Virus record (IMG/VR): IMGVR_UViG_3300037483_000699
Coordinates: 1 to 57,802 of that record
Length of the DNA: 57,802 bases
Reading direction: 5' to 3' (one strand)
From: a virus
Shown: positions 1 through 57,802 of the stretch, one piece after another
Layout of the letters: the number at the start of each line of letters is the position of its first letter
How positions within the stretch are numbered: position 1 is the stretch's first letter
Position numbers and translations under genes: made by a program
Notes under the pieces: model-generated
Told to the model about the DNA's origin: nothing
Database searches by the model: none
The model's input: only the letters and a program-made list of their open reading frames with translations

Positions 1-127
1 GTGGAAAGAACCCGTTCAAGGAGACGATGACCTTCATCGAGCTTGTCGCCAGCATCGAGACGGCCTGGGAACTGGAGAAGCTCGCCGGCCAGCCCGGTAC
101 TGGAGGCACGCCTACCGTGCCCGGCAA
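1..127. repeat. Exact terminal direct repeat (copy of 57676-57802): assembly overlap of a circular or terminally redundant genome
   Basis: Base-by-base comparison of both window ends gives 127/127 identical. The repeat lies inside an open reading frame. Confidence 0.95.
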
Positions 128-749
128 TTGGCGCTTCACCCAATGGGGCGAGGGCAACAACTACTGGAAATACGGCTTCAGCGGCCAGATCGGCAACTTC
201 ATGGTGCGTTGCGACTGGGCGGAACTGCGGTTCAACTTCGTCCAGGACCTCGGCGCGGGCTTCGCGCCCAACCGGTATCGCTACCAGCTCATTCTGCCGT
301 TTTTGAATGTGCCGACGGGCGGCGCGGGCGGCGCGGCGGGCCTGGGCGATGTGACCAACCCGTGGTATCACATAGCGCGGTTCGCCATCTCGTTCATCAT
401 GCACAAGCGGGCGATGACGGCCCTCGTGATGGACACCACGAGCATCAATCCCGAAATGCCATTCGGCGCCCGGGACTTCGCAGGGAAGTGGCAGTTCGTC
501 ATGGACAACCTGGGCGAAGACGCTACGGGCCATGCCATCGAAAACATGCTCCGCAACAAGGGCATGTTCATCGCCGACTTCAAGCTGGCCATCCGGCCGG
601 AACTGACGGAACTCATGGTCGCCTACTTCCACAAGCGGGAGCCCATGTGCCTGCCTGAGATTCCGACCTGCTCGCCGGATCCTGGATACCCAGAGCAGGA
701 ATACTCCTCGTGCATTACTCCTTGCGAGGAATGCGAAGCCGAGCAATAG
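1..749 (+). CDS. Major capsid protein candidate, C-terminal part (continues 57048-57802 through the circular junction; about 458 aa when joined)
   Basis: The frame of ORF 27-749 is open back to base 1 and matches the frame running off the right end. It sits directly after the scaffold-like gene. No capsid motif was recognised by eye. Confidence 0.5.
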   Translation, partial: GKNPFKETMTFIELVASIETAWELEKLAGQPGTGGTPTVPGNWRFTQWGEGNNYWKYGFSGQIGNFMVRCDWAELRFNFVQDLGAGFAPNRYRYQLILPFLNVPTGGAGGAAGLGDVTNPWYHIARFAISFIMHKRAMTALVMDTTSINPEMPFGARDFAGKWQFVMDNLGEDATGHAIENMLRNKGMFIADFKLAIRPELTELMVAYFHKREPMCLPEIPTCSPDPGYPEQEYSSCITPCEECEAEQ

Positions 750-795
750 GACTGATTACACGGTTGGGGGATTGGCGCTGGGCCGTCCCCCAACC

Positions 796-1305
796 CTAAA
801 CAGATTTCCAAGAACGGCGATTGATGATGCGCTGTGTGACTCCAAACGAGACGTGGAAGTGTTGGTGAAGTCGTTTGTACCCCCAGCCTTCCTCATCATG
901 CAAACGTCGCATCTCAAGAACCTGAGCAGTGGTGAGCTTGCTGCGAGGGTTGGCCTCGCCGCGGTAGAGATGCCCCTTCTCTTTCCAGAATCGCCGCAGA
1001 GTTTCAGCCTGAGGTCCGCAGCGACCTTTTTTGGCCATGTCTCGCGAATTGTCAGCCGCCGTCCCGAGAAAAAGATGGGCAGGATTCACACACGCAGGAA
1101 CATCGCAGTGGTGACAGACCCACATTCCTTCAGGGATGGGTCCGTGTGTCAATTCCCACGCGACACGATGTGCGTAGAGTTGTTGCCGCTCAAAGCCCAA
1201 CATGCCATAGCCAGCCTTCGTTCGGCATCGACGCCAAAGCCAACAACCTGTGGCTTCGCGGCTGCTGTGTTTCCAGAACGCTTCCATGATACTTTGGTGT
1301 TTCAT
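796..1305 (-). CDS. HNH homing endonuclease (HNH_3-like plus C-terminal HTH-like region), free-standing and antisense to the late operon
   Basis: Motifs [34 protein letters not shown]. Paralog of 30613-31095. Lower GC than its flanks by eye. Confidence 0.8.
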
Positions 1306-1314
1306 TCGGGGAGT

Positions 1315-1343
1315 ATCCTAAACAACTAGCGTCCCAACGTCAA
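1315..1343 (-). promoter_or_regulatory. Candidate sigma70-like promoter for the HNH gene
   Basis: Minus strand reads TTGACG-17 nt-TAGGAT, then 9 nt to ATG at 1305. Confidence 0.45.
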
Positions 1344-1356
1344 CCCTCTTTTGCCT

Positions 1357-1653
1357 ATGCCTGACGAACCACGACCGGACTATTTCGACCAGGACAACAC
1401 CGACGACCAGGAAAGCACGATCCGCGAGGCCGAGACCGGCCCCGAGGAGAAGCCGGACTACCCGCCCGCTGTGGTGCCAAAGTCAACCTTCATGGGAAAG
1501 GACATCGAGGTGGGGACCATCGTGCAGATGCGCGTCCAGGAGATCCACGACGACGAGGTTATCATCGTGTGCGAGCCCGAGGCCGAGACCGAGGCCAAGT
1601 CCGCAGAACCAGCCGAACCCACGGTTGCACCTCCGACCGGAGATTTCGAGTGA
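1357..1653 (+). CDS. Acidic small virion-module protein (98 aa), function unknown
   Basis: ORF track 1351-1653, first ATG at 1357. D/E/P-rich, with GC-rich third codon positions. Confidence 0.6.
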   Translation: MPDEPRPDYFDQDNTDDQESTIREAETGPEEKPDYPPAVVPKSTFMGKDIEVGTIVQMRVQEIHDDEVIIVCEPEAETEAKSAEPAEPTVAPPTGDFE

Positions 1654-1656
1654 CGT

Positions 1657-2007
1657 ATGGCCACGGCCGCCGACGCGCAAACCCTCTTGGGGGTCATCGG
1701 TTGCAACTGGTGCAACATCCCGCTCGGTTTGCTTCCCTACGTCACCCTGGCGGTGGCAATCGACATAGGAACTGATATGCCTGTCCCAACTGAACCGAAC
1801 GAACTGATGGCCCAAGCGGCTTGCCTGTGCAAAATACCAGCCGGCGAGGTCGCCTACGCGCAACTGGCAATCCTCATTGATGTTGTCAACGGCGATCCAG
1901 TGCCATCCGACCCGAACGAGATTCTGGCCGAAGCGACTTGTCTCCATTGCATTTCTGCGGGACTGCTTCCATACGTCACCTTGGAGGTCATGCGGAATTT
2001 GTCGTAG
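1657..2007 (+). CDS. Protein made of three ~38-aa CxxC repeats, function unknown
   Basis: Repeated unit C(x1-2)C.IP.G..(P)Y..LA..ID...G..VP.(E/D)PNE. The DNA motif CTTCC(C/A)TACGTCACC recurs at ~1734 and ~1965. Confidence 0.65.
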   Translation: MATAADAQTLLGVIGCNWCNIPLGLLPYVTLAVAIDIGTDMPVPTEPNELMAQAACLCKIPAGEVAYAQLAILIDVVNGDPVPSDPNEILAEATCLHCISAGLLPYVTLEVMRNLS

Positions 2008-2060
2008 CGATCTCTGGCAACCATCGAACACGAAGGTGCAGAACCGTGAAAGGCGGTTAC

Positions 2061-2339
2061 ATGATAGACACTTGGCGATCCTGGTTGGTGCAGGGAGTAA
2101 GCGCATCATACCTGCTTGCGACCATCTGGACCGTCGTGGATGACATCATCAAGGCCCTCTTGGGCCTCGCGATGCTCGTGCTGGTCATCTTCCAAATCCG
2201 GCGCTTCGCCCGCCGCGAGCGACGCTTCAAGCAACTTGAGAAACTCGTCGCCGAGGCGGCAGCCCGGTGCCCGGCCGGGTCCTCCTGTCCGCTGAAGACT
2301 GAGCTGGAACTCTTGAACGGCGACTCGAAAGACGAGTAG
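2061..2339 (+). CDS. Holin-like small membrane protein (two predicted TM segments, charged C-terminus)
   Basis: ATG 2061 within ORF 1938-2339, preceded by GAAAGG. Hydrophobic stretches SASYLLATIWTVV and ALLGLAMLVLVIF. Confidence 0.5.
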   Translation: MIDTWRSWLVQGVSASYLLATIWTVVDDIIKALLGLAMLVLVIFQIRRFARRERRFKQLEKLVAEAAARCPAGSSCPLKTELELLNGDSKDE

Positions 2340-2383
2340 CTGACCATTTTCTCTCGCCACACATCAACCGAAACACACACACC

Positions 2384-2833
2384 ATGAAAACCATCACCCG
2401 CCGCGCTTCACTCGCGGCTGTCCTCGCAATCGCGCTCACACCCGTTGGCTGCGCGCTCCTGACTCCTGACGCCACCGAAGCCGCCAAAGCAGCCGACGTG
2501 CAGCGGCTCGCCTACGCGGCTTCCGCCGTGGGCACCGCCGCCGCCCTCGACGCCAAGCCGGAATACCGGCCAGCCTTCGTGCTGGCTCTCGCCAGCCTGG
2601 ACAAGCTCGTGGAGGCCCGCACAATCAGCGGCGTCCAGTTGAGGGACATCCTCCTGACGCTGCCCATCAAAGAGCTGGGAAGCCGAACGGCGCTCATTGC
2701 GATTGACGCTGGAGCGACCTTGTTCGATGTGATTACCGGGAAACCGATTGACCTTGAACAGACGCCCTACGCGCTCGCGGCGGCGACCGGGATCCGCGAC
2801 GGGCTTCGGACGGGACTTGGGTCAGGTAAGTGA
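2384..2833 (+). CDS. Putative secreted lipoprotein (Tat-like RR signal, lipobox-like PVGC)
   Basis: N-terminus MKTITRRASLAAVLAIALTPVGC. It is the last gene before the terminator. Confidence 0.6.
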   Translation: MKTITRRASLAAVLAIALTPVGCALLTPDATEAAKAADVQRLAYAASAVGTAAALDAKPEYRPAFVLALASLDKLVEARTISGVQLRDILLTLPIKELGSRTALIAIDAGATLFDVITGKPIDLEQTPYALAAATGIRDGLRTGLGSGK

Positions 2834-2854
2834 AGGTGGTTCACGGGTGGTCGG

Positions 2855-2888
2855 GTCCCGGTAGAGTTGCGGCTCTGCCGGGACTTTT
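2855..2888 (+). terminator. Rho-independent terminator ending the rightward late operon
   Basis: 12-bp stem GTCCCGGTAGAG/CTCTGCCGGGAC (one G:U pair), loop TTGCGG, followed by TTTT. Pairing checked base by base. Confidence 0.8.
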
Positions 2889-3160
2889 CACGTACAGGGG
2901 GCGCGAGGCGTGTCTGCTGTTGTGCGTCCAGGAAAGGTACTGGACCTGGAGCCCGCCTCGCGCTTGGCTCCAGAACCTTCCGCGCGGAGACTTTGCCGGC
3001 CGCGCGGCCTCGACAACAGACTGCGAGGATATGACCAGCAGGCGGCACGATGCCCCGCCTTGGCGAAAGCAGGAAGCCAACGGTCCGCGTTTTCCATCGC
3101 CCGTAAGCCATAGTCGATGGAGGACACACGCCCCGCGGCTGTCAGTGGCTTCCAAATCGT

Positions 3161-3346
3161 TCACTTCTCGCCTTTCTCGTCGGCGTGGCGGTGGACCCAG
3201 CATCGTCCGCTGGGATGGTACGTGGTATTGCGGCATCGGCGGTGGGATAGAACCGCACGATGTCCGGGCCAAGGAATGTCCCAGCAGTAGGAGCACCGCA
3301 CGGGTTCCTTGCGCTTCGGCGGGCACGGCTTGAGTTCGGGGGTCAT
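3161..3346 (-). CDS. Cys/His-rich small protein (61 aa), last gene of the leftward early operon
   Basis: ATG 3346 lies 2 nt after the upstream stop (TAG-CC-ATG). Starts MTPE like its neighbours. Confidence 0.55.
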   Translation of the reverse strand: MTPELKPCPPKRKEPVRCSYCWDIPWPGHRAVLSHRRCRNTTYHPSGRCWVHRHADEKGEK

Positions 3347-3348
3347 GG

Positions 3349-3630
3349 CTAGACGAATTGAGTGTCGCCCTCTGTCCATGCGGCAGAGTCTTGGTTGAAC
3401 GTGTTGCGTGCATCTACTACGGCAGCCTTGAGTCTCGAAAGGTCGTCATCCTCGCAAGTGACGACCCATGCCGCGTTCTGCCAGCGTTCCCAGTTCGCGG
3501 GAGCGCCGAAGAAATGGACGACTCCGCAGTGTTGTAGGATTTGGTTGCGCATCATTAGCACGAATGCAGCCCACTCCGTCTGAGTCAGCTTGTCATCCGT
3601 GTTGCTGATTTGGATTGTTACGGTTTTCAT
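3349..3630 (-). CDS. Hypothetical early protein (93 aa)
   Basis: The ATG at 3630 overlaps the stop of 3627-3800 (ATGA). Internal start of ORF 3349-3702. Confidence 0.65.
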   Translation of the reverse strand: MKTVTIQISNTDDKLTQTEWAAFVLMMRNQILQHCGVVHFFGAPANWERWQNAAWVVTCEDDDLSRLKAAVVDARNTFNQDSAAWTEGDTQFV

Positions 3631-3800
3631 GGCTTCTCTTTCCTGCACTTCTTGCACGTGGCCTTGTCCAGGACCAGCCAGTACGGCGGCTTGATCACCC
3701 AACCGCAGCGAGTAATCATGCCGCGGCTCTTGATGTGGACCGGGCCAAACGCAGTGCCGTCTTTACGGCATCGCTGGACGGTGTAGCGGGAGGGGGTCAT
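3627..3800 (-). CDS. Small zinc-ribbon-like protein (57 aa, below the ORF-track cutoff); paralog of 4232-4411
   Basis: Hand translation: MTPSRYTVQRCRKDGTAFGPVH...ATCKKCRKEKP. ATGA overlaps at both ends. Confidence 0.6.
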   Translation of the reverse strand: MTPSRYTVQRCRKDGTAFGPVHIKSRGMITRCGWVIKPPYWLVLDKATCKKCRKEKP

Positions 3801-4024
3801 GGTTCGTTCTCCTTTTCAAGCTGTTCAACACACGCCTCTTTTATATCGGTGTAGCCCTCTGGCACACGATGCCAGTTCGCTGCGGTCGCGCATTGTACCT
3901 CCCCGCACATCGAGCAGTATCTGGCGACCACCACCTCATCGCGCCCTGGTCTCCCGCTCAAGACGGTATGTGGATATGCCCACCAGTGCGTGCATTTTGA
4001 TTTCTTTTCAGTTTCGGGTGTCAT
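3797..4024 (-). CDS. Cys-rich small early protein (75 aa)
   Basis: ORF track. GAGGA lies 6 nt upstream of the ATG. Ends in ...KENEP. Confidence 0.65.
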   Translation of the reverse strand: MTPETEKKSKCTHWWAYPHTVLSGRPGRDEVVVARYCSMCGEVQCATAANWHRVPEGYTDIKEACVEQLEKENEP

Positions 4025-4034
4025 GGTTTGATCC

Positions 4035-4235
4035 TCAGCGATCTACGCCCTTCAGTTTGGACTTGAACTTCGAGCCGAGCACCCAATGAAGCACCTGGAG
4101 TTTCGTTTCGGCGGCGATTTGCTCCAAGGCTCGCGGGGCATTGACGGCGATGGTTGCCAGTCTGCCGGTCAGGACGTGCTTGTAGCTGTCCTCGATCTCT
4201 TTGATTTTCGATCTGATTTCTTGTTGTGTTTTCAT
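4035..4235 (-). CDS. Hypothetical early protein (66 aa)
   Basis: The ATG at 4235 overlaps the upstream stop (ATGA). The junction sequence is shared with 3630. Confidence 0.6.
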   Translation of the reverse strand: MKTQQEIRSKIKEIEDSYKHVLTGRLATIAVNAPRALEQIAAETKLQVLHWVLGSKFKSKLKGVDR

Positions 4236-4411
4236 ACCTTCCTGCACTTCTTGCACGTCGCCTTGCCCGTGCCGTCGTTGGTGAGCGTGATCCAGCCGCG
4301 CACCGTTTTCACACCACATCGAGCGCGGCATTGACTGTCGCTGTAGTGAATCGGCCCGAATCGCGTGCCGTCGGGTCGCTCGCGCTGGACGGTGTAGCGG
4401 GCGGGGGTCAT
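4232..4411 (-). CDS. Small zinc-ribbon-like protein (59 aa); paralog of 3627-3800
   Basis: Sequence MTPARYTVQRERPDGTRFGPIH...ATCKKCRKV. ATGA overlap with 4408-5091. Confidence 0.6.
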   Translation of the reverse strand: MTPARYTVQRERPDGTRFGPIHYSDSQCRARCGVKTVRGWITLTNDGTGKATCKKCRKV

Positions 4412-5091
4412 GGCTTGATCCTCCTGAACGTGATGGCCCACACGTAGGGATTCACGGCCCAGCCGAATCCACGCTTGGAGTTGAGTGAGTCCCAAAAAGC
4501 GGCGAAGTCGGAGCGCGCTGGAGTCAGCGTTTGCACACTCAGATGAGAAGGGAAGCCCTCAGCATTGGCATCCTCCTCCGTGATCTCCACTAATCTCTGA
4601 ACGAGCACCTTGACCACCTCCAGCGTGATGCGGGATGCCCAGCGCGGCATGTGGATGGATGGCACCCATGGGCTTGCCTCGGTTCCATCTTTTCGGTATT
4701 CAGTCCCACCATTACCAGAGTCTTTGATAATGTGCTCTGTCTCTGTGGCTTGGTAGAGACATACTTGTTTGCATTCGGGAGAATACAGGTATTCACCATC
4801 GTCCATCGCGCAGCACCACGTCTCGCGCACCCATAGTTGAGTGCCTGCGGTGCCCCAGGGGCACTTGAATACGGGAGCGCCACGCGACGCTGTGCAGAGA
4901 CTCTTGCTGTCCTTGAGCCTGAAGGACCACACGGCGGGGGTGATCTCAACAGGTTCGTATGCGCCGTGATCCCAGAACGCTCCATGTGGGTAGATAGTTC
5001 GGCTCTCAACAATTCTCCTCGTCTGCGTCTTTCTCCCGTCCTGAATGGCCGGGATTAGGGGAGCAGAAAACAGGATCGGCTTCTCGCTCAT
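4408..5091 (-). CDS. ASCH/PUA-like domain protein (227 aa)
   Basis: N-terminus KPILFSAPLIPAIQDGRKTQTRR and C-terminal ITEEDANAEGF pattern, both typical of phage ASCH-like proteins. ATGA start. Confidence 0.5.
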   Translation of the reverse strand: MSEKPILFSAPLIPAIQDGRKTQTRRIVESRTIYPHGAFWDHGAYEPVEITPAVWSFRLKDSKSLCTASRGAPVFKCPWGTAGTQLWVRETWCCAMDDGEYLYSPECKQVCLYQATETEHIIKDSGNGGTEYRKDGTEASPWVPSIHMPRWASRITLEVVKVLVQRLVEITEEDANAEGFPSHLSVQTLTPARSDFAAFWDSLNSKRGFGWAVNPYVWAITFRRIKP

Positions 5092-5411
5092 TCCTCCTCC
5101 CACAGGTTGAGGGTGCGGATGAGTGATTCGCAGCGTTGAAGGGCGGTGGCCACCATTGCAGGGTAGGCAAAGCGTAAGCCGGGCGTGCAAACCTCCTCTA
5201 AAATCAATCCATGTGCATTCTTTTGAGAATTGGTGAGCTTCATTTCCAACTCATGCACCGCGTTCAGGTCGGAAGGAAAGTCGGGCAAGTCTTTGCCAAC
5301 CCCACCCGGACTGATTCCGGTTTTGGCGTAGTCATCCATCGTAGGATCGTTGCTTATAGAAGTCCACCCCGCCCACTCCGCGAGGACAACCCGCATTCGT
5401 TCGGGTGTCAT
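5088..5411 (-). CDS. Phage ABA-sandwich-like domain protein, tandem paralog 1
   Basis: MTPERMRVVLAEWAGW ... LPDFPSDLNAVHELEMKL. Homologous to 5417-5752. Confidence 0.55.
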   Translation of the reverse strand: MTPERMRVVLAEWAGWTSISNDPTMDDYAKTGISPGGVGKDLPDFPSDLNAVHELEMKLTNSQKNAHGLILEEVCTPGLRFAYPAMVATALQRCESLIRTLNLWEEE

Positions 5412-5416
5412 ACGTC

Positions 5417-5752
5417 CTACCACAGGTTGAGGGTGCGGAGAAGGGCTTCGCACCACTCGATTCGCGTTGAGGTGACGATTCGCTCAGGGAACCAGACGCT
5501 ACTTCGATGTCTGGTCACATTGTTAATCTCGCCCAGAAAGCAGCACCGTCGAACCCGATCCAGCTTGTCGACCAACTCGTGAATGGCGTCCCACGAGTTG
5601 GGGTAGTCGGGGAGTGGCCGTGATGTTTTATCGCACCCAGCCGGAATCTGTGGGCGAAATCCAGCCGGTTGTTTGGGATTGCCATTCCAACATCCTATTG
5701 ATGTCCACCCATCCCACTCCGCGAGGACAATCCGCATTCGTTCAGGGGTCAT
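5417..5752 (-). CDS. Phage ABA-sandwich-like domain protein, tandem paralog 2
   Basis: MTPERMRIVLAEWDGW ... LPDYPNSWDAIHELVDKL ... LLRTLNLW. Confidence 0.55.
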   Translation of the reverse strand: MTPERMRIVLAEWDGWTSIGCWNGNPKQPAGFRPQIPAGCDKTSRPLPDYPNSWDAIHELVDKLDRVRRCCFLGEINNVTRHRSSVWFPERIVTSTRIEWCEALLRTLNLW

Positions 5753-5946
5753 GGTTCGTTATCCTTTAACGTGCGCAGCAGTTGCTCCATTTTGATGTTG
5801 TGGAAGATGAGCGCTGACCGCAGACCTTGGTGGAAATTCATTCCGTGGGTGTCTTTCCGTTCCTCACACCACTTTATCCAGCGGTCGCAGCTTTCGAGTA
5901 CTTGCGCGTAATCTTGGCGATACAGGGTTTCAAATTCAGGGGTCAT
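5749..5946 (-). CDS. Hypothetical early protein (65 aa)
   Basis: ATGA overlap start at 5946. Ends in ...KDNEP. Confidence 0.6.
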   Translation of the reverse strand: MTPEFETLYRQDYAQVLESCDRWIKWCEERKDTHGMNFHQGLRSALIFHNIKMEQLLRTLKDNEP

Positions 5947-6251
5947 GGCTCGTTCTCCTTCTCGCTGTGAGCACGGCGTAACGCGCGTTCCCAAGTCAGG
6001 CACTCGCCCAATATCAGGTCCCGCGCTTCGTCAATCTCAACCGCTCTGTCCTCACTTCGCGTGCCGCGAGACATGCTATGCACCAGCTCGGCAGCGTGTC
6101 GCAGCGCCTCCGCTTGAATGTCCACAATGTCCCGCGCAAGGAGGAACGTCTCGCGCCCGTTCTTGCATCGGTCGCAGATGCACGCCGGGCTCTGGTCGCA
6201 TCCCGTTCGGTCGTTGGCAATATCGCGTATCCACTCGGTTGGTGTTTTCAT
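5943..6251 (-). CDS. Hypothetical early protein (102 aa, Cys-containing)
   Basis: ATGA overlap start at 6251. Ends in ...KENEP. Confidence 0.6.
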   Translation of the reverse strand: MKTPTEWIRDIANDRTGCDQSPACICDRCKNGRETFLLARDIVDIQAEALRHAAELVHSMSRGTRSEDRAVEIDEARDLILGECLTWERALRRAHSEKENEP

Positions 6252-6751
6252 TCCTCGTTCTCCTTCCACTCAGCCCTGATTGGCTTGCCGCACCCAGGGC
6301 AGTGGCGATAATGCTGGGCCTCGGGCTGGTCATCGGTGAGGAAGCAGTAGCCCTCGCCGCAGCCTGTTTGATAGTGGCACGAGTCGTCGCACCACCTCCA
6401 TACGCACGGCTCAGGGTTGACCAACCGCTCGATCACGGGGATGAGCGCGTCGGCCTCGCGGGCGAGGTCGGTCAGGCGCTCCCGGCTGAATACCTCGTGT
6501 CCTCCGACGACCATGTAACCGGACGACGAGTAGCGTTGTGAGGACTCAGCCCGCAACCGCTCCAGGAGCCGGCGCAGGGCGGCGAGGTCGTTGGGGGTTG
6601 GTGCGGAATGTTTCTCAAGCGACGTGATGTAGGCTCGCACCTTTGCGTTTACATCATCCGCAACGGATTGCTCAGTTGCGATGTAGAGACAGCCAAGAGC
6701 TTGGTAGCACTCGGCCTTCAGCGCGGCGAGGTCGCTGGGGGTGGGGGTCAT
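6248..6751 (-). CDS. Hypothetical early protein (167 aa) with a C-terminal Cys cluster
   Basis: Start 6751 (TAA-CC-ATG). Internal duplicated PTP(S/N)DLAAL segments. C-terminus has CPGCG. Confidence 0.6.
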   Translation of the reverse strand: MTPTPSDLAALKAECYQALGCLYIATEQSVADDVNAKVRAYITSLEKHSAPTPNDLAALRRLLERLRAESSQRYSSSGYMVVGGHEVFSRERLTDLAREADALIPVIERLVNPEPCVWRWCDDSCHYQTGCGEGYCFLTDDQPEAQHYRHCPGCGKPIRAEWKENEE

Positions 6752-6753
6752 GG

Positions 6754-6975
6754 TTATAGTTTGGGGTGGATTCCCTTTTTCCATTCAGTGTTAAAAGCAG
6801 GGTCCTTGTATGGGTAGCAGCCGAACACTCCGCGATAGATGACGCCCGCTGCAATGGATTCTACCAACCCCCCATGATAGCCGAGTTCGACGCAAATCCG
6901 CCGAATCAATAACGCCACATCTTGGTTCTCCAGTTCAGGCGTGCGGCGCATCGCGGCCTTGTCGGGGGTGGTCAT
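6754..6975 (-). CDS. Hypothetical early protein (73 aa)
   Basis: ORF track, ATGA overlap start. Confidence 0.6.
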   Translation of the reverse strand: MTTPDKAAMRRTPELENQDVALLIRRICVELGYHGGLVESIAAGVIYRGVFGCYPYKDPAFNTEWKKGIHPKL

Positions 6976-7559
6976 GGTTTCCTCCTCTTGCTTCCGTAGC
7001 GGCGGCTCAGTGTTCGTTGGTAGTCCTTAGCCGCCGCGTTGCCTGTCTTGCAGCCGATCTTATGTCCCGGCGGCATAGAGCGACACTCAGGGCACCGTGG
7101 CGACTTCCCGTAGCGGCGGCGGGCCTCGGCGCGGCATCTCTTCAGCCACCATTCCGGCGCGGTTGAACCGCCCAACCACATGGTCTGTCTGAACCACCTC
7201 GCACCCGCCTCGAATGCGGCAGCCATCGCGAGGGGCGACTTGCCCCACCGTTTCCCGGCTGCGAATCCAGCCTCGAATGTGCGGGCATCTTTCGCGGTTC
7301 CAGCTTGCGCCGGCTCAACTAGCCCGCTCCAGCGAATAAGCCAGTAGGCGAAGGCGTAGATGCCGGGCACGTATCGCTTATCTCCAATTCGCTTCGGGAG
7401 CGTGGCCTTGTGCGTGGCCCACTCGGACATGATTCTGTCGAGGCAATCAGCGTAGCTCGGGCTCATGCAGGCCACCGCAATGCGGGTTCCTCGAATGCGC
7501 CTGACTCTGGTGCCGGGTCCCATGTCGAATGCGCGGGCCGCTCGTTGTTTTGGGGTCAT
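6972..7559 (-). CDS. Hypothetical early protein (195 aa, basic C-terminus with CPEC)
   Basis: The ATG at 7559 overlaps the upstream stop. Internal start of ORF 6972-7694. Confidence 0.6.
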   Translation of the reverse strand: MTPKQRAARAFDMGPGTRVRRIRGTRIAVACMSPSYADCLDRIMSEWATHKATLPKRIGDKRYVPGIYAFAYWLIRWSGLVEPAQAGTAKDARTFEAGFAAGKRWGKSPLAMAAAFEAGARWFRQTMWLGGSTAPEWWLKRCRAEARRRYGKSPRCPECRSMPPGHKIGCKTGNAAAKDYQRTLSRRYGSKRRKP

Positions 7560-7741
7560 GGTTCCTCCCTCATCCACTCGTCGATCATGGCTAGGATGCG
7601 CTGCCAGTTTGCATCCGCCCTCTTGCGACGCCACAGTGGAGGGCGCAACGTGCCATCTGTGTCGATGTCCCGCCCGTGGTTCCAGATCGTCCACACGATC
7701 TTCTCAGCGCGGCGTAGGTGCTTGCGTTCGGTGGAGGTCAT
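7556..7741 (-). CDS. Hypothetical early protein (61 aa)
   Basis: ORF track. Junction reads TGA-C-ATG. Confidence 0.55.
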   Translation of the reverse strand: MTSTERKHLRRAEKIVWTIWNHGRDIDTDGTLRPPLWRRKRADANWQRILAMIDEWMREEP

Positions 7742-7742
7742 G

Positions 7743-7922
7743 TCACTCCATTCTGTCGATGATCCGCGCCAGCGTCGCCGCCTTGTTCTTAATCGAGCCC
7801 AGTGTTGACGCTGGGTACAAGAGGATCAGCCGGCAAATCCGGTTGATCGACCACACCGCCGTCGCGTAGTCGTCGGGCGGCATCATGCGGAAGCGATGGG
7901 AGGATTTATGTTTTGATTTCAT
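7743..7922 (-). CDS. Hypothetical early protein (59 aa; alternative start at 7937)
   Basis: Internal ATGs of ORF 7743-8024. Overlaps the 3' end of 7906-8112. Confidence 0.45.
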   Translation of the reverse strand: MKSKHKSSHRFRMMPPDDYATAVWSINRICRLILLYPASTLGSIKNKAATLARIIDRME

Positions 7923-8112
7923 GGATTCTCGCTTCATCCCTCCCGTCCTCGTTGGTTCGCTCTCGCCGGCACGTCTCGCACACCTCGTCGTCGTCGAGTT
8001 GTTCCGACGGTAATGTGAGCCCACAAACCATGCACGGGAGCTTCGCCGGCCCGTCGAGGTAGCGGGCGAGGTCGCGGTCCGTCACTCCGGGGGGCAGGTT
8101 GGGGTCGCTCAT
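7906..8112 (-). CDS. Small CxxC...CxxC protein (68 aa)
   Basis: ORF track, ATGA overlap start. Motifs CMVC ... CETC. Confidence 0.6.
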   Translation of the reverse strand: MSDPNLPPGVTDRDLARYLDGPAKLPCMVCGLTLPSEQLDDDEVCETCRRERTNEDGRDEARIHEIKT

Positions 8113-8627
8113 ACTCCTAATGGCATCAGAACGCCGTCGCCGCCGTCGAACTTGAGGCCCACCGGGTCCAAACCTCCGCCGGCCGATTCACGCATGAGAA
8201 CGCCGGGCAGTGTGGACGAGAGCTGGACGTAATGACCGGCAAGGGCGTGCTTGCCGAAGTCAACACGGCTCTTGAGTTCGCGCTCGATTCTGCCATTCCC
8301 ACCGCACTTCCCGCACGGGTGCTCGTGTCCGCAGGTGCATTCGTGCCGGCCGGTAGCATCGCACTTCGAGCAGTCTCGCGGCGGGTCAAGCACCGTGAAC
8401 GGATCGGGCAGCGGCTTCCAGTCGCCAACGCTAGGCCATTGGGTGAAAATGTTGTCGCACCTCTTCGCCAGAGCGTCGTCCACGCGCTGCACCTCTGCCA
8501 CGCGCGGCACGCGGAGTAGGATGCGGCCATCCGTCGCGTAGGTGAAGTCGCCGCTGGAGAATGGCGATGTGATGGTGGGGTGGTATAGTTCCGTTGAGCA
8601 GAAGGTTTTCAGCAATTCGAGGTTCAT
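8109..8627 (-). CDS. Protein with a DnaJ-type CxxCxGxG zinc-finger cluster (172 aa)
   Basis: CSKCDATGRHECTCGHEHPCGKCGGNG. The N-terminal ATDGRILLRVP resembles a clamp-like motif (weak). Confidence 0.6.
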   Translation of the reverse strand: MNLELLKTFCSTELYHPTITSPFSSGDFTYATDGRILLRVPRVAEVQRVDDALAKRCDNIFTQWPSVGDWKPLPDPFTVLDPPRDCSKCDATGRHECTCGHEHPCGKCGGNGRIERELKSRVDFGKHALAGHYVQLSSTLPGVLMRESAGGGLDPVGLKFDGGDGVLMPLGV

Positions 8628-8848
8628 GGCTTCCTTTCGCGGGCGGCGAGCATCGCATCGGCAATGCGGTAGGCGTTTGCCGCAACACGCTCTACCGTGC
8701 TGTCGTACTCCTTGTCAGATTCTCGGCCGGACCAGTTACCAGCCAACGCCTGCCCCGCGAACCAGTCGCGCAGGCTAATCGCTTGGAGTTCTCCGCGATG
8801 GTGGAATACAACCGTTGCTGGCCCTCCGGTGTGTTTTGCTTCACTCAT
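8624..8848 (-). CDS. Hypothetical early protein (74 aa)
   Basis: ATG 8848 within ORF 8624-8887. Overlaps the upstream stop by 8 nt. Confidence 0.55.
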   Translation of the reverse strand: MSEAKHTGGPATVVFHHRGELQAISLRDWFAGQALAGNWSGRESDKEYDSTVERVAANAYRIADAMLAARERKP

Positions 8849-9152
8849 CGTCCACCTCTGATTTGTCCGCAATGCGCGGCAGTTCAAATCGGCTCACAGG
8901 TTCGTTGCGATACTGTGTCGCGAGATCACGGGCAACCGACTCCGATACCGGGTTGATGCTGTAAATCGCCCCCGGTCCGAAGAACCGAGTAAATGCGGGT
9001 TGACCGTTGAACTCCGGCACGTCCACGCGCAGGAAGGCGCCGCCGGCAAGGCTGGCCTCTGTGACGCGGCCCACGATCTTCTGGTGGCCGAATAGTTCAA
9101 CGAGCGCCCACTCGTCGAATGCTTTTGATGTGTCTTTGGTTGGTTCACTCAT
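8841..9152 (-). CDS. Hypothetical early protein (103 aa)
   Basis: The ATG at 9152 overlaps the stop of 9149-9343 (ATGA). Internal start of the long ORF 8841-9626. Confidence 0.6.
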   Translation of the reverse strand: MSEPTKDTSKAFDEWALVELFGHQKIVGRVTEASLAGGAFLRVDVPEFNGQPAFTRFFGPGAIYSINPVSESVARDLATQYRNEPVSRFELPRIADKSEVDDE

Positions 9153-9343
9153 AGCTTTTCCTTTCCAGCGGAGGGCGCCGCGGGCGCCGGCTTCTCCTTC
9201 TTGGAGACGGCCGCCTCCAGCTTGTTGAGAATGCTCAAGCGCGTGCGGAGTTCGGCGAGCTTGCGCTCGGTGTCTTCGATCTCGATGGCGACGAGGTCGC
9301 GCTGTTCCTGGACGACGACGGCATAACGGGATTTTTTGCTCAT
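9149..9343 (-). CDS. First gene of the leftward early operon; small coiled-coil protein (64 aa)
   Basis: ORF track. A promoter-like element lies immediately upstream. Confidence 0.6.
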   Translation of the reverse strand: MSKKSRYAVVVQEQRDLVAIEIEDTERKLAELRTRLSILNKLEAAVSKKEKPAPAAPSAGKEKL

Positions 9344-9348
9344 ACCCT

Positions 9349-9377
9349 TCTGTACAGCCGCTCGTCCGCCCTGTCAA
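9349..9377 (-). promoter_or_regulatory. Candidate leftward early promoter (leaderless geometry)
   Basis: Minus strand reads TTGACA-17 nt-TACAGA-5 nt-ATG(9343). Confidence 0.5.
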
Positions 9378-9396
9378 CAATTCTTTGCGAAATTGT

Positions 9397-9425
9397 TTGA
9401 CACGCGCCGCGCCGTGTGCGAAACG
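9397..9425 (+). promoter_or_regulatory. Candidate rightward early promoter (leaderless geometry, GAAACG -10-like box)
   Basis: TTGACA-17 nt-GAAACG-6 nt-GTG(9432). Its -35 box lies 19 bp from the divergent -35 box. Confidence 0.45.
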
Positions 9426-9431
9426 TGAGCC

Positions 9432-9644
9432 GTGCAACCGAAAAAGCGTCTCCGCCCAAGCCAACAACTCCTCAACGCCGTGAGGCTGTATGGCGGCGTG
9501 AACGGCGCCAGCCGGGAATGGCGCATCGCCCGGTGGACGCTCGCACGCTGGCTGTCCGGCAAGGGCGGCATCACGACTGACACGATGCTGGCCATCTTGC
9601 AAGGGAGCGGGCTGTCGCAAGAGCAAGCGTTCGTCCGAAAGTAA
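9432..9644 (+). CDS. XRE/Cro-like helix-turn-helix regulator (70 aa, GTG start)
   Basis: GASREWRIARWTLARWLSGKGGIT..TMLAILQGSGLS fits an HTH pattern. First gene of the rightward block. Confidence 0.55.
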   Translation: MQPKKRLRPSQQLLNAVRLYGGVNGASREWRIARWTLARWLSGKGGITTDTMLAILQGSGLSQEQAFVRK

Positions 9645-9646
9645 CC

Positions 9647-9817
9647 ATGAGCCGTTTCATCCTTGCCATGGTGGGTGTCGCGGGATGCCCGTTTATGATC
9701 GCCGGCTTCCTCTTTGACTTCATCGCGGCTGCCTTCAATCACGGCCGGAAAGCCTTCCAGAACTTCTGTGTTAAGACGCTCAAAGACTCATTCATCGACA
9801 GCCTGGATGATGACTGA
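9647..9817 (+). CDS. Small membrane protein (56 aa, not in the ORF track)
   Basis: Hand translation: MSRFILAMVGVAGCPFMIAGFLFDFIAAAF... ATG lies 2 nt after the upstream TAA. Confidence 0.4.
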   Translation: MSRFILAMVGVAGCPFMIAGFLFDFIAAAFNHGRKAFQNFCVKTLKDSFIDSLDDD

Positions 9818-9829
9818 CAACCACCAACC

Positions 9830-9988
9830 ATGAACCTTTGCCCGCCGTTCCTGTGCCGGACGAATCACTGCCGGGGGTGCGGACCCCTGGCGTTGGGAAG
9901 CGCGATGCGGCACCAATACCCCAGAAATAAGATCGGGAACATCGTGGCGGCGGGCTCCAATCACCACCACCATGAACCCAACCCTTGA
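9830..9988 (+). CDS. Possible Cys-rich micro-protein (52 aa, not in the ORF track)
   Basis: Hand translation: MNLCPPFLCRTNHCRGCG... ACCACC-ATGAAC start context. Overlaps the next gene by 17 nt. Confidence 0.3.
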   Translation: MNLCPPFLCRTNHCRGCGPLALGSAMRHQYPRNKIGNIVAAGSNHHHHEPNP

Positions 9989-10166
9989 AGAACTCGAAGC
10001 CCTAGAGCGCGACGCGTGGGCGGCATTCAATGCGGCTGATGCCGTGGCAAAACCTTTGCGCGATGTATGGATTGCGGCCATGCAAGCCGTCCAGCGGAAG
10101 CGCCTCCGCGATGAACTCCTCACCGAACTCAAAGCCACCCACCACGGAGAAAGACTACCGGAATGA
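9972..10166 (+). CDS. Hypothetical protein (64 aa)
   Basis: ORF track. CACCACCACC-ATGAAC start context. Confidence 0.55.
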   Translation: MNPTLEELEALERDAWAAFNAADAVAKPLRDVWIAAMQAVQRKRLRDELLTELKATHHGERLPE

Positions 10167-11473
10167 GCACCACTGACACACCCGAACCCAAACCTGAATC
10201 CAACTTGCCGGCGCTCCGCACTGAAGCTGGTGCGCTTGGCCCGGCACTTCCGCCCGAAGAAATCAACGCGCCTATCACCGCCGCCCAGGCCAAGGTGGAC
10301 GCCATCGCCCAAGTCACGATGTCTGCCTACGCACGCGCGGCCACCCTCCAGTTGGGGGCCGATGAATCCGCCGCTCTCCAAGAACCATTCCCGGACGAAG
10401 CGTTTCAGCCGGGCGCGGCCGGAAAGGAGAACCTAATTTACGTCGAGCACGCCTTCCTTCGGGATCGGCTCAACAAAGTGCTGGGCATCGGTCAGTGGGC
10501 TATCATCCCGCGCAACCGCTGGGCCGAACCGTTCAAGTTCTACAGCAAGTTCGACAAGTGCCAGAAGGAAGGCACTCGGATTTACGTTGAGGCCATGCTC
10601 ATGGTGCGCGGTGCATTCGTGGCTGAGGCTGTCGGCTCGATGGACTACTACCCGAACGACGCCACCAACTATGGCGACGCTGTTGAGGGTGCCAAGACGG
10701 CGGCACTTCGGCGGACTTGCAAGGAGTTCGGTGTGGGCCTCCAGGCATGGAGCAAGGACTGGTGCGAAGGCTGGTGGCAACGACGGCGCCAAGGTGCCCG
10801 TGGGCAACCTCCAGCGCAGGCAGCCCGGCCAGCGCCCACCCAGGCCACGCCAGCGCCTCGCCCAGCACCAGCGTGGGCACCGCCGACGCCCGAGACACCC
10901 GAGCGGAAGCTGGCCCGCTGGGTGGCGCTCATGCGCGAGGCGGCGACGAACCGAGACGAGTACGCCGAGGAAGTCCTCCGTGACCACGACATCCTCATGC
11001 CTAACGAGACGCTTGCGGACTACCCGCTGAGGAAGTTGCCGGCGAGCCGCGGCATCGCCGCGGGCCTTCTGGACGAGATTCGCGCGAAGTCGGGCGCGGG
11101 TGAACCGCCGCCGCCGGCGAAGCCCGCCGCCAAGCCCGCTCCGGCGCCGGCACCAGCCGCCACCGAGAAGGCTGAGGAACCTTGGCGGGCCTACCCGATG
11201 CCGTTCGGGAAGAACGCTGGCACGCCGCTGGGGAAGCTCGCCAAGCCCTATCTGTTCGGCCTGTGGGCCAACTACGTCGTTGAGACGGAATGGAAGGGAA
11301 AGCCGCGTAGCGAGGCGCAGATCACGAAGGACCTTGGATTTCGTACGATGCTGGACGACGCTGGCCGCCACTACGAGTTCACCAAGCCGGAGGACAGCCA
11401 GCCGGCGCAGCCGAGCGAGCCTGAGCCCGGGCCTGGACCGGAGCCGGATGACGCGGATGATTGCCCATTCTGA
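10163..11473 (+). CDS. Rad52/Rad22-like single-strand annealing protein fused to a C-terminal PFGK (DUF3820-like) domain
   Basis: GDAVEGAKTAALRRTCKEFGVGLQAW resembles the Rad52-family core. A Pro/Ala linker follows, then YPMPFGKNAGTPLGKLAKPYLFGLW. Confidence 0.5.
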   Translation: MSTTDTPEPKPESNLPALRTEAGALGPALPPEEINAPITAAQAKVDAIAQVTMSAYARAATLQLGADESAALQEPFPDEAFQPGAAGKENLIYVEHAFLRDRLNKVLGIGQWAIIPRNRWAEPFKFYSKFDKCQKEGTRIYVEAMLMVRGAFVAEAVGSMDYYPNDATNYGDAVEGAKTAALRRTCKEFGVGLQAWSKDWCEGWWQRRRQGARGQPPAQAARPAPTQATPAPRPAPAWAPPTPETPERKLARWVALMREAATNRDEYAEEVLRDHDILMPNETLADYPLRKLPASRGIAAGLLDEIRAKSGAGEPPPPAKPAAKPAPAPAPAATEKAEEPWRAYPMPFGKNAGTPLGKLAKPYLFGLWANYVVETEWKGKPRSEAQITKDLGFRTMLDDAGRHYEFTKPEDSQPAQPSEPEPGPGPEPDDADDCPF

Positions 11474-11475
11474 CC

Positions 11476-11796
11476 ATGAGCATTCCCTTCACTCAATTCC
11501 TGATGCCCAACGGGCGACAGACTCCGGTGGAGATTGACCGGCCACCTGAGATTGAGGCCCTGGCCAAGCGCCTCCTGGACGCGGGATGCCACTTCGAGAT
11601 TGAAATGCTGACGACGGGTGAAGTCAGCATGGAGGTCGTCTGGTCGCAACAGGAAGAACCGGTTGCGTCGGCCCTGTGTCCCAACGGTCCCGAGGTGCCC
11701 GTCAGCGTTGACCAGATGATTCGAGAGGCGGTGAAGAATCTGGAACCTGATGCCGACATGGGCCGCATGGAACACGACGACCGCGGAGACAACTGA
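11476..11796 (+). CDS. Hypothetical protein (106 aa)
   Basis: First ATG of ORF 11461-11796, 2 nt after the upstream stop. Confidence 0.55.
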   Translation: MSIPFTQFLMPNGRQTPVEIDRPPEIEALAKRLLDAGCHFEIEMLTTGEVSMEVVWSQQEEPVASALCPNGPEVPVSVDQMIREAVKNLEPDADMGRMEHDDRGDN

Positions 11797-11823
11797 CCAC
11801 CAAACCACCACCACACCACCACC

Positions 11824-12576
11824 ATGAACCTAGTCCGATACCAATGGAAAGACGGAGAACTCCCGGGCATTCAATATGACCAGGAGGAGATTCAGAAACG
11901 CGATGCCCTCGTGTTGAGGGCCGAGCAAATCATGGCGGTTACGACCGCTGACGAACAGGCGATGGCCGTTGCCGTCGGACAGGACCTCCGCAACTGGGTG
12001 AAGGACATCGAGGCCGCGCGCGTCGAGGTTAAGGCGCCCTTCCGGGAGCGGGCGGAGCTGGTGGACAGTCTCGCCAAGGGAGCCGTCGCTCCGCTCAAAG
12101 CCGAACTGGACCGGCTGTCGAGGCTCGTCTCGTGCTTCCAAGCGCAGGAGGCAGAGCGCGTCAGGTTGGCTGAGGATGCCCGGCAGAAGGAGATTGCCCG
12201 CCTCGAAGCCGAGCGGAAGAAGGCTGAAGACGACGCCCGCGTGATGCAGGCGGCGATGGTGAGTGACAAGGACCTGGAGGAAGCTATCGCGGCGGAGGCA
12301 GCGGCGAAGAAGGCCCAGGAGGACGCCTACAACCGGATTGCGGCACCGTTGCCGGAGGCACAGAAGGCCACCGGCGCGGCCACACGCAAAGAGATGTGCT
12401 ACGAGGTGTTGGATGTCCATGCGCTCTACAGGGCACGGCCGGAACTCGTGAGGTTGGAGGCCAACGCCGCGGCGATTCGTGCAACGGTGGTGGTGGGCAT
12501 GGTGGTGCCTGGATTGCGCATCTGGGAGGAGACGAAGACGGTAATCAGCACGCGGCGGCCGGCGTGGGTGAGGTAG
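11824..12576 (+). CDS. Coiled-coil protein (250 aa), recombination/replication block
   Basis: ORF track. Long E/A/R/K heptad-like central region. Confidence 0.6.
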   Translation: MNLVRYQWKDGELPGIQYDQEEIQKRDALVLRAEQIMAVTTADEQAMAVAVGQDLRNWVKDIEAARVEVKAPFRERAELVDSLAKGAVAPLKAELDRLSRLVSCFQAQEAERVRLAEDARQKEIARLEAERKKAEDDARVMQAAMVSDKDLEEAIAAEAAAKKAQEDAYNRIAAPLPEAQKATGAATRKEMCYEVLDVHALYRARPELVRLEANAAAIRATVVVGMVVPGLRIWEETKTVISTRRPAWVR

Positions 12577-12612
12577 AAGAAAGACGCGCGGCTCAAGAAA
12601 ATGGTGTGACCT

Positions 12613-12879
12613 ATGAACCTACGCGATGTAGCGGAAAAAGAATGGGCCACTGTCGGCCCTTCACCAACACACGATGAACTCAAAACCGCTGTGCTCCTGA
12701 GGATAGCCGATGGCGTGGCCGTGATGGCGAAAAACCACACACAACTCGTCGATGACCGCGCCAAGTACGAGCGATGGTGGCGGGAAGGCCAGGAGGAGGG
12801 TTACGCGCTGGAACGCAGGTGTGCCGCTCTGCGTGGCGTCATCACCAAGCTCAAGAATCAACTCAAAGCAAAACCGTGA
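12613..12879 (+). CDS. Hypothetical protein (88 aa)
   Basis: ORF track. Confidence 0.55.
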   Translation: MNLRDVAEKEWATVGPSPTHDELKTAVLLRIADGVAVMAKNHTQLVDDRAKYERWWREGQEEGYALERRCAALRGVITKLKNQLKAKP

Positions 12880-13457
12880 CCACCGAACAACTCAACGATC
12901 CCACCGAATGGGCGGCGATACTGGCGCTCAAGGAGGGGAAGCCGATTCAGGCCAGCATTGGAGGTGTCTGGTTTGAAACGCAGTCTTACATACCTGGCGC
13001 GAAGCACCGCCCCAAGCCCACCCCTGTCCCGCCGGGCGACCTCACGTGGGAAGAGGCGAAGGCGTTGCACGAGTCGGGGGTGAGCGTGGACTACTCTCTC
13101 AACGGTTCGCGTTGGGACAGGGTGTTTCTGTGGTTCAACCGAGCGACGCGCAACGAAGTCGCCTGCGCTGCCTACCGCCGCACGCCGAAGTCCGCTCCCG
13201 AGCCCGCGCCAGCTCCCGCCCCCACCGCCGAACGGTGCGCGTGCGGGCATGAGTGGGGCGAGCACGCATCCAAGGGTTGCCACCACTGGATCGACAACGA
13301 GCAGGGCTATTGTCCATGCATCCTCACCCAAGCCGCCGTCCCGCCCGAGCCGAAGCGGATGGTGCCGCTCGACGCCGCGATTGACGCCGGCCACAAGGCC
13401 CTGGCTGGGTTCATCCGCGACCTGCGCGAGCTGGCAGAGAAAGAGGCGAAGGAGTGA
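12876..13457 (+). CDS. Hypothetical protein (193 aa, GTG start overlapping the upstream stop)
   Basis: GTGA junction at 12876. His/Cys cluster CACGHEWGEH..GCHHW..CPC. Confidence 0.5.
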   Translation: MTTEQLNDPTEWAAILALKEGKPIQASIGGVWFETQSYIPGAKHRPKPTPVPPGDLTWEEAKALHESGVSVDYSLNGSRWDRVFLWFNRATRNEVACAAYRRTPKSAPEPAPAPAPTAERCACGHEWGEHASKGCHHWIDNEQGYCPCILTQAAVPPEPKRMVPLDAAIDAGHKALAGFIRDLRELAEKEAKE

Positions 13458-13639
13458 AGCTCAAGAAGCGCAGCGCCCATGTCTGGGTTGAGGTGGACGG
13501 CAAATCCTGGCGGTTGACCCTGGACAGTCACGGCGACCTCACCGTGCGCGAGAAGCACCAGCGGAAGCGCGTCACGCTGACGGCGTGGGAACTCGTGCAG
13601 AAAGGCAAGCAACTCCGCGAAGGGAGCTTGTGCTTATGA
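13454..13639 (+). CDS. Hypothetical small basic protein (61 aa)
   Basis: ORF track, GTGA junction. Confidence 0.45.
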   Translation: MKLKKRSAHVWVEVDGKSWRLTLDSHGDLTVREKHQRKRVTLTAWELVQKGKQLREGSLCL

Positions 13640-13665
13640 AACCACGGTGAACAACGAAAGCTAAT

Positions 13666-14028
13666 ATGACCGATAAACTATCCCAACTCCTACGGGCGCA
13701 TGCCGTCGAACTCATCGACGCCAACGCGCAGAACATCGCCGATGAACTCAAGACCGCCGAGGAAGGTAAGCTGCCCGTCAGCCTCACCTTCAAGCTGGTC
13801 CTCATCGGCCTCAAGCTCCACGTCAAAACCGGCATCGGGTTCACGCGCCGCTTTTCCGACGAGACCGAGGGCAGCGTTGAGATCCAGGACCCGAAGCAGC
13901 CGGAGTTGGCTGGCGTGTCCGGGGTCGTGAAGAAGTTCGTGAAGAACATGGAGAAGACGCTGGGGCCGGGCAGCTCATGCACCATCTCCGCGCTCGGAAC
14001 CACGGCGGTGATCGATGGAAAGCCCTGA
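13666..14028 (+). CDS. Hypothetical protein (120 aa)
   Basis: ORF track, preceded by ACAACGAAAG. Confidence 0.6.
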   Translation: MTDKLSQLLRAHAVELIDANAQNIADELKTAEEGKLPVSLTFKLVLIGLKLHVKTGIGFTRRFSDETEGSVEIQDPKQPELAGVSGVVKKFVKNMEKTLGPGSSCTISALGTTAVIDGKP

Positions 14029-14097
14029 TTCCCCTTGCCGCTGGCGCCCGCGGCGCGTAGGGTGAGGACGTGAGATCGTGCAAGACAATCTGCCGAC

Positions 14098-14155
14098 CTC
14101 CCGGAGCCCGAAAGGGCGCCTCGGGGTTCTACCCCCACGGTCTCACATCCGGGAG
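14098..14155 (+). promoter_or_regulatory. Structured leader (possible three-way junction) upstream of the winged-helix gene
   Basis: Outer 8-bp stem CTCCCGGA/TCCGGGAG encloses GCCC-GAAA-GGGC and GGGG-TTCTA-CCCC hairpins. Confidence 0.35.
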
Positions 14156-14178
14156 GCGGCGCTTGCTTGGAGGCACAA

Positions 14179-15114
14179 ATGGGTTTCACTAAGCTCTTCT
14201 CTTCGCTCGTCACATCCTCAATCTGGTGCGAGAAGGACACCACCCTCCGCGTTTGGATCGCCATGCTGGCTACGTGCGACTCCCGCGGCATCGTCGAGGG
14301 TTCAATCCCGGGATTCGCCAGCCTTGCCAGGGTGTCAGTGGAAGACATGGAGGAGGCTGAACGCATCCTTTCCAGCCCTGACGAACACAGCCGAACGAAG
14401 GCGAATGATGGACGCAGGATAGCAGCCTGTGATGGAGGATGGAAAATCCTGAACTATCTCAACTACAGGGAGAAAGGACAGGATAAGGATGGAAGCCGGG
14501 CCCCGTATTTCAGGGAACGGAGAAGCGGTGCAGTAGCACGCAACAAAGGAGTGTTGCGCGATACACAGGGAACTGTTGCGCGATACACAGAAGAGAGAAG
14601 AGAGAGTACAGACGCAGAAGTACACACCCCCCAAACCCCCCAAGAGGGGCCGGCGGGTGTGTCCGGGGCAGTTCCGGACTCGTTCCACGTGGAACTGCCC
14701 CCGAGGTTCCCGGCGAGCGCCCTTGAGGCGGTAGCCCAGAGCATGACCGCCGGCTGCCCGCCCGACTTCGTGCAGAAGACTTGGGACATGGCGTCCTCCC
14801 GGGGCGGTCACGATGCGAAGGACGTGCCGATACGGAACTGGGCCTCCTACATGATGCTGTGCTGGAAGTACGAGAAGGAGCGGGAAGCGAAAGCGAAGAC
14901 AGCCGGCGGAAACGGCAGGCCACCGTCGATCATGGACTTGAAGACGGCCATCGGGGTTAAGGAGGAGCGCCTCAAGGAGCTGCGATTCAACTACGCTCAC
15001 GAGCAGCCGGGCGGCGGGTGGAAGTGGAAGGACGACGCGAAGCTGGTCGAGGCGAAGGCCCTGAAGGCGGAGATTGCCGGACTCAAGGCTCAGATCGAGG
15101 CGAAGGCGGCATGA
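14179..15114 (+). CDS. Winged-helix DNA-binding protein, replication-organiser-like (311 aa); paralog of 22194-22727
   Basis: Shared motif L.SPDEHS(R/H).K...GRR. GGAGG lies 5 nt upstream of ATG 14179. Confidence 0.5.
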   Translation: MGFTKLFSSLVTSSIWCEKDTTLRVWIAMLATCDSRGIVEGSIPGFASLARVSVEDMEEAERILSSPDEHSRTKANDGRRIAACDGGWKILNYLNYREKGQDKDGSRAPYFRERRSGAVARNKGVLRDTQGTVARYTEERRESTDAEVHTPQTPQEGPAGVSGAVPDSFHVELPPRFPASALEAVAQSMTAGCPPDFVQKTWDMASSRGGHDAKDVPIRNWASYMMLCWKYEKEREAKAKTAGGNGRPPSIMDLKTAIGVKEERLKELRFNYAHEQPGGGWKWKDDAKLVEAKALKAEIAGLKAQIEAKAA

Positions 15115-15422
15115 ACGGCACCCACGACAACCGCAAACCGGCCGCCCCGGAGGCATTCTCTGGACCGATTGGTTATGACTGGGCCGTGGTTTGGAGGAAC
15201 GGTAAACCCGTCGCTGCTTTTGTGGCAAGAGCAATGGCTGCTGCCTGGATCTCGGAAGCCCCACATCGGACCAACGACGTGATTTCAACCTGGCCGAACA
15301 GACAAACACTCCGCGATTATTGGGCTAATGCTCAACGGCAATCTCGCGCCCGAAAACGAAAGTCACAACACCCAAGCTCACCCACCGCCCGTGTAGGCTG
15401 TGGTGGGGCGCAACCAAAATAA
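15111..15422 (+). CDS. Hypothetical protein (103 aa)
   Basis: ATGA overlap with the upstream stop. Begins MNGTHD. Confidence 0.5.
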   Translation: MNGTHDNRKPAAPEAFSGPIGYDWAVVWRNGKPVAAFVARAMAAAWISEAPHRTNDVISTWPNRQTLRDYWANAQRQSRARKRKSQHPSSPTARVGCGGAQPK

Positions 15423-15425
15423 TCA

Positions 15426-15647
15426 ATGAAAAAGACAGCATCGAACGTAAAAAAGACACCGACTGTTGCGGTACAGCTCATGGTTAGGTCACATCGTCGG
15501 CTTATCAAAACGCTTTTCCCAAACCAAGCGACGAACATAGGATGGGGGATGTCCTCAATGGGCATCTCATCCAAGGTGCAAGGGTTTGGCATCATCACCA
15601 CAGAACTGAAGGATGGGAAAATTATCACGACGGGTGAAGCAGTCTAA
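15426..15647 (+). CDS. Hypothetical protein (73 aa) in a low-GC patch
   Basis: ORF track. An antisense ORF 15332-15628 competes for this region. Confidence 0.35.
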   Translation: MKKTASNVKKTPTVAVQLMVRSHRRLIKTLFPNQATNIGWGMSSMGISSKVQGFGIITTELKDGKIITTGEAV

Positions 15648-15694
15648 CATTGATCACTACGAATGAATTTCTGGAAGCGATAGAGGAAGGCGGG

Positions 15695-15985
15695 ATGAAC
15701 GGCACCAGCCACGACGCAGATGCGGATCCGGAGCGCCAGCGCGCCGTGGAGGACATCCGCCGCGAGGTGGCCGCGGATCACTACCAGCGCACGCGCAGCG
15801 GCATGTTGCGGGAACTGGCCGATGCGATGAGAGCCGAGGTGGCGGCGTCCCCGGGCGTGATCCGCTTGGACGTTACATTCCGTTGCCACCTTTGCGGGAC
15901 GCCAGTGGGCATCGCGGCCCAGAGCCCGAGCAACCCGCGGCTGTTCCTGTGCCCAGACTGCCGCGGGAAGTTCAAGAGAAAGTGA
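15695..15985 (+). CDS. Zinc-ribbon protein (96 aa)
   Basis: ATG 15695 shares ~30 nt of start context with 15111 (MNGTSHD). C-terminus CHLCG...CPDC. Confidence 0.5.
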   Translation: MNGTSHDADADPERQRAVEDIRREVAADHYQRTRSGMLRELADAMRAEVAASPGVIRLDVTFRCHLCGTPVGIAAQSPSNPRLFLCPDCRGKFKRK

Positions 15986-16023
15986 AACCATGCCACGCTG
16001 GACCGCTGAAGAACTCAAAGCCT

Positions 16024-16347
16024 ATGAAGATCGTGTTGCGCGTCGAGGGTCTGGGCCATGTCCCATCCTTCAAAAACTCGAAGGTAATCGGCCAGCGCCG
16101 GCTGTTCACCAAGCCCGAGTACCGCCTTTGGATGGACCGGGTCACCCGGAGTTTCGAGTCTCAGTTGTTGTTGGCGTTTCAGACAACCGACGCCGGGACC
16201 TGGACGGCGCACTCAGCACCCTCCTTGACTGTCTGGTGGAAGCGTTTCGACGACTCCCACCAATGGGTCCCGGAGTTGAACATCGAACGGATCCAGGTCC
16301 CCAAGGGCAAGGAAGGGGCTGTAGTGATGATTGAAAGCCTCGAATGA
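16024..16347 (+). CDS. rusA: RusA-like Holliday-junction resolvase, with its conserved catalytic segment in a different reading frame
   Basis: Frame of 16024 gives VPSFKNSK...EYRLWMDRV and FDDSHQWV...KGKEGAVVMIESLE. The RRRDLDGALSTLLDCLVEA motif is encoded in the frame of ORF 15990-16334. Confidence 0.5.
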   Translation: MKIVLRVEGLGHVPSFKNSKVIGQRRLFTKPEYRLWMDRVTRSFESQLLLAFQTTDAGTWTAHSAPSLTVWWKRFDDSHQWVPELNIERIQVPKGKEGAVVMIESLE

Positions 16348-16475
16348 TGGTCACCACACCCGCCAGAGTGGCCCAGCCGGTGCGCTGGGCTTGCGCTGTG
16401 AGGCGTTTGAGGGGTGGGCCGCCCTTGGGACAGCGGGTTTTGCCTCCGACGCCTTGTAGGGCGTCCTGGAGGCCC

Positions 16476-16715
16476 CTACCGCGCCGCCCGCGGCGCGTGC
16501 TCGAACAGCTTCTCGTAAGGCAGCCCTGTGCGCTCGATGATCTGGGCGATGGTCGGGCCGTGGAGCTGGTGCGTGCCCTCCAGGAAGCGGCGCAGGCTGC
16601 GATACTCGATGCCCCAGGCCGTCGCCGCGGCGTAGATCGAGCCATGGATCCTGGCCACGAGGTCTGAAAACAGCGGCGAGGGCGTGACGGTGTAGCGTGG
16701 TTTGGGCGTCTTCAT
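16476..16715 (-). CDS. XRE-family helix-turn-helix regulator (79 aa)
   Basis: AAATAWGIEYRSLRRFLEG..HGPTIAQIIERTGLPYEKLF. Has its own promoter-like element. Confidence 0.6.
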   Translation of the reverse strand: MKTPKPRYTVTPSPLFSDLVARIHGSIYAAATAWGIEYRSLRRFLEGTHQLHGPTIAQIIERTGLPYEKLFEHAPRAAR

Positions 16716-16721
16716 GGTGGC

Positions 16722-16750
16722 AGTTTCCTCTTTTGGGTGTCGTGTGTCAA
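16722..16750 (-). promoter_or_regulatory. Candidate promoter for the XRE gene (leaderless geometry, GAAACT box)
   Basis: Minus strand reads TTGACA-17 nt-GAAACT-6 nt-ATG(16715). Confidence 0.45.
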
Positions 16751-16786
16751 TGCAGGGCTTTGGACGTATTGGCGACATTGGCGCCC

Positions 16787-16960
16787 TCACAGGTTGGCAA
16801 CCGACAACACCACGGCGGCCAGGGCCAGGAGGACGAGCGCGACGGCGCGGCCGTTCCATAGGACGCCGTCGGCGTCGGACCAGAGGTTGCCGGGCCGGCA
16901 GCGCCAGCCGATGACCCAGCCGGCGTACAGCGCGGCCAAGGCGAAAAGGGTGGTTCTCAC
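16787..16960 (-). CDS. Small two-TM membrane protein (57 aa, GTG start, not in the ORF track)
   Basis: Hand translation: VRTTLFALAALYAGWVIGW...AVALVLLALAAVVLSVANL. GTGA junction with the upstream stop. Confidence 0.4.
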   Translation of the reverse strand: MRTTLFALAALYAGWVIGWRCRPGNLWSDADGVLWNGRAVALVLLALAAVVLSVANL

Positions 16961-17220
16961 GCGGCGCCTTTCTCTTTCTGCCGTTCAACCGCCTGTTGCT
17001 GCTGGTAGCTCGTGTCGCTCCAGCGCCAGTCGCCGTCGGCCACACGCACCCACCACTTGCTCGGGTTGTCTGGGTCTTGCGCGTGCCATCCGGGACAGCG
17101 CCCGGAGTCTCCGCACACTGTGCAGTTGCCGGCTGCGTCAAACACCGCACGGATTGGGGTCAGCCCCTCGGCCGCTATTTCCCGCTTCATTTGCGCTTTG
17201 AAAGCCCGATAGGTCTTCAC
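16957..17220 (-). CDS. Hypothetical Cys-containing protein (87 aa with the GTG start; alternative ATG at 17190)
   Basis: GTGA junction with 17217-17711. Part of ORF 16957-17259. Confidence 0.5.
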   Translation of the reverse strand: MKTYRAFKAQMKREIAAEGLTPIRAVFDAAGNCTVCGDSGRCPGWHAQDPDNPSKWWVRVADGDWRWSDTSYQQQQAVERQKEKGAA

Positions 17221-17711
17221 TTCCCACCGCCTTCCAGCGCGGCGTCGGAGGCAGCGCAAGCGCCTTCCATGTCGATCCTGGGCTTGTTGTAACGATTGTT
17301 AGTCATCGCCAACCGTGCCAGCTTCAGCGCCTCGCGCAGCCGGTCCCGCTCCGCCTTTGCGTCTGAAAGCATCGTGTCGAGCTTGGGAATGAATGCGCGA
17401 GCTGCCAGCAGCTCCTCACGATCCGCCTCCCCCTCCGCCGCCTTGCGCTGGAAGAACAGCGCCGCCGTCGTCTTGCGGTCAAGCTGCTCGTGCAGATTGT
17501 CCCGCTCCGTTCGCAGCGCCGCCAGTTCGGCGGCTGGGTCTTCCATGCCCGCGCCGGCGTTCACGCAAGCGCAGATGCGGTCTGCGTCCGCGTCTCTCGT
17601 CCGCTGATAGCCCGCTTCCATGACCGCCACGAGTCGGCCATCCGCACCCCGTACGGCTCGCTGCCCATCGGGGTCTTTGCCCGTCTTCCAAGGTTCTGCT
17701 GTGTGGTTCAT
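17217..17711 (-). CDS. Hypothetical protein (164 aa)
   Basis: ORF track. Confidence 0.6.
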   Translation of the reverse strand: MNHTAEPWKTGKDPDGQRAVRGADGRLVAVMEAGYQRTRDADADRICACVNAGAGMEDPAAELAALRTERDNLHEQLDRKTTAALFFQRKAAEGEADREELLAARAFIPKLDTMLSDAKAERDRLREALKLARLAMTNNRYNKPRIDMEGACAASDAALEGGGK

Positions 17712-17714
17712 AGT

Positions 17715-18053
17715 TCAGCCTTTCCCGAGGGTTACGGTTTGCCCGCACGTTGAAACCTCGAACTGTTCGCCCCGCCGGGCGATGACCTTGGCCGCGTCCG
17801 CAGTGATAACCGCCCGAAACGCTGCCGGGCAATCGCGCTCGAATTGCACCTCCAGTTCCCGGTACGGCAGGAATGCCAAACGAGCATAGTCGCCGGCCAC
17901 GGCCCGGCCCTTGTCAGCGTAAACGATCCCGCACGGGAACACCCCGGCGAAGAGCCGATTTCGCGCCTTTTCTGCATCGGCCAGCGTTTGAGACTCCTGC
18001 GTTATGCGGGCGTAGCGGTTTCTGACTGTCTTCCAACTGGGTTGCCTTCTCAT
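17715..18053 (-). CDS. Hypothetical protein (112 aa)
   Basis: ORF track, preceded by ACAACGAAAGGAACC. Confidence 0.6.
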   Translation of the reverse strand: MRRQPSWKTVRNRYARITQESQTLADAEKARNRLFAGVFPCGIVYADKGRAVAGDYARLAFLPYRELEVQFERDCPAAFRAVITADAAKVIARRGEQFEVSTCGQTVTLGKG

Positions 18054-18068
18054 GGTTCCTTTCGTTGT

Positions 18069-18104
18069 CCGCTGATCGCGGAGAGAGCCGGCCCGTAAGC
18101 CGGC
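18069..18104 (-). promoter_or_regulatory. Intercistronic double hairpin (CCGC-GAUCA-GCGG and GCCGGC(U)-UACG-(G)GCCGGC)
   Basis: Lies between the stop at 18117 and the RBS of 18053. RNA-sense UNCG tetraloop. Confidence 0.5.
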
Positions 18105-18116
18105 CTTGCTCCGGGG

Positions 18117-18257
18117 TCAGTAGCAGACTGCAACGCCGCGAGTGTAAACGCTGTCCACGTTCTCCCCCGCCGCGACTTGCGACTTGCGCAGGATGTAGAG
18201 GTTACACCCTCGGCAATCGCCCTGTCGGTAGGCCAGCAGCCGCTTGTGCCCGGCCAT
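18117..18257 (-). CDS. Possible micro-protein (46 aa, not in the ORF track)
   Basis: Hand translation: MAGHKRLLAYRQGDCRGCNLYILRK... It fills the gap between 18288 and the hairpin. Confidence 0.35.
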   Translation of the reverse strand: MAGHKRLLAYRQGDCRGCNLYILRKSQVAAGENVDSVYTRGVAVCY

Positions 18258-18287
18258 GATCTTGCCCAGCCGCTTCAATGCGCCCGC

Positions 18288-18527
18288 TTACCGGTCTTGG
18301 ATCGGCTCGCGCCTCTCGCTCTGCGCGCTCTGCGCGCTCTGCCAGTAGGGTTTACCGGTCTCATCATCCCGGCAGATACAGCCGCGCTCGTTACCGCACT
18401 CCTGCTCACCCCAGCGCTGGAGCGTGCGCTCGATCCGCAACAGCGAATCAGTTTCCCCGTCCTCGAATCCCATTGCCCCCAGCGCCCGATACAGCGCCAG
18501 CATGTTTCGCCTTTCGCTCTTGTTCAT
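18288..18527 (-). CDS. Hypothetical protein (79 aa; alternative start at 18503)
   Basis: ORF track. Two tandem GAAAGGCGA-N-ATG start contexts. Confidence 0.55.
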   Translation of the reverse strand: MNKSERRNMLALYRALGAMGFEDGETDSLLRIERTLQRWGEQECGNERGCICRDDETGKPYWQSAQSAQSERREPIQDR

Positions 18528-18545
18528 TCTCTCGCCTTTCGTTGT

Positions 18546-18557
18546 GGCCCGTAGGCC
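18546..18557 (-). promoter_or_regulatory. Intercistronic tetraloop hairpin GGCC-UACG-GGCC
   Basis: Lies 3 nt after the TAA stop at 18561 and is followed by ACAACGAAAGGCGAGAGA-ATG. Confidence 0.5.
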
Positions 18558-18560
18558 GGT

Positions 18561-19205
18561 TTACTCACCCGCAAGTTGAGACTGTAAAGCAGGGTTGTCT
18601 TCAGCCGATAATTGCGGCACCGTCCACTTCGGCAACGACCATGCCTGACCAGAGTGGGCTGCGCTTGCCGCGTTGCGTCCTTCGTTTGTTATCGCGCCGG
18701 CAGAATTCAGAAGCCCCATTGCGATAAGCTCCGCCCTGGCTTGGTTCCATTCCGGCGCCGGAAGCCCGATTTCATCCTGTGCCATTTGCTGGCGGTTCTT
18801 CCCGTTGTAGGACGACTTACGCTCTCGGGTGAACACCAACACCGCGACTTGCGCCTTGGTGAAGTTCCGCGCCGGAGGCAGCATCTTTTGCAGGTTCTCC
18901 GCGTTTACGCTCACTGTCAAACCAAGGTCTTTCCCACAGAAGATTGTGTGTCGAACAATCGCCCAATTTGCCGGCAGGGTGCTGGCCTGAAAGACTTCCG
19001 GCATGAACGGTGTTCCATTCTCCGGTACCGGGAAGGACTGGCCGCTTTGCAGGTTCACCGCAACGTAGTAGGCGCGACTTCCACCAGACCAGTAAGAATC
19101 GCACCGCATAGGGCCGGCGAACGGCTCAACCTTGAATGTCCTACCGGAGTACGAAGGGAATGCCACTAGAGCAATCCGCTTTAGTTCGCTGTCGTTTGAG
19201 TACAT
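18561..19205 (-). CDS. Hypothetical protein (214 aa)
   Basis: ORF track. Confidence 0.65.
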   Translation of the reverse strand: MYSNDSELKRIALVAFPSYSGRTFKVEPFAGPMRCDSYWSGGSRAYYVAVNLQSGQSFPVPENGTPFMPEVFQASTLPANWAIVRHTIFCGKDLGLTVSVNAENLQKMLPPARNFTKAQVAVLVFTRERKSSYNGKNRQQMAQDEIGLPAPEWNQARAELIAMGLLNSAGAITNEGRNAASAAHSGQAWSLPKWTVPQLSAEDNPALQSQLAGE

Positions 19206-19428
19206 GTTTGCCTTTCTGGCCTCGCGGCCGGGTTATTGCGTGAACGAAGAAACCGGATCGCACGCCATCAATCCAATCTGTGTCTGATTGGGCGTCCTGA
19301 TCCGGGTTAGGATACCTCTCTAGTAGCTGGTCATCCGTCATTGCATCCAGCCTGATCAGGTGGTCCGTCTCGGTTGGGGTGTGGATGCAGGGTTGAACCA
19401 TTCCGCACGGGCAGATTTGAGTGCTCAT
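19141..19428 (-). CDS. Hypothetical Cys-containing protein (95 aa) that reads through the junction cassette and overlaps the next gene by 64 nt
   Basis: ORF track. The cassette TAA at 19233 is out of frame here. Confidence 0.5.
   Translation of the reverse strand: MSTQICPCGMVQPCIHTPTETDHLIRLDAMTDDQLLERYPNPDQDAQSDTDWIDGVRSGFFVHAITRPRGQKGKHVLKRQRTKADCSSGIPFVLR
19203..19235 (-). repeat. 33-bp perfect direct repeat (junction cassette), copy 1
   Basis: catgtttgcctttctggcctcgcggccgggtta is identical to 19426-19458. Contains the GGCC-GCGA-GGCC hairpin at 19218-19229. Confidence 0.9.
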
Positions 19429-19458
19429 GTTTGCCTTTCTGGCCTCGCGGCCGGGTTA
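19426..19458 (-). repeat. 33-bp perfect direct repeat (junction cassette), copy 2
   Basis: Identical to 19203-19235. Contains the GGCC-GCGA-GGCC hairpin at 19441-19452. Confidence 0.9.
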
Positions 19459-19680
19459 CTTCACACTGAACACCCCGCACAGCAACCACGGTGCGCTGTA
19501 GCGCTGGGAGCCGTCCCGCGCCCGCTCAACCTCGCCCGTCTCGTCCAACAGGATCAGCCGGCACGCGTTGGGGTCACCGTCCGGAAGCGCCAGGCTCTTC
19601 CGATCCGCCGCAGGGATTGTGTCGTCCGCAAGCCTCAGCGTTTCTTCCAGACTCGCTGTTCGTGTTCTAATTGCTCTCAT
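19456..19680 (-). CDS. Hypothetical protein (74 aa)
   Basis: ATG 19680 within ORF 19456-19872, preceded by the hairpin-RBS cassette. Confidence 0.55.
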   Translation of the reverse strand: MRAIRTRTASLEETLRLADDTIPAADRKSLALPDGDPNACRLILLDETGEVERARDGSQRYSAPWLLCGVFSVK

Positions 19681-19696
19681 TCTCGCCTTTCGTTGT

Positions 19697-19708
19697 GCGC
19701 TCTCGCGC
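19697..19708 (-). promoter_or_regulatory. Intercistronic tetraloop hairpin GCGC-GAGA-GCGC
   Basis: Lies between the TAA stop at 19712 and ACAACGAAAGGCGAGA-ATG(19680). Confidence 0.5.
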
Positions 19709-19711
19709 GGT

Positions 19712-19915
19712 TTACTGCTCCGAAATCGACCTGGCTTCCCGCTCCACCTCGTCAAAAGCCCGCGCCAGCTCGCCGGCCAACCCGCGCCGGCAGCCATGCC
19801 AGGCTTCGGCTGCGCGCACGAGCCAGACCGGACTGGTGACCCAGTCCAGTTGGTAGCCCATCGCTGCGTCAAGCTCGGCCACGAGCGCGTTGAGGGTTTC
19901 GATTGCTGGTGTCAT
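19712..19915 (-). CDS. Hypothetical protein (67 aa)
   Basis: ATG 19915 within ORF 19712-20056. AAGGAA lies upstream. Confidence 0.55.
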   Translation of the reverse strand: MTPAIETLNALVAELDAAMGYQLDWVTSPVWLVRAAEAWHGCRRGLAGELARAFDEVEREARSISEQ

Positions 19916-19923
19916 GTTTCCTT

Positions 19924-20364
19924 TCACGCAGGCACCGCATTGGACTCTTCCCGTTGGGATTTGCACTCGGCCGCATAAGCTTCGTACAGGCGGCAGAGGT
20001 CGCAGCATTCCTCGACTCCGATGGAGATTCGGAGCATATCGTTTGCCTCGACCCAAACGCCATCAGGATCGTTGGCGAGGGTTTGCAGCAAGGTCAAAAA
20101 CATGTACCGCTCACTGAAGCTAACGATTGCGTGAAACTCCCGCTTGAACGCGGTGTAGGCCGGCCGTTCAGACTGCCACCGCTCAGAAAACGCCTTGCGC
20201 TCTGCCGCGTGGGCCACGAGATCCACGCCCGGCTTGACCTTGCGCCAGAGCTTCCAGCCGTTACCCTGGTTGCGCAGAATCTTGCCGTCTGAGAAATACG
20301 CTATCTTGTCCGCAAGCCGCTCGATCCTAAGAAACTCTTCGCCGTGTTTGCTGATAGTTGCCAT
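19924..20364 (-). CDS. Hypothetical protein (146 aa)
   Basis: ATG 20364 within ORF 19924-20412. Confidence 0.6.
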   Translation of the reverse strand: MATISKHGEEFLRIERLADKIAYFSDGKILRNQGNGWKLWRKVKPGVDLVAHAAERKAFSERWQSERPAYTAFKREFHAIVSFSERYMFLTLLQTLANDPDGVWVEANDMLRISIGVEECCDLCRLYEAYAAECKSQREESNAVPA

Positions 20365-20381
20365 GTTTCGCCTTTCTTGGT

Positions 20382-20393
20382 GCGCTCTCGCGC
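20382..20393 (-). promoter_or_regulatory. Intercistronic tetraloop hairpin GCGC-GAGA-GCGC
   Basis: Lies between the TGA stop at 20396 and ACCAAGAAAGGCGAAAC-ATG(20364). Confidence 0.5.
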
Positions 20394-20395
20394 GT

Positions 20396-20602
20396 TCACT
20401 GACACTCCGCACAGTACTTGACCCTCATCGGCACGAGTTCATTGCAGCCCGCGCATTCGTGCAGCGCGTTCGGACAGCCGGACTCGTGACAGGGCGTACC
20501 TTGTATCACCATTGCCTCACACTGAGAACACGCTACCCGCACGCTGCCCGTTCGTTGTTGGGACTGGTCAAAGCCCAACGCTTTCAGTTGGTTCAGGTTC
20601 AT
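20396..20602 (-). CDS. Zinc-ribbon-like protein (68 aa)
   Basis: ATG 20602 within ORF 20396-20710. Motifs CSQC...C...C..C..CAGC...CAEC. Confidence 0.6.
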   Translation of the reverse strand: MNLNQLKALGFDQSQQRTGSVRVACSQCEAMVIQGTPCHESGCPNALHECAGCNELVPMRVKYCAECQ

Positions 20603-20631
20603 ATTCGCCTTTCGCGTGGTTTGGTTGACTG

Positions 20632-20820
20632 TCACCCGTTCATGCCGTAGTCGTAATCTCCGCCGCCTCCGCGCTTCGCCCAACGGTCCCAACCAGCTCG
20701 CCGCCGCCACTCCACGGCTACGCTGCGCGTGCCATCGGTCGCCTGCTGCGTCTGCTGCGTCTGCTGCTGCGCGGTCATCCGCTCTTGGTGCGCTTTCGCG
20801 CGCTTTTGTGATTTAGTCAT
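20632..20820 (-). CDS. First gene of the second leftward operon; Gln-rich small protein (62 aa; alternative start at 20778)
   Basis: ATG 20820 within ORF 20632-20871. A GCGC-GAAA-GCGC hairpin at 20790-20801 precedes the alternative ATG. Confidence 0.5.
   Translation of the reverse strand: MTKSQKRAKAHQERMTAQQQTQQTQQATDGTRSVAVEWRRRAGWDRWAKRGGGGDYDYGMNG
20790..20801 (-). promoter_or_regulatory. Tetraloop hairpin GCGC-GAAA-GCGC near the 5' end of the operon
   Basis: Same cassette design as 19697 and 20382, followed by ACCAAGAGCGG-ATG(20778). Confidence 0.4.
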
Positions 20821-20827
20821 GCCCCCA

Positions 20828-20857
20828 CCCCTAGCCTCCGCCGTGCCAACCATCCAA
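20828..20857 (-). promoter_or_regulatory. Weak candidate promoter for the second leftward operon
   Basis: Minus strand reads TTGGAT-18 nt-TAGGGG-7 nt-ATG(20820). The -10 region resembles that of 22182. Confidence 0.3.
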
Positions 20858-21135
20858 ACCCTAACCACCAACGGTTTACGCGACTACACCAACTTGAGAC
20901 AAAAGCCCGTTTTCGTGTCCATTTGCCTCGTTCCTAGACATTTGGACATTACGCTAGGCATTGCATCCGCAAGGTATTCGGTAAAGCATACACTCTCACC
21001 TGCCGCTTTCATTGGACGTTATCGTTAATCCCGCCAAACCGTAAGCTCTACCTACACCACAAGAGGGTCGAACCGTACCCGCTGTATCCCGCGCCCGGTG
21101 GGCTTTCCGCGTACTCCACGCCACCCGCACGCCTT

Positions 21136-21150
21136 GTGCAAATTTTGCAC
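21136..21150. promoter_or_regulatory. Perfect 15-bp palindrome GTGCAAATTTTGCAC in the divergent control region (operator candidate)
   Basis: Read directly. Its right arm TTGCAC is repeated at 21169 as a -35-like box. Confidence 0.45.
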
Positions 21151-21168
21151 TCCGCCCCCGCCTATCAC

Positions 21169-21196
21169 TTGCACCCACCACTTGTCCCGCTTACGT
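21169..21196 (+). promoter_or_regulatory. Weak candidate promoter for the rightward operon
   Basis: TTGCAC-16 nt-TTACGT-6 nt-ATG(21203). Confidence 0.3.
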
Positions 21197-21202
21197 TCCG
21201 CC

Positions 21203-21484
21203 ATGCCGAACTACGGGGAAGCGTATGACGAATCGTATGCACAGCAACAGGTTCTGCTGGTTGACGCCAAGAACCTCACCTTGACACCAAGTCAGCGTGC
21301 TACCGCCTCACGTGTCTGGGTGTTGCACGAAGCACTTCGTCGAGACATCCGCGCAGGCCCGAAGCTGAACGGCCGGCGGCCGAAGCCCGAGCGCAAGGCA
21401 CGTCCGGCGCCTGTGGTGCCCGTGCTCCCGCCCGAGCCTGCTGCTGCGCCTGGGCCAGAGCCTGTGCAAGGCCCTTCGGTGTAG
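21203..21484 (+). CDS. Hypothetical protein (93 aa, Pro/Ala-rich C-terminus)
   Basis: First ATG of ORF 21098-21484. Confidence 0.5.
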   Translation: MPNYGEAYDESYAQQQVLLVDAKNLTLTPSQRATASRVWVLHEALRRDIRAGPKLNGRRPKPERKARPAPVVPVLPPEPAAAPGPEPVQGPSV

Positions 21485-21606
21485 CTGCTGCTCTCACCTG
21501 CGGGCGAAGCCCTATTGCTCACGAACGGCACGCGCTTCAGGAATGCGGGGGATTCTAAGGGGGTTCAGCGGTGAAGTGTCGAGCTTAAATGTGGCCCTAT
21601 TGCGAG

Positions 21607-21649
21607 TAGGGCCATTCGGCCCTATCATGACTAGGGCCATTCGGCCCTA
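21607..21649. repeat. Two copies of the 18-bp palindrome TAGGGCC-ATTC-GGCCCTA at 25-bp spacing, flanked by GGCCCTATTGC half-sites
   Basis: Copies at 21607-21624 and 21632-21649. Further (G)GCCCTATTGC sites at 21509 and 21593. Confidence 0.85.
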
Positions 21650-22115
21650 TTGCTCTTCGCTCCGCCGGGCCCGCAGGCTGCGCACTCGCCCATCTGCGTC
21701 ATGCCCGGAGGGCAAGCGCACCGCGCTAGTACTGCCCTGTCCTGATGCTCTGCTCCTGGCCCCACGCACACCCACCCACAGACGGGGGCCGGCACCGAAC
21801 GCGGTAAGCGGGAACGCGAAGTACAGCGCACCGCGCGTAGCCGGCCCGACGCTGAGCCTGTACGCTACCACCACGAAGCCGTCAGGAGTCTCCTTGGGAG
21901 CCAGACCGTCCCGGCGGGCGGCCCCCGGGAGGGGCTGGACGGGTGAGCGTGCGGTAGTAGTAGCTCCCGCGTGTACTCGAGGAGACTTCCCAAGAATTCC
22001 TTGGGGTTGGTGCAGGGAACCTCTTTTTTGGGTGGGGTAGGGCAGGGTGTTCCACGTGGAGATGGGTAGCGAGGGGAGGTAAAATGAAAGGTCGTACTGA
22101 GTATGAGTACTGAGG

Positions 22116-22142
22116 GGCTTACCGCGGCTTACATTGGCTTAC
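22116..22142 (+). repeat. Three GGCTTAC iterons at an exact 10-bp period (a fourth GCTTAC at 22164)
   Basis: ggcttaccgc|ggcttacatt|ggcttac, read directly upstream of the promoter of 22194. Confidence 0.8.
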
Positions 22143-22158
22143 GTCAGCAAAATAATGC

Positions 22159-22187
22159 TTGACGCTTACTTTGTGGGGGTGTAGAGG
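22159..22187 (+). promoter_or_regulatory. Candidate promoter (leaderless geometry) of the winged-helix gene
   Basis: TTGACG-17 nt-TAGAGG-6 nt-ATG(22194). The GAGGTG here could alternatively act as a Shine-Dalgarno site. Confidence 0.5.
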
Positions 22188-22193
22188 TGGGGC

Positions 22194-22727
22194 ATGTATG
22201 GAAGGATATTCGAGTCGATGTTCGAGGGGAGTTTGGTGGGGAGCAGGCCGATAGTGTGGGCGGTGTGGGGGTATGTGATAGCGAAGCAGCGGAGGGACCG
22301 GGTGGTGGGGAGTCAAGTGAGGTTGAACCCGACGTTGCTGGCGACGATTTTCGGGACGACGGAGAAAGAGGTGGCAGGGGCGGTGGAGTTTCTGTGCAGT
22401 CCGGACGAGCACAGCCACAGCAAGAAGGAAGGCGGTAGGCGGTTGGTGAGGGTGGGGGAGTTCGAGTATCAGGTGGTGAATGGGGCGAAGTACATGGCGG
22501 TTCGGGATGAGGAGGACAGGCGGGCGCAGAATCGGGAGTCGCAGCGGACGTTCAGGGCGAAGCAGTCTCGGCCCGGCCGGGATGGCCGGCACCCCAAGCG
22601 TACGAAGGCGGAGCAGGCGGAGATTCGGGAGCAGGCGAATGGGATGGCGGCGGGGGCGGACACAGATGAGTTCATTCCGGCGGTAATGGAGGGCAAGGCG
22701 GCGGCGCCGGGGGAGGGCGGGGGATGA
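22194..22727 (+). CDS. Winged-helix DNA-binding protein (177 aa), paralog of 14179-15114; possible regulator or small-terminase-like role
   Basis: LCSPDEHSHSKKEGGRRLV motif shared with 14179. Basic region RRAQNRESQRTFRAKQ. Confidence 0.5.
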   Translation: MYGRIFESMFEGSLVGSRPIVWAVWGYVIAKQRRDRVVGSQVRLNPTLLATIFGTTEKEVAGAVEFLCSPDEHSHSKKEGGRRLVRVGEFEYQVVNGAKYMAVRDEEDRRAQNRESQRTFRAKQSRPGRDGRHPKRTKAEQAEIREQANGMAAGADTDEFIPAVMEGKAAAPGEGGG

Positions 22728-22939
22728 AGTATCCTGAGCCTAAACCGGGCGAGTGGCTCCGGCCTGTGCGGCGTGGTTACAAGCTGGCCTGCTGCGATTG
22801 CGGGCTCGTCCACCGGGTTGATTTCAAGCACGTGCCGTGGGGACGTGGAAGGAAGATTAGGATTCGGGTATTCCGCGACGAGCGGGCGACGGCGGCCGTT
22901 CGGCGGTGGATGAAGAAACGAAAGAAAGGCGAGGCGTGA
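22724..22939 (+). CDS. Small basic CC.C protein (71 aa)
   Basis: ORF track, ATGA junction. Confidence 0.55.
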   Translation: MKYPEPKPGEWLRPVRRGYKLACCDCGLVHRVDFKHVPWGRGRKIRIRVFRDERATAAVRRWMKKRKKGEA

Positions 22940-23172
22940 GGTACGTCCCTCCAAACGCCGTCGAAACCCTCGAACTCCGCTGGTGGACGGACCCAGACGG
23001 CAGAAACTCCCACGTCGCCTGCCGCACTTGCGGTCGGGAGATTGCATGCTGGTCCAGTTGGCAAAGCATGGTTTTCGCCGGTGCGGTTCGTTCCTTGGCG
23101 TCAATCGCCGCCACCGCCCACCTCATCTCCTCCCCCCGCTGCGCCATGCTCCGGATGCGTCGAAGACCATGA
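22936..23172 (+). CDS. Hypothetical protein (78 aa, GTG start)
   Basis: GTGA junction at 22936 within ORF 22906-23172. Confidence 0.45.
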   Translation: MRYVPPNAVETLELRWWTDPDGRNSHVACRTCGREIACWSSWQSMVFAGAVRSLASIAATAHLISSPRCAMLRMRRRP

Positions 23173-23393
23173 ACCCAACCACCACAGAGCTGCAGTTCGA
23201 CGCGAACATGCGCCAGATCCGGCGTGAGTTCATGCGCCGGCGCCGCTACTCGCTGAGCTGTTGGCTGGCGGTGAAGTATGGGCTGGCGAGCCGGTGGGAA
23301 CCTAGAGCGGGTTCGGGCCGCGGGCAACCGGAGTGCTACGACGACTTGCGGCTGATGGCTATCGTGGAGAGGAAGAGAAAGGCCAAGCCATGA
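23169..23393 (+). CDS. Hypothetical basic protein (74 aa)
   Basis: ATGA junction at 23169 within ORF 22983-23393. Confidence 0.5.
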   Translation: MNPTTTELQFDANMRQIRREFMRRRRYSLSCWLAVKYGLASRWEPRAGSGRGQPECYDDLRLMAIVERKRKAKP

Positions 23394-23578
23394 TTCTCCG
23401 CCTCCCCTTCCGCCTCCGCCTGGAGTTGTCCACTGTTAGCCGCTTCCCGGGCGCGGAGCGCAGGCCCCGGCTTCATCTGAGCGCCTCATGGAAGCGACAG
23501 TATGTAGCGGCTACCTTTGCCTGTGGCCGCCGCATCTTCTGGATTATCCTGAGCCGGGCGATTCGCCGCTTCTACTGA
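23390..23578 (+). CDS. Hypothetical Arg-rich protein (62 aa)
   Basis: ATGA junction. Third positions are GC-rich. Overlaps the tail of the antisense ORF. Confidence 0.35.
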   Translation: MILRLPFRLRLELSTVSRFPGAERRPRLHLSASWKRQYVAATFACGRRIFWIILSRAIRRFY

Positions 23579-23773
23579 CCTTGGGCCTAGATGGGAATGG
23601 GTAGGTGCAACCTGTCCGTTCTCTTTCTTCTTCCGCACCCTTCTCAGGGCGCTGCGCTCGGTGTTGACGAGGAAGCCCCAGCCGGCGCGGGTGGCCTTCG
23701 GGACGTTCGCGCCGAGGTTCTTGTCTGGCACTCGTGAGCTGTCCATTTTGTACGAGACGGGATCATAGCTCAT
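23486..23773 (-). CDS. Divergently transcribed hypothetical protein (95 aa), possible regulator
   Basis: ATG 23773 within ORF 23486-23899. Its own -35/-10 lies upstream. The N-terminal two thirds have GC-rich third positions. Confidence 0.45.
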   Translation of the reverse strand: MSYDPVSYKMDSSRVPDKNLGANVPKATRAGWGFLVNTERSALRRVRKKKENGQVAPTHSHLGPRSVEAANRPAQDNPEDAAATGKGSRYILSLP

Positions 23774-23782
23774 GTCAGCGGT

Positions 23783-23811
23783 AACATAATGCTTGCAAAA
23801 AAACGCGTCAA
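23783..23811 (-). promoter_or_regulatory. Candidate promoter of 23773 (minus strand)
   Basis: Minus strand reads TTGACG-17 nt-TATGTT-9 nt-ATG(23773). Interdigitated with the plus-strand promoter. Confidence 0.45.
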
Positions 23812-23821
23812 GGCGTAAAGG
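23793..23821 (+). promoter_or_regulatory. Candidate promoter (leaderless geometry) of 23828
   Basis: TTGCAA-17 nt-TAAAGG-6 nt-ATG(23828). Confidence 0.45.
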
Positions 23822-23827
23822 CACTCC

Positions 23828-24160
23828 ATGAAATACGCCGAAGCCGAAGCGAGACTCAGAGGAGTGGGCTCGACCTGCGACTGTCCTCATCCAACTCAAC
23901 AGAAACCGGAGGTTGAAAATCAGTTTCAGATTCAGTCCAGGCAGATGAACTCAATGCTTTCCGAATTGGAAAAGATTGTCATTGAGCTTGAGAAGTCTTT
24001 TTCCGGAGTCATTCGAGAGCGGGCAAATCCCCCACCCGACTCACCTGGAGAACCGGTGGAGAACCTCGTTCCTGTCGCCGAAATCGTGCGAGTGTGGACT
24101 GGAAGAGTCGAGAATTCGGTTCGCAACCTGCATTCCTTGAGAGAAAGAGTTGAAGTGTGA
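23828..24160 (+). CDS. Hypothetical coiled-coil protein (110 aa)
   Basis: ORF track. Confidence 0.55.
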   Translation: MKYAEAEARLRGVGSTCDCPHPTQQKPEVENQFQIQSRQMNSMLSELEKIVIELEKSFSGVIRERANPPPDSPGEPVENLVPVAEIVRVWTGRVENSVRNLHSLRERVEV

Positions 24161-24345
24161 GCAAACCCAAACGTCGCAAGTTCGGCCCGGCGGTGGCGAT
24201 GGGCCGACGTGGAGGCAAGGCCCGAGCGCGCGCGCTCACACCCGAACAGCGCAGGGCCATTTCACGTAAGGGCGCCAGGGTTCGGGAAGCCAGGAGAGTT
24301 AAGGATGACATTCTAAAACGAGTCCGAGATGTAGTCCTAATATGA
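24157..24345 (+). CDS. Small highly basic protein (62 aa), nucleic-acid-binding-like
   Basis: GRRGGKARARALTPEQRRAISRKGARVR. GTGA junction. Confidence 0.5.
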   Translation: MSKPKRRKFGPAVAMGRRGGKARARALTPEQRRAISRKGARVREARRVKDDILKRVRDVVLI

Positions 24346-24587
24346 CTGACGGCTACCGCCAGACTCTTCGGGTAGGTGAGTACGCGCATCCTGACACCGG
24401 GACGCTCTTTTTCTTCTGCGACGAGTGCGGGAGAACGATTGGCCAGATGACACAGTGCGAGGTAGCACTCAAACCAGATAAAGCCGTGCTCCGAATACAT
24501 CGCCAGATGGATGAACACGCCATAACCCATCCTGAATGCCAGAACGCCAATCCGAAATCTAACTCGGTGAACGCCACGCAACCATGA
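24342..24587 (+). CDS. Hypothetical Cys/His protein (81 aa)
   Basis: ORF track, ATGA junction. Confidence 0.55.
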   Translation: MTDGYRQTLRVGEYAHPDTGTLFFFCDECGRTIGQMTQCEVALKPDKAVLRIHRQMDEHAITHPECQNANPKSNSVNATQP

Positions 24588-24763
24588 AAACCCAAATCCC
24601 TCTCGCCCTCCTCATGGCCAGTGCGTCCGCGCTGGTGGTTGGCCTTTCCATCACGTGTGCCTCCACCTACGGAATGAAGGCGCTCGGCCATGCCGTCGTG
24701 TACGCTGGCGGGTGCCTGTTCCTCGCCGCCGCGCTGTGCGCTTGGTTCTGGAGGGAGCGATGA
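24584..24763 (+). CDS. Small two-TM membrane protein (59 aa, not in the ORF track)
   Basis: Hand translation: MKTQIPLALLMASASALVVGLSIT...VVYAGGCLFLAAALCAWFW. ATGA junctions at both ends. Confidence 0.5.
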   Translation: MKTQIPLALLMASASALVVGLSITCASTYGMKALGHAVVYAGGCLFLAAALCAWFWRER

Positions 24764-24969
24764 AGCCAATACGCCTGTGGTGTACCATCTCGGCGGTTGA
24801 GAATGGCTGGTTGGTCTGCACAGAACCTCCAACGTGCGGTCCAGAAGTGTATCGTACCAACACAATGCACGTCTTCACCAACGTCGCAGACTTGGCCAAC
24901 TGGGTTCAACAGCACTTCGGACGGGAAAAACCTCAAAGTAACGAAGTGGGGGAAGTAGTGGGAATATGA
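24760..24969 (+). CDS. Hypothetical protein (69 aa)
   Basis: ATG 24760 within ORF 24655-24969. Confidence 0.5.
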   Translation: MKPIRLWCTISAVENGWLVCTEPPTCGPEVYRTNTMHVFTNVADLANWVQQHFGREKPQSNEVGEVVGI

Positions 24970-25265
24970 CTGACGAACTTCGCGCTATTGGCTGGAGCAT
25001 CCTCGTCATCGAGGACAGGCCCGTCGAGAAGACGGGCTCCGGCATCGAGCTTGCCCAGATGTCCCGGCTCCCGCCTTGCACTGGCCGTGTTTTCAGCATC
25101 GGAGCCGAGGCGAAGAAGGAACACCCGGAGATTCATGTTGGGGCGCGGCTTCACTTCAAGCCATTTGGCGGGCGGGCAATCGAATGGCGCGAACTCAAGT
25201 TTCGCGTGCTTGGCCGCGAGGACACACTGGCGCTCGTAGAAAACACCACCACACAAACACCATGA
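24966..25265 (+). CDS. GroES/Cpn10-like co-chaperonin (99 aa)
   Basis: Pattern ILVIEDRPVEKTGSGIEL...GRVFSIG...VGARLHF..FGG.....E.....LGREDTLALVE matches the GroES fold signature. Confidence 0.6.
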   Translation: MTDELRAIGWSILVIEDRPVEKTGSGIELAQMSRLPPCTGRVFSIGAEAKKEHPEIHVGARLHFKPFGGRAIEWRELKFRVLGREDTLALVENTTTQTP

Positions 25266-25516
25266 ACAAAACCTGCAAGAACTGTTCGCATTGGGACGAC
25301 ATGATAAAGAGAATCGCAGGCCTTGGATCGCCAACGATTGCAGAGATTGAATCTCTTGTAGATCAATCATACCACAAGGTCCAACTTGGACTTTGCCGTT
25401 TCAATCCACCGAGTTCATGCGGATTCCCGCAAACGAGAGAGGACGACTGGTGCGGTGGGTTTCGCGAAATAAGCAAAGGTGACTGGGTGGTTGAGAGTAC
25501 GTCGCCTACCGCGTAG
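25262..25516 (+). CDS. Cys-rich small protein (84 aa)
   Basis: ATGA junction at 25262. Motifs CKNCSHW...C...C...CGGF. Confidence 0.5.
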   Translation: MNKTCKNCSHWDDMIKRIAGLGSPTIAEIESLVDQSYHKVQLGLCRFNPPSSCGFPQTREDDWCGGFREISKGDWVVESTSPTA

Positions 25517-25519
25517 AGT
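25491..25519 (+). promoter_or_regulatory. Candidate promoter (leaderless geometry) of the tail-fibre gene
   Basis: TTGAGA-17 nt-TAGAGT-6 nt-GTG(25526). Confidence 0.45.
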
Positions 25520-25525
25520 TGAGCC

Positions 25526-27376
25526 GTGATCATTCAAGGCTCAACGACGATTTTCCAGCAGATCAGCGAGATTCGCCGCAAGCTCGGGCTCGTTCCGGTT
25601 CCCGTAGGAGGCGCGGCGGGTGAAGTCCTAACCAAGCTCTCCGGTGCGGATTACGATTTCGACTGGGTTGCGATTCTGGGCGGCATTATTCTTCCCGGCC
25701 GCGGCATCGTATTCAGCGGCGGAAACACCGTCAACTTCGCCCAGGCGGCCGCGTACACGCCAGGAGCCATCCCGTTCGCCACTGGGGCCGCGACGATGGG
25801 CTTCGACGCCGCCAACCTGTTCTGGGATGACACCAACAATTACCTCGGCGTTGGCATTGTGGCTCCGGCGGCCGACGTTCACGTCTTCCGGGCGTACAAT
25901 GATGCTCTGGCCCACCAGACGCTCTACGCCAATCTGACGACTTCAACAGTAGGCGGTGCAAAGCGGGCGTTTCTGTCGATCCTGGAGGGCACCACCGGGG
26001 CCGCCTTGGTGAATGTCGGACTGAACAGCGGCGGTGTGATGCAGTGCCTTTTCAGCGGGTCTGGTAATGCGACGGGCTTTATCCGCTATACCGGTCTGGA
26101 GGTGTACCACGGAAAGTCCGCGGCGGGCACCGGGAACATGGATTACTCGGTTGGACTGTACGTCCAGGGGGTAAACCTGAATGCGGTCGGGACCATCGGC
26201 GAAACGCGGGACATCTTCATCCCAACGCCGGCCACGACTGGCCCGATCACGCTCAATTACCCGATCTTCCAGCAGAATCCCACGGGCATCAATTTCATCG
26301 CTGGTTTCGTCAACCTGAACCTGATGACCCTGGGTTCTGTGCTGTTCACCGGAGCATCTGGTCGCATCACCCAGGACAACGCGAATCTGTTCTGGGATGA
26401 CACGAATAACCGGTTGGGCATCGGCAACACCGCCCCGGGCGCGCGGCTGGAGGTGCGCGGGGCGACGGGGGACACCCTCCGCCTGAGCAATGCCGCCGGT
26501 CTCTGGTACCAGATGGGCCGCAACACGGTCACGGGCTTTCTCGACTTCAAGGGCACGCAGGCCGGCTTCACCGGCTACGATTTCATCTCCGATGACGGCA
26601 CCCATCTGCTGACGATCATTGATAACGGCAGCGTGCAGGGCATCATCGCGACGGCGCTAAATTACTGGGCCGGTTTCAGCGCCTTCGGCTCAACTGCTTC
26701 GGTCAATACGACCTTCGCCCTGTTCGGCGCCTCCACGGCGGCGATTGCCTCCCAGCGCATCCTCCGCGGCTCGGCCGACTACGCCGGCACCGTTGAGGGC
26801 GATCTCTGGAACGATTTCACCCGCCATTGTCTGACGGCCTACATCGCCGGGGTGAAGCAGTTCGACAAGCGAACGATGTTCGTCCAGACGGCCGATCAGG
26901 TGATTGCCAACACGAACGTTGAGACAACGCTATTTGGGGCTGGCATCGGTACGCTGACGATGCCCGCCAACTTCCTCACCGTCGGCAAGACGGTGAAGAT
27001 TGAGATTCACGGCCACTTCGAGAACACCGCGCCGGCGCCCACGCTCCAAATTCGCTTCTACGCCGGGGCCACCCTCTTGATGGACACGGGAGCGGTGGTC
27101 ACACCCATCTTCACCGGGTCCGAGCACTTTTTCATCACCGCTTGGATCACTTGCCAGTCCACGGGTGCCGGCGGAAACTCAGCGTCGCAACTCTTCGTGC
27201 TGTCGCACGTTGGCGCGTCGGGAGCGGGCACCATCTTCATGCCGGAAGCTGTCCCCATCGTCGCTGGCCTTGACACCACGATTGCCAAGGCGCTGAACGT
27301 GACCGCACAGTGGGGCACGGCTGATGCCGCCAATATCATCGACTGCCACCTTGCCACCGTTGAAATCTGCGCCTGA
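25526..27376 (+). CDS. Tail fibre protein (616 aa)
   Basis: The motif ANLFWDDTNN(Y/R)LG(V/I)G..AP.A...V occurs twice. G/T/A/N-rich beta-rich composition. Confidence 0.6.
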   Translation: MIIQGSTTIFQQISEIRRKLGLVPVPVGGAAGEVLTKLSGADYDFDWVAILGGIILPGRGIVFSGGNTVNFAQAAAYTPGAIPFATGAATMGFDAANLFWDDTNNYLGVGIVAPAADVHVFRAYNDALAHQTLYANLTTSTVGGAKRAFLSILEGTTGAALVNVGLNSGGVMQCLFSGSGNATGFIRYTGLEVYHGKSAAGTGNMDYSVGLYVQGVNLNAVGTIGETRDIFIPTPATTGPITLNYPIFQQNPTGINFIAGFVNLNLMTLGSVLFTGASGRITQDNANLFWDDTNNRLGIGNTAPGARLEVRGATGDTLRLSNAAGLWYQMGRNTVTGFLDFKGTQAGFTGYDFISDDGTHLLTIIDNGSVQGIIATALNYWAGFSAFGSTASVNTTFALFGASTAAIASQRILRGSADYAGTVEGDLWNDFTRHCLTAYIAGVKQFDKRTMFVQTADQVIANTNVETTLFGAGIGTLTMPANFLTVGKTVKIEIHGHFENTAPAPTLQIRFYAGATLLMDTGAVVTPIFTGSEHFFITAWITCQSTGAGGNSASQLFVLSHVGASGAGTIFMPEAVPIVAGLDTTIAKALNVTAQWGTADAANIIDCHLATVEICA

Positions 27377-27392
27377 ACCATGAAACCAGAGT

Positions 27393-27416
27393 CGCCCCGA
27401 GTAATCACGCGGGGCG
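27393..27416 (+). terminator. Hairpin after the tail-fibre gene (7-bp GC stem, no U-tract)
   Basis: CGCCCCG-10 nt-CGGGGCG, 17 nt after the stop codon. Confidence 0.3.
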
Positions 27417-27442
27417 CGGATTGAAACTGAACCACCACCACC

Positions 27443-27871
27443 ATGAACTTGCCAACATCCGCCATCAGACTCCCGATCCAACCCAAGGCCGCCATTCAAG
27501 CCAAGGCCAACAATGTCTTCCGCAGCACGCTCCAGAAATTCGAGATGCGTGTGCCAAACTCGGAGAAAATTGACACCCCGCCGCTGTTCTGTTCGGCGTG
27601 CGGGAAGAACATGCAGAATCCGAGGACGGGCACCAACGTCGTTGGCGTCTCGTTCAAGTTCGTCGCCGACAACCCGCTCGATGCGCCTTTCCTCCAGGAG
27701 CAGATTGCGCCCTACGATTCGGCGAAGACCTACTACGCCTGCTACGGCTGCTGGCTTCTTGCGCTGGGGTTCAAGTACGAACCGCAGGCGGAAGCGGTGA
27801 TTCCGGACATGTCCGCTGTCTCGCCGGCAGCGCCCGTCGCCGAACTTGACTTCGCTCCCGACGCACCGTGA
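27443..27871 (+). CDS. Hypothetical protein (142 aa), possible fibre accessory protein
   Basis: ORF track. ACCACCACC-ATGAAC context. Motifs CSACG...CYGC. Confidence 0.55.
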   Translation: MNLPTSAIRLPIQPKAAIQAKANNVFRSTLQKFEMRVPNSEKIDTPPLFCSACGKNMQNPRTGTNVVGVSFKFVADNPLDAPFLQEQIAPYDSAKTYYACYGCWLLALGFKYEPQAEAVIPDMSAVSPAAPVAELDFAPDAP

Positions 27872-28377
27872 AACCAAACCATGAACCCTACGAACGCTGT
27901 AACTGTGGAAGTGGAAAGGCGTTCAAATTCTGTTGCCGCACCCAAACCAAATCCATGAAAATTCGACGACTCACCTGCATCGAACTCCTCCAAACCCTCC
28001 GCAACCTCGACGGTGTGACCGTCAACGGACAGGTCCAAGCCTTCAAGTTTGAGCCCGCCGTCATCGAGAAGTTCCTGGAGAACATTCTCGTACTCCGGAA
28101 AATCAAGGAGGACGCCGACGTTTACAGCGACGAGCTGAAGAAGAAGCTCTCCGGGAACACACCGATGCAACCTGCCCACCCGCGCTTCGCCGAGTTCCAG
28201 GAGATGATGGGAAGCTGGCTTGCGGTTCACATTGACATGAATCTGATGCTTCTCACCAGGGACGACCTCAACCTCAAGGATAACCGCATCCCGATCACTT
28301 TCCGGGAGTGCCTGCTTCCGATCATGGCACCTGCCACTGCCACGCCGATTGTCCTACCGGCACCGAAGGAATTATGA
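27868..28377 (+). CDS. Protein with an N-terminal SEC-C-type metal-binding motif (169 aa)
   Basis: CNCGSGKAFKFCC at residues 11-23. GTGA junction. Confidence 0.55.
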   Translation: MKPNHEPYERCNCGSGKAFKFCCRTQTKSMKIRRLTCIELLQTLRNLDGVTVNGQVQAFKFEPAVIEKFLENILVLRKIKEDADVYSDELKKKLSGNTPMQPAHPRFAEFQEMMGSWLAVHIDMNLMLLTRDDLNLKDNRIPITFRECLLPIMAPATATPIVLPAPKEL

Positions 28378-28640
28378 GCCTCACCGAACTCAAACCTGGA
28401 ATGCTGTTTGACGTGGTAGGACCAGAGGACCCCATTACCCCAAATGGCGTGTGGCGGCTTCTCTTTCAAGCTCGGGAAGGCGATTTGCATTCTAACGGAC
28501 CTGAACCGATTCATGCCAATCGTGGGAACCTGTGGTACTGCCACCCGGTTGGGAAGTCGTTCATCCAACTCATTTGCTTCGATCAGGCTTGGGACAATGA
28601 AGCGTACTACCACTTCAGACTTCCTCCAACCACCGCTTGA
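28374..28640 (+). CDS. Hypothetical protein (88 aa)
   Basis: ATGA junction at 28374 within ORF 28308-28640. Confidence 0.5.
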   Translation: MSLTELKPGMLFDVVGPEDPITPNGVWRLLFQAREGDLHSNGPEPIHANRGNLWYCHPVGKSFIQLICFDQAWDNEAYYHFRLPPTTA

Positions 28641-28666
28641 ATAATAGGTCGTTGTCGGCGTAGAGT
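28637..28666 (+). promoter_or_regulatory. Candidate promoter (leaderless geometry) of 28673
   Basis: TTGAAT-18 nt-TAGAGT-6 nt-ATG(28673). Confidence 0.45.
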
Positions 28667-28672
28667 GGCGGC

Positions 28673-30592
28673 ATGGCAAATGGCGCGGGCCGCTTAACCG
28701 ATGGTCAACTCGGGTGGAGACAGGGCGTCTTTTCTGATCTTCCCCGGACGAAAGTCGTCCGTTACGACACGGAGGCTGCTCGCACGGGCGCCACGCCGCC
28801 TTTGACTGACGGTGTTCCGCAAAACGGTTTGTCGTGGGCCATCAACTGTTCCATGCGCGGTGGTGGCATCGGCCAACGCTTCACGATGCACCCAGTTGTC
28901 CAGGGGGCCAACTGGTCCGGGCTCTACCAGGGCGGCATGATGTACCAGCCCGACGCCACGGACCCAATCCTCATCCTCGCCATCGGCGGCAACCTGTATC
29001 GCGTTCGGGTGGACACCGACAACTCTGTCACCGACCTCACCGCTGCCTACGGCCCCGGCATTCCTCCGGCGCAGGAGTTCTGCTACTTCCGACAAGCCGA
29101 GATGTTCGGCGTGATCCAGATTGGCGATCTTATCACGAAACCACTCTTCTACGACTTTGGCGTCCAGGGCCTCCGAAGCGAAAGTCTGCGGGTGTCCAAT
29201 GGGTTTCTTGGAATCGCAAACCCGCTCAATGAAATACCACCTGCCGGTCCGATGGCCTTCCACTCGCAGCGCCTCTGGTACGCCTTCGGCCGGAAGTACG
29301 CCGCCGGGGACATAGTGGCCAACACGGCCAGCGGCACCGCCGGGCTGGTGTGGCAATTCCGAGATTCGGTCATCAAGGTGACGGAGAACTCGGTTGCTTA
29401 CGGCGGGGACGCCTTCGTGGTGCCGACGATGGCCGGCAACATCCGTGGTTTCGGAACGGCGGCCAATCTCAACAGCACCTTGGGCGAGGCGGACTTGAAC
29501 ATCTTCACCCGCCGGTCCGTGTACGCCATGTCGGCGCCTATCACGCGCGAGGACTGGACGGCCGCCACCCTGAACATCATGCCGCTCCAGAAGGTTGCTC
29601 TGGCCAAGGGAGGGGCCTACGGCGACCGGTGCATCGTTCCGGTCAATACGGACCTGTTCTACTCCGGCCCTCCCAACGGCGACATCCGGAGCATCCGCAC
29701 GGCGGTCCGCGATACGGATACCTGGGGAAGCGTGCCACTGTCGAATGCCATCGACCGCCTGCTCGCATTCAACGACCGGAGCATGCTCTACGCCTCCAGC
29801 GGCATTCAGTTCGACAACCGGCTTTACATGACGATGATGCCCAAGGCGACGCCGGCCGGCGTCGGATTCCAGACCATCGCAACCCTCGACTTCGACACCA
29901 TCTCAGAGTTCAGCGGGCGCGAGGAGCAGGAGAAGACGCCGGCGTGGGAAGGCGTCCAGGATTTCTCTGGTGGCCCCAGCATCCTCCAGCTTTTCGAGGG
30001 TGACTTCGGCGGGCGCGAGCGGGCCTTTGCCGTCGTCTGGAGCGATCTCCGTAGCCAGATCGAGATTTGGGAATTGCGCCCGGACCTCAGGTTCGACAAC
30101 GGAGAGAACCGAGTCATTCGCGTCATCGAGTTCCCGGCCTACAGCTTCGGCACGCCCTGGCTGCTCAAGGAACTCGATTCTGGCGAGTTGTGGATCGACA
30201 AGCTGCTCGGCACCGTCAACTTCGAGGTGTACTACCGGCCCGACTCCTACGCCTGCTGGCAGCGTTGGCACGCCTTCCAGCGGTGCGCCGCGAAAGACTG
30301 CCGCGAGGACATCGACAATCCATGTTTCGATGACGGCTACCCGGCAGAGCCATTCTGCGAGCAGGATGCCATCCCGATCTCGTTGCCTCGCCCTGGCACG
30401 GTCGGTTGCGCTCCGCTCAACGGCCGACCTCCGACGTGGGGATTCCAGTTCCAGGTCAAATTGGTGATTCAAGGTTGGTGCCGCGTCCGGGGCCTCCTTC
30501 TCCATGCGTGGCCGCGCGGCGACCGGCCCTACGCAGGAATGGTTTGCTCCAAGGAACCGTTCACGATTGGTAAAATCGGCGACCTCCAATAG
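28673..30592 (+). CDS. Large virion structural protein (639 aa), tail/nozzle candidate
   Basis: Size and position in the tail module. No motif recognised by eye. Confidence 0.55.
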   Translation: MANGAGRLTDGQLGWRQGVFSDLPRTKVVRYDTEAARTGATPPLTDGVPQNGLSWAINCSMRGGGIGQRFTMHPVVQGANWSGLYQGGMMYQPDATDPILILAIGGNLYRVRVDTDNSVTDLTAAYGPGIPPAQEFCYFRQAEMFGVIQIGDLITKPLFYDFGVQGLRSESLRVSNGFLGIANPLNEIPPAGPMAFHSQRLWYAFGRKYAAGDIVANTASGTAGLVWQFRDSVIKVTENSVAYGGDAFVVPTMAGNIRGFGTAANLNSTLGEADLNIFTRRSVYAMSAPITREDWTAATLNIMPLQKVALAKGGAYGDRCIVPVNTDLFYSGPPNGDIRSIRTAVRDTDTWGSVPLSNAIDRLLAFNDRSMLYASSGIQFDNRLYMTMMPKATPAGVGFQTIATLDFDTISEFSGREEQEKTPAWEGVQDFSGGPSILQLFEGDFGGRERAFAVVWSDLRSQIEIWELRPDLRFDNGENRVIRVIEFPAYSFGTPWLLKELDSGELWIDKLLGTVNFEVYYRPDSYACWQRWHAFQRCAAKDCREDIDNPCFDDGYPAEPFCEQDAIPISLPRPGTVGCAPLNGRPPTWGFQFQVKLVIQGWCRVRGLLLHAWPRGDRPYAGMVCSKEPFTIGKIGDLQ

Positions 30593-30612
30593 CCATGCCA
30601 TATTCCGAAAAC

Positions 30613-31095
30613 TCAATCGAATTGCCTTCTCAAGTGGTGGGCTATTCTACTGATGGTAGATTGATTCACGTTGAACTTTCGAGCAAGGTGAGTTTGGCTT
30701 TCAGTGTGGAACGTGACAGCTTCTCGTATCAGCGCAACCTCAACACGCGAAAGCTTGCATTCGGAATGGAGTTCTCCTCTGGGTGTGTTGGCTCTCCCTT
30801 TGCGAATCTTATCCACCATGTTGTCGCGCGGAGTCCCCAAAAAGAGGTGATTCGGATTGCAACAAGGAGGATTATCGCAGTGGTGAAGTACAAACATTCC
30901 TGTCGGGATTGGACCTCTGAAAAACATCCAGGCGACACGATGCGCGGGCACCCTACTCCCGTCAATGCGCATAGATCCGTACCCGCCGTTCTGAACTCTC
31001 TTGATCGGCCAGCATTCCGCTTCGGAAGCAACAGAAATCTTGGACAGGAAGGACGCAAGGGTAACAGGTTTAACAGGTCTCATTGGCATAATCAT
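30613..31095 (-). CDS. HNH homing endonuclease, paralog of 796-1305 (leaderless start possibly at 31083)
   Basis: GYG..AHRVAW..GPIPTGMFVLHHCDNPPCCNPNHLFLGTPRDN. C-terminal HTH-like NQSTISRI. Low-GC island. Confidence 0.8.
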   Translation of the reverse strand: MIMPMRPVKPVTLASFLSKISVASEAECWPIKRVQNGGYGSMRIDGSRVPAHRVAWMFFRGPIPTGMFVLHHCDNPPCCNPNHLFLGTPRDNMVDKIRKGRANTPRGELHSECKLSRVEVALIREAVTFHTESQTHLARKFNVNQSTISRIAHHLRRQFD

Positions 31096-31119
31096 GCCAA
31101 CGAGACTTCAATGTGTCAA
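31090..31119 (-). promoter_or_regulatory. Candidate promoter of the second HNH gene
   Basis: Minus strand reads TTGACA-18 nt-ATGATT-6 nt-ATG(31083). Confidence 0.4.
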
Positions 31120-33833
31120 TGAACATCCTGTGCCACAATAAGGTCAACGAGTGCCTTCCATGCAATGACCCACCGATCCTCAATTTGTCGGCTGAAGGTC
31201 CTGATGAGAACATCTTCCTTGGGATCACCTACGACCACATTCCAAACATTCCCATTGGAAGCTACCGGTCACTCAACTGCAACGAGAACTGGGTATATAG
31301 CCAGGAATCGCAACAGGACGCCAATGACCGAGCGGCACGGATTGTCTGCATTCCTACAGACCCGTGCCCAGACGATGTCTGCCCTCCTGACTGTCCTCCG
31401 AACTGTCCTCAACCTCCGGGGTGCCCTCCTGACTGTCCTCCTGGATGTCCGCCCATTTGCCCTCCAATACCGTGCCCGCCGAACTGTCCGCCGGGATCGA
31501 ATTTCGCCAGCGCGGCTCAGACCTGCACAGATGACTGTCTGAACGGAGATGTATTCAGTCACACGATTTCCGCTGGACGGTTCAACTCGCCGTTCAATCA
31601 GGAACAGGCCGATGCAATGGCCCTGTCCCAGTGCTACAAGGAATTGGCTCAAAGGAAGCTGTGCTTCGGTTTTGGGATGATCCCAGGCTGCGTGGGCTCA
31701 TTCTATGAGCACTTCTTCACCGTGAGCGGTGGCGTTTTTCCGTACAACATCCAGATCGACTCCGCCACGCTACCGCTCGGATTCACCCTCGACAACGCGA
31801 CCGGATATTTTTCAGGGACGGGCTCAACGGCCGACCTCTACCTCCTTCAGATGTCCGCGACGGACTCGAACACTCCTCCCACGGTCATTCACAAAGCGTT
31901 CCAATTCTTCCTGGTCGAAATCGTCACGACCTCCCTTTCGGATGGCAGCGTCGGAGAGGTCTATTCGGATACGCTGACGGCCAATCCAATGCCCGGTGGA
32001 GCAAGTTGGCAACTCTCAACCGGTAGTTTCCCGCCCGGACTCACGCTCGACTCAGCTACGGGTCTGATCTCGGGGACACCAACAAGTATTGGCACGTTCG
32101 CCTTCGTCATCGTGCTGGAAGCGGTGTCGCCGGCTGCTGGGACGATTTGCACGAGCTCATTGTCAATCAAGATCGCCAGTGGAAATGTTCCGTGCGGTTT
32201 CTGGGAGCCAGATGGAGCAACACTGTATGGCGCTCTTGAGTTGCCGTTGACCCATGACGGCTCGGTCCAATGGAGCGGGCTTCCCGAAGGGGAATATCGG
32301 CCGGTGTACCTCGATCACGAGGATCCACTCACCGGGCTTGGGGCGCACATGTTCCAACCGTACCAAGCGGCCTGTCCGGGGCCGACGCTGGTGGACATTT
32401 ACGGTCTCATCGAGTCCGGAGGACTTGGAACGTGTGAACTCCAGGCTACTTCCAGCACAGCATTTCCTAGCACCTTGGATATTGTGGGGATGCAATCTTT
32501 TACGTGTGATCCTTGCGTTACCGGGGTTGACACAGATTATGGTGATCTGACTGAAAACGACGCGATTACCATCTACAACAACCTCTTGACGCTCTTCAAT
32601 CAACCTTCATTTGCGGTTCAAGAACCGAGCAACGTGAATTGGGTTAGGCTCATAAACTTTCGACTGTCCGATTATGTCGCTACCAGTCCGAAGCCGGCAT
32701 TTGACCTTGTTCGTGAGCAACGCCTGATCATCTCACAACCTAGCCAGCTTTCCACGACGGTCGTTCCATCATCCTTGGCAGCTTCCAGATTTCAGATGTC
32801 GTATGAAGGAGATGTCACGGGCGACATTGCCTTTACGGCTGGGGCTGCGGCTGTCCAGGTTGAATTGAACGCTCTCCCGTCCATCGTGGCAGATGGCGGC
32901 GTGGTCTGCGCCGGCGCTCTCGCAACTGGCATGACGATCACTTGGAACAATAATGGCAACAGGGTCGAGATCACGCCGGCTATCGCAACCGTCAGTCCTG
33001 CCTACTTTGCGGACGTGGCGACGACGCAATCCGGAACGGCAGTCCTTCCTGAAATCCAGACGATCACCGTGGCAACGTGGTGTCCGTACCTGATCCAATT
33101 CCCAGCACAACCTATCTGGAATGGTTCCGTGCCGAATCGGGATCTGTGGGACATCAACACATTCAATCATTGGTACATTTCCCTGATTCCCGGGTACTCC
33201 TACAACCCTCCGGTCTTTCAAGTCGAAGACGTGGGACTTCTGGATGTCACCTGCCGCAACGTGTGCGGGCCGGACGCTCCAGTGACGGCCCCTGCCGCGG
33301 CGGCCGGAGCGGCGGGCAATGTGAACGCCGGCACCCACAGTTGGGTGATCGTCTTCGTGACGACGGTGACCGCGCCGATCAACTTCGCGGAAAGTGGGCC
33401 TTCGCCCGCTGTCTCCCTGAGCCTTGCTGTGAACTCGCAGGTGAACCTGACGAATATTCCGCTGGGACCGGCGGGCACAACGGCCCGTTACATCTACCGC
33501 ACGATGCTAGGCCAGACGATTCCCCGCTACGTGGGCCAGATCGCGAACAACGTGGCGACCATCTTCACCGACAACGTGGCGGACGCGACGATTGCCCTCG
33601 CCAACCCGGTCCAGCCATCCTCGCACTTCTGGGACATCGTCTTCACGGCGGTCGCCGACCCATTCAGCTTTGGTGCGCCCTACGGCTTCTACGATGCACT
33701 TTGGCGCGGCTACAAGATCATCGGAAACAAACCCACCGGTCGTTACTACCCCTGGGCGCCTCGGGTTCAGTTCAATGCCAGTCAGTACCACGCCGATCTC
33801 AACGACGGCATCCCTTACCTGGACATCCAATGA
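31119..33833 (+). CDS. Fibre/adhesin-like protein (~904 aa) with a (CPPx)9 stalk and He_PIG-type Ig domains (alternative GTG start at 31113)
   Basis: CPPDCPPNCPQPPGCPPDCPPGCPPICPPIPCPPNCPPG. Ig motifs FTLDNATGYFSGTG and LTLDSATGLISGTPTSIGTF. Confidence 0.65.
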   Translation: MNILCHNKVNECLPCNDPPILNLSAEGPDENIFLGITYDHIPNIPIGSYRSLNCNENWVYSQESQQDANDRAARIVCIPTDPCPDDVCPPDCPPNCPQPPGCPPDCPPGCPPICPPIPCPPNCPPGSNFASAAQTCTDDCLNGDVFSHTISAGRFNSPFNQEQADAMALSQCYKELAQRKLCFGFGMIPGCVGSFYEHFFTVSGGVFPYNIQIDSATLPLGFTLDNATGYFSGTGSTADLYLLQMSATDSNTPPTVIHKAFQFFLVEIVTTSLSDGSVGEVYSDTLTANPMPGGASWQLSTGSFPPGLTLDSATGLISGTPTSIGTFAFVIVLEAVSPAAGTICTSSLSIKIASGNVPCGFWEPDGATLYGALELPLTHDGSVQWSGLPEGEYRPVYLDHEDPLTGLGAHMFQPYQAACPGPTLVDIYGLIESGGLGTCELQATSSTAFPSTLDIVGMQSFTCDPCVTGVDTDYGDLTENDAITIYNNLLTLFNQPSFAVQEPSNVNWVRLINFRLSDYVATSPKPAFDLVREQRLIISQPSQLSTTVVPSSLAASRFQMSYEGDVTGDIAFTAGAAAVQVELNALPSIVADGGVVCAGALATGMTITWNNNGNRVEITPAIATVSPAYFADVATTQSGTAVLPEIQTITVATWCPYLIQFPAQPIWNGSVPNRDLWDINTFNHWYISLIPGYSYNPPVFQVEDVGLLDVTCRNVCGPDAPVTAPAAAAGAAGNVNAGTHSWVIVFVTTVTAPINFAESGPSPAVSLSLAVNSQVNLTNIPLGPAGTTARYIYRTMLGQTIPRYVGQIANNVATIFTDNVADATIALANPVQPSSHFWDIVFTAVADPFSFGAPYGFYDALWRGYKIIGNKPTGRYYPWAPRVQFNASQYHADLNDGIPYLDIQ

Positions 33834-34219
33834 TGAAACCCATCCTGCTATTGCTCGCGCTGGCCATTTCGGCGACAGCCGCTGAACTCCAGTTCGCCTG
33901 GGACCCGAATGCCACCAACGAACAAATCATCGCCTACCGCCTCTACAGCTCGCCGAACGTCGCTGGCCCCTACACGCTGGCGGCGGAGACGGGCACCAAC
34001 ACCACCGCCACGATCACGAATGCGATCCTTGGCCAAGCCTTCTACTACATGACCGCGTCGAACTTCTGGGGTGAGTCTGAGCGAAGCATCGGTGTCAGCA
34101 CGCCGGCTGTGGCGCTCCCCGTGAACACGCTCTCCCTAAAACTGCTCTCGGCGGGCGCGAAACAATATGTCCTGAGCCTCTCGAAAGCTCGTCGGGTAAT
34201 CCCGATGCCACCCAAGTAG
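33830..34219 (+). CDS. Secreted FN3-like domain protein (129 aa) with an N-terminal signal peptide
   Basis: MMKPILLLLALAISATAAE, then W..........Y.LY....................FYYMTASNFWGESERS (FN3 pattern). Start overlaps the upstream stop. Confidence 0.55.
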   Translation: MMKPILLLLALAISATAAELQFAWDPNATNEQIIAYRLYSSPNVAGPYTLAAETGTNTTATITNAILGQAFYYMTASNFWGESERSIGVSTPAVALPVNTLSLKLLSAGAKQYVLSLSKARRVIPMPPK

Positions 34220-34259
34220 GTGCTTGCTACTGGAAGGGCAACGTGCAACAGGTTTAGCA

Positions 34260-35354
34260 ATGGCAATCTCAAGGCTGCGCCTAAAAAATCTGATGGATGG
34301 TGAGCTTCCGAGTTTGATCGGCGTCTGTTCAGGAGACTGGCCGAGGCTGGCGGCCGAGGTCAACCGCGCCCAGCGCCGGCTCAACACCTGCCGCGAGGCG
34401 GGAGAGACAGGTTGGTGGGGATCTTACGCCGAGATGGTCTTCAACGTCACCCGCAATTCGCCTTCCATCACTCTTCCACGGGGCATCGCCCGTCTCATTT
34501 CGGTCAACGCTTGCGAGTACCCAATCGAGGTCAACAACCAGTTCTATGAGTACGTCATGTTCGGCAGCGGCAACTGGCCTAAAACGCTGTGTGGTTCGTC
34601 ATCTGCGACCTCGTCCGCATGCCGTACCCAAGGATTCCGACGCAACGCCGTCTGCACTTTCACCGACTTGGCATCCTCCGGTGAATTTCTCCGCATCTAT
34701 TCGGAGAACATCGCCGACAATGGGATGCGCGTTATGGTGGGGTGCCGAGACATCAATGGAACCACCCAGCGCCAGCTTGACGGAGCGTTTCCCGTTCAGG
34801 GCCTCTTCGCAACGCTGTTCAATCCTTGGGTGAACCTGACTCTACCGGGAATCGCGACACCACTAGAACTGTCCGCCATCACCAACATCCAGAAGGATGT
34901 CACCATCGGCTACGTCCACTTTTACGCTGTCAACGTCACCACCGGCGCGGAACGCCTGCTACTGACGATGGACCCGGGAGAGACGGTTGCCGCATACCAA
35001 CGCTATTACTTCCAGGACCTTCCTCGCGGGTGCTGCTCGGCGCCCACTGTCACCGACGACTCGGTTGTTCAGGTGAAGGCGATGGTGCGGCTTGACCTCG
35101 TCCCCGTCGTGGTGGATTCAGATTACCTCCTGATTCAGTCCGAAGACGCCATCATTGCGGAGTGCCAAGCGGTACGGTTCGGAGACCATGATGACCCGGG
35201 AGGCAAGACACAGGCTGCGGAACGACACCGCGAGGCCGTGCGGTATCTCCAGGGGCAATTAGTTTTGTTCGAGGGACGGGATCATCCAGCGATTTCGTTC
35301 AAGCCGTTCGGTTCAGCCGCGCTCGCAAACCAGAAGATCGGAACGCTCATTTGA
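34260..35354 (+). CDS. Virion structural protein (364 aa), function unknown
   Basis: First ATG of ORF 34224-35354. Confidence 0.55.
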   Translation: MAISRLRLKNLMDGELPSLIGVCSGDWPRLAAEVNRAQRRLNTCREAGETGWWGSYAEMVFNVTRNSPSITLPRGIARLISVNACEYPIEVNNQFYEYVMFGSGNWPKTLCGSSSATSSACRTQGFRRNAVCTFTDLASSGEFLRIYSENIADNGMRVMVGCRDINGTTQRQLDGAFPVQGLFATLFNPWVNLTLPGIATPLELSAITNIQKDVTIGYVHFYAVNVTTGAERLLLTMDPGETVAAYQRYYFQDLPRGCCSAPTVTDDSVVQVKAMVRLDLVPVVVDSDYLLIQSEDAIIAECQAVRFGDHDDPGGKTQAAERHREAVRYLQGQLVLFEGRDHPAISFKPFGSAALANQKIGTLI

Positions 35355-35362
35355 GGTGACCC

Positions 35363-36088
35363 ATGCCAACCTACTCGCCAATGAATCCTGCGCTGTATCG
35401 CACCTCGCGAGAACAGCGGGCCGCCTGGGCGGCTGAGGGAAGGGCACAAGCGGCCCATCCGCTGGACGCAATCGACAACATCACCGCCAGTGTCCCTGGA
35501 GCCGAGACGGAGGGATTGCCTCAACCCAACACCACCGGGACTCCTGGGGGTGGCGGCATTCCCGGAGTCAGCCAGTATGACGATGATCCGCGACTCAACG
35601 AGATCATCAACGAGTTGCTCAATCCACCAGAGGTATTCGCCGATGTGAGCCGTCGTGCTGCCGAGACGGCGGCGGGCCGCGGCGTTGCGGGTTCGGATGC
35701 CGGCTTCGGGACAGCCTTGCGGATGACCGACGAGGAACGGCTTCGCCGTATCGGAATGGGCACGTCGCTTGTCGGCGAACGTGAAACGTCTCGCAGGCAG
35801 GAGACTGAATTGGGGAACCGGACCCGTGAAATCGACCTGCGCGCTGAGCAAATCCGGGCCGACATCGCGCTCGGAAACAGAACCGCCGCCAACCAGGAAG
35901 AGCTGACGCGGCTGCAACAGGAGCGGGACGAGATCGCGGCTGAACTGGGAAGATTGCAGGCCCAGCTTCAGCGAGACATCCAATCACGCCTTGGAACGCC
36001 CAACGCTGCCGCTACCGCCGGGCAGGGCTACCAAGGTAGCTTTTGGTCCCAGCCGTGGGATTGGCTGTCTGGCACGGGAGGTATTTGA
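35363..36088 (+). CDS. Internal virion/ejection-like protein candidate (241 aa, coiled-coil C-terminus)
   Basis: ORF track. GAGGTGA lies upstream. Position precedes the giant protein. Confidence 0.5.
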   Translation: MPTYSPMNPALYRTSREQRAAWAAEGRAQAAHPLDAIDNITASVPGAETEGLPQPNTTGTPGGGGIPGVSQYDDDPRLNEIINELLNPPEVFADVSRRAAETAAGRGVAGSDAGFGTALRMTDEERLRRIGMGTSLVGERETSRRQETELGNRTREIDLRAEQIRADIALGNRTAANQEELTRLQQERDEIAAELGRLQAQLQRDIQSRLGTPNAAATAGQGYQGSFWSQPWDWLSGTGGI

Positions 36089-36091
36089 TCT

Positions 36092-36970
36092 ATGGCCAAT
36101 CCCTACGAAATGACGGCGTTGGAAGACCCAGCCGAGATCGGCTCGGACCTTCCTCCTGGTGGTGGTCGGATCCAGATGCCCGGTGGTGACGTGCGGAGTT
36201 TCCAGTTCGAGATACCCGCCGGCTCCGACTCGCCAGAAGTTCGCCGTCAGGCCGCGCTTGATGACATGCAGTTCAATGTCCAGAGGCGGCAAGCTGAACA
36301 GGCAGCCGAGGACGAACAGTACATGAAGGACCTGATGGCCAACGCCCAGGTCCAGCAGGCGCAAAAGGCCATCGACGCCGCGATGAAGTATCAGTCCATG
36401 CGGCGTTTCGACAGGGACATCGAAGCCGCGAAGGCATCTGGCATGTCGAGCGAACAGGCCATGATTCAGGCGGCAATGAGAAACCCGCTTGCGTTCGGGG
36501 GTGGAAGCGGGGCAGTTTCGGTGATAAACGCCATCCGCCCGCCTCCGGCCGTCCAATTCGGCACGGCTGACAGTGGACGAGGATACGCAATGGGTGGACG
36601 GTACGGGAACACTGTCAGTTGGGAACCCAACCCACCGCGAGAGTTCGATGAGTCCGGCCTCACGGCAGGCCAGGGCCGACAGGTTTCCGTCAAACAGCAA
36701 CAGGCGAATCGGTTGTCGCAAAGGATCAACAGCCTCTTTCCGAACGACCCCAGCCGCCCCGAGCTGGAAGCTCAACTCCAAGTACTCGAGGGCGAGATCA
36801 ACGAATTGTCTGGAGGTTCGCCGCCGCGTCCAACGATTGCGCCTCCGGCCGGCATGGCGGCTTCACCGGAGAGGACGGTATTTCAAGACTCGGCCGCCGC
36901 TCGCGCAACCGGTTTCAAGAAGGGTGACAAGGTTCGCATCAAGGGCGTCGGGCTTGTCCAGTTGAGGTGA
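36092..36970 (+). CDS. Internal virion/ejection-like protein candidate (292 aa)
   Basis: ORF track, tightly packed with its neighbours. Confidence 0.5.
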   Translation: MANPYEMTALEDPAEIGSDLPPGGGRIQMPGGDVRSFQFEIPAGSDSPEVRRQAALDDMQFNVQRRQAEQAAEDEQYMKDLMANAQVQQAQKAIDAAMKYQSMRRFDRDIEAAKASGMSSEQAMIQAAMRNPLAFGGGSGAVSVINAIRPPPAVQFGTADSGRGYAMGGRYGNTVSWEPNPPREFDESGLTAGQGRQVSVKQQQANRLSQRINSLFPNDPSRPELEAQLQVLEGEINELSGGSPPRPTIAPPAGMAASPERTVFQDSAAARATGFKKGDKVRIKGVGLVQLR

Positions 36971-36971
36971 C

Positions 36972-39900
36972 ATGCCAGCCGACTACGATGTGATCGAGCC
37001 AGAGGTTGCGCCAGCTACGGACTACGATGTAGTGGAGCCGGAGATCGAGGAGTCCTCTCCTGAGCGTGATTTTCCCGGCAAGGAGGAACTGTACGCCAAG
37101 GAAGCCTCACTTCGCCGTAAGACAGGTGTGCTTCGAGAATTGGAGGCGTTCACTGGTGCTGCCGCTGACCCCATCGGAACACTGATTCGAGGCGGCCAAG
37201 CAGGATTGCAGTTGGCTGGGCTCGTTTCCAAGGATGCCCCGCCAATCGTCGCTCCGGGACAGCGCCTACTTCCGGTGAACGCACCCGATGTCAGACAGTT
37301 CTTGAGGAATGCACCTGGAGTTCGAGGCAGTGTCCTTGGTGCATTATCCGAGACGGATGTGCCAGAGGTTGCCGAAGAACTGAGCGGCATGACCACCACA
37401 GAATCCCTTGGCATCACACCGGCATTGGCTGCTGGAGGTGCTCCCGCCAAGGCTGCTCTTGCCGCGATCAGTTCTCAGGCCATAGTGGAGCTTCCGAGAT
37501 CAATCCGCGCTCTTATTGAAGCGCCACCGGATGAGAAAGCTCAAGCCAGAGCGCGGGTTCTTGTGCAGGGTGCGATGGCCGCTGCGCCAGCCATCCCAAC
37601 CGTTGCTCGTGGAGTCGGAAGGGCGGCAGAGGCAGTGCGACGGCCAAGTGAATGGATCGAGCCGTCGCCCGACATTGCCCCCGGCGTAGAACCTTTCGTT
37701 CGTCCAATACAACCACCAACCGGAGGAGTTCCAAATGCCCTACCAGTCCAACCAAAAGGCCCTGTTCCAAGCGTGTATCCACAACCCGAAGTCGGTCAAG
37801 GGCCAGTGCCCAGACCCGGCCTTCCTGCGCCAGTTCCAGCAGGAGGAGGCGGCAAAGCACGCCCACCCGGAGATGCGCCGGTCGATCCACGACCGGAACC
37901 GCCGGGAGCACAGACGGTAGCGCCCATGTCTGTCGAGCCCAAGCCACCGGCTCCCGCCGCGCCGGCTGCTGCGCCAGAACCTGCAGTTGTTCCAGGTTTT
38001 GCGGTAAAGAATAGGCCCGCAGAGGTGGCAGATGTCGCCCAACGTCTCTACCCGAATGACGCCCCCGCGGCACTCCGGTTGGAGACATTCAGCGAGCCCA
38101 CGGAAATCTCCAATATGCGTCAGCGGATGACCGCCGACGCCGAGGGAAAGGCGATTGCGACTCCGGCTGCTGAATGGGCCGCCATCACTGCGGCCCGCTC
38201 GGCTCCGGACCCGAATGTCATCCTGAAGCAGTGGGGAGATGCCGCAATCGAGAAGGCCAAGCAAACCCGTGCGGAGATGTCCAAGCCGAAAAAGGACTTC
38301 GACAAGGCCCAGTTGCTTCAATACCAGCAGCAACTCATTGGTGAAGGTCTCCAGGCTGTTGGAAGTGAAGGATTGCAGTTTGGGGTGAAACCCGACGTTG
38401 TCGCGGAAGCTCAACGCCAATGGGTGCGTGTCAATCAGATTGTCTCCGAACCCGCCAAAGCTGCGCCCGTTGTCGAACCCGTGACGCCTCCCGCGGCTCC
38501 GGCCCCCACGGCACCCATTTCCCAAACCGTTCCGGGCGTCATACCCAAACCAGCGGAGCCGAGCGCTCCAGTTGCACCTAGACCCGTCGAGCCGGTGGGG
38601 GAGCTTGTTCCTGCCAAGCCAGTCGCCGAGACTCCGAAGCCTGAGACTGCGGAGGGAGCCGCGCCGGAGTTCAAAGGCCCGGGCGCCGAAGCTGTGGCTG
38701 AGGCGGTGGACCGCGAGCAACGCAACGAACGCCGCGCCGGTCCGGCACCGCCCGATGTTCCACCGCCCGTCGCCGAGGAAGCTGGACTGTCGCCCGAGGC
38801 CCGTATCCGACGTCGCGTGGCCGAGAAGGATGTCATGCCCATGCGGGACTTCCTCGCCTCGCCTGAATTCGAGTTTCGCAAGAACCGCGAAGCTGGTGGC
38901 TACGTCACTCGGCTCATCGAGGCAGTCCTGGGTTTCAAGGCCAGGGCCTCGCGCACCAACGAGGCGTTCGTCAAGAACCTCTGGGACAAGCTCAGCGACG
39001 CCGACCAACTCCGCGTCACGAAGGCCATGCGCGACGTGTATGCCGGCGACCTCGAAGCTGTCCGGAATCTCCCGGAGAACCTCCGGAACGTGGCGGACCG
39101 CACGCGCGGCTACTTCGACCTCACGCGCGAGCGCATCATCGAAGTCAAGCAACAGGACTTGATCGACTCGCTACCCGATGCCCGCAGCGCCGCCGTGCTG
39201 GCCATTCGGGACGAGGGAATGACCACTGCCGAGGCGTTCAAGCGGTTCAAGCTGCGTGAAGCTGGCAGGAGAGGTGTCCTCGACGCCCTGGAAGAACTCC
39301 AGGATCTCCGCACCTGGGGCCTTGACAACTACGTCACCAACATCGAACTGGGTTCGTACCTGGTCCGGACAGACGCGAATACGGTCATTGCCATCGGTGA
39401 CAGCGTGACCTCCGCCACCGCGAAGGCCCGCAAGTACCTCGAAGACCATCCCGAGTATGAGGGCGACCTGATTCTCGACGACTCCTACTCCGGCCCTACC
39501 GACGTGCCGACGAAGCTCTCTCAGGCCAGCTACTACCGCACGATCAGCAAGCTCTCTCAACAGTTGAACGTCTCCTCGAAGAAGATCCAGGAGGCGCTCC
39601 GCCGAGAAGGCAAGCCGAGCATCATCGTCAAGCCGACCTCGAAGTACGCCCGACCGCTTCAACAGCGCCGAGGCATTTTGGCCGGCGAAGTCAGTCTGGC
39701 CGACTCGCTCCCGTCCTACATCTTCTCCATCGAGAAGAAGCTCGCCCTGGATCCGCTCCTGAAAGAAGCCCAAACCTTGCTCCCGAAGTTGCCAGAAAAC
39801 ATCTCAAAGCAAGTCGAGGCCCTGATCGAACAAAGCAAGGGCACCAAGCCGGTATCCGACCAGATTGCCGACTACCTTCTCTCACCTCTCGGCAGCCGAC

Positions 39901-41201
39901 CGTTCGCTGCCAGTCGTGGCGTAAACCTTCTGCGCAATATCACGACCGTTGGGAAACTTGGCTACCGGCCGGTGTCAGCCGCCGTCAACCGTCTTGGTGG
40001 CTTGCACGCCACTTGGACGAAGGCAGGTACACGGTGGTGGATTGAAGGCCGAAAGTTCCGGCACTCGCGCGAGTTCGAGGCAGTTTGGGACCGGAACAAG
40101 GATTTTGTGGGCTGGGAATCGACGCTGGCTTCGGTCGAGGGCGCAACGCATCCGATTACGAAGATCTGGCATCCTCTGGGCCTGTTCCAGTGGGCAGAGC
40201 GCGTCAACCGGCCCGAAGCCTTCGCCACGTTCTACCAGCAAGCCCGCAAGGGCATGGGCATGGAAGGACCACAGGCTGAAGCCTACGCACGAGGGATGAC
40301 CCGCTTCACCCAGAACATCTATGATCCTGTGGCGCTCCCGAGAGCGATGCGTGGCCCAGCCGGTCGGCTGGTTCTCCAGTTCAAGCCGTATCTGGTGAAG
40401 CACCTGGAACTCCTCTCCACGCTTCGCGGCGCGGAGATCCCGCGCTACCTCAGCGGATTTCTGGCCTTGGGCGGCCCACGCGCCTACATCTTTCTCTTGC
40501 GGTCTCTCCCGTTCGTCGGAACAGCGTGGCTCCTGCGCGAAGCTGAAGACTGGTTGAACAAAGAAGCTCCGTCCGCCAGCCGCGGGATTGGTGGCGCCGT
40601 TGGCGTGGACGTGACGGCCGCCGTGACTCCACAGCTACCAACCCGACCAGAGGATTGGATTGGGCCTGCCCTGTCCGACCTCTACCGGCTCAATCGAGAC
40701 GTGGTCGGTCCGATGATTCGTGGCGAAAGCAAAGACTGGAACGATGTGGCAGAATGGGGGTCCCGCCTCATGCCCGCCGCGTTCTATTGGCGTCAGCTTG
40801 TCGATTCAGCCCTCGACGACCAAGGTTGGACTGAGGATGACCGCGGCCGACTCCGTTACCAAGCGAAGTCCGCTGACAAAATCAAGTATCTGATGGGCGC
40901 GAAGCCGCTCAAGCAATCCATCGAGGAAGTCGAGTCCCGCTACCTCCGCGAGACAGAAGCCATTTTCAAGCTCAACCGCACAAAGGCTATCGACCGCTAT
41001 TTGGATGCCCTGGACCGCAAGGATACCGCCGAGGCTGCCGACCGGTTCCGCGACATACAGGACTACGGCATCACGCGCGAGATGGTGCTGAATGCCGCGA
41101 AACAGCGATTCCGAGGTCCCAAAGAACGGCTCTACCGAACCCTCTCCCTGAAGACTCGCAGCCGCGAGTGGGAACGCTTCGCGCCCGAAGCTAAAGAGTA
41201 G
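36972..41201 (+). CDS. Giant virion protein (1409 aa), ejection/pilot-protein candidate
   Basis: Long Pro/Ala-rich linkers in the N-terminal half and an alpha-rich C-terminal half. No catalytic motif recognised. Confidence 0.55.
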   Translation: MPADYDVIEPEVAPATDYDVVEPEIEESSPERDFPGKEELYAKEASLRRKTGVLRELEAFTGAAADPIGTLIRGGQAGLQLAGLVSKDAPPIVAPGQRLLPVNAPDVRQFLRNAPGVRGSVLGALSETDVPEVAEELSGMTTTESLGITPALAAGGAPAKAALAAISSQAIVELPRSIRALIEAPPDEKAQARARVLVQGAMAAAPAIPTVARGVGRAAEAVRRPSEWIEPSPDIAPGVEPFVRPIQPPTGGVPNALPVQPKGPVPSVYPQPEVGQGPVPRPGLPAPVPAGGGGKARPPGDAPVDPRPEPPGAQTVAPMSVEPKPPAPAAPAAAPEPAVVPGFAVKNRPAEVADVAQRLYPNDAPAALRLETFSEPTEISNMRQRMTADAEGKAIATPAAEWAAITAARSAPDPNVILKQWGDAAIEKAKQTRAEMSKPKKDFDKAQLLQYQQQLIGEGLQAVGSEGLQFGVKPDVVAEAQRQWVRVNQIVSEPAKAAPVVEPVTPPAAPAPTAPISQTVPGVIPKPAEPSAPVAPRPVEPVGELVPAKPVAETPKPETAEGAAPEFKGPGAEAVAEAVDREQRNERRAGPAPPDVPPPVAEEAGLSPEARIRRRVAEKDVMPMRDFLASPEFEFRKNREAGGYVTRLIEAVLGFKARASRTNEAFVKNLWDKLSDADQLRVTKAMRDVYAGDLEAVRNLPENLRNVADRTRGYFDLTRERIIEVKQQDLIDSLPDARSAAVLAIRDEGMTTAEAFKRFKLREAGRRGVLDALEELQDLRTWGLDNYVTNIELGSYLVRTDANTVIAIGDSVTSATAKARKYLEDHPEYEGDLILDDSYSGPTDVPTKLSQASYYRTISKLSQQLNVSSKKIQEALRREGKPSIIVKPTSKYARPLQQRRGILAGEVSLADSLPSYIFSIEKKLALDPLLKEAQTLLPKLPENISKQVEALIEQSKGTKPVSDQIADYLLSPLGSRPFAASRGVNLLRNITTVGKLGYRPVSAAVNRLGGLHATWTKAGTRWWIEGRKFRHSREFEAVWDRNKDFVGWESTLASVEGATHPITKIWHPLGLFQWAERVNRPEAFATFYQQARKGMGMEGPQAEAYARGMTRFTQNIYDPVALPRAMRGPAGRLVLQFKPYLVKHLELLSTLRGAEIPRYLSGFLALGGPRAYIFLLRSLPFVGTAWLLREAEDWLNKEAPSASRGIGGAVGVDVTAAVTPQLPTRPEDWIGPALSDLYRLNRDVVGPMIRGESKDWNDVAEWGSRLMPAAFYWRQLVDSALDDQGWTEDDRGRLRYQAKSADKIKYLMGAKPLKQSIEEVESRYLRETEAIFKLNRTKAIDRYLDALDRKDTAEAADRFRDIQDYGITREMVLNAAKQRFRGPKERLYRTLSLKTRSREWERFAPEAKE

Positions 41202-41203
41202 GC

Positions 41204-43033
41204 ATGGCCGTCAACCTCACCTCCACCACCACCTACGGCCTGCTCTGGCCGACTGACATTGGTCCCGTCGCCAAAGAGATGCACTGTATCCAACAGGGCG
41301 GCGAGTGGATGGAAGGTAAACAAAAGTTGGGCGCTCCGCTCTTTGACCTCTACCGCCAAGCGCAGTCCATTCTTTGGCCAGAGGACCAGCACCACGAATG
41401 GTCTGATCTGGTTCTGAAAACGATTCTTGACGGTAGAATCACTGCCGTCGTCGGCCCGAAAGACGCCTCGAAAACGAGGACGCTGGCCAAATACGCGCTC
41501 GTCGATTACTTCGCGTTCCCGCAGATCACCAGCATTCTCGTTTCATCCACCGACATTCGCAGCTTGGAGCTTCGCATCTGGGGTGACATGAAGACCCTGT
41601 TCAACCGAGCCAAGGAAGTCTGGAAAGATGTTCCCGGCAACGTGATGAACTCTCTGCATGGAATCTTCACCGACACGATCACCGAGAAAGACCCGACCGC
41701 TCGCGATTTGCGCAAGGGAATCATCTGCATTCCCGTGAAAGACAGTGAGGGCCAGTGGCAGGGGCTTGAGAAGTGGACGGGGATCAAGCAGGTCCGCCGC
41801 CGAGTGCTCGCTGACGAGGCACAATTCTACTCTCTCTCTTTCCTGTCCACGTTCGCCAATCTGGACAAGGGCAATTTCAAGGGCGTGGTGCTTGGCAACC
41901 CCAACGGCGAGATCACGCCGCTCGACAAAATCAGCGAACCTATGGACGGGTGGGGCAGTGAGGGTGAAATCACCAAGACGATGACGTGGAAGAACAAGTG
42001 GGACGGCATCACGGTCCAACTGTATGGTCCTGACTCTCCCGCGATCCGTTTTCCAGGCAAATACGTCAACTCCATCGGGGTGGAGTACCTGACCAATCAG
42101 GAGGACATCGAACGAATCGTCCGCCGATACGGGAAAGACTCCCCGGAGGACTGGATGTTCGCGCGCGGCATCCGGCCCGAGAATCTGGAACTGTTCCGGG
42201 TGGTGACGCGGGAGATGGTGCGCCAGTTCGATGCTCAAGGCGACGTGGTGTGGGGGCCGAGGGATCGGATCAAGATTTACGCGATTGACGCCAGCTACGG
42301 TGGCGACCGTTGCATTGGCGGTGAAGCCGAGTTCGGAGACGACATCAACGGCATCCAAACTCTGGCATTCAGCGAGCCTCGCATCATTCCGATTCGTATC
42401 TACCCCAAGAGCACGCCCAAGAATGAGCGGCTTCTGCCCGAGGACCAGATCGCCGAGTACGTCAAAACCGACTGCGAGCGGTTGCACATTCCCGCTGCGA
42501 ACGTCTTTCACGATGCCACGGGTCGAGGCTCGTTGGGCACTGCATTCGCCCGCCGGTGGCGACCGGACACGAATCCTATCGAGTTCGGTGGAAAGCCGAC
42601 GGAGCGGCCCGCCCACGGCGACATCTATGTGTACGACGAGGAGAAGCGGGAGCGGCGGCTTCAACGCTGCGACGAGCATTACCACAAATTCGTCAGCGAG
42701 TTGTGGTACAGCGTGCGTTACGCCATCGAAGCTAATCAGGTCCGCAAGCTGTCCAATGGAGTTGTGGACGAACTGTGCGCCAGGAAGTGGCAATATCGCG
42801 GGAACAAGATCGAGGTCGAATCCAAGCAAGACACCAAGCTCCGATTGGGTTATTCGCCGGACATGGCCGACTGGTCCGTCATCATTCTGGAAGGCGCCCG
42901 CCGCCTCGGTTTCACAATCAAGAAAATGCAAGGCCCTGTGAAGTCCAAACGGATAGAGGACCCTTGGAGAGATCGTTTACGCCAGCGCGCCGTCGTCATT
43001 CGCAAGGCGTACACCTTGAACTACACGAACTGA
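41204..43033 (+). CDS. terL: Terminase large subunit
   Basis: Walker A-like VVGPKDASKT, Walker B-like RRVLADEAQF, nuclease-domain IYAIDASYGGD. Confidence 0.8.
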   Translation: MAVNLTSTTTYGLLWPTDIGPVAKEMHCIQQGGEWMEGKQKLGAPLFDLYRQAQSILWPEDQHHEWSDLVLKTILDGRITAVVGPKDASKTRTLAKYALVDYFAFPQITSILVSSTDIRSLELRIWGDMKTLFNRAKEVWKDVPGNVMNSLHGIFTDTITEKDPTARDLRKGIICIPVKDSEGQWQGLEKWTGIKQVRRRVLADEAQFYSLSFLSTFANLDKGNFKGVVLGNPNGEITPLDKISEPMDGWGSEGEITKTMTWKNKWDGITVQLYGPDSPAIRFPGKYVNSIGVEYLTNQEDIERIVRRYGKDSPEDWMFARGIRPENLELFRVVTREMVRQFDAQGDVVWGPRDRIKIYAIDASYGGDRCIGGEAEFGDDINGIQTLAFSEPRIIPIRIYPKSTPKNERLLPEDQIAEYVKTDCERLHIPAANVFHDATGRGSLGTAFARRWRPDTNPIEFGGKPTERPAHGDIYVYDEEKRERRLQRCDEHYHKFVSELWYSVRYAIEANQVRKLSNGVVDELCARKWQYRGNKIEVESKQDTKLRLGYSPDMADWSVIILEGARRLGFTIKKMQGPVKSKRIEDPWRDRLRQRAVVIRKAYTLNYTN

Positions 43034-43049
43034 GCAAATACTGTGACCT

Positions 43050-43784
43050 ATGAGACTCAAAAGTAGAACCGTGTTCCCCCCAGGAGAGTTTCAGCTCATG
43101 CTGCCTGAGGTTGGCATGAAGAAGAGCCTCTCCGGGAGTTTCCGCGAGATGGTAGTGGCCTTCGCCGGCATCGTTCAGAAGAACCCGGCGCTCGCCCAGA
43201 AACTCCATTGGCCAACCGATCTCGTGGGCCAGGAAGCCTTCGTTGATGAACGTGAATGCCGACGATTGCTCTCCGGTGGATGGCCAAGCTTCGTGGATCA
43301 GACCGTTGCTCCTGCGCCCTCCCGGTGGAATCCTTCCGAGGTAAAAAAAAACTGGCGCGGAGTTGCTGCGGTCATTAAAGGCGGCAAGGCGGCCTTCGCC
43401 GCTTACGCCAGCATGTTCGGCCCGGGCGGAAAGCCGGTTGACCGTGATCTGGCAGAAGCGAGAGCCAAAGTTTGCCGTGACTGTCCGAAGAACGATGTGG
43501 ACGGCGGGTTATCCGCTCACTTCCTGGAAGGCACAGCCAAAGGCGTTCTTTCCTTGCTGGGTGCCTTGAAAGACCTCGACGTATCCACTTCGGTCGATGA
43601 TCAACTCGGAGTCTGCAAAGCCTGCCTGTGCCCCACACGCGCAAAAGTTTTCGTTCCACTGACGGTCATCGTCGCGAACATGCCGGCTGCTGTCTGGCCA
43701 GAACTACAAAAGGAAGGGGCGCCGTGCTGGATTTTGCGTGAATCGGGTCGGGTAGAGAAGGAGAGCATCACGCCCACACCGTGA
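43050..43784 (+). CDS. Hypothetical Cys-motif protein (244 aa) coupled to the glycan cluster
   Basis: CRDCPKND ... CKACLCP. Its stop overlaps the GTG of the next gene. Confidence 0.55.
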   Translation: MRLKSRTVFPPGEFQLMLPEVGMKKSLSGSFREMVVAFAGIVQKNPALAQKLHWPTDLVGQEAFVDERECRRLLSGGWPSFVDQTVAPAPSRWNPSEVKKNWRGVAAVIKGGKAAFAAYASMFGPGGKPVDRDLAEARAKVCRDCPKNDVDGGLSAHFLEGTAKGVLSLLGALKDLDVSTSVDDQLGVCKACLCPTRAKVFVPLTVIVANMPAAVWPELQKEGAPCWILRESGRVEKESITPTP

Positions 43785-44665
43785 AGACCTGCTGGTTCTT
43801 TCCGCCGGCACCGCCAGTCTTCGTGCTCCTTGGCCGGGCTGGGGACATCATCCAGGTTCTGCCGTGCTTCCGCGAAATCTACCAGCGCACGGGGACGAGG
43901 CCCATTCTCATCGTCAGCCGGGATTATGCCAATGTACTGGAAGGCGTGTCCTATGTGGAGCCTTACCCCATTGACGGTGCCGCCTGGGACGGGATTCCAG
44001 AAGGCCGTAAAATCGCACAGAAGATATTCGGCGGTGGCACTGTGATTCCTTGGTGGAACGAAGACCCGGCCCATATCGCCATGATTCGCGAGAGTGCCAA
44101 GGGCGATTTCGTGATTCAGTGCCACGCGCATAATTGGGGAGTGGACATCAGAAAGTGGCCCGACTATGGAACTTCGATGGCCTCGCGCTGCGGGTTTACA
44201 TTGGCCGAGTGGCTTGCGTTGCCGCTTGTTTTCGACCAACGCGACCCGACCCGAGAACGGGAACTGTGCAAACGGGTGTTGGGAAAAGAGGCTCGGCCCA
44301 TTATCCTCTACAACCTCAGCGGGATCAGTAGTCCATTTGGTTTCACGCCCGAGGTGGTGAATCCCATACAACGCACTTTCGGGAGGGCCTTCCGCTTCTT
44401 GGACCTGGGCCAGATACGCGCTCTGCGCATCTATGATCTACTCGGCTTTTACGACGATCCCCAGACGGTTGGTTTGGTGACTTCGGATACGGCAACACTG
44501 CATCTCGCCCAAGCTTCCGATGTCCCGTACATCGCGTTCACCGTGAATGGTTGGCGGACCAGCGTGCCCAAGGGCAACTGTGTCCTGCACATTAAGTACA
44601 AAGATGTTCCCAGGATGGTGCCGCAAATACTCAACCAGATTGGCGCTTGGGTGCCTCCAGTATGA
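43781..44665 (+). CDS. GT-B glycosyltransferase, GT9 (heptosyltransferase)-like
   Basis: N-terminal VFVLLGRAGDIIQVLP and C-terminal GLVTSDTATLHLAQASDVPYIAF resemble GT9 signatures. Confidence 0.5.
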   Translation: MKTCWFFPPAPPVFVLLGRAGDIIQVLPCFREIYQRTGTRPILIVSRDYANVLEGVSYVEPYPIDGAAWDGIPEGRKIAQKIFGGGTVIPWWNEDPAHIAMIRESAKGDFVIQCHAHNWGVDIRKWPDYGTSMASRCGFTLAEWLALPLVFDQRDPTRERELCKRVLGKEARPIILYNLSGISSPFGFTPEVVNPIQRTFGRAFRFLDLGQIRALRIYDLLGFYDDPQTVGLVTSDTATLHLAQASDVPYIAFTVNGWRTSVPKGNCVLHIKYKDVPRMVPQILNQIGAWVPPV

Positions 44666-45336
44666 GTCTGTACCACGTATTCTCAGCGTACTCTCCGCAG
44701 GACCCTGACGCGGCGCGGCGCCATGCCCTGGCGCAGACAACTTGGCCGGCTCAACCGTGGAAAGAATGTCCGGTGCAAGACCAGCACCTGCCGCGGATGT
44801 GGAGGGAAGAGGGTCGCGCCTTTCCCCTCGTCCGAGACGTGTTCGACTTTGCCGCTCAGGGCAAAGCCGCATCGGATATCCTCATCTACACCAATGCCGA
44901 CATCCATGTTCGGTCCGATTGCTGCGTCCAAGTTGTATTCGCCTTGCAGGAATCGGATGCCTGCTACTGTTTCCGCCGAGATTTCTCCAAGCTGGATGCG
45001 GTTCTGGCCGATGACAGCTTCGCGAAAGGGCACGATTATCCCGGCCACGACCTGACCGCATTCCGCGTTGGCTGGTGGAACGCGTACCGGGAAGAGATGC
45101 CGGATATGGTCCTGGCGTTAGAGGCATGGGATCCCTGCATTCGATTGTTGATCGACAAAACCAATTCCGGCAAGGACGTGACGTTGCACGATCTGATTGC
45201 GCATGAGCGGCACAGTTCCTACTGGGAGAAATCGGAAAACCGTTACCGCCTGAATGGCCAGAAGCATAACATCGCGCTGGCGAAAGCGTTTCTGACGGCG
45301 AACGGGATCAATCCCAGAACGCGAGGTTTGCCATGA
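44662..45336 (+). CDS. Putative nucleotide-sugar transferase (GT-A-like), weak call
   Basis: ILIYTNADIHV (DxD-like context). Operon context only. Confidence 0.35.
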   Translation: MSLYHVFSAYSPQDPDAARRHALAQTTWPAQPWKECPVQDQHLPRMWREEGRAFPLVRDVFDFAAQGKAASDILIYTNADIHVRSDCCVQVVFALQESDACYCFRRDFSKLDAVLADDSFAKGHDYPGHDLTAFRVGWWNAYREEMPDMVLALEAWDPCIRLLIDKTNSGKDVTLHDLIAHERHSSYWEKSENRYRLNGQKHNIALAKAFLTANGINPRTRGLP

Positions 45337-46100
45337 GCAACTGCTACTTCGTGGAATCCTGGCAGGCGGCCTGTAAAAATGCCAAGATCATAACTTGCTG
45401 CTTCTGGCGGCGTCCGAAGTACACCCGGCGCGTCCTGGACGCATTGCGATGTTGTCCCGGGATTCACGAGTATACCCTCCTGATTCAACAAGACGGTGCG
45501 GATCACCGGGGTGATGTTGGACAGTCGGAAGTGCGTTCCATCTGCGAGCGGATCAACTTTGCGCCTTGCCGCATCGTTTCGGAGTCCGAACACTTGGGTT
45601 GCAACCAAAACACACGGCGGGCGCTGGCAACCGGATTCCGTCATGCCGATTACGTGATCCACATCGAGGACGATATTCAAGTTGCACCGGACGCACTCCA
45701 GTATTTCGAGTGGGCAAAGCAGTTTGGCTCAGACCGATCCGTGTTTGTCGCGAGTATCTGGGAGTGGCCTGCTTTTGGAAGACGGCTTACTCCGGCTGAG
45801 GATACGCATGTCAAATGGCACCCCGGCCTTTCAATCTGGGGATTCGCCACTTGGCGCGACCGCTGGGAGGAAATGGAGAAAGGCTGGACAAATAGTCGTG
45901 ACGACAAAACTGAATCTTGGGATCAATATCTGGAGGCCAACGTGAAAGGCGCAGAACGAGGCAGCCTGTGTCCGATTGTCAGCCGCTCAATCAACATCGG
46001 CGCAGAGAACGGAACGCACTGTGGGGATCACTTGCTGTCGTACTGGGCGGGAGACAAATCGTTTCGCCGAAAGAATCCTCCAATTTACCAACGAATATGA
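45333..46100 (+). CDS. GT-A fold glycosyltransferase (GT2/GnT-I-like)
   Basis: RRPKYTRRVLDAL...LLIQQDG...VIHIEDDIQVAPDALQYF. Confidence 0.5.
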   Translation: MSNCYFVESWQAACKNAKIITCCFWRRPKYTRRVLDALRCCPGIHEYTLLIQQDGADHRGDVGQSEVRSICERINFAPCRIVSESEHLGCNQNTRRALATGFRHADYVIHIEDDIQVAPDALQYFEWAKQFGSDRSVFVASIWEWPAFGRRLTPAEDTHVKWHPGLSIWGFATWRDRWEEMEKGWTNSRDDKTESWDQYLEANVKGAERGSLCPIVSRSINIGAENGTHCGDHLLSYWAGDKSFRRKNPPIYQRI

Positions 46101-46849
46101 GTGACATCGTACAAATCTCAAGCTTAGGGAAAAACGGACGGTACGGCAACATGCTATTCCAGTACTGCTTTGCCAGAACCTACGCGGAGCGCGTGCACGC
46201 GAGATTGGAAACGCCGCCTTGGATTGGTCAAAGATTGTTCGGCCTGTCTGATCCGCCCATCTCCTGCGTGCTTCCGCAACTGCACGAGTCGGCAATCTCA
46301 GGCAGCCCGGCGGACTGGGCGCCCAACGTGGACCTTGTAGGTTACTTCCAACTTGGACGATTGCTAAACTGTGGGTCGCACCGGGAAGCTCGGAAATGGC
46401 TGACTTTCAAACCGGAATGGTTGGCGCGCTTTCCAAAACGGCATCCGGAGTACGCTGCTTGCCACATCCGGCAGGGCGACTTCCTTACATCGTCTGGAGA
46501 TCCATACTGCTTGATCAGTGAAGCCTCCTACCAGCGGGCGGTGGAACAGTTCGTTCCCTCGAACTGCCCGGTTGTCGTCGTTGAGGAGAACATGGCGGAG
46601 ACGCGGAGTGATCTTCCGGGAGACCTCCAATTCCTGCCTGACTTTCTGACGTTGATGCAAGCCGACATTCTATTCCGGGCCAACTCCACATTCAGTTGGT
46701 GGGCTGGGGAGTTGGGAACCTGTCGAACCGTTTACAGTCCTGCGGTGGGCGCCTTGACCGGTCATCACGACGTTACGTTTGTTCTTGGAAACGCAGAGCA
46801 ACACGTCAACTTCGCCGGTTATGGGAAACTGAAGTTCGGACGGGATTAA
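46097..46849 (+). CDS. GT11-family alpha-1,2-fucosyltransferase-like glycosyltransferase
   Basis: All three family motifs present: GRYGNMLFQYCFA, CHIRQGDF, ANSTFSWWAGE. Confidence 0.7.
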   Translation: MSDIVQISSLGKNGRYGNMLFQYCFARTYAERVHARLETPPWIGQRLFGLSDPPISCVLPQLHESAISGSPADWAPNVDLVGYFQLGRLLNCGSHREARKWLTFKPEWLARFPKRHPEYAACHIRQGDFLTSSGDPYCLISEASYQRAVEQFVPSNCPVVVVEENMAETRSDLPGDLQFLPDFLTLMQADILFRANSTFSWWAGELGTCRTVYSPAVGALTGHHDVTFVLGNAEQHVNFAGYGKLKFGRD

Positions 46850-46852
46850 CCT

Positions 46853-47545
46853 ATGCCACTCCTTGATCTTCGCAACGTGACGTTGGTGACTTTCATTCTC
46901 AGCGCAGATACGAGTTGGAGCTATCTGGACGCCACGATTCCCGTTTTGTTGTACATGCAAAGTCTGGCGCGGTGGGGTCGTGTGATCTTGTTCTCTGCTG
47001 TCCCGTTCTCCGACGAGATTCCGGGTGTTGAAATCAAAAGCTTCCCCTCAACCGACATTGCTGGGCATGGCAAGTGGTTTGTGGAGCATCTCCACGAGCA
47101 CATCACAACGCCTTTCGCGATGTACTTCCAGGACGACGGTTTCATTCTGGAGCCGTCGCTCTGGGAACCTGAGTTCTTGAGCTACGACTACATCGGCGCG
47201 CCGTGGGGTGACGGGGACGTAGGGAACACGGGTTTCTCGATCCTCTCGCAAAAACTCCTTCAGAAGTTGGCTCTCATTCCCTACGAAGGCACGCCCCTGG
47301 ATTTCTTCATCTGCAAGGTCAACAAAGAACGGCTGATGCGAGAAGGCATCCGCTACGCGCCTGTCTCGGTTGCGAAACGATTCTCGGTTGAGACCTGCGA
47401 CCAACATGACCCTTCTTTTGGCTATCACGGGCGGCACTATTGTCCGCCCAAGCACGCCATCGGCCAAGAAAAAATTCGGAAGTTCCTGGATCAACAGACC
47501 AAAGCGAGCAAAACTCTCGCTGCCATCCATGCTTATTGCTCTTGA
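46853..47545 (+). CDS. DUF5672-like protein (glycosyltransferase-associated family)
   Basis: YDYIGAPWGDGDVGNTGFSILS. Confidence 0.45.
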   Translation: MPLLDLRNVTLVTFILSADTSWSYLDATIPVLLYMQSLARWGRVILFSAVPFSDEIPGVEIKSFPSTDIAGHGKWFVEHLHEHITTPFAMYFQDDGFILEPSLWEPEFLSYDYIGAPWGDGDVGNTGFSILSQKLLQKLALIPYEGTPLDFFICKVNKERLMREGIRYAPVSVAKRFSVETCDQHDPSFGYHGRHYCPPKHAIGQEKIRKFLDQQTKASKTLAAIHAYCS

Positions 47546-48161
47546 AACAATCATCCCTCGGTGCAAACCGATCACTGGCATCCTGCATATCGGCGCCCAC
47601 CACGCGGAAGAACTTGAAGCCTACGAGAAGGCAGGTGTGCCCCAAGTGGTCTGGGTCGAAGCGGACCCTCGCAAGGCTTCCTACCTCGCCAGCGCAGTGT
47701 GCGCTCCGCCTCGCCACCGGGTTCTCTGCTGCGCGGCAACTGACCACGACGGTACGGTGAAACTGCGGGTGACCAGCAACGATGGCATGTCGTCGTCGCT
47801 GTTGGCCTTAAAACTCCATCGGCAGTACTACCCTGATGTTGTCGAGTCCGAACAGGTGGAAACGCGCGGCCGGCGACTGGGGCCGTACCTGGACGAATTG
47901 GGGATTGCCATTGGCTCGCCCGGGCTCAACTTCCTAAACATCGACATCCAGGGTGCGGAACTGCTGGCGTTGCTCGGGTTGGGAACCAAGGTAGGCCAGT
48001 TCGACGCCATCTACACCGAGGTCAACACCGCCGAGTTGTACGAAGGTGCTGTCCAGTTGCCCGACCTAGACCTTTTCCTGGCTGGCTTTGGATTCACTCG
48101 AGTCGAGACTTTCATGGTGGGCGAACAACACTGGGGCGATGCCCTCTACATAAAGCCATGA
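47529..48161 (+). CDS. FkbM-family methyltransferase
   Basis: ILHIGAHHAEE ... FLNIDIQGAELLALLG. ATG 47529 within ORF 47370-48161. Confidence 0.65.
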   Translation: MLIALETIIPRCKPITGILHIGAHHAEELEAYEKAGVPQVVWVEADPRKASYLASAVCAPPRHRVLCCAATDHDGTVKLRVTSNDGMSSSLLALKLHRQYYPDVVESEQVETRGRRLGPYLDELGIAIGSPGLNFLNIDIQGAELLALLGLGTKVGQFDAIYTEVNTAELYEGAVQLPDLDLFLAGFGFTRVETFMVGEQHWGDALYIKP

Positions 48162-49225
48162 AAACTGAACTGACTATAGAACGTAGAATTACGCCGGCAC
48201 TTCCGGTGGAAGTCTGTCAGCGCCTCTTGGCCTTTTATGAACGCCAGCCGGATGCGACTCCGCAGTGTTCACAAGGATGGCGGTTTCTTCACGGAGGTTC
48301 TTTACTTCCTTTGGTTGACGCTCTCCGCTCAAAGGACGTTCCTCGACTCGCGAACGTGCTTGGTTGCCTCTATCAGAACAAGGTCATGTACGGTCTCGAC
48401 AGTTCCAGGCAATACCTCGAAGAGTACGATCTTGGGTCAGGCGAAGCAACCCATCTTACGCCTGAGTTTTACCTCAACGGTTGGCTGGGCTTGCTGCGCA
48501 CGGTGGCTTGCAACTTTGGCGGGGCGGGAGTTCCCAACCCGGAACAAGGAGGCCCGGCCTGTCCTGAACCGGAGGTTCTGGTGGACATTATCGAAAAAGG
48601 ACTTGGCTTCCGATTGGACTTTCCAGGCGCGGGCAGTGTGTCCGGGGTTAACGTCGCAGGACGGTACATCCCACACAAGTTGCTCGACGGGGCGGGAGTG
48701 ATCGCGACCGCGATGCGGTTGAAGTGTTGGCCGCCGAACAACGTTCTTGAAATCGGGGCAGGCGCAGCATGGCTTGGCTACCTTTGCCACCAACTGCGGA
48801 TTCCCAACTACTCCATTGTCGATCTTCCTGCTGTGGCTGTGATAGGCGCGTCCGTGCTCGCGACTTCGATTTCTCCTGGATTGGTCTGGTTACAGGGGGA
48901 ACCTCGATCCCTTCTTGATGTTGGGTCTTTTGTTTTCGGGTCCGCAGAGCCATTGAAGCCTTTGTGGGAAGGCTCTTTCGATCTGGTCATCAACCAGAAC
49001 TCATTTCCTGAAATCGACCCGCCGCAGCAAGAGGAGTACGTCAAACTCCTTGAGTGGGCGCTTCGCCCAGGCGGCGTGTTTCTCTCCATCAATCACGAGA
49101 CTGACGCATTCAATCAGCGGCGGGCGTTTATTGCCATGTCGGCTTCATCCAGTTTCAAACTCACTCACCGGAGTCCTTGGTGGACACGCCCTGGATGGGT
49201 GGAAGAGATTTGGGAACACACCTAA
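48158..49225 (+). CDS. Class I SAM-dependent methyltransferase (putative sugar O-methyltransferase)
   Basis: VLEIGAGAAWLGY motif I and DLVINQNSFPE. Confidence 0.5.
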   Translation: MKTELTIERRITPALPVEVCQRLLAFYERQPDATPQCSQGWRFLHGGSLLPLVDALRSKDVPRLANVLGCLYQNKVMYGLDSSRQYLEEYDLGSGEATHLTPEFYLNGWLGLLRTVACNFGGAGVPNPEQGGPACPEPEVLVDIIEKGLGFRLDFPGAGSVSGVNVAGRYIPHKLLDGAGVIATAMRLKCWPPNNVLEIGAGAAWLGYLCHQLRIPNYSIVDLPAVAVIGASVLATSISPGLVWLQGEPRSLLDVGSFVFGSAEPLKPLWEGSFDLVINQNSFPEIDPPQQEEYVKLLEWALRPGGVFLSINHETDAFNQRRAFIAMSASSSFKLTHRSPWWTRPGWVEEIWEHT

Positions 49226-49237
49226 ACCAGAACCTGC

Positions 49238-49858
49238 ATGTTTACCTTGGACGAAATCGCAATTCATCACGGGGCCGACAAGGCCAGCCCGTATCATGGG
49301 TACACGGCCGTTTACGCCCGACTCTTTCGAGACCTGCGGTGCCTGCCGATTCGCCTGCTGGAAATCGGTATCGAGTACGGCAAGTCGATGCGGACGTGGC
49401 TGGACTACTTCCCACAGGCCACGATCATCGGCGTGGACATCAACCCGCAATTCTCCGACACGCATCCGCGACTTCACCTGGAGATCGCCGACCAGTACAA
49501 CTCAGCTCAGATGGCCCAACTTGCTGCGCGGTACAATCCGCTCGATGTTGTGATCGATGATGGCTGCCACAAGGCGGACGCGGTGAAAGTCTCCTTTGAG
49601 GCCCTGTGGCCGGAAGTCCGCCCCGGCGGACTCTACATCATCGAAGACGTGGGCACATTTTACCATCCGATGTACCAGTCGGCCGTGGAAGGTCCGATCT
49701 TCCTTCACTCTTTCGTTGACGACGTTCACCAGCGGGGCCGAACGGGAAGTTACGGACTTCCTCCTTACGGAGACAACCCGACTCAACTGTCAGCAATGGA
49801 GGCCACACTCGATTGCTTGTTTTTCTTCAAAGGCATGGCCGTATTAAGGAAAAAATGA
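49238..49858 (+). CDS. Class I SAM-dependent methyltransferase (rhamnosyl-O-methyltransferase/CmcI-like)
   Basis: GADKASPYHGYT..Y, LLEIGIEYGKSMRTW, VVIDDGCH, GGLYIIED. Confidence 0.65.
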   Translation: MFTLDEIAIHHGADKASPYHGYTAVYARLFRDLRCLPIRLLEIGIEYGKSMRTWLDYFPQATIIGVDINPQFSDTHPRLHLEIADQYNSAQMAQLAARYNPLDVVIDDGCHKADAVKVSFEALWPEVRPGGLYIIEDVGTFYHPMYQSAVEGPIFLHSFVDDVHQRGRTGSYGLPPYGDNPTQLSAMEATLDCLFFFKGMAVLRKK

Positions 49859-50859
49859 AACGCATCCTCCTCACTGGCGTCTCGGGTTTCGTGGGTTCGC
49901 ACGTCCTGCGTTACCTGCTCGAACGAACTGACTGGAACATCATCGGCATCGCGTCTTGGAAGCACAAGGGTACCCCGGAGCGGGTCGAGCACGCCTTGCG
50001 AGATCACCCGGAATGGTTGGAGCGTGTTGAGATTGTCACGCACGATCTCATTTCGCCATTCACCGAAACGACGATTCGCGCGATGCGCCAGATCGACGGC
50101 ATCGTGAACATCGCCAGCGAGAGTCACGTCTTTCGGTCCATCACGGAACCGGTTTATTTCGTCCAGAACAACATCAACCTACTCCTCACGCTGCTGGAAC
50201 TGGCGCGGGTGAAGAAACCCGAGTTCTTCCTTCAGTTCTCCACCGACGAGGTCTATGGCGTGGCTCCGCAAGGAGTGGACTTTCCAGAGTGGTCGCCGTT
50301 GGTGCCATCGAACGCCTACTCCGCCTCGAAAGCCGCTCAAGAGGTCATCGCCATCGCCTACTGGCGGACCTACGGCGTGCCCCTGATCATCACGAACACG
50401 ATGAATCTTTTTGGTGAAACCCAGGACCGAGAGAAGTTCATCCCCATGCTGATCTATCGAATCAAGCGAGGCCGGACCGTGATCATCCACGGCAACGAAC
50501 AGAACATAGGTTCGCGCTTCTATCTGCACGTCCGGAACTGCGCGTCTGCGCTGTTGTTCCTGCTTCGGCGAAAACCCGCTCAGTTTGAGGACGGAAAGGT
50601 GACCAAACCCGACCGGTTCAATATCGTGGGCGACATTGAACTGGACAACCTGACGCTCGCCCGGAAGATCGCGGAGCTTGTCGGGAAACCCTTGGTGCAT
50701 CGCTTGGAGGACTTTCACTTGCAGCGGCCAGGGCATGACCGCCGCTACTCACTCTCGGGCGCGAAGCTCAAGAAACTTGGCTGGAAATCGCCTATGAGTT
50801 TCGAGGATTCACTCAAACAATGCGTGGAATGGACGCTCAAAAACCCGGAATGGCTCTGA
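49855..50859 (+). CDS. NDP-hexose 4,6-dehydratase (RmlB-like extended SDR)
   Basis: TGVSGFVGSH (GxxGxxG), FSTDEVYG, YSASKAAQE (YxxxK). Confidence 0.75.
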   Translation: MKRILLTGVSGFVGSHVLRYLLERTDWNIIGIASWKHKGTPERVEHALRDHPEWLERVEIVTHDLISPFTETTIRAMRQIDGIVNIASESHVFRSITEPVYFVQNNINLLLTLLELARVKKPEFFLQFSTDEVYGVAPQGVDFPEWSPLVPSNAYSASKAAQEVIAIAYWRTYGVPLIITNTMNLFGETQDREKFIPMLIYRIKRGRTVIIHGNEQNIGSRFYLHVRNCASALLFLLRRKPAQFEDGKVTKPDRFNIVGDIELDNLTLARKIAELVGKPLVHRLEDFHLQRPGHDRRYSLSGAKLKKLGWKSPMSFEDSLKQCVEWTLKNPEWL

Positions 50860-50863
50860 TCCC

Positions 50864-52090
50864 ATGTACAAAACTCACACCCACTGCCGCGCCTGCGGCG
50901 AACAACTCAACCTCGTCGGCGCCGACTTCGGCATCACCCCGCTCGTAAACGCCTTCCGCAAACCCATCGAGGAACAGGCGGGCTACGCCCCATTGAAGAT
51001 CATGCTCTGCGAGAAGTGCTGGCTGCCTCAATTGTCCGTTGTGGTCAACCCGCACTTGCTCTATGACAACTACCCCTACGCCCACAGCACGACCGAAACC
51101 CTCGTTCGGCATATTGGCATCTTGGCCGAGATTCTTCACACTCACCGTCCTGCACTTGGCCGGGTCTTGGAGGTTGGCAGCAACGACGGGTTGCTTCTTG
51201 AGAAACTGAAGGCGCTGAAAGACGTGGAGGCGGTGGTTGGAATCGACCCAGCAGGAGACCTTGTCAGAATAGCACGCGACCGGGGCGTGCCAACTTTCTG
51301 CGGCTTGTTTGGCCACCCCATCGTCACCTGGATTTCTGATACTCACTTGCCGTTCAACGTCGTGCTGGCACGACACGTGTTTGCCCACATGGACAACTGG
51401 CGCGAGACTTTGTCTTTGATGGATCGGCTGACAACCGAAGACGCCATCGTGGCGATTGAAGTCCAGTACGCGCCCGACCTGTTGGAGCATGTCGAGTGGG
51501 ATCAGGTTTATCACGAACATCTGAGTTACGTCACTTTGACCGGGCTGGACGCGGCTTGCGAGGGCACAGCCTTCCGCATCCAGGACGCCGTGCGGGTGGC
51601 TTACAACGGGGGCAGCGCGGTCATCATTTTAAGGAAGCGCAGTTGGCCGGAGAAGCCAACCGTTGCCGTGCGGACCATGATGAACCTCGAACCACGCAAG
51701 ACGGAGACGTGGTTCGATTTCGAGAACAAGGCCCGGCACGCGATAGCCACTCTCAAGAGCGAGGTGTCATGGCGTAACTTGGGTGGGCAGCTTGTGGCGG
51801 GTTACGGGGCACCGGCCAAATGCACCAATTGGGTTCACGCCTGCGGTTTCACATCGAAGGACCTCCCCTTCGTTGTGGACGCGGCCCCCATGAAGCAGGG
51901 TAAATTGGTGCCCGGGTCCGACATCCCAGTCGTCGGACGCGACGAGATCGAGCGGGTAAAACCCCTCGCCATGGTGCTTTTCGCCTGGAACTTCGAGGAG
52001 GAGATACTGAAAAAGGAGGCGGCCTACATCGGCGGCGGCGGCGTGTTCATAGTTCCCATCCCGACATCTCACACAGTACCGTCTGGCTAA
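50864..52090 (+). CDS. NDP-hexose C-methyltransferase-like protein (TylCIII/TcaB9-type)
   Basis: CRACG..L......G..PLVNAF.......YPL....CEKCWLPQL....P..LY.NYPY.HS, then VLEVGSNDG. Confidence 0.7.
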   Translation: MYKTHTHCRACGEQLNLVGADFGITPLVNAFRKPIEEQAGYAPLKIMLCEKCWLPQLSVVVNPHLLYDNYPYAHSTTETLVRHIGILAEILHTHRPALGRVLEVGSNDGLLLEKLKALKDVEAVVGIDPAGDLVRIARDRGVPTFCGLFGHPIVTWISDTHLPFNVVLARHVFAHMDNWRETLSLMDRLTTEDAIVAIEVQYAPDLLEHVEWDQVYHEHLSYVTLTGLDAACEGTAFRIQDAVRVAYNGGSAVIILRKRSWPEKPTVAVRTMMNLEPRKTETWFDFENKARHAIATLKSEVSWRNLGGQLVAGYGAPAKCTNWVHACGFTSKDLPFVVDAAPMKQGKLVPGSDIPVVGRDEIERVKPLAMVLFAWNFEEEILKKEAAYIGGGGVFIVPIPTSHTVPSG

Positions 52091-52103
52091 ATGACTCACC
52101 TGC

Positions 52104-52132
52104 TTGCAAAAACGGCCCGAACGGCTTAGAAG
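52104..52132 (+). promoter_or_regulatory. Candidate promoter (leaderless geometry) of the portal gene
   Basis: TTGCAA-17 nt-TAGAAG-5 nt-ATG(52138). Confidence 0.45.
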
Positions 52133-52137
52133 ACACC

Positions 52138-54546
52138 ATGAAGTTCACGACCGCACAAGCCATCGAGCAGGTCTGCTACCAGATGCGTCTGGGCGATTAC
52201 CTGCGTGGCCAGGATAGAGGAAGGATTCTTTCCCTCGCCAATGGCACGCCGCCCTACACCGCCGAGGAGGCTGAGCGTAACAAGAAAAACGTCAACTTCA
52301 ATGACCTGACACTGACTCGCATCACGCACGACGCCCGCCTCCAGGTCTATCAGGCGTTCTTCAAGCCGGGCGCGTTCTTCCGGGCGAACACCGACATGGG
52401 CGCAGTTCAGAAACGCCAGGAGCGAAGCACCATCGTCACGACCCAGATTGCCCGCATCATGAAGCGGTCCAACCCGTACTTCGAGTGCCAGCGGGCGAAG
52501 TTCGGCCAGATGATCCTCCACGGCATCGGGCCGGGCACTTGGGAAGACGGAGACCGCTGGTGCCCCATCCCGATTGACATTGCCGACGTGCTGCTTCCTG
52601 CCAATACCCTGCTGACCATGCGGAATCTGCCGTTCTTCGCCATCTGGCGCGGCTACACCGCCAACGAACTCCAGAAGCTCACGCGGATTGCCCGACTGGA
52701 CAAGGCGCGGAACCCCGGCTGGAACCTGCCGGTAGTGGACCGGGCGATTGCCTGGGCGGACAAGGAAACTGCGAAGCTCAACGGCAGCGGGACACCGAAT
52801 GACTACTGGGTGCCCGAGAAGATGGTCGAGCGCCTCAAGCAGGACGGTGGCATCTACGCCAGCGACCGCGCCGCGACGATTTCCTGCTGGGATTTCTATT
52901 TCTTGGACGATGCCGGCCGCCGCGAAGGCTTGCGGCGCCGGATCGTGTTCGACGCCTACGGTGGGGCAGGTGCCTGGGATGGCCCGAACGGCTACAACGG
53001 CAAATCCATGCCGAGCAAGAACCTGATCGAAGATCCGAAGTCCGACTTCCTGTTCAGCTCCGGCAATCGGGTGGTGGCGGACAAGTGGAGCGAGGTGCTG
53101 CACTTCCAGTTCGCTGATCTCTCGGCGAAGTTCCCCGCCATGTACCACTCGACGCGCGGCATCGGGTTCATGCTCTACGCGCCGTGCCACCTCCAGAACC
53201 GGCTGAATTGCGGCTGGGCCGAATCGGTGTTCGAGCAACTGCTGAATTACATGCGGGTGAACTCAGGCGACGAGGCCGAGCGGGCACTGAAGATTGAACT
53301 GATCGACCGCGGTATCATCGACGAGAGTGTTCACTTCCTGAGCCCGGCTGAGCGGTGGCAACCCAACGCCGACCTGATCGGGCTGGGCATGTCCCGCTTC
53401 CGCCAGATCATCAACGAGAACTCGTCCAGCTACATGCAGAATCGGGACCTGAGCCATGACCGCGTCGAGAAAACCAAGTTCCAGGTCATGTCCGAGATTC
53501 AGACGATGCAAACCCTGCTGTCAGCCGGCCTCCAACAGACCTACCGCTACCAGGAAGACGAGTACCGAGAGATTTTCCGGCGTTTCATGCAGAAGAACAG
53601 CAGCGACCCGGACGTGATCGAGTTTCGCGCCCGCGCGCTGATGCGGGGCGTTCCGGAGCGGTTCCTGACGCCCGACGCCTGGGACATCCAAGCCGAGCGC
53701 ATCATGGGCGGTGGTAGCAAGACCCTCGAACTGGCCGCAGCCCAGCAACTCATGGAGTGGAGGTCAGCGTTTGGGCCAGAGGCCCAGCAGCGGATCCTCA
53801 AGAAAGCCACGCTGGCCGTCCTCGACGATGCGGCCGAGACAGAGCTTCTCGTTCCGACAGTCTCGTCAGTGTCGGCTTCGCGGCACGGCGCGGCCGTCGC
53901 CTACGGCTCGCTCATGGCCGGCGCGGTCATCTCCCGGTGGCCGGCGAGCTACAGTCTCATGGAAGTCACCGAAACCCTTTTGGGCGAGCTTGGCCAGAGC
54001 GTCACCACGGCCGCCAAGCAGGGCGGCATGGTGTCAATGGACAAGTTCACCGGCTACCAGAACGTCCTCAAGCACCTGGGCGATCTACTCGCCGAGGTCA
54101 GCAAGGACGACGCGAACCAGGAACGGGCGAAGGAACTCGCCCAAACCAGCGGCAAGATTGCCAACTTGGTCAAGGGCTTTGGCCAGCGCCTCGCCGAGCA
54201 GATGAAGGCCCAGGGCCAGGAAGGTGGGAATGGCGAAATGGAGACCGCGAAAGCCAAGGCCGCGGCGATGGTGATGCAGGCCAAGGTCAAGGCCGAGGTC
54301 ACCAAGGAGAGCCACGCCCAGCGGACCGCTCAGCGGCAAGTCCAGTCCGAGATGGAGATGGACCGAGCGGAACAGAAGCACCAGATGGAGATGCGGCACG
54401 AAGCCGAGCGGATCCGACTGGAGAACGAGGCCCTGGACATCGACACGGCGGCCAGCGTGCGGCGGGATTCCGCCGACGCGGCCGTCCAGCGCCAGATCGC
54501 CAAGAAGAACGCCGAAGAGGCACCCGCCAAAACTGATGCCGAGTAA
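52138..54546 (+). CDS. Portal protein candidate (802 aa) with a C-terminal coiled-coil barrel-like tail
   Basis: Size and its position upstream of scaffold and capsid. K/E/A/Q-rich last ~130 aa. Confidence 0.55.
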   Translation: MKFTTAQAIEQVCYQMRLGDYLRGQDRGRILSLANGTPPYTAEEAERNKKNVNFNDLTLTRITHDARLQVYQAFFKPGAFFRANTDMGAVQKRQERSTIVTTQIARIMKRSNPYFECQRAKFGQMILHGIGPGTWEDGDRWCPIPIDIADVLLPANTLLTMRNLPFFAIWRGYTANELQKLTRIARLDKARNPGWNLPVVDRAIAWADKETAKLNGSGTPNDYWVPEKMVERLKQDGGIYASDRAATISCWDFYFLDDAGRREGLRRRIVFDAYGGAGAWDGPNGYNGKSMPSKNLIEDPKSDFLFSSGNRVVADKWSEVLHFQFADLSAKFPAMYHSTRGIGFMLYAPCHLQNRLNCGWAESVFEQLLNYMRVNSGDEAERALKIELIDRGIIDESVHFLSPAERWQPNADLIGLGMSRFRQIINENSSSYMQNRDLSHDRVEKTKFQVMSEIQTMQTLLSAGLQQTYRYQEDEYREIFRRFMQKNSSDPDVIEFRARALMRGVPERFLTPDAWDIQAERIMGGGSKTLELAAAQQLMEWRSAFGPEAQQRILKKATLAVLDDAAETELLVPTVSSVSASRHGAAVAYGSLMAGAVISRWPASYSLMEVTETLLGELGQSVTTAAKQGGMVSMDKFTGYQNVLKHLGDLLAEVSKDDANQERAKELAQTSGKIANLVKGFGQRLAEQMKAQGQEGGNGEMETAKAKAAAMVMQAKVKAEVTKESHAQRTAQRQVQSEMEMDRAEQKHQMEMRHEAERIRLENEALDIDTAASVRRDSADAAVQRQIAKKNAEEAPAKTDAE

Positions 54547-54549
54547 CCC

Positions 54550-54810
54550 ATGGCTCCTGACATCGACAAGCTGATTCTGGATTTCTCCCGAAGGCACAAT
54601 CTCGCCGTCGAGGAACTGACCGAGCGGCAACTCGCCGCCGCCTTCCGAGCCATCATCCAGTCGGGCGACCTCGTACGCTACGTGTCGGTTGGGCCTGACC
54701 AGCAGACGGTGGTTTATCTTCCTGGCCGGCGTGAGGAAGAACTCAAGACCCGCATCCGCATGCTGGAAGATTTCCTTCGCACCCACAACATCCCAATCCC
54801 ACCATGCTAG
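54550..54810 (+). CDS. Hypothetical head-module protein (86 aa)
   Basis: ORF track. Confidence 0.55.
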   Translation: MAPDIDKLILDFSRRHNLAVEELTERQLAAAFRAIIQSGDLVRYVSVGPDQQTVVYLPGRREEELKTRIRMLEDFLRTHNIPIPPC

Positions 54811-55076
54811 CACCCAAACGTCGTTTCCAATCCGCCTACCCCGAGATCACCAAGGCCATCGCCGATGTGATGGTCAGCGGTGATTTCCAGCAGGCCGCCG
54901 AGTCCGCGTTGCTCGAACTCGTCGCCGAGCTTCCGAACACCACCGACCCGCTCGTTGCCGCCGGCTGCTACCACCGCATCATGGGCGCACGCCAGTACCT
55001 CGAGCAGCTCCTTTCCATCGCCAAACCACCCGGGGTGCCCGGCCGACGCCAGTTGTCTGGCACCCTCAACTATTAA
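54804..55076 (+). CDS. Hypothetical head-module protein (90 aa)
   Basis: ORF track. Confidence 0.55.
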   Translation: MLAPKRRFQSAYPEITKAIADVMVSGDFQQAAESALLELVAELPNTTDPLVAAGCYHRIMGARQYLEQLLSIAKPPGVPGRRQLSGTLNY

Positions 55077-55088
55077 GCCTAAGCCGCT

Positions 55089-55406
55089 ATGACCACCACA
55101 CCAACGACAGACGCTTTTAACAAGAGATTGTGGAAATTCCAAGATACGCACGGAGTACCGCCGCAATTTGCGCTAATCTCAAGGGGGTTCGCGCTGAAAT
55201 GGCTTTCCGAAATACGGCGTTGGGAGGCCAACTTGAGAAAAGCGCGCCGTCCCGGCATTCCACCTTCTGAACTCACACCAGCATTCACCGGGAATGAACG
55301 CTCTTTCCCATATACGATCTCACCGTCCAAGGGCACTTGGTTTCGGCTCTTCAAGAAAGCACCGAGAGTTATTTCTGCCGCAACAAAACTCAACCACGAA
55401 GCCTAA
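55089..55406 (+). CDS. Hypothetical head-module protein (105 aa)
   Basis: ORF track. Confidence 0.55.
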   Translation: MTTTPTTDAFNKRLWKFQDTHGVPPQFALISRGFALKWLSEIRRWEANLRKARRPGIPPSELTPAFTGNERSFPYTISPSKGTWFRLFKKAPRVISAATKLNHEA

Positions 55407-55408
55407 TC

Positions 55409-56767
55409 ATGGACACACCCTCCGCACCACCCGTTGACACGCTGGGTCCATCCGGCGTCACACCCGCCATACCCTCTCCGGGCCCTGGCGTAGCCAAGAG
55501 CGTCAGCAGCCCAGATACGAAGTCGAAGCTGGCCAGCATGTTCCAGCAGGCCGCCGACAGCCACGCGCCCGGCGTCCGTGCCCCGACGCCAGCCGAGCGG
55601 GGCGCCACGAAGGCACCCGCCAAGCCGGCTGTCCAGTCCAAGAAACCCGCCGTGACGCCTCAGAAGCCGCCAGCCGAGGCGACGGGAACCGAGGACCCCG
55701 AGAACCTGGGCTTTGAACCGGGCGACGAGACTCCTGTAGAGCCCGCAGTGGCACCAGAAGAGGCGCCCGCCCCGGAGACACCCGCCGAGGCTGAAACGCC
55801 TCCCGCCGCGCCCGCCAAGGGCAAGGGGCCGGATCCCTGGAAGCTGGTCAACAGCATCAAGAAGGAGCGGACCGCCCTCCAGCGCGAGGTGACCGAACTC
55901 CGCGCCAAGCAGGCCGACCCGGAACTCGTCACCAACCTGACCAAGCGGGCCGAGACCGCGGAGGCTCGCCTCAAGGAATTGGACGCCGAGATGCACTACG
56001 TTGATTACTCCAAGAGCCAGGAGTTCAAGGAGAAGCACGAAATCCCTTGGGAACGAGCCTGGAAGTCGGCCGGCAAGGTGATCGCCGAACTGTCGGTCAG
56101 TGAGGCCGAAGGGGCGACCCGGCCGGCAACCCTACAGGACCTCGTCAAACTGGCCAACATGCCACTCCAGGAGGCCCACCGGGCCGCCGTCGAGATGTTT
56201 GGCGACCTCGCCAGTACCGTCATGCAGCACCGGCAGAAGATCGTTGAGTTGTCCGAGGCCCGGGAAGAGGACTTGGCGACAGCACGCAAGACAGCGGCCG
56301 AGCGCAGCCAGACTCAAACACAAGCCCAGCAACAGCTTCGACAGGAGACTTCCGAACTGTTCCAGCGGTTCAATGACCAGCAAGTCAAGGAGCAGGACTT
56401 CCTCCGCCCGCGCGAGGGCGACGACGAGTTCAACGACCGGCTGGAGAAGGCGCGAACCTTCGTCCGCCAGACGATGGCCAGCAATCTCCGGGATCCGAAG
56501 CTGACCAAGGAACAACGCGCCCAGATCATGCAGCGGATGGTGACCGTCCAGAACCGGGCGATTGGCTTCTCGGCCCTCCGGCTGGAGAACAAGCGGCTCA
56601 AGGCTGAACTGGCCAAGAAGAACGGTGCCTTGGCGGACTTCAGGGGCTCCGAACCCGGTAACGGCCAGGGCGCGAAGCAGCCGGCCGGCGCCGTCGTGTC
56701 CGATCCGACCCAACGGCTGCACTCCGCGATCCGACAGGCGGCCGACACGGTCAATTACAGGCCGTAG
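55409..56767 (+). CDS. Scaffolding protein candidate (452 aa)
   Basis: ATG 55409 within ORF 55337-56767. Pro/Ala/Glu-rich N-terminus, then a long coiled coil. Precedes the capsid candidate. Confidence 0.55.
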   Translation: MDTPSAPPVDTLGPSGVTPAIPSPGPGVAKSVSSPDTKSKLASMFQQAADSHAPGVRAPTPAERGATKAPAKPAVQSKKPAVTPQKPPAEATGTEDPENLGFEPGDETPVEPAVAPEEAPAPETPAEAETPPAAPAKGKGPDPWKLVNSIKKERTALQREVTELRAKQADPELVTNLTKRAETAEARLKELDAEMHYVDYSKSQEFKEKHEIPWERAWKSAGKVIAELSVSEAEGATRPATLQDLVKLANMPLQEAHRAAVEMFGDLASTVMQHRQKIVELSEAREEDLATARKTAAERSQTQTQAQQQLRQETSELFQRFNDQQVKEQDFLRPREGDDEFNDRLEKARTFVRQTMASNLRDPKLTKEQRAQIMQRMVTVQNRAIGFSALRLENKRLKAELAKKNGALADFRGSEPGNGQGAKQPAGAVVSDPTQRLHSAIRQAADTVNYRP

Positions 56768-56817
56768 GGAGTAGAACCAGGGAAGCGCGCGGTGGTCCTC
56801 GTTGGGGGCCATCGCGC

Positions 56818-56846
56818 TTGACTTTGTACGGATGGAGTGCGAAACG
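56818..56846 (+). promoter_or_regulatory. Candidate promoter in the scaffold-capsid spacer (GAAACG class)
   Basis: TTGACT-17 nt-GAAACG. No start codon follows, so a ~200-nt leader is predicted. Confidence 0.4.
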
Positions 56847-57025
56847 TCCTTTGTCCGGTAACCCGGATTTGCGTCTTGCTGAACGTCACCAGCAACGGGT
56901 AGTGCCCGTTCAATAGCACTGCAAAGCCGTAGTGGCGGAACTTCTAGGCCCGCCCGAACCCGACGGAATCGCTCTCGGCGTGTGCCGGTGAGTTGAGCCT
57001 CGGCAATTTCCAAACGCGGTGAATT

Positions 57026-57039
57026 GCGCGGCAACGCGC
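57026..57039 (+). promoter_or_regulatory. GNRA tetraloop hairpin GCGCG-GCAA-CGCGC, 8 nt upstream of the capsid start codon
   Basis: Read directly. Same design as the minus-strand cassettes. Confidence 0.45.
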
Positions 57040-57047
57040 CAGACATT

Positions 57048-57802
57048 ATGGACTGCGAGTTTCTTAGCTGTAAGGCTTTCACTCAAGTCCTGGTGGACCA
57101 GCAGCCCAACTACGACGAGCTGATCCTCAAGGACATCCGGCCGACGGATTCATGGATCGGCAACGTAGCGACGGGCGTGTTTCCGGCGCACCAAGGCGTT
57201 TCCCGACGGCTCGACCGATTCCACCACGTCTTTCCGAACACGACCAAGGTGTGGAACGCCACGCAGTACGCGTCGTGCATCGGGGAGCCTTGCGACAAGT
57301 CGCGGCACTGCGTTGGAGTGGGCAGCTCGCGGACGGAGTACTACCTGGAGGAGCAGTATTGGCAGACGCCTCTGCTGTGCTTCGACCAGCTCATGCACGT
57401 CACGCACGCGACGGAACAGATGGATTACTGGATCACCGACATTCTCCGGCCGACGACTTCGGCGGTCATGTCGATGTTCCTGCGCAAGCGCGCCCTCCAG
57501 CACGCCGGTTCTCATTTCGTGGTCAACTCGACCATGCCGACGTTCACGTTCAACTGGACGGCGGTGGGCGACGAGGAGTACTTCTTCGACTGCTCGGCGG
57601 ACCCGGACACGGTGTTCAAGCTGGCGCCTCAGCACCTCCAATACCTGTTCCTGCCACTCATGCACATGGGCTACGGTGGAAAGAACCCGTTCAAGGAGAC
57701 GATGACCTTCATCGAGCTTGTCGCCAGCATCGAGACGGCCTGGGAACTGGAGAAGCTCGCCGGCCAGCCCGGTACTGGAGGCACGCCTACCGTGCCCGGC
57801 AA
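57048..57802 (+). CDS. Major capsid protein candidate, N-terminal part (runs off the window and continues at 1-749)
   Basis: Hand translation from ATG 57048 (in-frame stop at 56994) is open to the window end: MDCEFLSCKAFTQVLVDQQPNYDEL... Same frame as 27-749 via the 127-bp overlap. Confidence 0.5.
   Translation, partial: MDCEFLSCKAFTQVLVDQQPNYDELILKDIRPTDSWIGNVATGVFPAHQGVSRRLDRFHHVFPNTTKVWNATQYASCIGEPCDKSRHCVGVGSSRTEYYLEEQYWQTPLLCFDQLMHVTHATEQMDYWITDILRPTTSAVMSMFLRKRALQHAGSHFVVNSTMPTFTFNWTAVGDEEYFFDCSADPDTVFKLAPQHLQYLFLPLMHMGYGGKNPFKETMTFIELVASIETAWELEKLAGQPGTGGTPTVPG
57676..57802. repeat. Exact terminal direct repeat (copy of 1-127)
   Basis: 127/127 identical to the window start. Confidence 0.95.

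Follow-up and report, generated by a model that had tools for sequence, protein, structure and literature searches.

The window, the whole 57,802-nt stretch of DNA that was analyzed, comes from an uncultured soil phage (57.8 kb) of a very divergent lineage, and almost none of its proteins have database matches. A leftward operon was delimited from the ORF list and translations, and its promoter-proximal portion (18053-20801) carries an array of hairpin cassettes (Table 1). Pfam and PHROG searches of the proteins of this operon gave no informative match, and its genes were missing in all five of the closest relatives. Every ORF of the operon showed GC1 > GC2 and a high GC3, and the first encodes a small, basic, Arg/Trp-rich product with the motifs KRAKAHQER and WRRRAGWDRWAKR. 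The phage also encodes a Mgm101/Rad52-like protein (PF06420, E 2.4e-14) and has an exonuclease gene matching phrog_10477.

Table 1. Operon, hairpins and Shine-Dalgarno (SD) boxes described in the text, with positions in the window.
Feature	Position	Strand	Description
Leftward operon	16476-20820	-	About 14 small ORFs without known function
J0 hairpin, GCGC-GAAA-GCGC	20790-20801	-	13 nt upstream of in-frame ATG 20776; off any gene junction
J2 hairpin, GCGC-GAGA-GCGC	20382-20393	-	2 nt past stop 20396-20398; 17 nt before ATG 20364
J4 hairpin, GCGC-GAGA-GCGC	19697-19708	-	3 nt past stop 19712-19714; 16 nt before ATG 19680
J5 cassette, TAA-CCC-GGCC GCGA GGCC-AGAAAGGCAAAC-ATG	19426-19458	-	33 nt from TAA to ATG; hairpin 19441-19452
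J6 cassette, GGCC-GCGA-GGCC	19203-19235	-	33-nt copy identical to J5; hairpin 19218-19229
J7 hairpin, GGCC-UACG-GGCC	18546-18557	-	3 nt past stop 18561-18563; 18 nt before ATG 18527
J9a hairpin, (G)GCCGGCU-UACG-GGCCGGC(U)	18086-18105	-	6 G-C pairs with a G.U wobble on either side (2 wobbles)
J9b hairpin, CCGC-GAUCA-GCGG	18069-18081	-	Pentaloop; same place relative to ACAACGAAAGG as the tetraloop hairpins
A-rich SD box, ACAACGAAAGGCGAGA(GA)	18528-18545; further copy 19681-19696	-	Common to the cassettes
SD box copy, ACCAAGAAAGGCGAAAC	20365-20381	-	
SD box copies, AGAAAGGCAAAC	19429-19440; 19206-19217	-	
SD box copy, ACAACGAAAGGAACC	18054-18068	-	
GCGCG-GCAA-CGCGC hairpin	57026-57039	+	8 nt before ATG 57048, within a leader of about 280 nt

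All eight minus-strand hairpins listed in a preliminary description of this sequence were present where it had placed them. Its statement that almost every gene junction carries one was too broad, since hairpins were observed at only six of the 13 junctions between 20820 and 16476, all six within 18053-20400. None was found at the junctions 20603-20631, 19916-19923, 18258-18287 and 17712-17714, nor at the overlapping or downstream ones. The six hairpin-bearing gaps measure 27-63 nt and separate same-strand ORFs, the copy at 20790 being the exception. This copy had been counted as a gene junction, but no stop codon precedes it and it lies inside ORF 20632-20820; it would belong to a leader if translation begins at the in-frame ATG 20776, and otherwise sits within the ORF. 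It nevertheless matches the J2 cassette at 19 of 20 nt (GCGCGARAGCGCACCAAGA). The order of stop, hairpin and start reported at 19218 held only in part: the hairpin is there, but the TAA (19233-19235) is out of frame with ORF 19141-19428, which continues through the J6 hairpin into a 65-nt overlap with the next gene. The TAA of J5 is the in-frame stop of ORF 19456-19680.

Nearest-neighbor folding of the hairpins singly gave predicted energies of -5.9 (J0) to -13.7 kcal/mol (J9a), and in the stop-to-start gaps the hairpin was the only structure formed. Stem probabilities varied when neighboring RNA was included. J7, whose flanks (TAAACC ... ACAACGAAAGGCGAGA) are the same as those of J4, reached 0.98; J2, the sole fold of its junction, reached 0.91; and J0 reached 0.58 in its +/-60-nt context. 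With 60 nt of flanking RNA, the equilibrium fold partly out-competed J5 (0.31), while J4 fell to 0, losing to pairing with upstream coding RNA. By pairing of the flanking CCGGAG/CUCUCCG, J9a could lengthen into a bulged stem; this extended fold of the whole gap has a predicted energy of -25.1 kcal/mol, and it and J9b compete with each other.

To judge the array against chance we counted strict all-GC 4-bp tetraloop hairpins, of which there were six in 2.8 kb of minus strand compared with a mean of 0.175 expected from 2000 dinucleotide shuffles of 18040-20830. The shuffled-sequence control named in the preliminary description thus came out in favor of the array, with none of the 2000 shuffles reaching six. 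Over the minus strand of the whole genome the count was 8 against 2.5 +/- 1.5 expected, and 182 kb of other phage loci, both strands combined, held 11 such hairpins. Outside the six are one tetraloop hairpin with a longer stem (18086) and one pentaloop hairpin (18069). The seven tetraloops had been described as GNRA or UNCG throughout, and all seven are on the sense strand, compared with none of seven on the antisense strand. Four distinct loops were observed (GAAA, GAGA, GCGA, UACG), closed by a C-G pair in the six 4-bp hairpins and by U.G in the longer 18086 stem. The region holds eight all-GC hairpins with a 4-bp stem and a 4-nt loop in total; in the six that belong to cassettes the sense-strand loop is GNRA or UNCG, while the remaining two lie in coding sequence outside the cassettes and have loops of neither class.

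The four stem sequences are each fully complementary, and between copies with identical flanks the two inner pairs swap from C-G/G-C to G-C/C-G. Paired cells made up 89%, compared with 14-43% in a control with the partner slid, in a set consisting of paralogous copies from one genome that possibly represent only three or four founding events. The set is limited to such copies because no related genome has the cassette, an array of this sort being observed in none of 15 related genomes. Taken together, the enrichment, the preserved complementarity and the sense-only GNRA and UNCG loops point to selection for RNA stability and not for a protein or DNA site. Judged from the sequence, the hairpins are real and under RNA-level selection. 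This agrees with the preliminary description, which had called them RNA-level elements and not intrinsic terminators: the stable loop classes are restricted to the sense strand, the stems show covariation, and none of the hairpins is followed by a U-tract.

Two identical 33-nt cassettes, exactly from TAA to ATG, lie on both sides of ORF 19236-19428, and the repeat families D13 and D18 connect J2, J4 and J7. Because the TAA of J6 is out of frame, the cassette appears to have been copied as a unit. The duplicated cassettes are joints between lineage-specific genes of no known function, a point not made in the preliminary description. From their repeat structure we infer recombination at them, and no recombinant genome was found; secondarily they probably serve as short-homology linkers for gene shuffling.

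Punctuation of this kind between genes has been known from phage T4 since 1988, when Tuerk et al. reportedly described hyperstable C(UUCG)G and GNRA tetraloop hairpins between the cistrons of T4 mRNA. Like these, the hairpins described here are short, lie in untranslated gaps of a polycistronic phage mRNA without a terminator U-tract, and have only UNCG or GNRA loops, sense-strand specific and with a C-G closing pair (except at 18086). Unlike those of T4, they have minimal 4-bp all-G-C stems, each joined at constant spacing to a conserved SD box in a repeated cassette, and they occur only in one operon, whose genes have no known function; the phage itself is not related to T4. The UUCG tetraloop itself was first found in T4 mRNA (PMC4371310). 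Exceptional stability in melting and reverse-transcriptase-stop experiments is part of what defines the T4 type. We read the present elements as T4-type hyperstable intercistronic hairpins fused to an SD box, their stability here being a nearest-neighbor prediction, and they open no new class of mechanism. They do offer a clean case from nature in which one repeated element uses the two classic hyperstable tetraloop classes interchangeably, which argues that stability itself, and not recognition by a factor, was selected.

The cassettes also resemble the promoter-early stem-loop (PeSL) cassettes of the hyperplastic regions of T4-type phages (PMC2839356, PMC4122927), which mediate the shuffling of genes of unknown function (PMC2839356). 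Both are conserved from stop to start, contain a GC stem-loop and end with the SD and start codon. PeSLs adjoin small genes of unknown function within a variable region and have been proposed as short-homology recombination linkers; the present cassettes adjoin genes absent from the relatives, with identical copies bordering one gene, and may serve likewise. PeSLs differ in being about 100 bp long, with a strong sigma-70 promoter and terminating stem-loops, whereas the present cassettes lack terminator features and, at only 27-33 nt, have no room for a promoter; no promoter-like site was observed on the minus strand in 16.4-20.8 kb. The Start-Associated Sequences (SAS) and extended SAS of Cluster K mycobacteriophages, of unknown function but with a suspected role in translation (PMC3203893), likewise place a conserved asymmetric box over the ribosome-binding site directly upstream of some start codons; ahead of about half of these boxes stands an inverted repeat whose spacer is 4-13 nt long. 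What the whole cluster shares, however, is one particular 13-bp SAS (GGGATAGGAGCCC) accompanied by imperfect inverted repeats of 17 bp, while here the box is ACAACGAAAGGCGAGA, the 4-bp stems are perfect with canonical tetraloops, and the array is absent from the 15 relatives. The idea of standardized junction cassettes as links between small genes without known function, so far drawn from T4-type phages and the mycobacteriophages of Cluster K, is thereby extended to a very divergent lineage of soil phage.

Our favored explanation, to which we give about an even chance on sequence grounds, is that hyperstable C(GNRA)G and C(UNCG)G RNA mini-hairpins in portable junction cassettes act as mRNA punctuation and as linkers. 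The cassette runs from a stop codon through 2-3 nt, the hairpin and an A-rich SD box to a start codon. The hairpins would be passive punctuation of a polycistronic early mRNA: cleavage would fall in the neighboring single-stranded A/C-rich RNA, so that hairpins mark the segment ends and slow nucleases, and this slowing could give cistron-specific mRNA lifetimes. Since the three-dimensional shapes of GNRA and UNCG loops are unrelated, we infer selection for fast, autonomous and stable folding, as opposed to recognition by a single factor. The conserved 27-33-nt cassettes would in addition offer short homologies to the phage Rad52/Mgm101-like annealing protein and the exonuclease, and at these sites the phage could gain, lose or exchange small genes while leaving the translation signals of their neighbors undisturbed.

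The role in mRNA stability or processing suggested earlier is plausible. By analogy, the hairpins compare with the REP-type intercistronic stem-loops of malEFG, which Newbury et al. (1987) reportedly found to stabilize upstream mRNA segments, and with those of the Rhodobacter puf operon, which also stabilize upstream segments; all lie between cistrons and would set differential stability within one transcript, but the REP-type and puf stems are much longer and stronger. Counting against a stability role, stems of 4 bp at a predicted -5.9 to -7.2 kcal/mol would be weak barriers to 3' exonucleases, and characterized stabilizers are usually much stronger.

The hairpins could instead be insulators of the ribosome-binding site, each locking a GC-rich junction and leaving the downstream SD and start single-stranded whatever the neighboring coding sequence. 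The hairpin does adjoin an A-rich, mostly unpaired SD box (SD unpaired probability 0.33-0.74), and the junction gaps form the hairpin and nothing more. Partition-function folding of seven junctions, compared with 60 composition-matched shuffles and a clean deletion, gave no support to this idea from the preliminary description: the native hairpins did not increase SD or start accessibility over shuffled or deleted ones. When the upstream context was 40 nt, 53-90% of the shuffled versions were no less open than the native sequence at all seven junctions; with 5 nt there was no gain at six of the seven, and J2 alone beat the shuffles. We regard insulation as rather unlikely.

It is unlikely, too, that the order of stop, hairpin, SD and start constitutes a "gene connector" for the phage Rad52-like system, or that the hairpins are cleavage marks for an unrecognized, operon-encoded phage endoribonuclease. 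Were the connector real, promoterless genes of no known function would be captured and exchanged in an integron-like manner without promoter or integrase, and the hairpin would give the captured gene a context-independent, nuclease-resistant translation start.

Recognition by a dedicated factor, either a lambda-N-like arginine-rich antiterminator on boxB-like GNRA hairpins or an endoribonuclease yielding single-gene mRNAs, seems quite unlikely. Five of the hairpins do combine short GC stems with GNRA loops, and one stands at the operon start, beside or within the gene of the small Arg/Trp-rich protein. A nut-type system, however, has one site per operon, composed of boxA and a boxB hairpin with a GNRA-like pentaloop. 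We rejected lambda-type nut sites, as there are multiple copies here, the tetraloops belong to two classes unrelated in shape in equivalent cassette positions, and the alignment of the cassettes contains no conserved boxA-like partner. Pfam and PHROG families matched none of the operon proteins, and UUCG-type loops are reported to bind no protein (PMC4371310).

To the same degree improbable are hitch-hiking repeats, a reading under which duplication or recombination multiplied the cassettes and the hairpin itself has no RNA function. This would account for the perfect 33-nt duplicates with near-identical flanks and for the relatives without cassettes. Neutral drift of a repeat would, however, lose both pairing and loop class, and is disfavored by four different stems that are all perfectly paired and four different loops that all fall, on the sense strand only, within the hyperstable group, which makes up roughly 5% of tetraloop sequences.

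It is very unlikely that the elements act at the DNA level, whether as paired sites for restriction, methylation or protein binding or as DNA hairpins extruded in the manner of N4-type promoters. The tetramers GCGC and GGCC and the hexamer GCCGGC, three of the four stem types, are self-complementary, but among all-GC 4-bp stems that have G at the base and C next to the loop, one in two is palindromic regardless, and the CCGC/GCGG stem is not palindromic. GCGC (470 copies, O/E 0.92) and GGCC (442, O/E 0.85) are common in the genome and not avoided, and the stems differ in sequence, whereas a site bound by a protein should stay constant. The loops are strand-asymmetric, which indicates RNA, and UNCG loops owe their extra stability to the 2'-OH of RNA. 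Attenuators or terminators, RNase III sites and ribozyme halves, already disfavored, are the least credible: RNase III needs roughly 20 bp, far more than these 4-bp stems; PeSL stem-loops do end transcription (PMC2839356), but here the sequence downstream is A-rich (ACAACGAAAGG) with no U-tract, and a terminator scan of the operon minus strand found none; Rfam gave no match at gathering score genome-wide and no relevant one at E <= 10 over 16300-22300, and the operon leader has no hammerhead-type CUGAUGA core.

The plus-strand hairpin at 57026 had been described as the same device upstream of a capsid gene. This likeness is only partial: the hairpin is present, but it lacks an SD box and lies about 258 nt after the previous stop. 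Of the late genes, the one at 57048, a putative capsid gene that wraps over the terminal repeat to 749, is the best conserved (56-66% in each of the five relatives); HMMs gave no confirmation of the capsid assignment, nor was there a PHROG match. As a part, the 12-nt hairpin with its 16-nt SD box is a compact natural intercistronic element and a candidate for synthetic operons. The other early operon of the phage has a separate and unrelated recurring junction repeat, AAGGAGAACGAACC-ATGACC.

Reading of the minus strand and an exhaustive scan recovered every hairpin claimed for the leftward operon in the preliminary description, with the same sequences and positions. We counted as strict those hairpins with an all-GC 4-bp stem and a GNRA or UNCG loop. 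Six strict hairpins were observed in 18040-20830, compared with a mean of 0.175 and a maximum of 2 in 2000 dinucleotide-preserving shuffles; shuffled controls, named earlier as a way to refute the hairpins, therefore clearly fail to give as many. The whole minus strand contained 8 (2.5 +/- 1.5 expected), and 182 kb of other phage loci contained 11, both strands summed.

Hairpins (J0 to J9b) and recombination genes, with positions in the record
Feature	Position	Strand	Description
Mgm101/Rad52-like single-strand annealing protein	10163-11473	+	PF06420, E 2.4e-14
Exonuclease	11824-12576	+	phrog_10477; two genes after annealing protein
J9b hairpin	18069-18081	-	CCGC-GAUCA-GCGG
J9a hairpin	18086-18105	-	UACG loop, six G-C pairs, wobble pairs either side
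J7 hairpin	18546-18557	-	GGCC-UACG-GGCC
J5 and J6 hairpins	19441-19452 and 19218-19229	-	GGCC-GCGA-GGCC
J2 and J4 hairpins	20382-20393 and 19697-19708	-	GCGC-GAGA-GCGC
J0 hairpin	20790-20801	-	GCGC-GAAA-GCGC

The hairpin is part of a cassette (stop codon, 2-3 nt, hairpin, A-rich Shine-Dalgarno (SD) box, start codon) that had been placed at almost every junction of the operon, but hairpins occurred at only six of the 13 junctions, located within 18053-20400; the others were short gaps, overlaps or gaps without structure. J0 does not mark a gene junction as claimed; no stop codon precedes it, and its position is inside ORF 20632-20820 unless the in-frame ATG at 20776 is the start, which would place it in a leader. 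It belongs to the J2 cassette family nonetheless, since 19 of 20 nt match. At J6 the hairpin was present, but the TAA before it is not the stop of the upstream gene, since it occupies the +1 frame of ORF 19141-19428 (-). As far as the J6 cassette, the ORF frame is backed by GC content at the codon positions (GC1 0.66, GC2 0.41), so the ORF reads through the hairpin and overlaps the next gene (ATG 19205) by 65 nt. A frameshift mutation, an assembly indel and programmed frameshifting are indistinguishable as sources of this conflict. The hairpin at 57026, described as the same device, was found 8 nt before ATG 57048 within a leader of about 280 nt, but the adjoining stop codon and SD box were absent.

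All-GC hairpins with a 4-bp stem and a 4-nt loop numbered eight in the region. The six within cassettes had GNRA or UNCG loops on the sense strand, confirming the earlier assignment; two in coding sequence outside cassettes had ATGA and TACA loops, neither GNRA nor UNCG, and no loop on the antisense strand fell in a stable class. Of 256 conceivable tetraloop sequences, GNRA and UNCG together make up only 12; four distinct sequences were observed (GAAA, GAGA, GCGA, UACG), with a C-G closing pair in the six 4-bp hairpins. J4 and J7 have identical flanks (TAAACC ... ACAACGAAAGGCGAGA), with a double compensatory stem change from GCGC to GGCC and a switch of loop class from GAGA to UACG. Pairing over the seven copies held in 89% of cells, versus 14-43% with the 3' partner slid by 1-3 columns. 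The loop classes, the tetraloop set and the J4/J7 compensatory change point to RNA.

These analyses showed hyperstable, RNA-level hairpins that were duplicated at junctions and joined to a common SD box, a real and well-supported feature of a kind already known. Among known systems they come nearest to the intercistronic hyperstable tetraloop hairpins of T4 mRNA (primary report, Tuerk et al. 1988), whose defining sequence features were all found here. The UUCG loop was discovered in these T4 hairpins (PMC4371310). The promoter-early stem-loop (PeSL) cassettes of T4-type phages are short conserved intergenic modules which flank genes of unknown function and act as linkers for recombination (PMC2839356). 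Our repeated cassettes, together with a phage annealing protein and exonuclease, fit the linker description (PMC2839356), but unlike PeSL (PMC2839356, PMC4122927) they contain no promoter or terminator. The (extended) Start-Associated Sequences (SAS/ESAS) of Cluster K mycobacteriophages (PMC3203893) also resemble our cassettes, but the box here differs and the cassettes are not conserved across the phage group.

A combined reading, in which the cassettes provide both mRNA punctuation and short homology for gene shuffling, has about an even chance of being correct; that the hairpins are RNA-level elements is, taken alone, much more certain and highly probable. The hairpins would be autonomous folding units punctuating polycistronic early mRNA, and, once the A/C-rich single strand beside them had been cut, they would mark segment ends and slow nucleases, while the conserved cassette may also offer short homology for shuffling. 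The main weakness of this combined reading lies in the stems: at 4 bp they do little to block exonucleases.

Isolated hairpins had predicted energies of -5.9 to -7.2 kcal/mol (J9a, -13.7), and the hairpin was the sole predicted structure in the stop-to-start gaps. With 60 nt of flanking RNA, equilibrium stem probabilities, which take no account of folding during transcription or of ribosomes translating the upstream ORF, were 0.91-0.98 for J2, J6 and J7, 0.58 for J0, 0.31 for J5 and approximately 0 for J4. The proposal that the hairpins insulate the ribosome-binding site (RBS) appears unlikely from our accessibility model, in which accessibility was taken as the average probability that positions -15 to +3 are unpaired, and the native sequence was set against 60 shuffles of its hairpin and against complete removal of the hairpin. 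When the upstream context was 40 nt, 53-90% of the shuffles equalled or exceeded native openness at 7 of 7 junctions, and with 5 nt native was more open than the shuffles at J2 only; the shuffle and deletion comparison thus gave no support for an insulating effect.

GNRA loops and UNCG loops are structurally unrelated. A UUCG-type loop has been described as binding no protein (PMC4371310). For these two reasons the property common to the copies is stability and not a recognition surface. A phage-encoded factor that binds or cleaves the hairpins, one version being a lambda-N-like role for the basic, 62-aa product of the first ORF, is quite unlikely. The same low probability applies to hitch-hiking repeats that have no function.

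The stop-to-start unit is a repeat. Between the J5 and J6 cassettes, identity covers 33 nt exactly, beginning with TAA and ending with ATG, and the sequences flanking it on either side are unrelated. The two cassettes bracket one ORF (19236-19428); J2, J4 and J7 make up repeat families D13 and D18. The out-of-frame TAA of the J6 cassette shows that it was copied as a block and did not evolve in place.

Sites acting at the DNA level are very improbable; neither GCGC nor GGCC was avoided genome-wide as a restriction site. That these two tetramers are palindromes carries no information: once the stem base is fixed as G and the base closing the loop as C, half of the all-GC stems that remain possible are palindromic, and the CCGC/GCGG stem is not. 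Least probable of all is a terminator, RNase III site or ribozyme: no U-tract was found 3' of the hairpins and a terminator scan of the operon strand had no match, in agreement with the preliminary description; Rfam gave nothing relevant on the operon even at E <= 10, and a hammerhead was rejected as no CUGAUGA-type core was found in or near the operon leader. No promoter was predicted in the gaps, which at only 27-33 nt cannot fit one. On the plus strand, antisense to the operon, the J0 hairpin and the following TTTTGTGATTT (20787-20804) scored as intrinsic-terminator-like.

This IMG/VR virus record is complete; it spans 57,802 bp, has a G+C content of 59.9% and carries a 127-bp terminal repeat. 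Distant blastn of GenBank phages with the operon as query and a prophage search of bacterial genomes returned no match, and the whole genome contained no Rfam family at gathering score and no tRNA by tRNA scan. Almost none of the phage's proteins matched PHROGs, Pfam or PDB sequences; the large proteins had no PDB sequence match, so a phage RNA polymerase was neither found nor excluded. The few with a family match included a sugar C-methyltransferase, as well as the annealing protein and exonuclease, which constitute a phage recombination module (10163-12576, +). The approximately 14 small ORFs of the operon (20820 to 16476) were of coding type (GC1>GC2) with high GC3 in all, and no operon protein had an informative family match.

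Relatives were found through an 802-aa structural protein (five whole genomes and ten more that were pattern-scanned), and a hairpin array of this type occurred in 0 of 15. The five closest complete relatives had only structural genes in common (30-66% identity) and no homologue of the hairpin-flanked genes. Homologues of the 214-aa, 146-aa and 112-aa operon proteins were observed in unrelated phages of 33-68% G+C, with no cassette in their IMG/VR and JGI metagenome contexts, and a search with the 74-aa protein gave no relatives. The two closest metagenomic homologues of the 146-aa protein (L051:300-379 and L052:1275-1354; 55% and 47% identity) have a large nested hairpin upstream (-43 and -34 kcal/mol over 80 nt) that ends about 16 nt before the start codon, different from the cassette hairpins and much larger. 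In IMG/VR, exact and degenerate cassette patterns gave nothing beyond chance matches: the 17-mer matches were two coding and one unrelated RBS, and the arms of the hairpin-plus-box matches were not complementary. An unrelated 93.8-kb viral contig of 43% G+C (L011, reverse strand, ~1830-1880) contained TAA-CC-ACAACGAAAGGCGAGAAC-ATG, with a second AAAGGCGAGAAC-ATG 3 nt after the first ATG and AAAGGYGA sites at other genes; the 17-mer common to it and the cassette is within chance expectation. This contig shows that AAAGGCGA is used as a ribosome-binding motif elsewhere.

Within the operon, ORF 18288-18527 (79 aa) and ORF 18117-18257/18278 lie in one frame (18117-18527, -), with only TAA 18288-18290 between them; no SD is apparent for the second. 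Two genes are one possibility; others are a nonsense mutation of recent date and a single 136-aa protein whose stop codon is read through or recoded. The other leftward early operon (3.3-9.3 kb) had its own repeated junction, AAGGAGAACGAACC-ATGACC, in four copies (3789-7573, -) with ATGA gene overlaps and no hairpins, and 45-75-nt repeats at gene ends with 73-88% identity (3735/4346, 5088/5408, 5355/5696). Both leftward early operons had SD-type sites, whereas many plus-strand genes had CA-rich, unstructured leaders without Shine-Dalgarno, e.g. ACCACCACCACC-ATG (11797-11823, 27377-27442, 2340-2383, others), which suggests two translation initiation modes in one phage. A 150-nt gap upstream of gene 14179 (14029-14178, +) had a very strong predicted fold (-75 kcal/mol) and contained a GCCC-GAAA-GGGC tetraloop hairpin (14106-14117, +).

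Follow-up and report, generated by a model that had tools for sequence, protein, structure and literature searches.

The stretch of DNA analysed here, referred to as the window, is the whole of the IMG/VR virus record IMGVR_UViG_3300037483_000699 at its full length of 57,802 nucleotides. By the 127-bp terminal repeat at the contig ends, it is the complete genome (~57.7 kb) of an uncultured phage. At least 833 homologues of its large terminase subunit (TerL) place it in a large family of uncultured phages, with genomes of ~50-59 kb; several of these TerL homologues are split by inteins. The genome is very divergent, which limits the sensitivity of family searches.

Ten plus-strand open reading frames, g1 to g10, lie at 43781-52090, between terL and a portal candidate. 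A sequence-only reading had described them as mostly overlapping genes for building a branched, methylated 6-deoxyhexose glycan, and this description holds. Between 43050 and 52090 (g0-g10) there are ten junctions: genes overlap at seven, six times by 4 nt and once by 17 nt, and are set apart by 3, 4 and 12 nt at the others. All ten genes were recovered by a gene caller based on codon-usage dynamic programming and trained on the terL and portal homologues; it departs from the earlier reading at the start of g2 alone (44647 instead of 44662). Promoter-like and terminator-like sites across the block are not in excess of the shuffled expectation. Every motif quoted earlier was located in the translations (HIEDD, GRYGNMLFQYCFA, HIRQGDF, NSTFSWWAGE, GVSGFVG, STDEVYG and YSASK). 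Eight of the ten genes match glycan families by profile search, the ninth (g1) does so by predicted structure, and the tenth (g2) has motifs only. The family matches agree with a pathway to such a sugar together with several transferases, and the enzymes form one coupled block on the same strand, with terL upstream and head genes downstream.

The upstream boundary, TerL (41204..43033, plus strand), gave no match in sequence searches against Pfam, PHROG and PDB. Its AF2 model (pLDDT 88.2) confirms the assignment made earlier, with a predicted two-domain fold of ATPase and RNase H-like nuclease. The Foldseek matches include the Sf6 gp2 (E 5e-14), D6E, HK97, T4 gp17 and T7 terminases as well as the Avs3-terminase complex 8dgc, and the top 32 are all large terminases of phages or herpesviruses. 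TerL is followed by g0 (43050..43784, plus strand), a conserved Cys-rich protein for which Pfam and PHROG searches gave no family match. It is present in 20 of 22 comparable relatives, in which terL and portal share a strand. As these include three that have no island of glycan genes, g0 is not island-specific; in the island-less relatives it lacks the N-terminal ~100 aa. Residues C142, C145, C189, C192, C194 and C226 are invariant, and the protein probably binds zinc.

The downstream boundary is the portal candidate (52138..54546, plus strand; 802 aa), named on size, gene order and conservation. It is kept across relatives at 28-69% identity, always 3' of the island and 5' of scaffold-like and capsid-like genes. 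Pfam, PHROG and PDB-profile searches gave no match for it, and its hhalign comparison with P22 gp1 was uninformative, as was that method for the structure-confirmed TerL. The scaffold-like protein (55337..56767, first Met codon at 55409, plus strand) shows on inspection a Pro/Ala/Thr-rich N-terminal region and then a coiled coil; in relatives, its homologues are neighbours of the portal candidate and the capsid candidate. The candidate major capsid protein (57024..57802, plus strand) runs on through the terminal repeat to 749, its frame being unbroken once the contig is circularised at the repeat. It is 33-64% identical family-wide and gave no match in family and PDB searches; like the portal candidate, it is named on size, gene order and conservation.

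The first five genes of the cassette encode transferase-like proteins. The product of g1 (43781..44665, plus strand) matches no sequence family in profile searches, Pfam PF01075 (GT9) included. Its AF2 model (pLDDT 92.9) nevertheless bears out the GT9-like label given to it before, since the best Foldseek matches are the GT9 enzymes 3tov (E 2e-8), WaaF (1psw, E 7.5e-8), WaaC and TibC, at TM-scores of 0.5-0.58 to GT9 structures. The predicted fold is thus GT-B, with GT9 structures the nearest. An hhalign comparison with a GT9-containing relative gave a weak match (24% probability) confined to the C-terminal motif. The g1 family comprises 908 representatives, with frequent fusions to GT9, GT2, GH130, DUF5672 or GT25 domains. 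All 120 listed homologues lie on contigs of 58.7 kb or less, and tblastn against 50,697 GenBank phage records returned zero matches. Folds similar to that of g1 also turn up in giant viruses, and in uncultured phages under the annotation Aah/TibC or GT9. In the close clade, g1 is kept as the first gene of the island.

Two further genes had been read as GT-A-like transferases. This is upheld for g3 (45333..46100, plus strand), which matches Pfam PF03071 (GNT-I/GT13) over the cut-off (E 1.8e-9) and carries HIEDD at residue 110. For g2 (44662..45336, start possibly at 44647, plus strand), Pfam, PHROG and NCBIfam searches were all without a match, and the GT-A-like reading is putative, based on the motifs TNADI, GHDLxxFR and HERH, which are kept in three relatives. 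The likeness of g4 (46097..46849, plus strand) to GT11 alpha-1,2-fucosyltransferases is partly sustained. It carries HIRQGDF (of the HxRxGD type) and NSTFSWWAGE and matches the PHROG 2644 glycosyltransferase (E 6e-12), whereas its score against Pfam PF01531 (21.7 bits, E 1.4e-4) falls slightly under the cut-off of 23.9. The product of g5 (46853..47545, plus strand) is a DUF5672 protein, as proposed (PF18922, E 8.6e-12). This domain is elsewhere fused to g1-type domains and reappears in the islands of relatives, and g5 is a probable transferase.

Three methyltransferase genes come next, as foreseen. The product of g6 (47529..48161, plus strand) belongs to the FkbM family by Pfam PF05050 (E 5e-11) and by TIGR01444, which is over its cut-off. 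In g7 (48158..49225, plus strand), the methyltransferase matches fall in the C-terminal half; Methyltransf_11 is right at the cut-off, and a NanM-like putative sugar O-methyltransferase profile (E 2e-7) is under that of NCBIfam. The N-terminal ~190 aa form an uncharacterised region. The class I SAM methyltransferase encoded by g8 (49238..49858, plus strand) matches Methyltransf_24 (E 1.1e-9) and PHROG 21658 (E 1.6e-26), and is 93% identical to the copy in one relative, L002.

The last two genes encode nucleotide-sugar enzymes, and here too the earlier assignments stand. The RmlB-like NDP-hexose 4,6-dehydratase g9 (49855..50859, plus strand) matches GDP_Man_Dehyd/Epimerase (E 2e-48) and dTDP-glucose 4,6-dehydratases of the PDB (6bi4, E 3e-50). 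It has GVSGFVG at residue 8 (GxxGxxG), STDEVYG at 129 (catalytic TDE) and YSASK at 155 (YxxxK). Its best NCBIfam model, TIGR01181, scores 226 bits, under the dTDP-glucose dehydratase equivalog cut-off of 365, and the nucleotide specificity is therefore uncertain. The NDP-hexose 3-C-methyltransferase g10 (50864..52090, plus strand) has three Pfam domains over their cut-offs, namely, Methyltransf_13 (PF08421), Methyltransf_23 (PF13489) and Methyltransf_14 (PF08484), in the order of Zn-binding N-terminus, SAM methyltransferase domain and C-terminal domain. It aligns over its full length to MtmC (4rv9, E 2.5e-69), and TcaB9 follows at ~1e-41. By tblastn, 8 of the 50,697 GenBank phage records matched g10, and its 120 listed homologues are all on phage-sized contigs of 65 kb or less.

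Whichever of the six frames is read, not one open reading frame of at least 60 aa contains as many as three hydrophobic segments (19-mers), and the cassette has no hydrophobic protein. In the 70 open reading frames scanned with Pfam, no nucleotidyltransferase was detected. The sequence-only reading had likewise seen neither this enzyme nor Wzx/Wzy/ligase-type membrane proteins. Among the open reading frames scanned, there was no family match to an integrase, a search whose sensitivity is limited by the divergence of the genome. Genome-wide, Pfam detected no thymidylate-synthase-like dNMP hydroxymethylase, TET/JBP dioxygenase, DNA methylase or deazaguanine gene. Initiating phosphoglycosyl transferase families and aglycone-forming genes (PKS, NRPS, terpene) were also not found in the genome. 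Over the remainder of the genome, Pfam matched Mgm101, an HTH domain, He_PIG and DUF5977 only.

The placement of a glycan pathway between terL and portal had been called unusual, but among these phages it is the norm, and what stands out is the hypervariability of the island. An island of 3.6-8.6 kb occupies the same slot in 19 of the 22 relatives. In L094, the island is directly 5' of the portal, the terminase not being called in the ~10 kb upstream; the C-methyltransferase island of L097 is likewise directly 5' of a portal-sized gene. The composition of the islands is shuffled between relatives. Pfam matched 37 families in 96 open reading frames from the islands of relatives. Of these 37, the 25 most frequent comprise two HNH endonucleases and otherwise only transferases, methyltransferases, radical SAM, NDP-sugar SDRs, TylF and DUF5672. 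New here, then, are a complete genome and a family with the island at a fixed slot and with shuffled content. As the relatives have differently composed islands in the same slot, we infer that the locus acts like one that varies the ‘glyco-type’ of the particle surface. Such variation may plausibly be selected through shielding, particle stability, adhesion or receptor interactions.

The ten genes are best explained as a self-contained cytoplasmic glycan-building cassette that is expressed with the head-assembly genes. The host would provide an NDP-hexose, most likely dTDP-glucose, which g9 would dehydrate to an NDP-4-keto-6-deoxyhexose and on which g10 would put a methyl branch at C-3. The 4-keto group may be reduced by g10 itself, since MtmC, its closest solved relative, also acts as a ketoreductase, or else by an RmlD-type reductase of the host. 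After C-methylation by MtmC, a separate reductase is still required (PMC10269268). With no dedicated 4-ketoreductase or nucleotidyltransferase, the sugar pathway leans on host enzymes or on a putative bifunctionality. In the bacterial pathways to branched-chain deoxysugars of the dTDP-mycarose type (RmlB with TylC3/MtmC/TcaB9), the dehydratase and the 3-C-methyltransferase have full-length relatives in g9 and g10. The phage, however, lacks the 2,3-dehydratase, aminotransferase, epimerase, dedicated 4-ketoreductase and aglycone pathway; therefore, the product would be a 3-C-methyl-6-deoxyhexose and not a 2,6-dideoxy sugar. Up to five transferase-like proteins, g1 (GT9-like GT-B), g2, g3 and g5 (GT-A-like or DUF5672) and g4 (GT11-like), may build the oligosaccharide, and g6, g7 and g8 would O-methylate it.

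Freshly synthesised virion proteins, be they capsid, portal-proximal or fibre proteins, would then receive the glycan while still in the cytoplasm. This is the best-supported target, with a probability of about 0.5, because the genome was found to lack polytopic membrane proteins as well as an integrase, a nucleotidyltransferase and a hydroxymethylase. Further support comes from the tie between the island and the portal and head module across the family, from the restriction of the GT9-like g1 to phages and from the absence of lysogeny or DNA-hypermodification genes. The differing islands at the same spot in relatives suggest that these phages sugar-coat their own particles, and the late-operon position is suggestive of a virion target, though not proof of it. 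For the protein-priming step, the candidate is g1, conserved, phage-restricted and first in the island. Its GT9-fold matches include the protein O-heptosyltransferase TibC, which makes protein glycosylation mechanistically plausible. The TibC/Aah autotransporter heptosyltransferases share the GT-B/GT9-type fold of g1 and glycosylate proteins directly in the cytoplasm from a nucleotide sugar. They differ in that identity to g1 is 10-12%, TibC chains have ~380-390 aa against 294 aa in g1, and the phage has no ADP-heptose pathway.

The main rival, which we consider rather unlikely, is the remodelling of the host envelope. Here, the soluble transferases would modify lipid-linked intermediates (LPS core, O-antigen, capsule or S-layer precursors) at the cytoplasmic face of the membrane. 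Host flippases and ligases would export the glycan, and the altered surface would block superinfection or the adsorption of progeny to debris. Since canonical GT9 enzymes act on the LPS core, a lipid-linked host acceptor is possible, and the top structural matches of g1 do include the LPS heptosyltransferases WaaF and WaaC. O-antigen loci typically hold GT11-like and GT2-like enzymes and RmlB, peripheral enzymes require no transmembrane segment, and the diversity of the islands would also suit matching to different host glycans. Against this, the genome has no polytopic membrane protein, initiating phosphoglycosyl transferase family or integrase, while seroconversion, where known, is brought about by temperate phages. 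The Gtr/Oac systems, too, are phage-encoded sugar-modifying enzymes of variable specificity, but they use integral membrane proteins and belong to temperate phages; neither their membrane transferase, flippase, polymerase or acetylase nor an integrase was found here. The island is coupled to head genes and follows the portal family-wide, the 120 listed homologues each of g1 and g10 are on phage-sized contigs and not on bacterial chromosomes, and late in the lytic cycle an envelope change has little time to act.

It is improbable that the glycan has another intracellular target, either non-structural phage or host proteins, for instance to mask terminase, portal or capsid from protein-sensing defence, or a small molecule or glycolipid instead of the finished particle. 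The cytoplasmic pathway would be expressed alongside the very proteins that these sensors detect, as in the Avs3-terminase match of TerL, and small-molecule natural products are the best-known home of C-methylated deoxysugars. However, no PKS, NRPS or terpene aglycone genes are present in the genome, and we know of no case in which a glycan hides a protein from intracellular sensors. Moreover, a protein glycosylated before assembly normally stays so in the virion, whereby this proposal merges with virion glycosylation.

DNA hypermodification, in which methylated sugars on phage bases would counter restriction or CRISPR and the nearby packaging genes would mark modification at or before packaging, is very improbable: phage DNA glycosyltransferases are indeed of the GT-B or GT-A type and carry no sequence signature at the family level, restriction pressure is expected to give hypervariable modification loci, and the island-less relative L007 has a C5 DNA methylase beside terL, but no route to an acceptor base (hydroxymethylase, TET/JBP, DNA methylase or deazaguanine) is detectable in the genome, the island census of relatives holds no nucleic-acid enzymes except HNH, and a set of five transferases and four methyltransferases with a pathway to a C-branched deoxysugar goes far past any DNA sugar modification known to us.

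Virion glycosylation by viral enzymes has parallels. In the available accounts, mycobacteriophages use transferases of their own to add sugars to capsid and tail tube proteins, cytoplasmic capsid or tail glycosylation by phage-encoded soluble glycosyltransferases being proposed or shown for Che8, Corndog and Myrna, and some actinobacteriophages also carry methyltransferases (Freeman et al. 2023, via PMC12363180 and PMC13313380). The present genome similarly encodes glycosyltransferases (g1 by structure, g3 by Pfam, g4 by PHROG), although tblastn over the GenBank phage records revealed no homology of g1 to those of known glycosylating phages. As described in these accounts, the mycobacteriophage systems consist of few transferases, whereas here there are ten genes, including an NDP-sugar 4,6-dehydratase and a 3-C-methyltransferase, in a positionally fixed, hypervariable island 5' of the portal candidate. 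The host is not evidently actinobacterial, and the present system is a predicted one.

Giant viruses such as chlorovirus PBCV-1 and Mimivirus use their own nucleotide-sugar enzymes, transferases and sugar methyltransferases to place methylated deoxyhexose glycans on the proteins of their particles, independently of the membrane machinery of the host. This phage likewise carries its own enzymes for tailoring nucleotide sugars, along with several transferases and sugar methyltransferases. The hosts of giant viruses are eukaryotic, however, their capsids are unrelated, their genomes are far larger and no sequence homology to the phage genes is detectable; to our knowledge, C-branched sugars are not among their described glycans. 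At the level of structure, folds like that of g1 occur in proteins of PBCV-1 and Bodo saltans virus.

All ten plus-strand ORFs of the glycan island (43781-52090) were present where the sequence-only reading had placed them, and every peptide motif quoted there was found in the sequence. When ORFs were chained by dynamic programming, with a codon-usage model trained on the terL and portal homologues, the same gene model was recovered; the sole change was a start at 44647, and not 44662, for the second gene. From 43050 to 52090, neighbouring genes overlap by 4 nt at six of the ten junctions and by 17 nt at one, and gaps of 3, 4 and 12 nt separate them at the other three; promoter-like and terminator-like matches from 36 to 55.5 kb show no excess over shuffled sequence. 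Judged by these junctions and by the lack of such an excess, the ten genes fit one translationally coupled block, though this does not prove a single transcript. The G+C content of the island (43000-52000) is 0.55-0.58, as against 0.59-0.63 in the structural genes on either side. Convincing membrane segments are absent from all ten proteins.

As for the encoded functions, profile searches support glycan families for eight of the ten genes. The third gene (g3, 45333) is a GT-A transferase of the GNT-I/GT13 family, and the fourth (g4, 46097) falls slightly below the Pfam cut-off for GT11 and matches a PHROG glycosyltransferase family at 6e-12. These are followed by a DUF5672 protein (g5, 46853), an FkbM methyltransferase (g6, 47529), a methyltransferase with likeness to NanM-type sugar O-methyltransferases in its C-terminal half (g7, 48158) and a Methyltransf_24 protein (g8, 49238). 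The product of g9 (49855) belongs to the short-chain dehydrogenases, and both its top family and its closest solved structures are dTDP-glucose 4,6-dehydratases; since its score lies under the equivalog cut-off, dTDP is a tentative nucleotide assignment. The last gene (g10, 50864) encodes a sugar 3-C-methyltransferase that is full-length and has three domains; among solved structures, MtmC matches it best (2.5e-69).

The first gene (g1, 43781) had been called GT9-like, and its predicted structure bears this out. It has no family match in Pfam, PHROGs or PDB sequences, and a PDB profile search with its family alignment returned nothing significant. The AlphaFold model, built on an alignment of 28 homologues (pLDDT 92.9), has GT9 enzymes as its top PDB matches, namely 3tov, WaaF, WaaC and the protein heptosyltransferase TibC. 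In other proteins, the g1-type domain occurs fused to GT9, GT2, GH130, DUF5672 and GT25 domains, which independently supports a role in glycan metabolism. Two GT-A-like transferases had also been proposed, of which g3 stands through its GT13 profile. The other, g2 (44662), has no match in Pfam, PHROGs or PDB sequence searches and is a putative GT-A-like protein on the basis of the motifs TNADI, GHDLxxFR and HERH, common to three relatives.

From these enzyme families, a pathway can be inferred as a whole. The host would supply an NDP-hexose, most likely dTDP-glucose, since the phage has no nucleotidyltransferase; a Pfam scan of the genome found none, as anticipated from the sequence. The g9 product would then form a 4-keto-6-deoxy intermediate, g10 would methylate it at C-3, up to five transferase-like proteins would build an oligosaccharide, and three more methyltransferases would O-methylate it. 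The island has no dedicated enzyme for reducing the 4-keto group. MtmC itself is described as a bifunctional ketoreductase and C-methyltransferase, but a separate enzyme reduces its methylated product (PMC10269268). The island of one relative carries an RmlD-like gene.

Loci around terminase homologues were fetched from IMG/VR and from assemblies, and 22 relatives with the terminase and the portal candidate on the same strand were compared. The search for a syntenic terminase-glycan-portal arrangement, suggested as a check in the sequence-only reading, found an island of 3.6-8.6 kb in 19 of them. The remaining three have no island between the portal and g0, the Cys-rich protein gene that follows the terminase (43050-43784), so that this segment ranges from 0 to 8.6 kb. 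g0 lies directly after the terminase in 20 of the 22 and has six invariant cysteines (C142, C145, C189, C192, C194 and C226); searches of Pfam, PHROGs and PDB sequences gave it no family. As it is also present in the island-less relatives, it was dropped as a member of the glycan system; its N-terminal ~100 aa are absent from those three.

The gene content of the island is shuffled between phages. In the seven closest, g1 is the leading island gene. Elsewhere, its members include a fusion of GT9 with GT2, proteins of the GT2_4 or DUF5672 type, a pyruvyl transferase, the dehydratase/C-methyltransferase pair, Methyltransf_24, FkbM, TylF, radical SAM/SPASM enzymes and an RmlD-like reductase. A Pfam scan of 96 island ORFs from the relatives matched 37 families; the 25 most frequent are all methyltransferases, transferases, NDP-sugar enzymes, radical SAM proteins or DUF5672, except for two HNH endonucleases. 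In one locus (L094), the island consists of GT9, g1, an unknown protein and a pyruvyl transferase and lies immediately ahead of the portal, and no terminase was called in ~10 kb upstream; here the island goes with the head module, not with the terminase.

Compared with the relative L002, g1-g4 and g8 are 73-93% identical and g5 50%, while the terminase is 61% and the portal 69% identical. As identity is higher for most of the shared island genes than for the core genes, exchange of island blocks between phages is suggested, and such horizontal exchange fits both this higher identity and the lower G+C of the island. Among the homologues listed for g1 and for g10, 120 in each case, no g1 homologue sits on a contig above 58.7 kb and no g10 homologue on one above 65 kb; many of the g10 contigs measure 53-56 kb. 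By these sizes, both enzymes form clades carried by phages and were not recently acquired from a host. Among GenBank phages, tblastn gave no match for g1, and g10 matched eight records only, four of them megaphages.

The terminase (41204-43033) has no match in Pfam, PHROGs, PDB sequences or GenBank phages (tblastn), nor anything significant in a PDB profile search with its family alignment. Its AlphaFold model (pLDDT 88) matches almost exclusively large terminases, with Sf6 gp2 best at 5e-14, and on this predicted fold it is assigned as the large terminase. The single protein found nothing in an IMG/VR scan, and its alignment found 109 relatives. Overall, its homologues number at least 833, and the contigs that bear them reach ~59 kb. 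Some homologues are interrupted by inteins; many are of 880-960 aa, with Hint/intein domains in the ATPase region (among them P0009, P0016 and P0035; loci L034, L035, L064 and L093), and inteins thus appear common in the terminase of this phage family. Directly upstream lies a 1409-aa protein (36972-41201; 1442-1850 aa in relatives), with a single short match to PHROG 11358, a family without known function; a role in the virion, as an internal protein or one that is ejected, is possible.

The portal candidate (52138-54546, 802 aa), the scaffold-like protein (55337-56767) and the capsid candidate have no match in Pfam, PHROGs or PDB sequences, and PDB profile searches with the portal and capsid family alignments gave nothing significant. 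An hhalign comparison of the portal and terminase alignments with P22 gp1 and gp2 found no match even for the structurally confirmed terminase, so that the approach is without power. The portal label is based on size, conservation and the P22-like gene order, the gene being followed by small genes, the coiled-coil scaffold-like protein and then a highly conserved capsid candidate of ~458 aa. The latter spans the contig ends (57024-57802 plus 128-749), is named by size, conservation and gene order, and ranks with the best-conserved proteins of the family, at 63-64% identity in two loci where the terminase is at only 36-37% (L072 and L084). Seven of its cysteines are invariant, several of them close to the C-terminus. 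The scaffold-like protein has a ~140-aa N-terminus rich in Pro, Ala, Thr and Glu before its long coiled coil; this region does not align with relatives and could be a disordered linker or, conceivably, a substrate for O-glycosylation.

An exact 127-bp direct repeat (1-127 and 57676-57802) marks the window as a complete genome of ~57.7 kb, circularly assembled or terminally redundant. Outside the island region, Pfam matches are limited to Mgm101, an HTH domain, He_PIG and DUF5977. The left ~25 kb (1-25500) has 42 ORFs, of which only two are matched (Mgm101/Rad52-like and HTH), with no polymerase, primase or helicase recognisable by Pfam. The window carries no tRNA or Rfam element. A scan of GTDB genomes yielded just two contigs, both from MAGs (Binatia and Bryobacteraceae); one, at 54.9 kb, has the size of a phage genome, and no host is assigned from them.

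What, then, is the acceptor of the glycan? Virion proteins are the favoured, putative answer, to which we give a probability of roughly 0.5. The island is fixed before the head genes family-wide, and all its products are soluble. The absences given below for lysogeny genes, membrane machinery and a hydroxylated DNA base weigh in its favour as well. The conserved first enzyme, g1, has a fold that includes the known protein glycosyltransferase TibC, and g1-like folds occur in giant viruses with glycosylated capsids. Counting against this target, the classical substrate of GT9 enzymes is the LPS core, and the main rival is that the phage remodels the host envelope through host export machinery. 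This we consider unlikely, as the genome has no lysogeny genes (no integrase by Pfam) and no membrane machinery: in agreement with the earlier statement that Wzx/Wzy/ligase-type proteins are missing, no frame contains an ORF with more than two hydrophobic segments. An intracellular or otherwise non-virion target is improbable. Glycosylation of DNA is more improbable still, there being no route to a hydroxylated base (no hydroxymethylase, TET or DNA methylase detected by Pfam in the rest of the genome). The virion-protein target also has a precedent in mycobacteriophages (PMC12363180, PMC13313380). N-x-S/T sequons in the capsid candidate were discarded as a signal; the four counted by eye are about the chance number by a rough estimate, and no NGT-type enzyme was recognised.

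The proposed system would resemble mycobacteriophage virion glycosylation and giant-virus capsid glycosylation in its working, and is a sequence relative of neither. It differs from the mycobacteriophage precedent in four respects: it is larger, with ten genes; it brings nucleotide-sugar enzymes of its own, a C-branching methyltransferase among them; its place ahead of the portal is constant; and it is hypervariable across a large uncultured family. Our broader proposal, tentative and at somewhat less than even odds, is that these uncultured phages, a large and probably soil-derived family with genomes of ~55 kb, keep a hypervariable 'glyco-type' locus before the portal and coat their particles with methylated, sometimes C-branched deoxysugar oligosaccharides via phage-owned nucleotide-sugar chemistry. 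If so, the locus would be a viral counterpart of the bacterial O-antigen locus, and elaborate virion glycosylation a common, diversifying phage trait outside the Actinobacteria.

In viromes, genes for transferases and dehydratases are regularly labelled 'auxiliary metabolic genes' for host surface change. If the glycan sits on the particle, many such annotations would need a second look, and virion glycosylation would be widespread and fast-diversifying in environmental phages, beyond a few actinobacteriophages. It would also bear on the contacts of phage surfaces with hosts, matrices and defences, and particles for phage display or therapy could be engineered with defined glycans. The family further appears to provide a compact soluble enzyme set for 3-C-methyl-6-deoxyhexose glycans, and the locus is a concrete, testable system whose ten genes and candidate acceptors can be co-expressed.

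Some further features were observed in the loci of relatives. HNH genes stand last before the portal in L003 (19312-20079), L064 (16796-17650) and L093 (12370-13056); they could be homing endonucleases aiding turnover of the island, or HNH proteins linked to packaging. The islands of L016, L035, L028 (10495-11613) and L097 (1290-2360) contain radical SAM enzymes, of which one has a SPASM domain, beside GT2_4, Methyltransf_24 and C-methyltransferase genes, which hints at radical sugar chemistry in some island versions. The portal, scaffold and capsid genes are on the opposite strand to the terminase in a subgroup of the family, L007, L042, L043, L072, L084, L085 and L088, and in L007 a C5 DNA methylase is found immediately upstream of the terminase.
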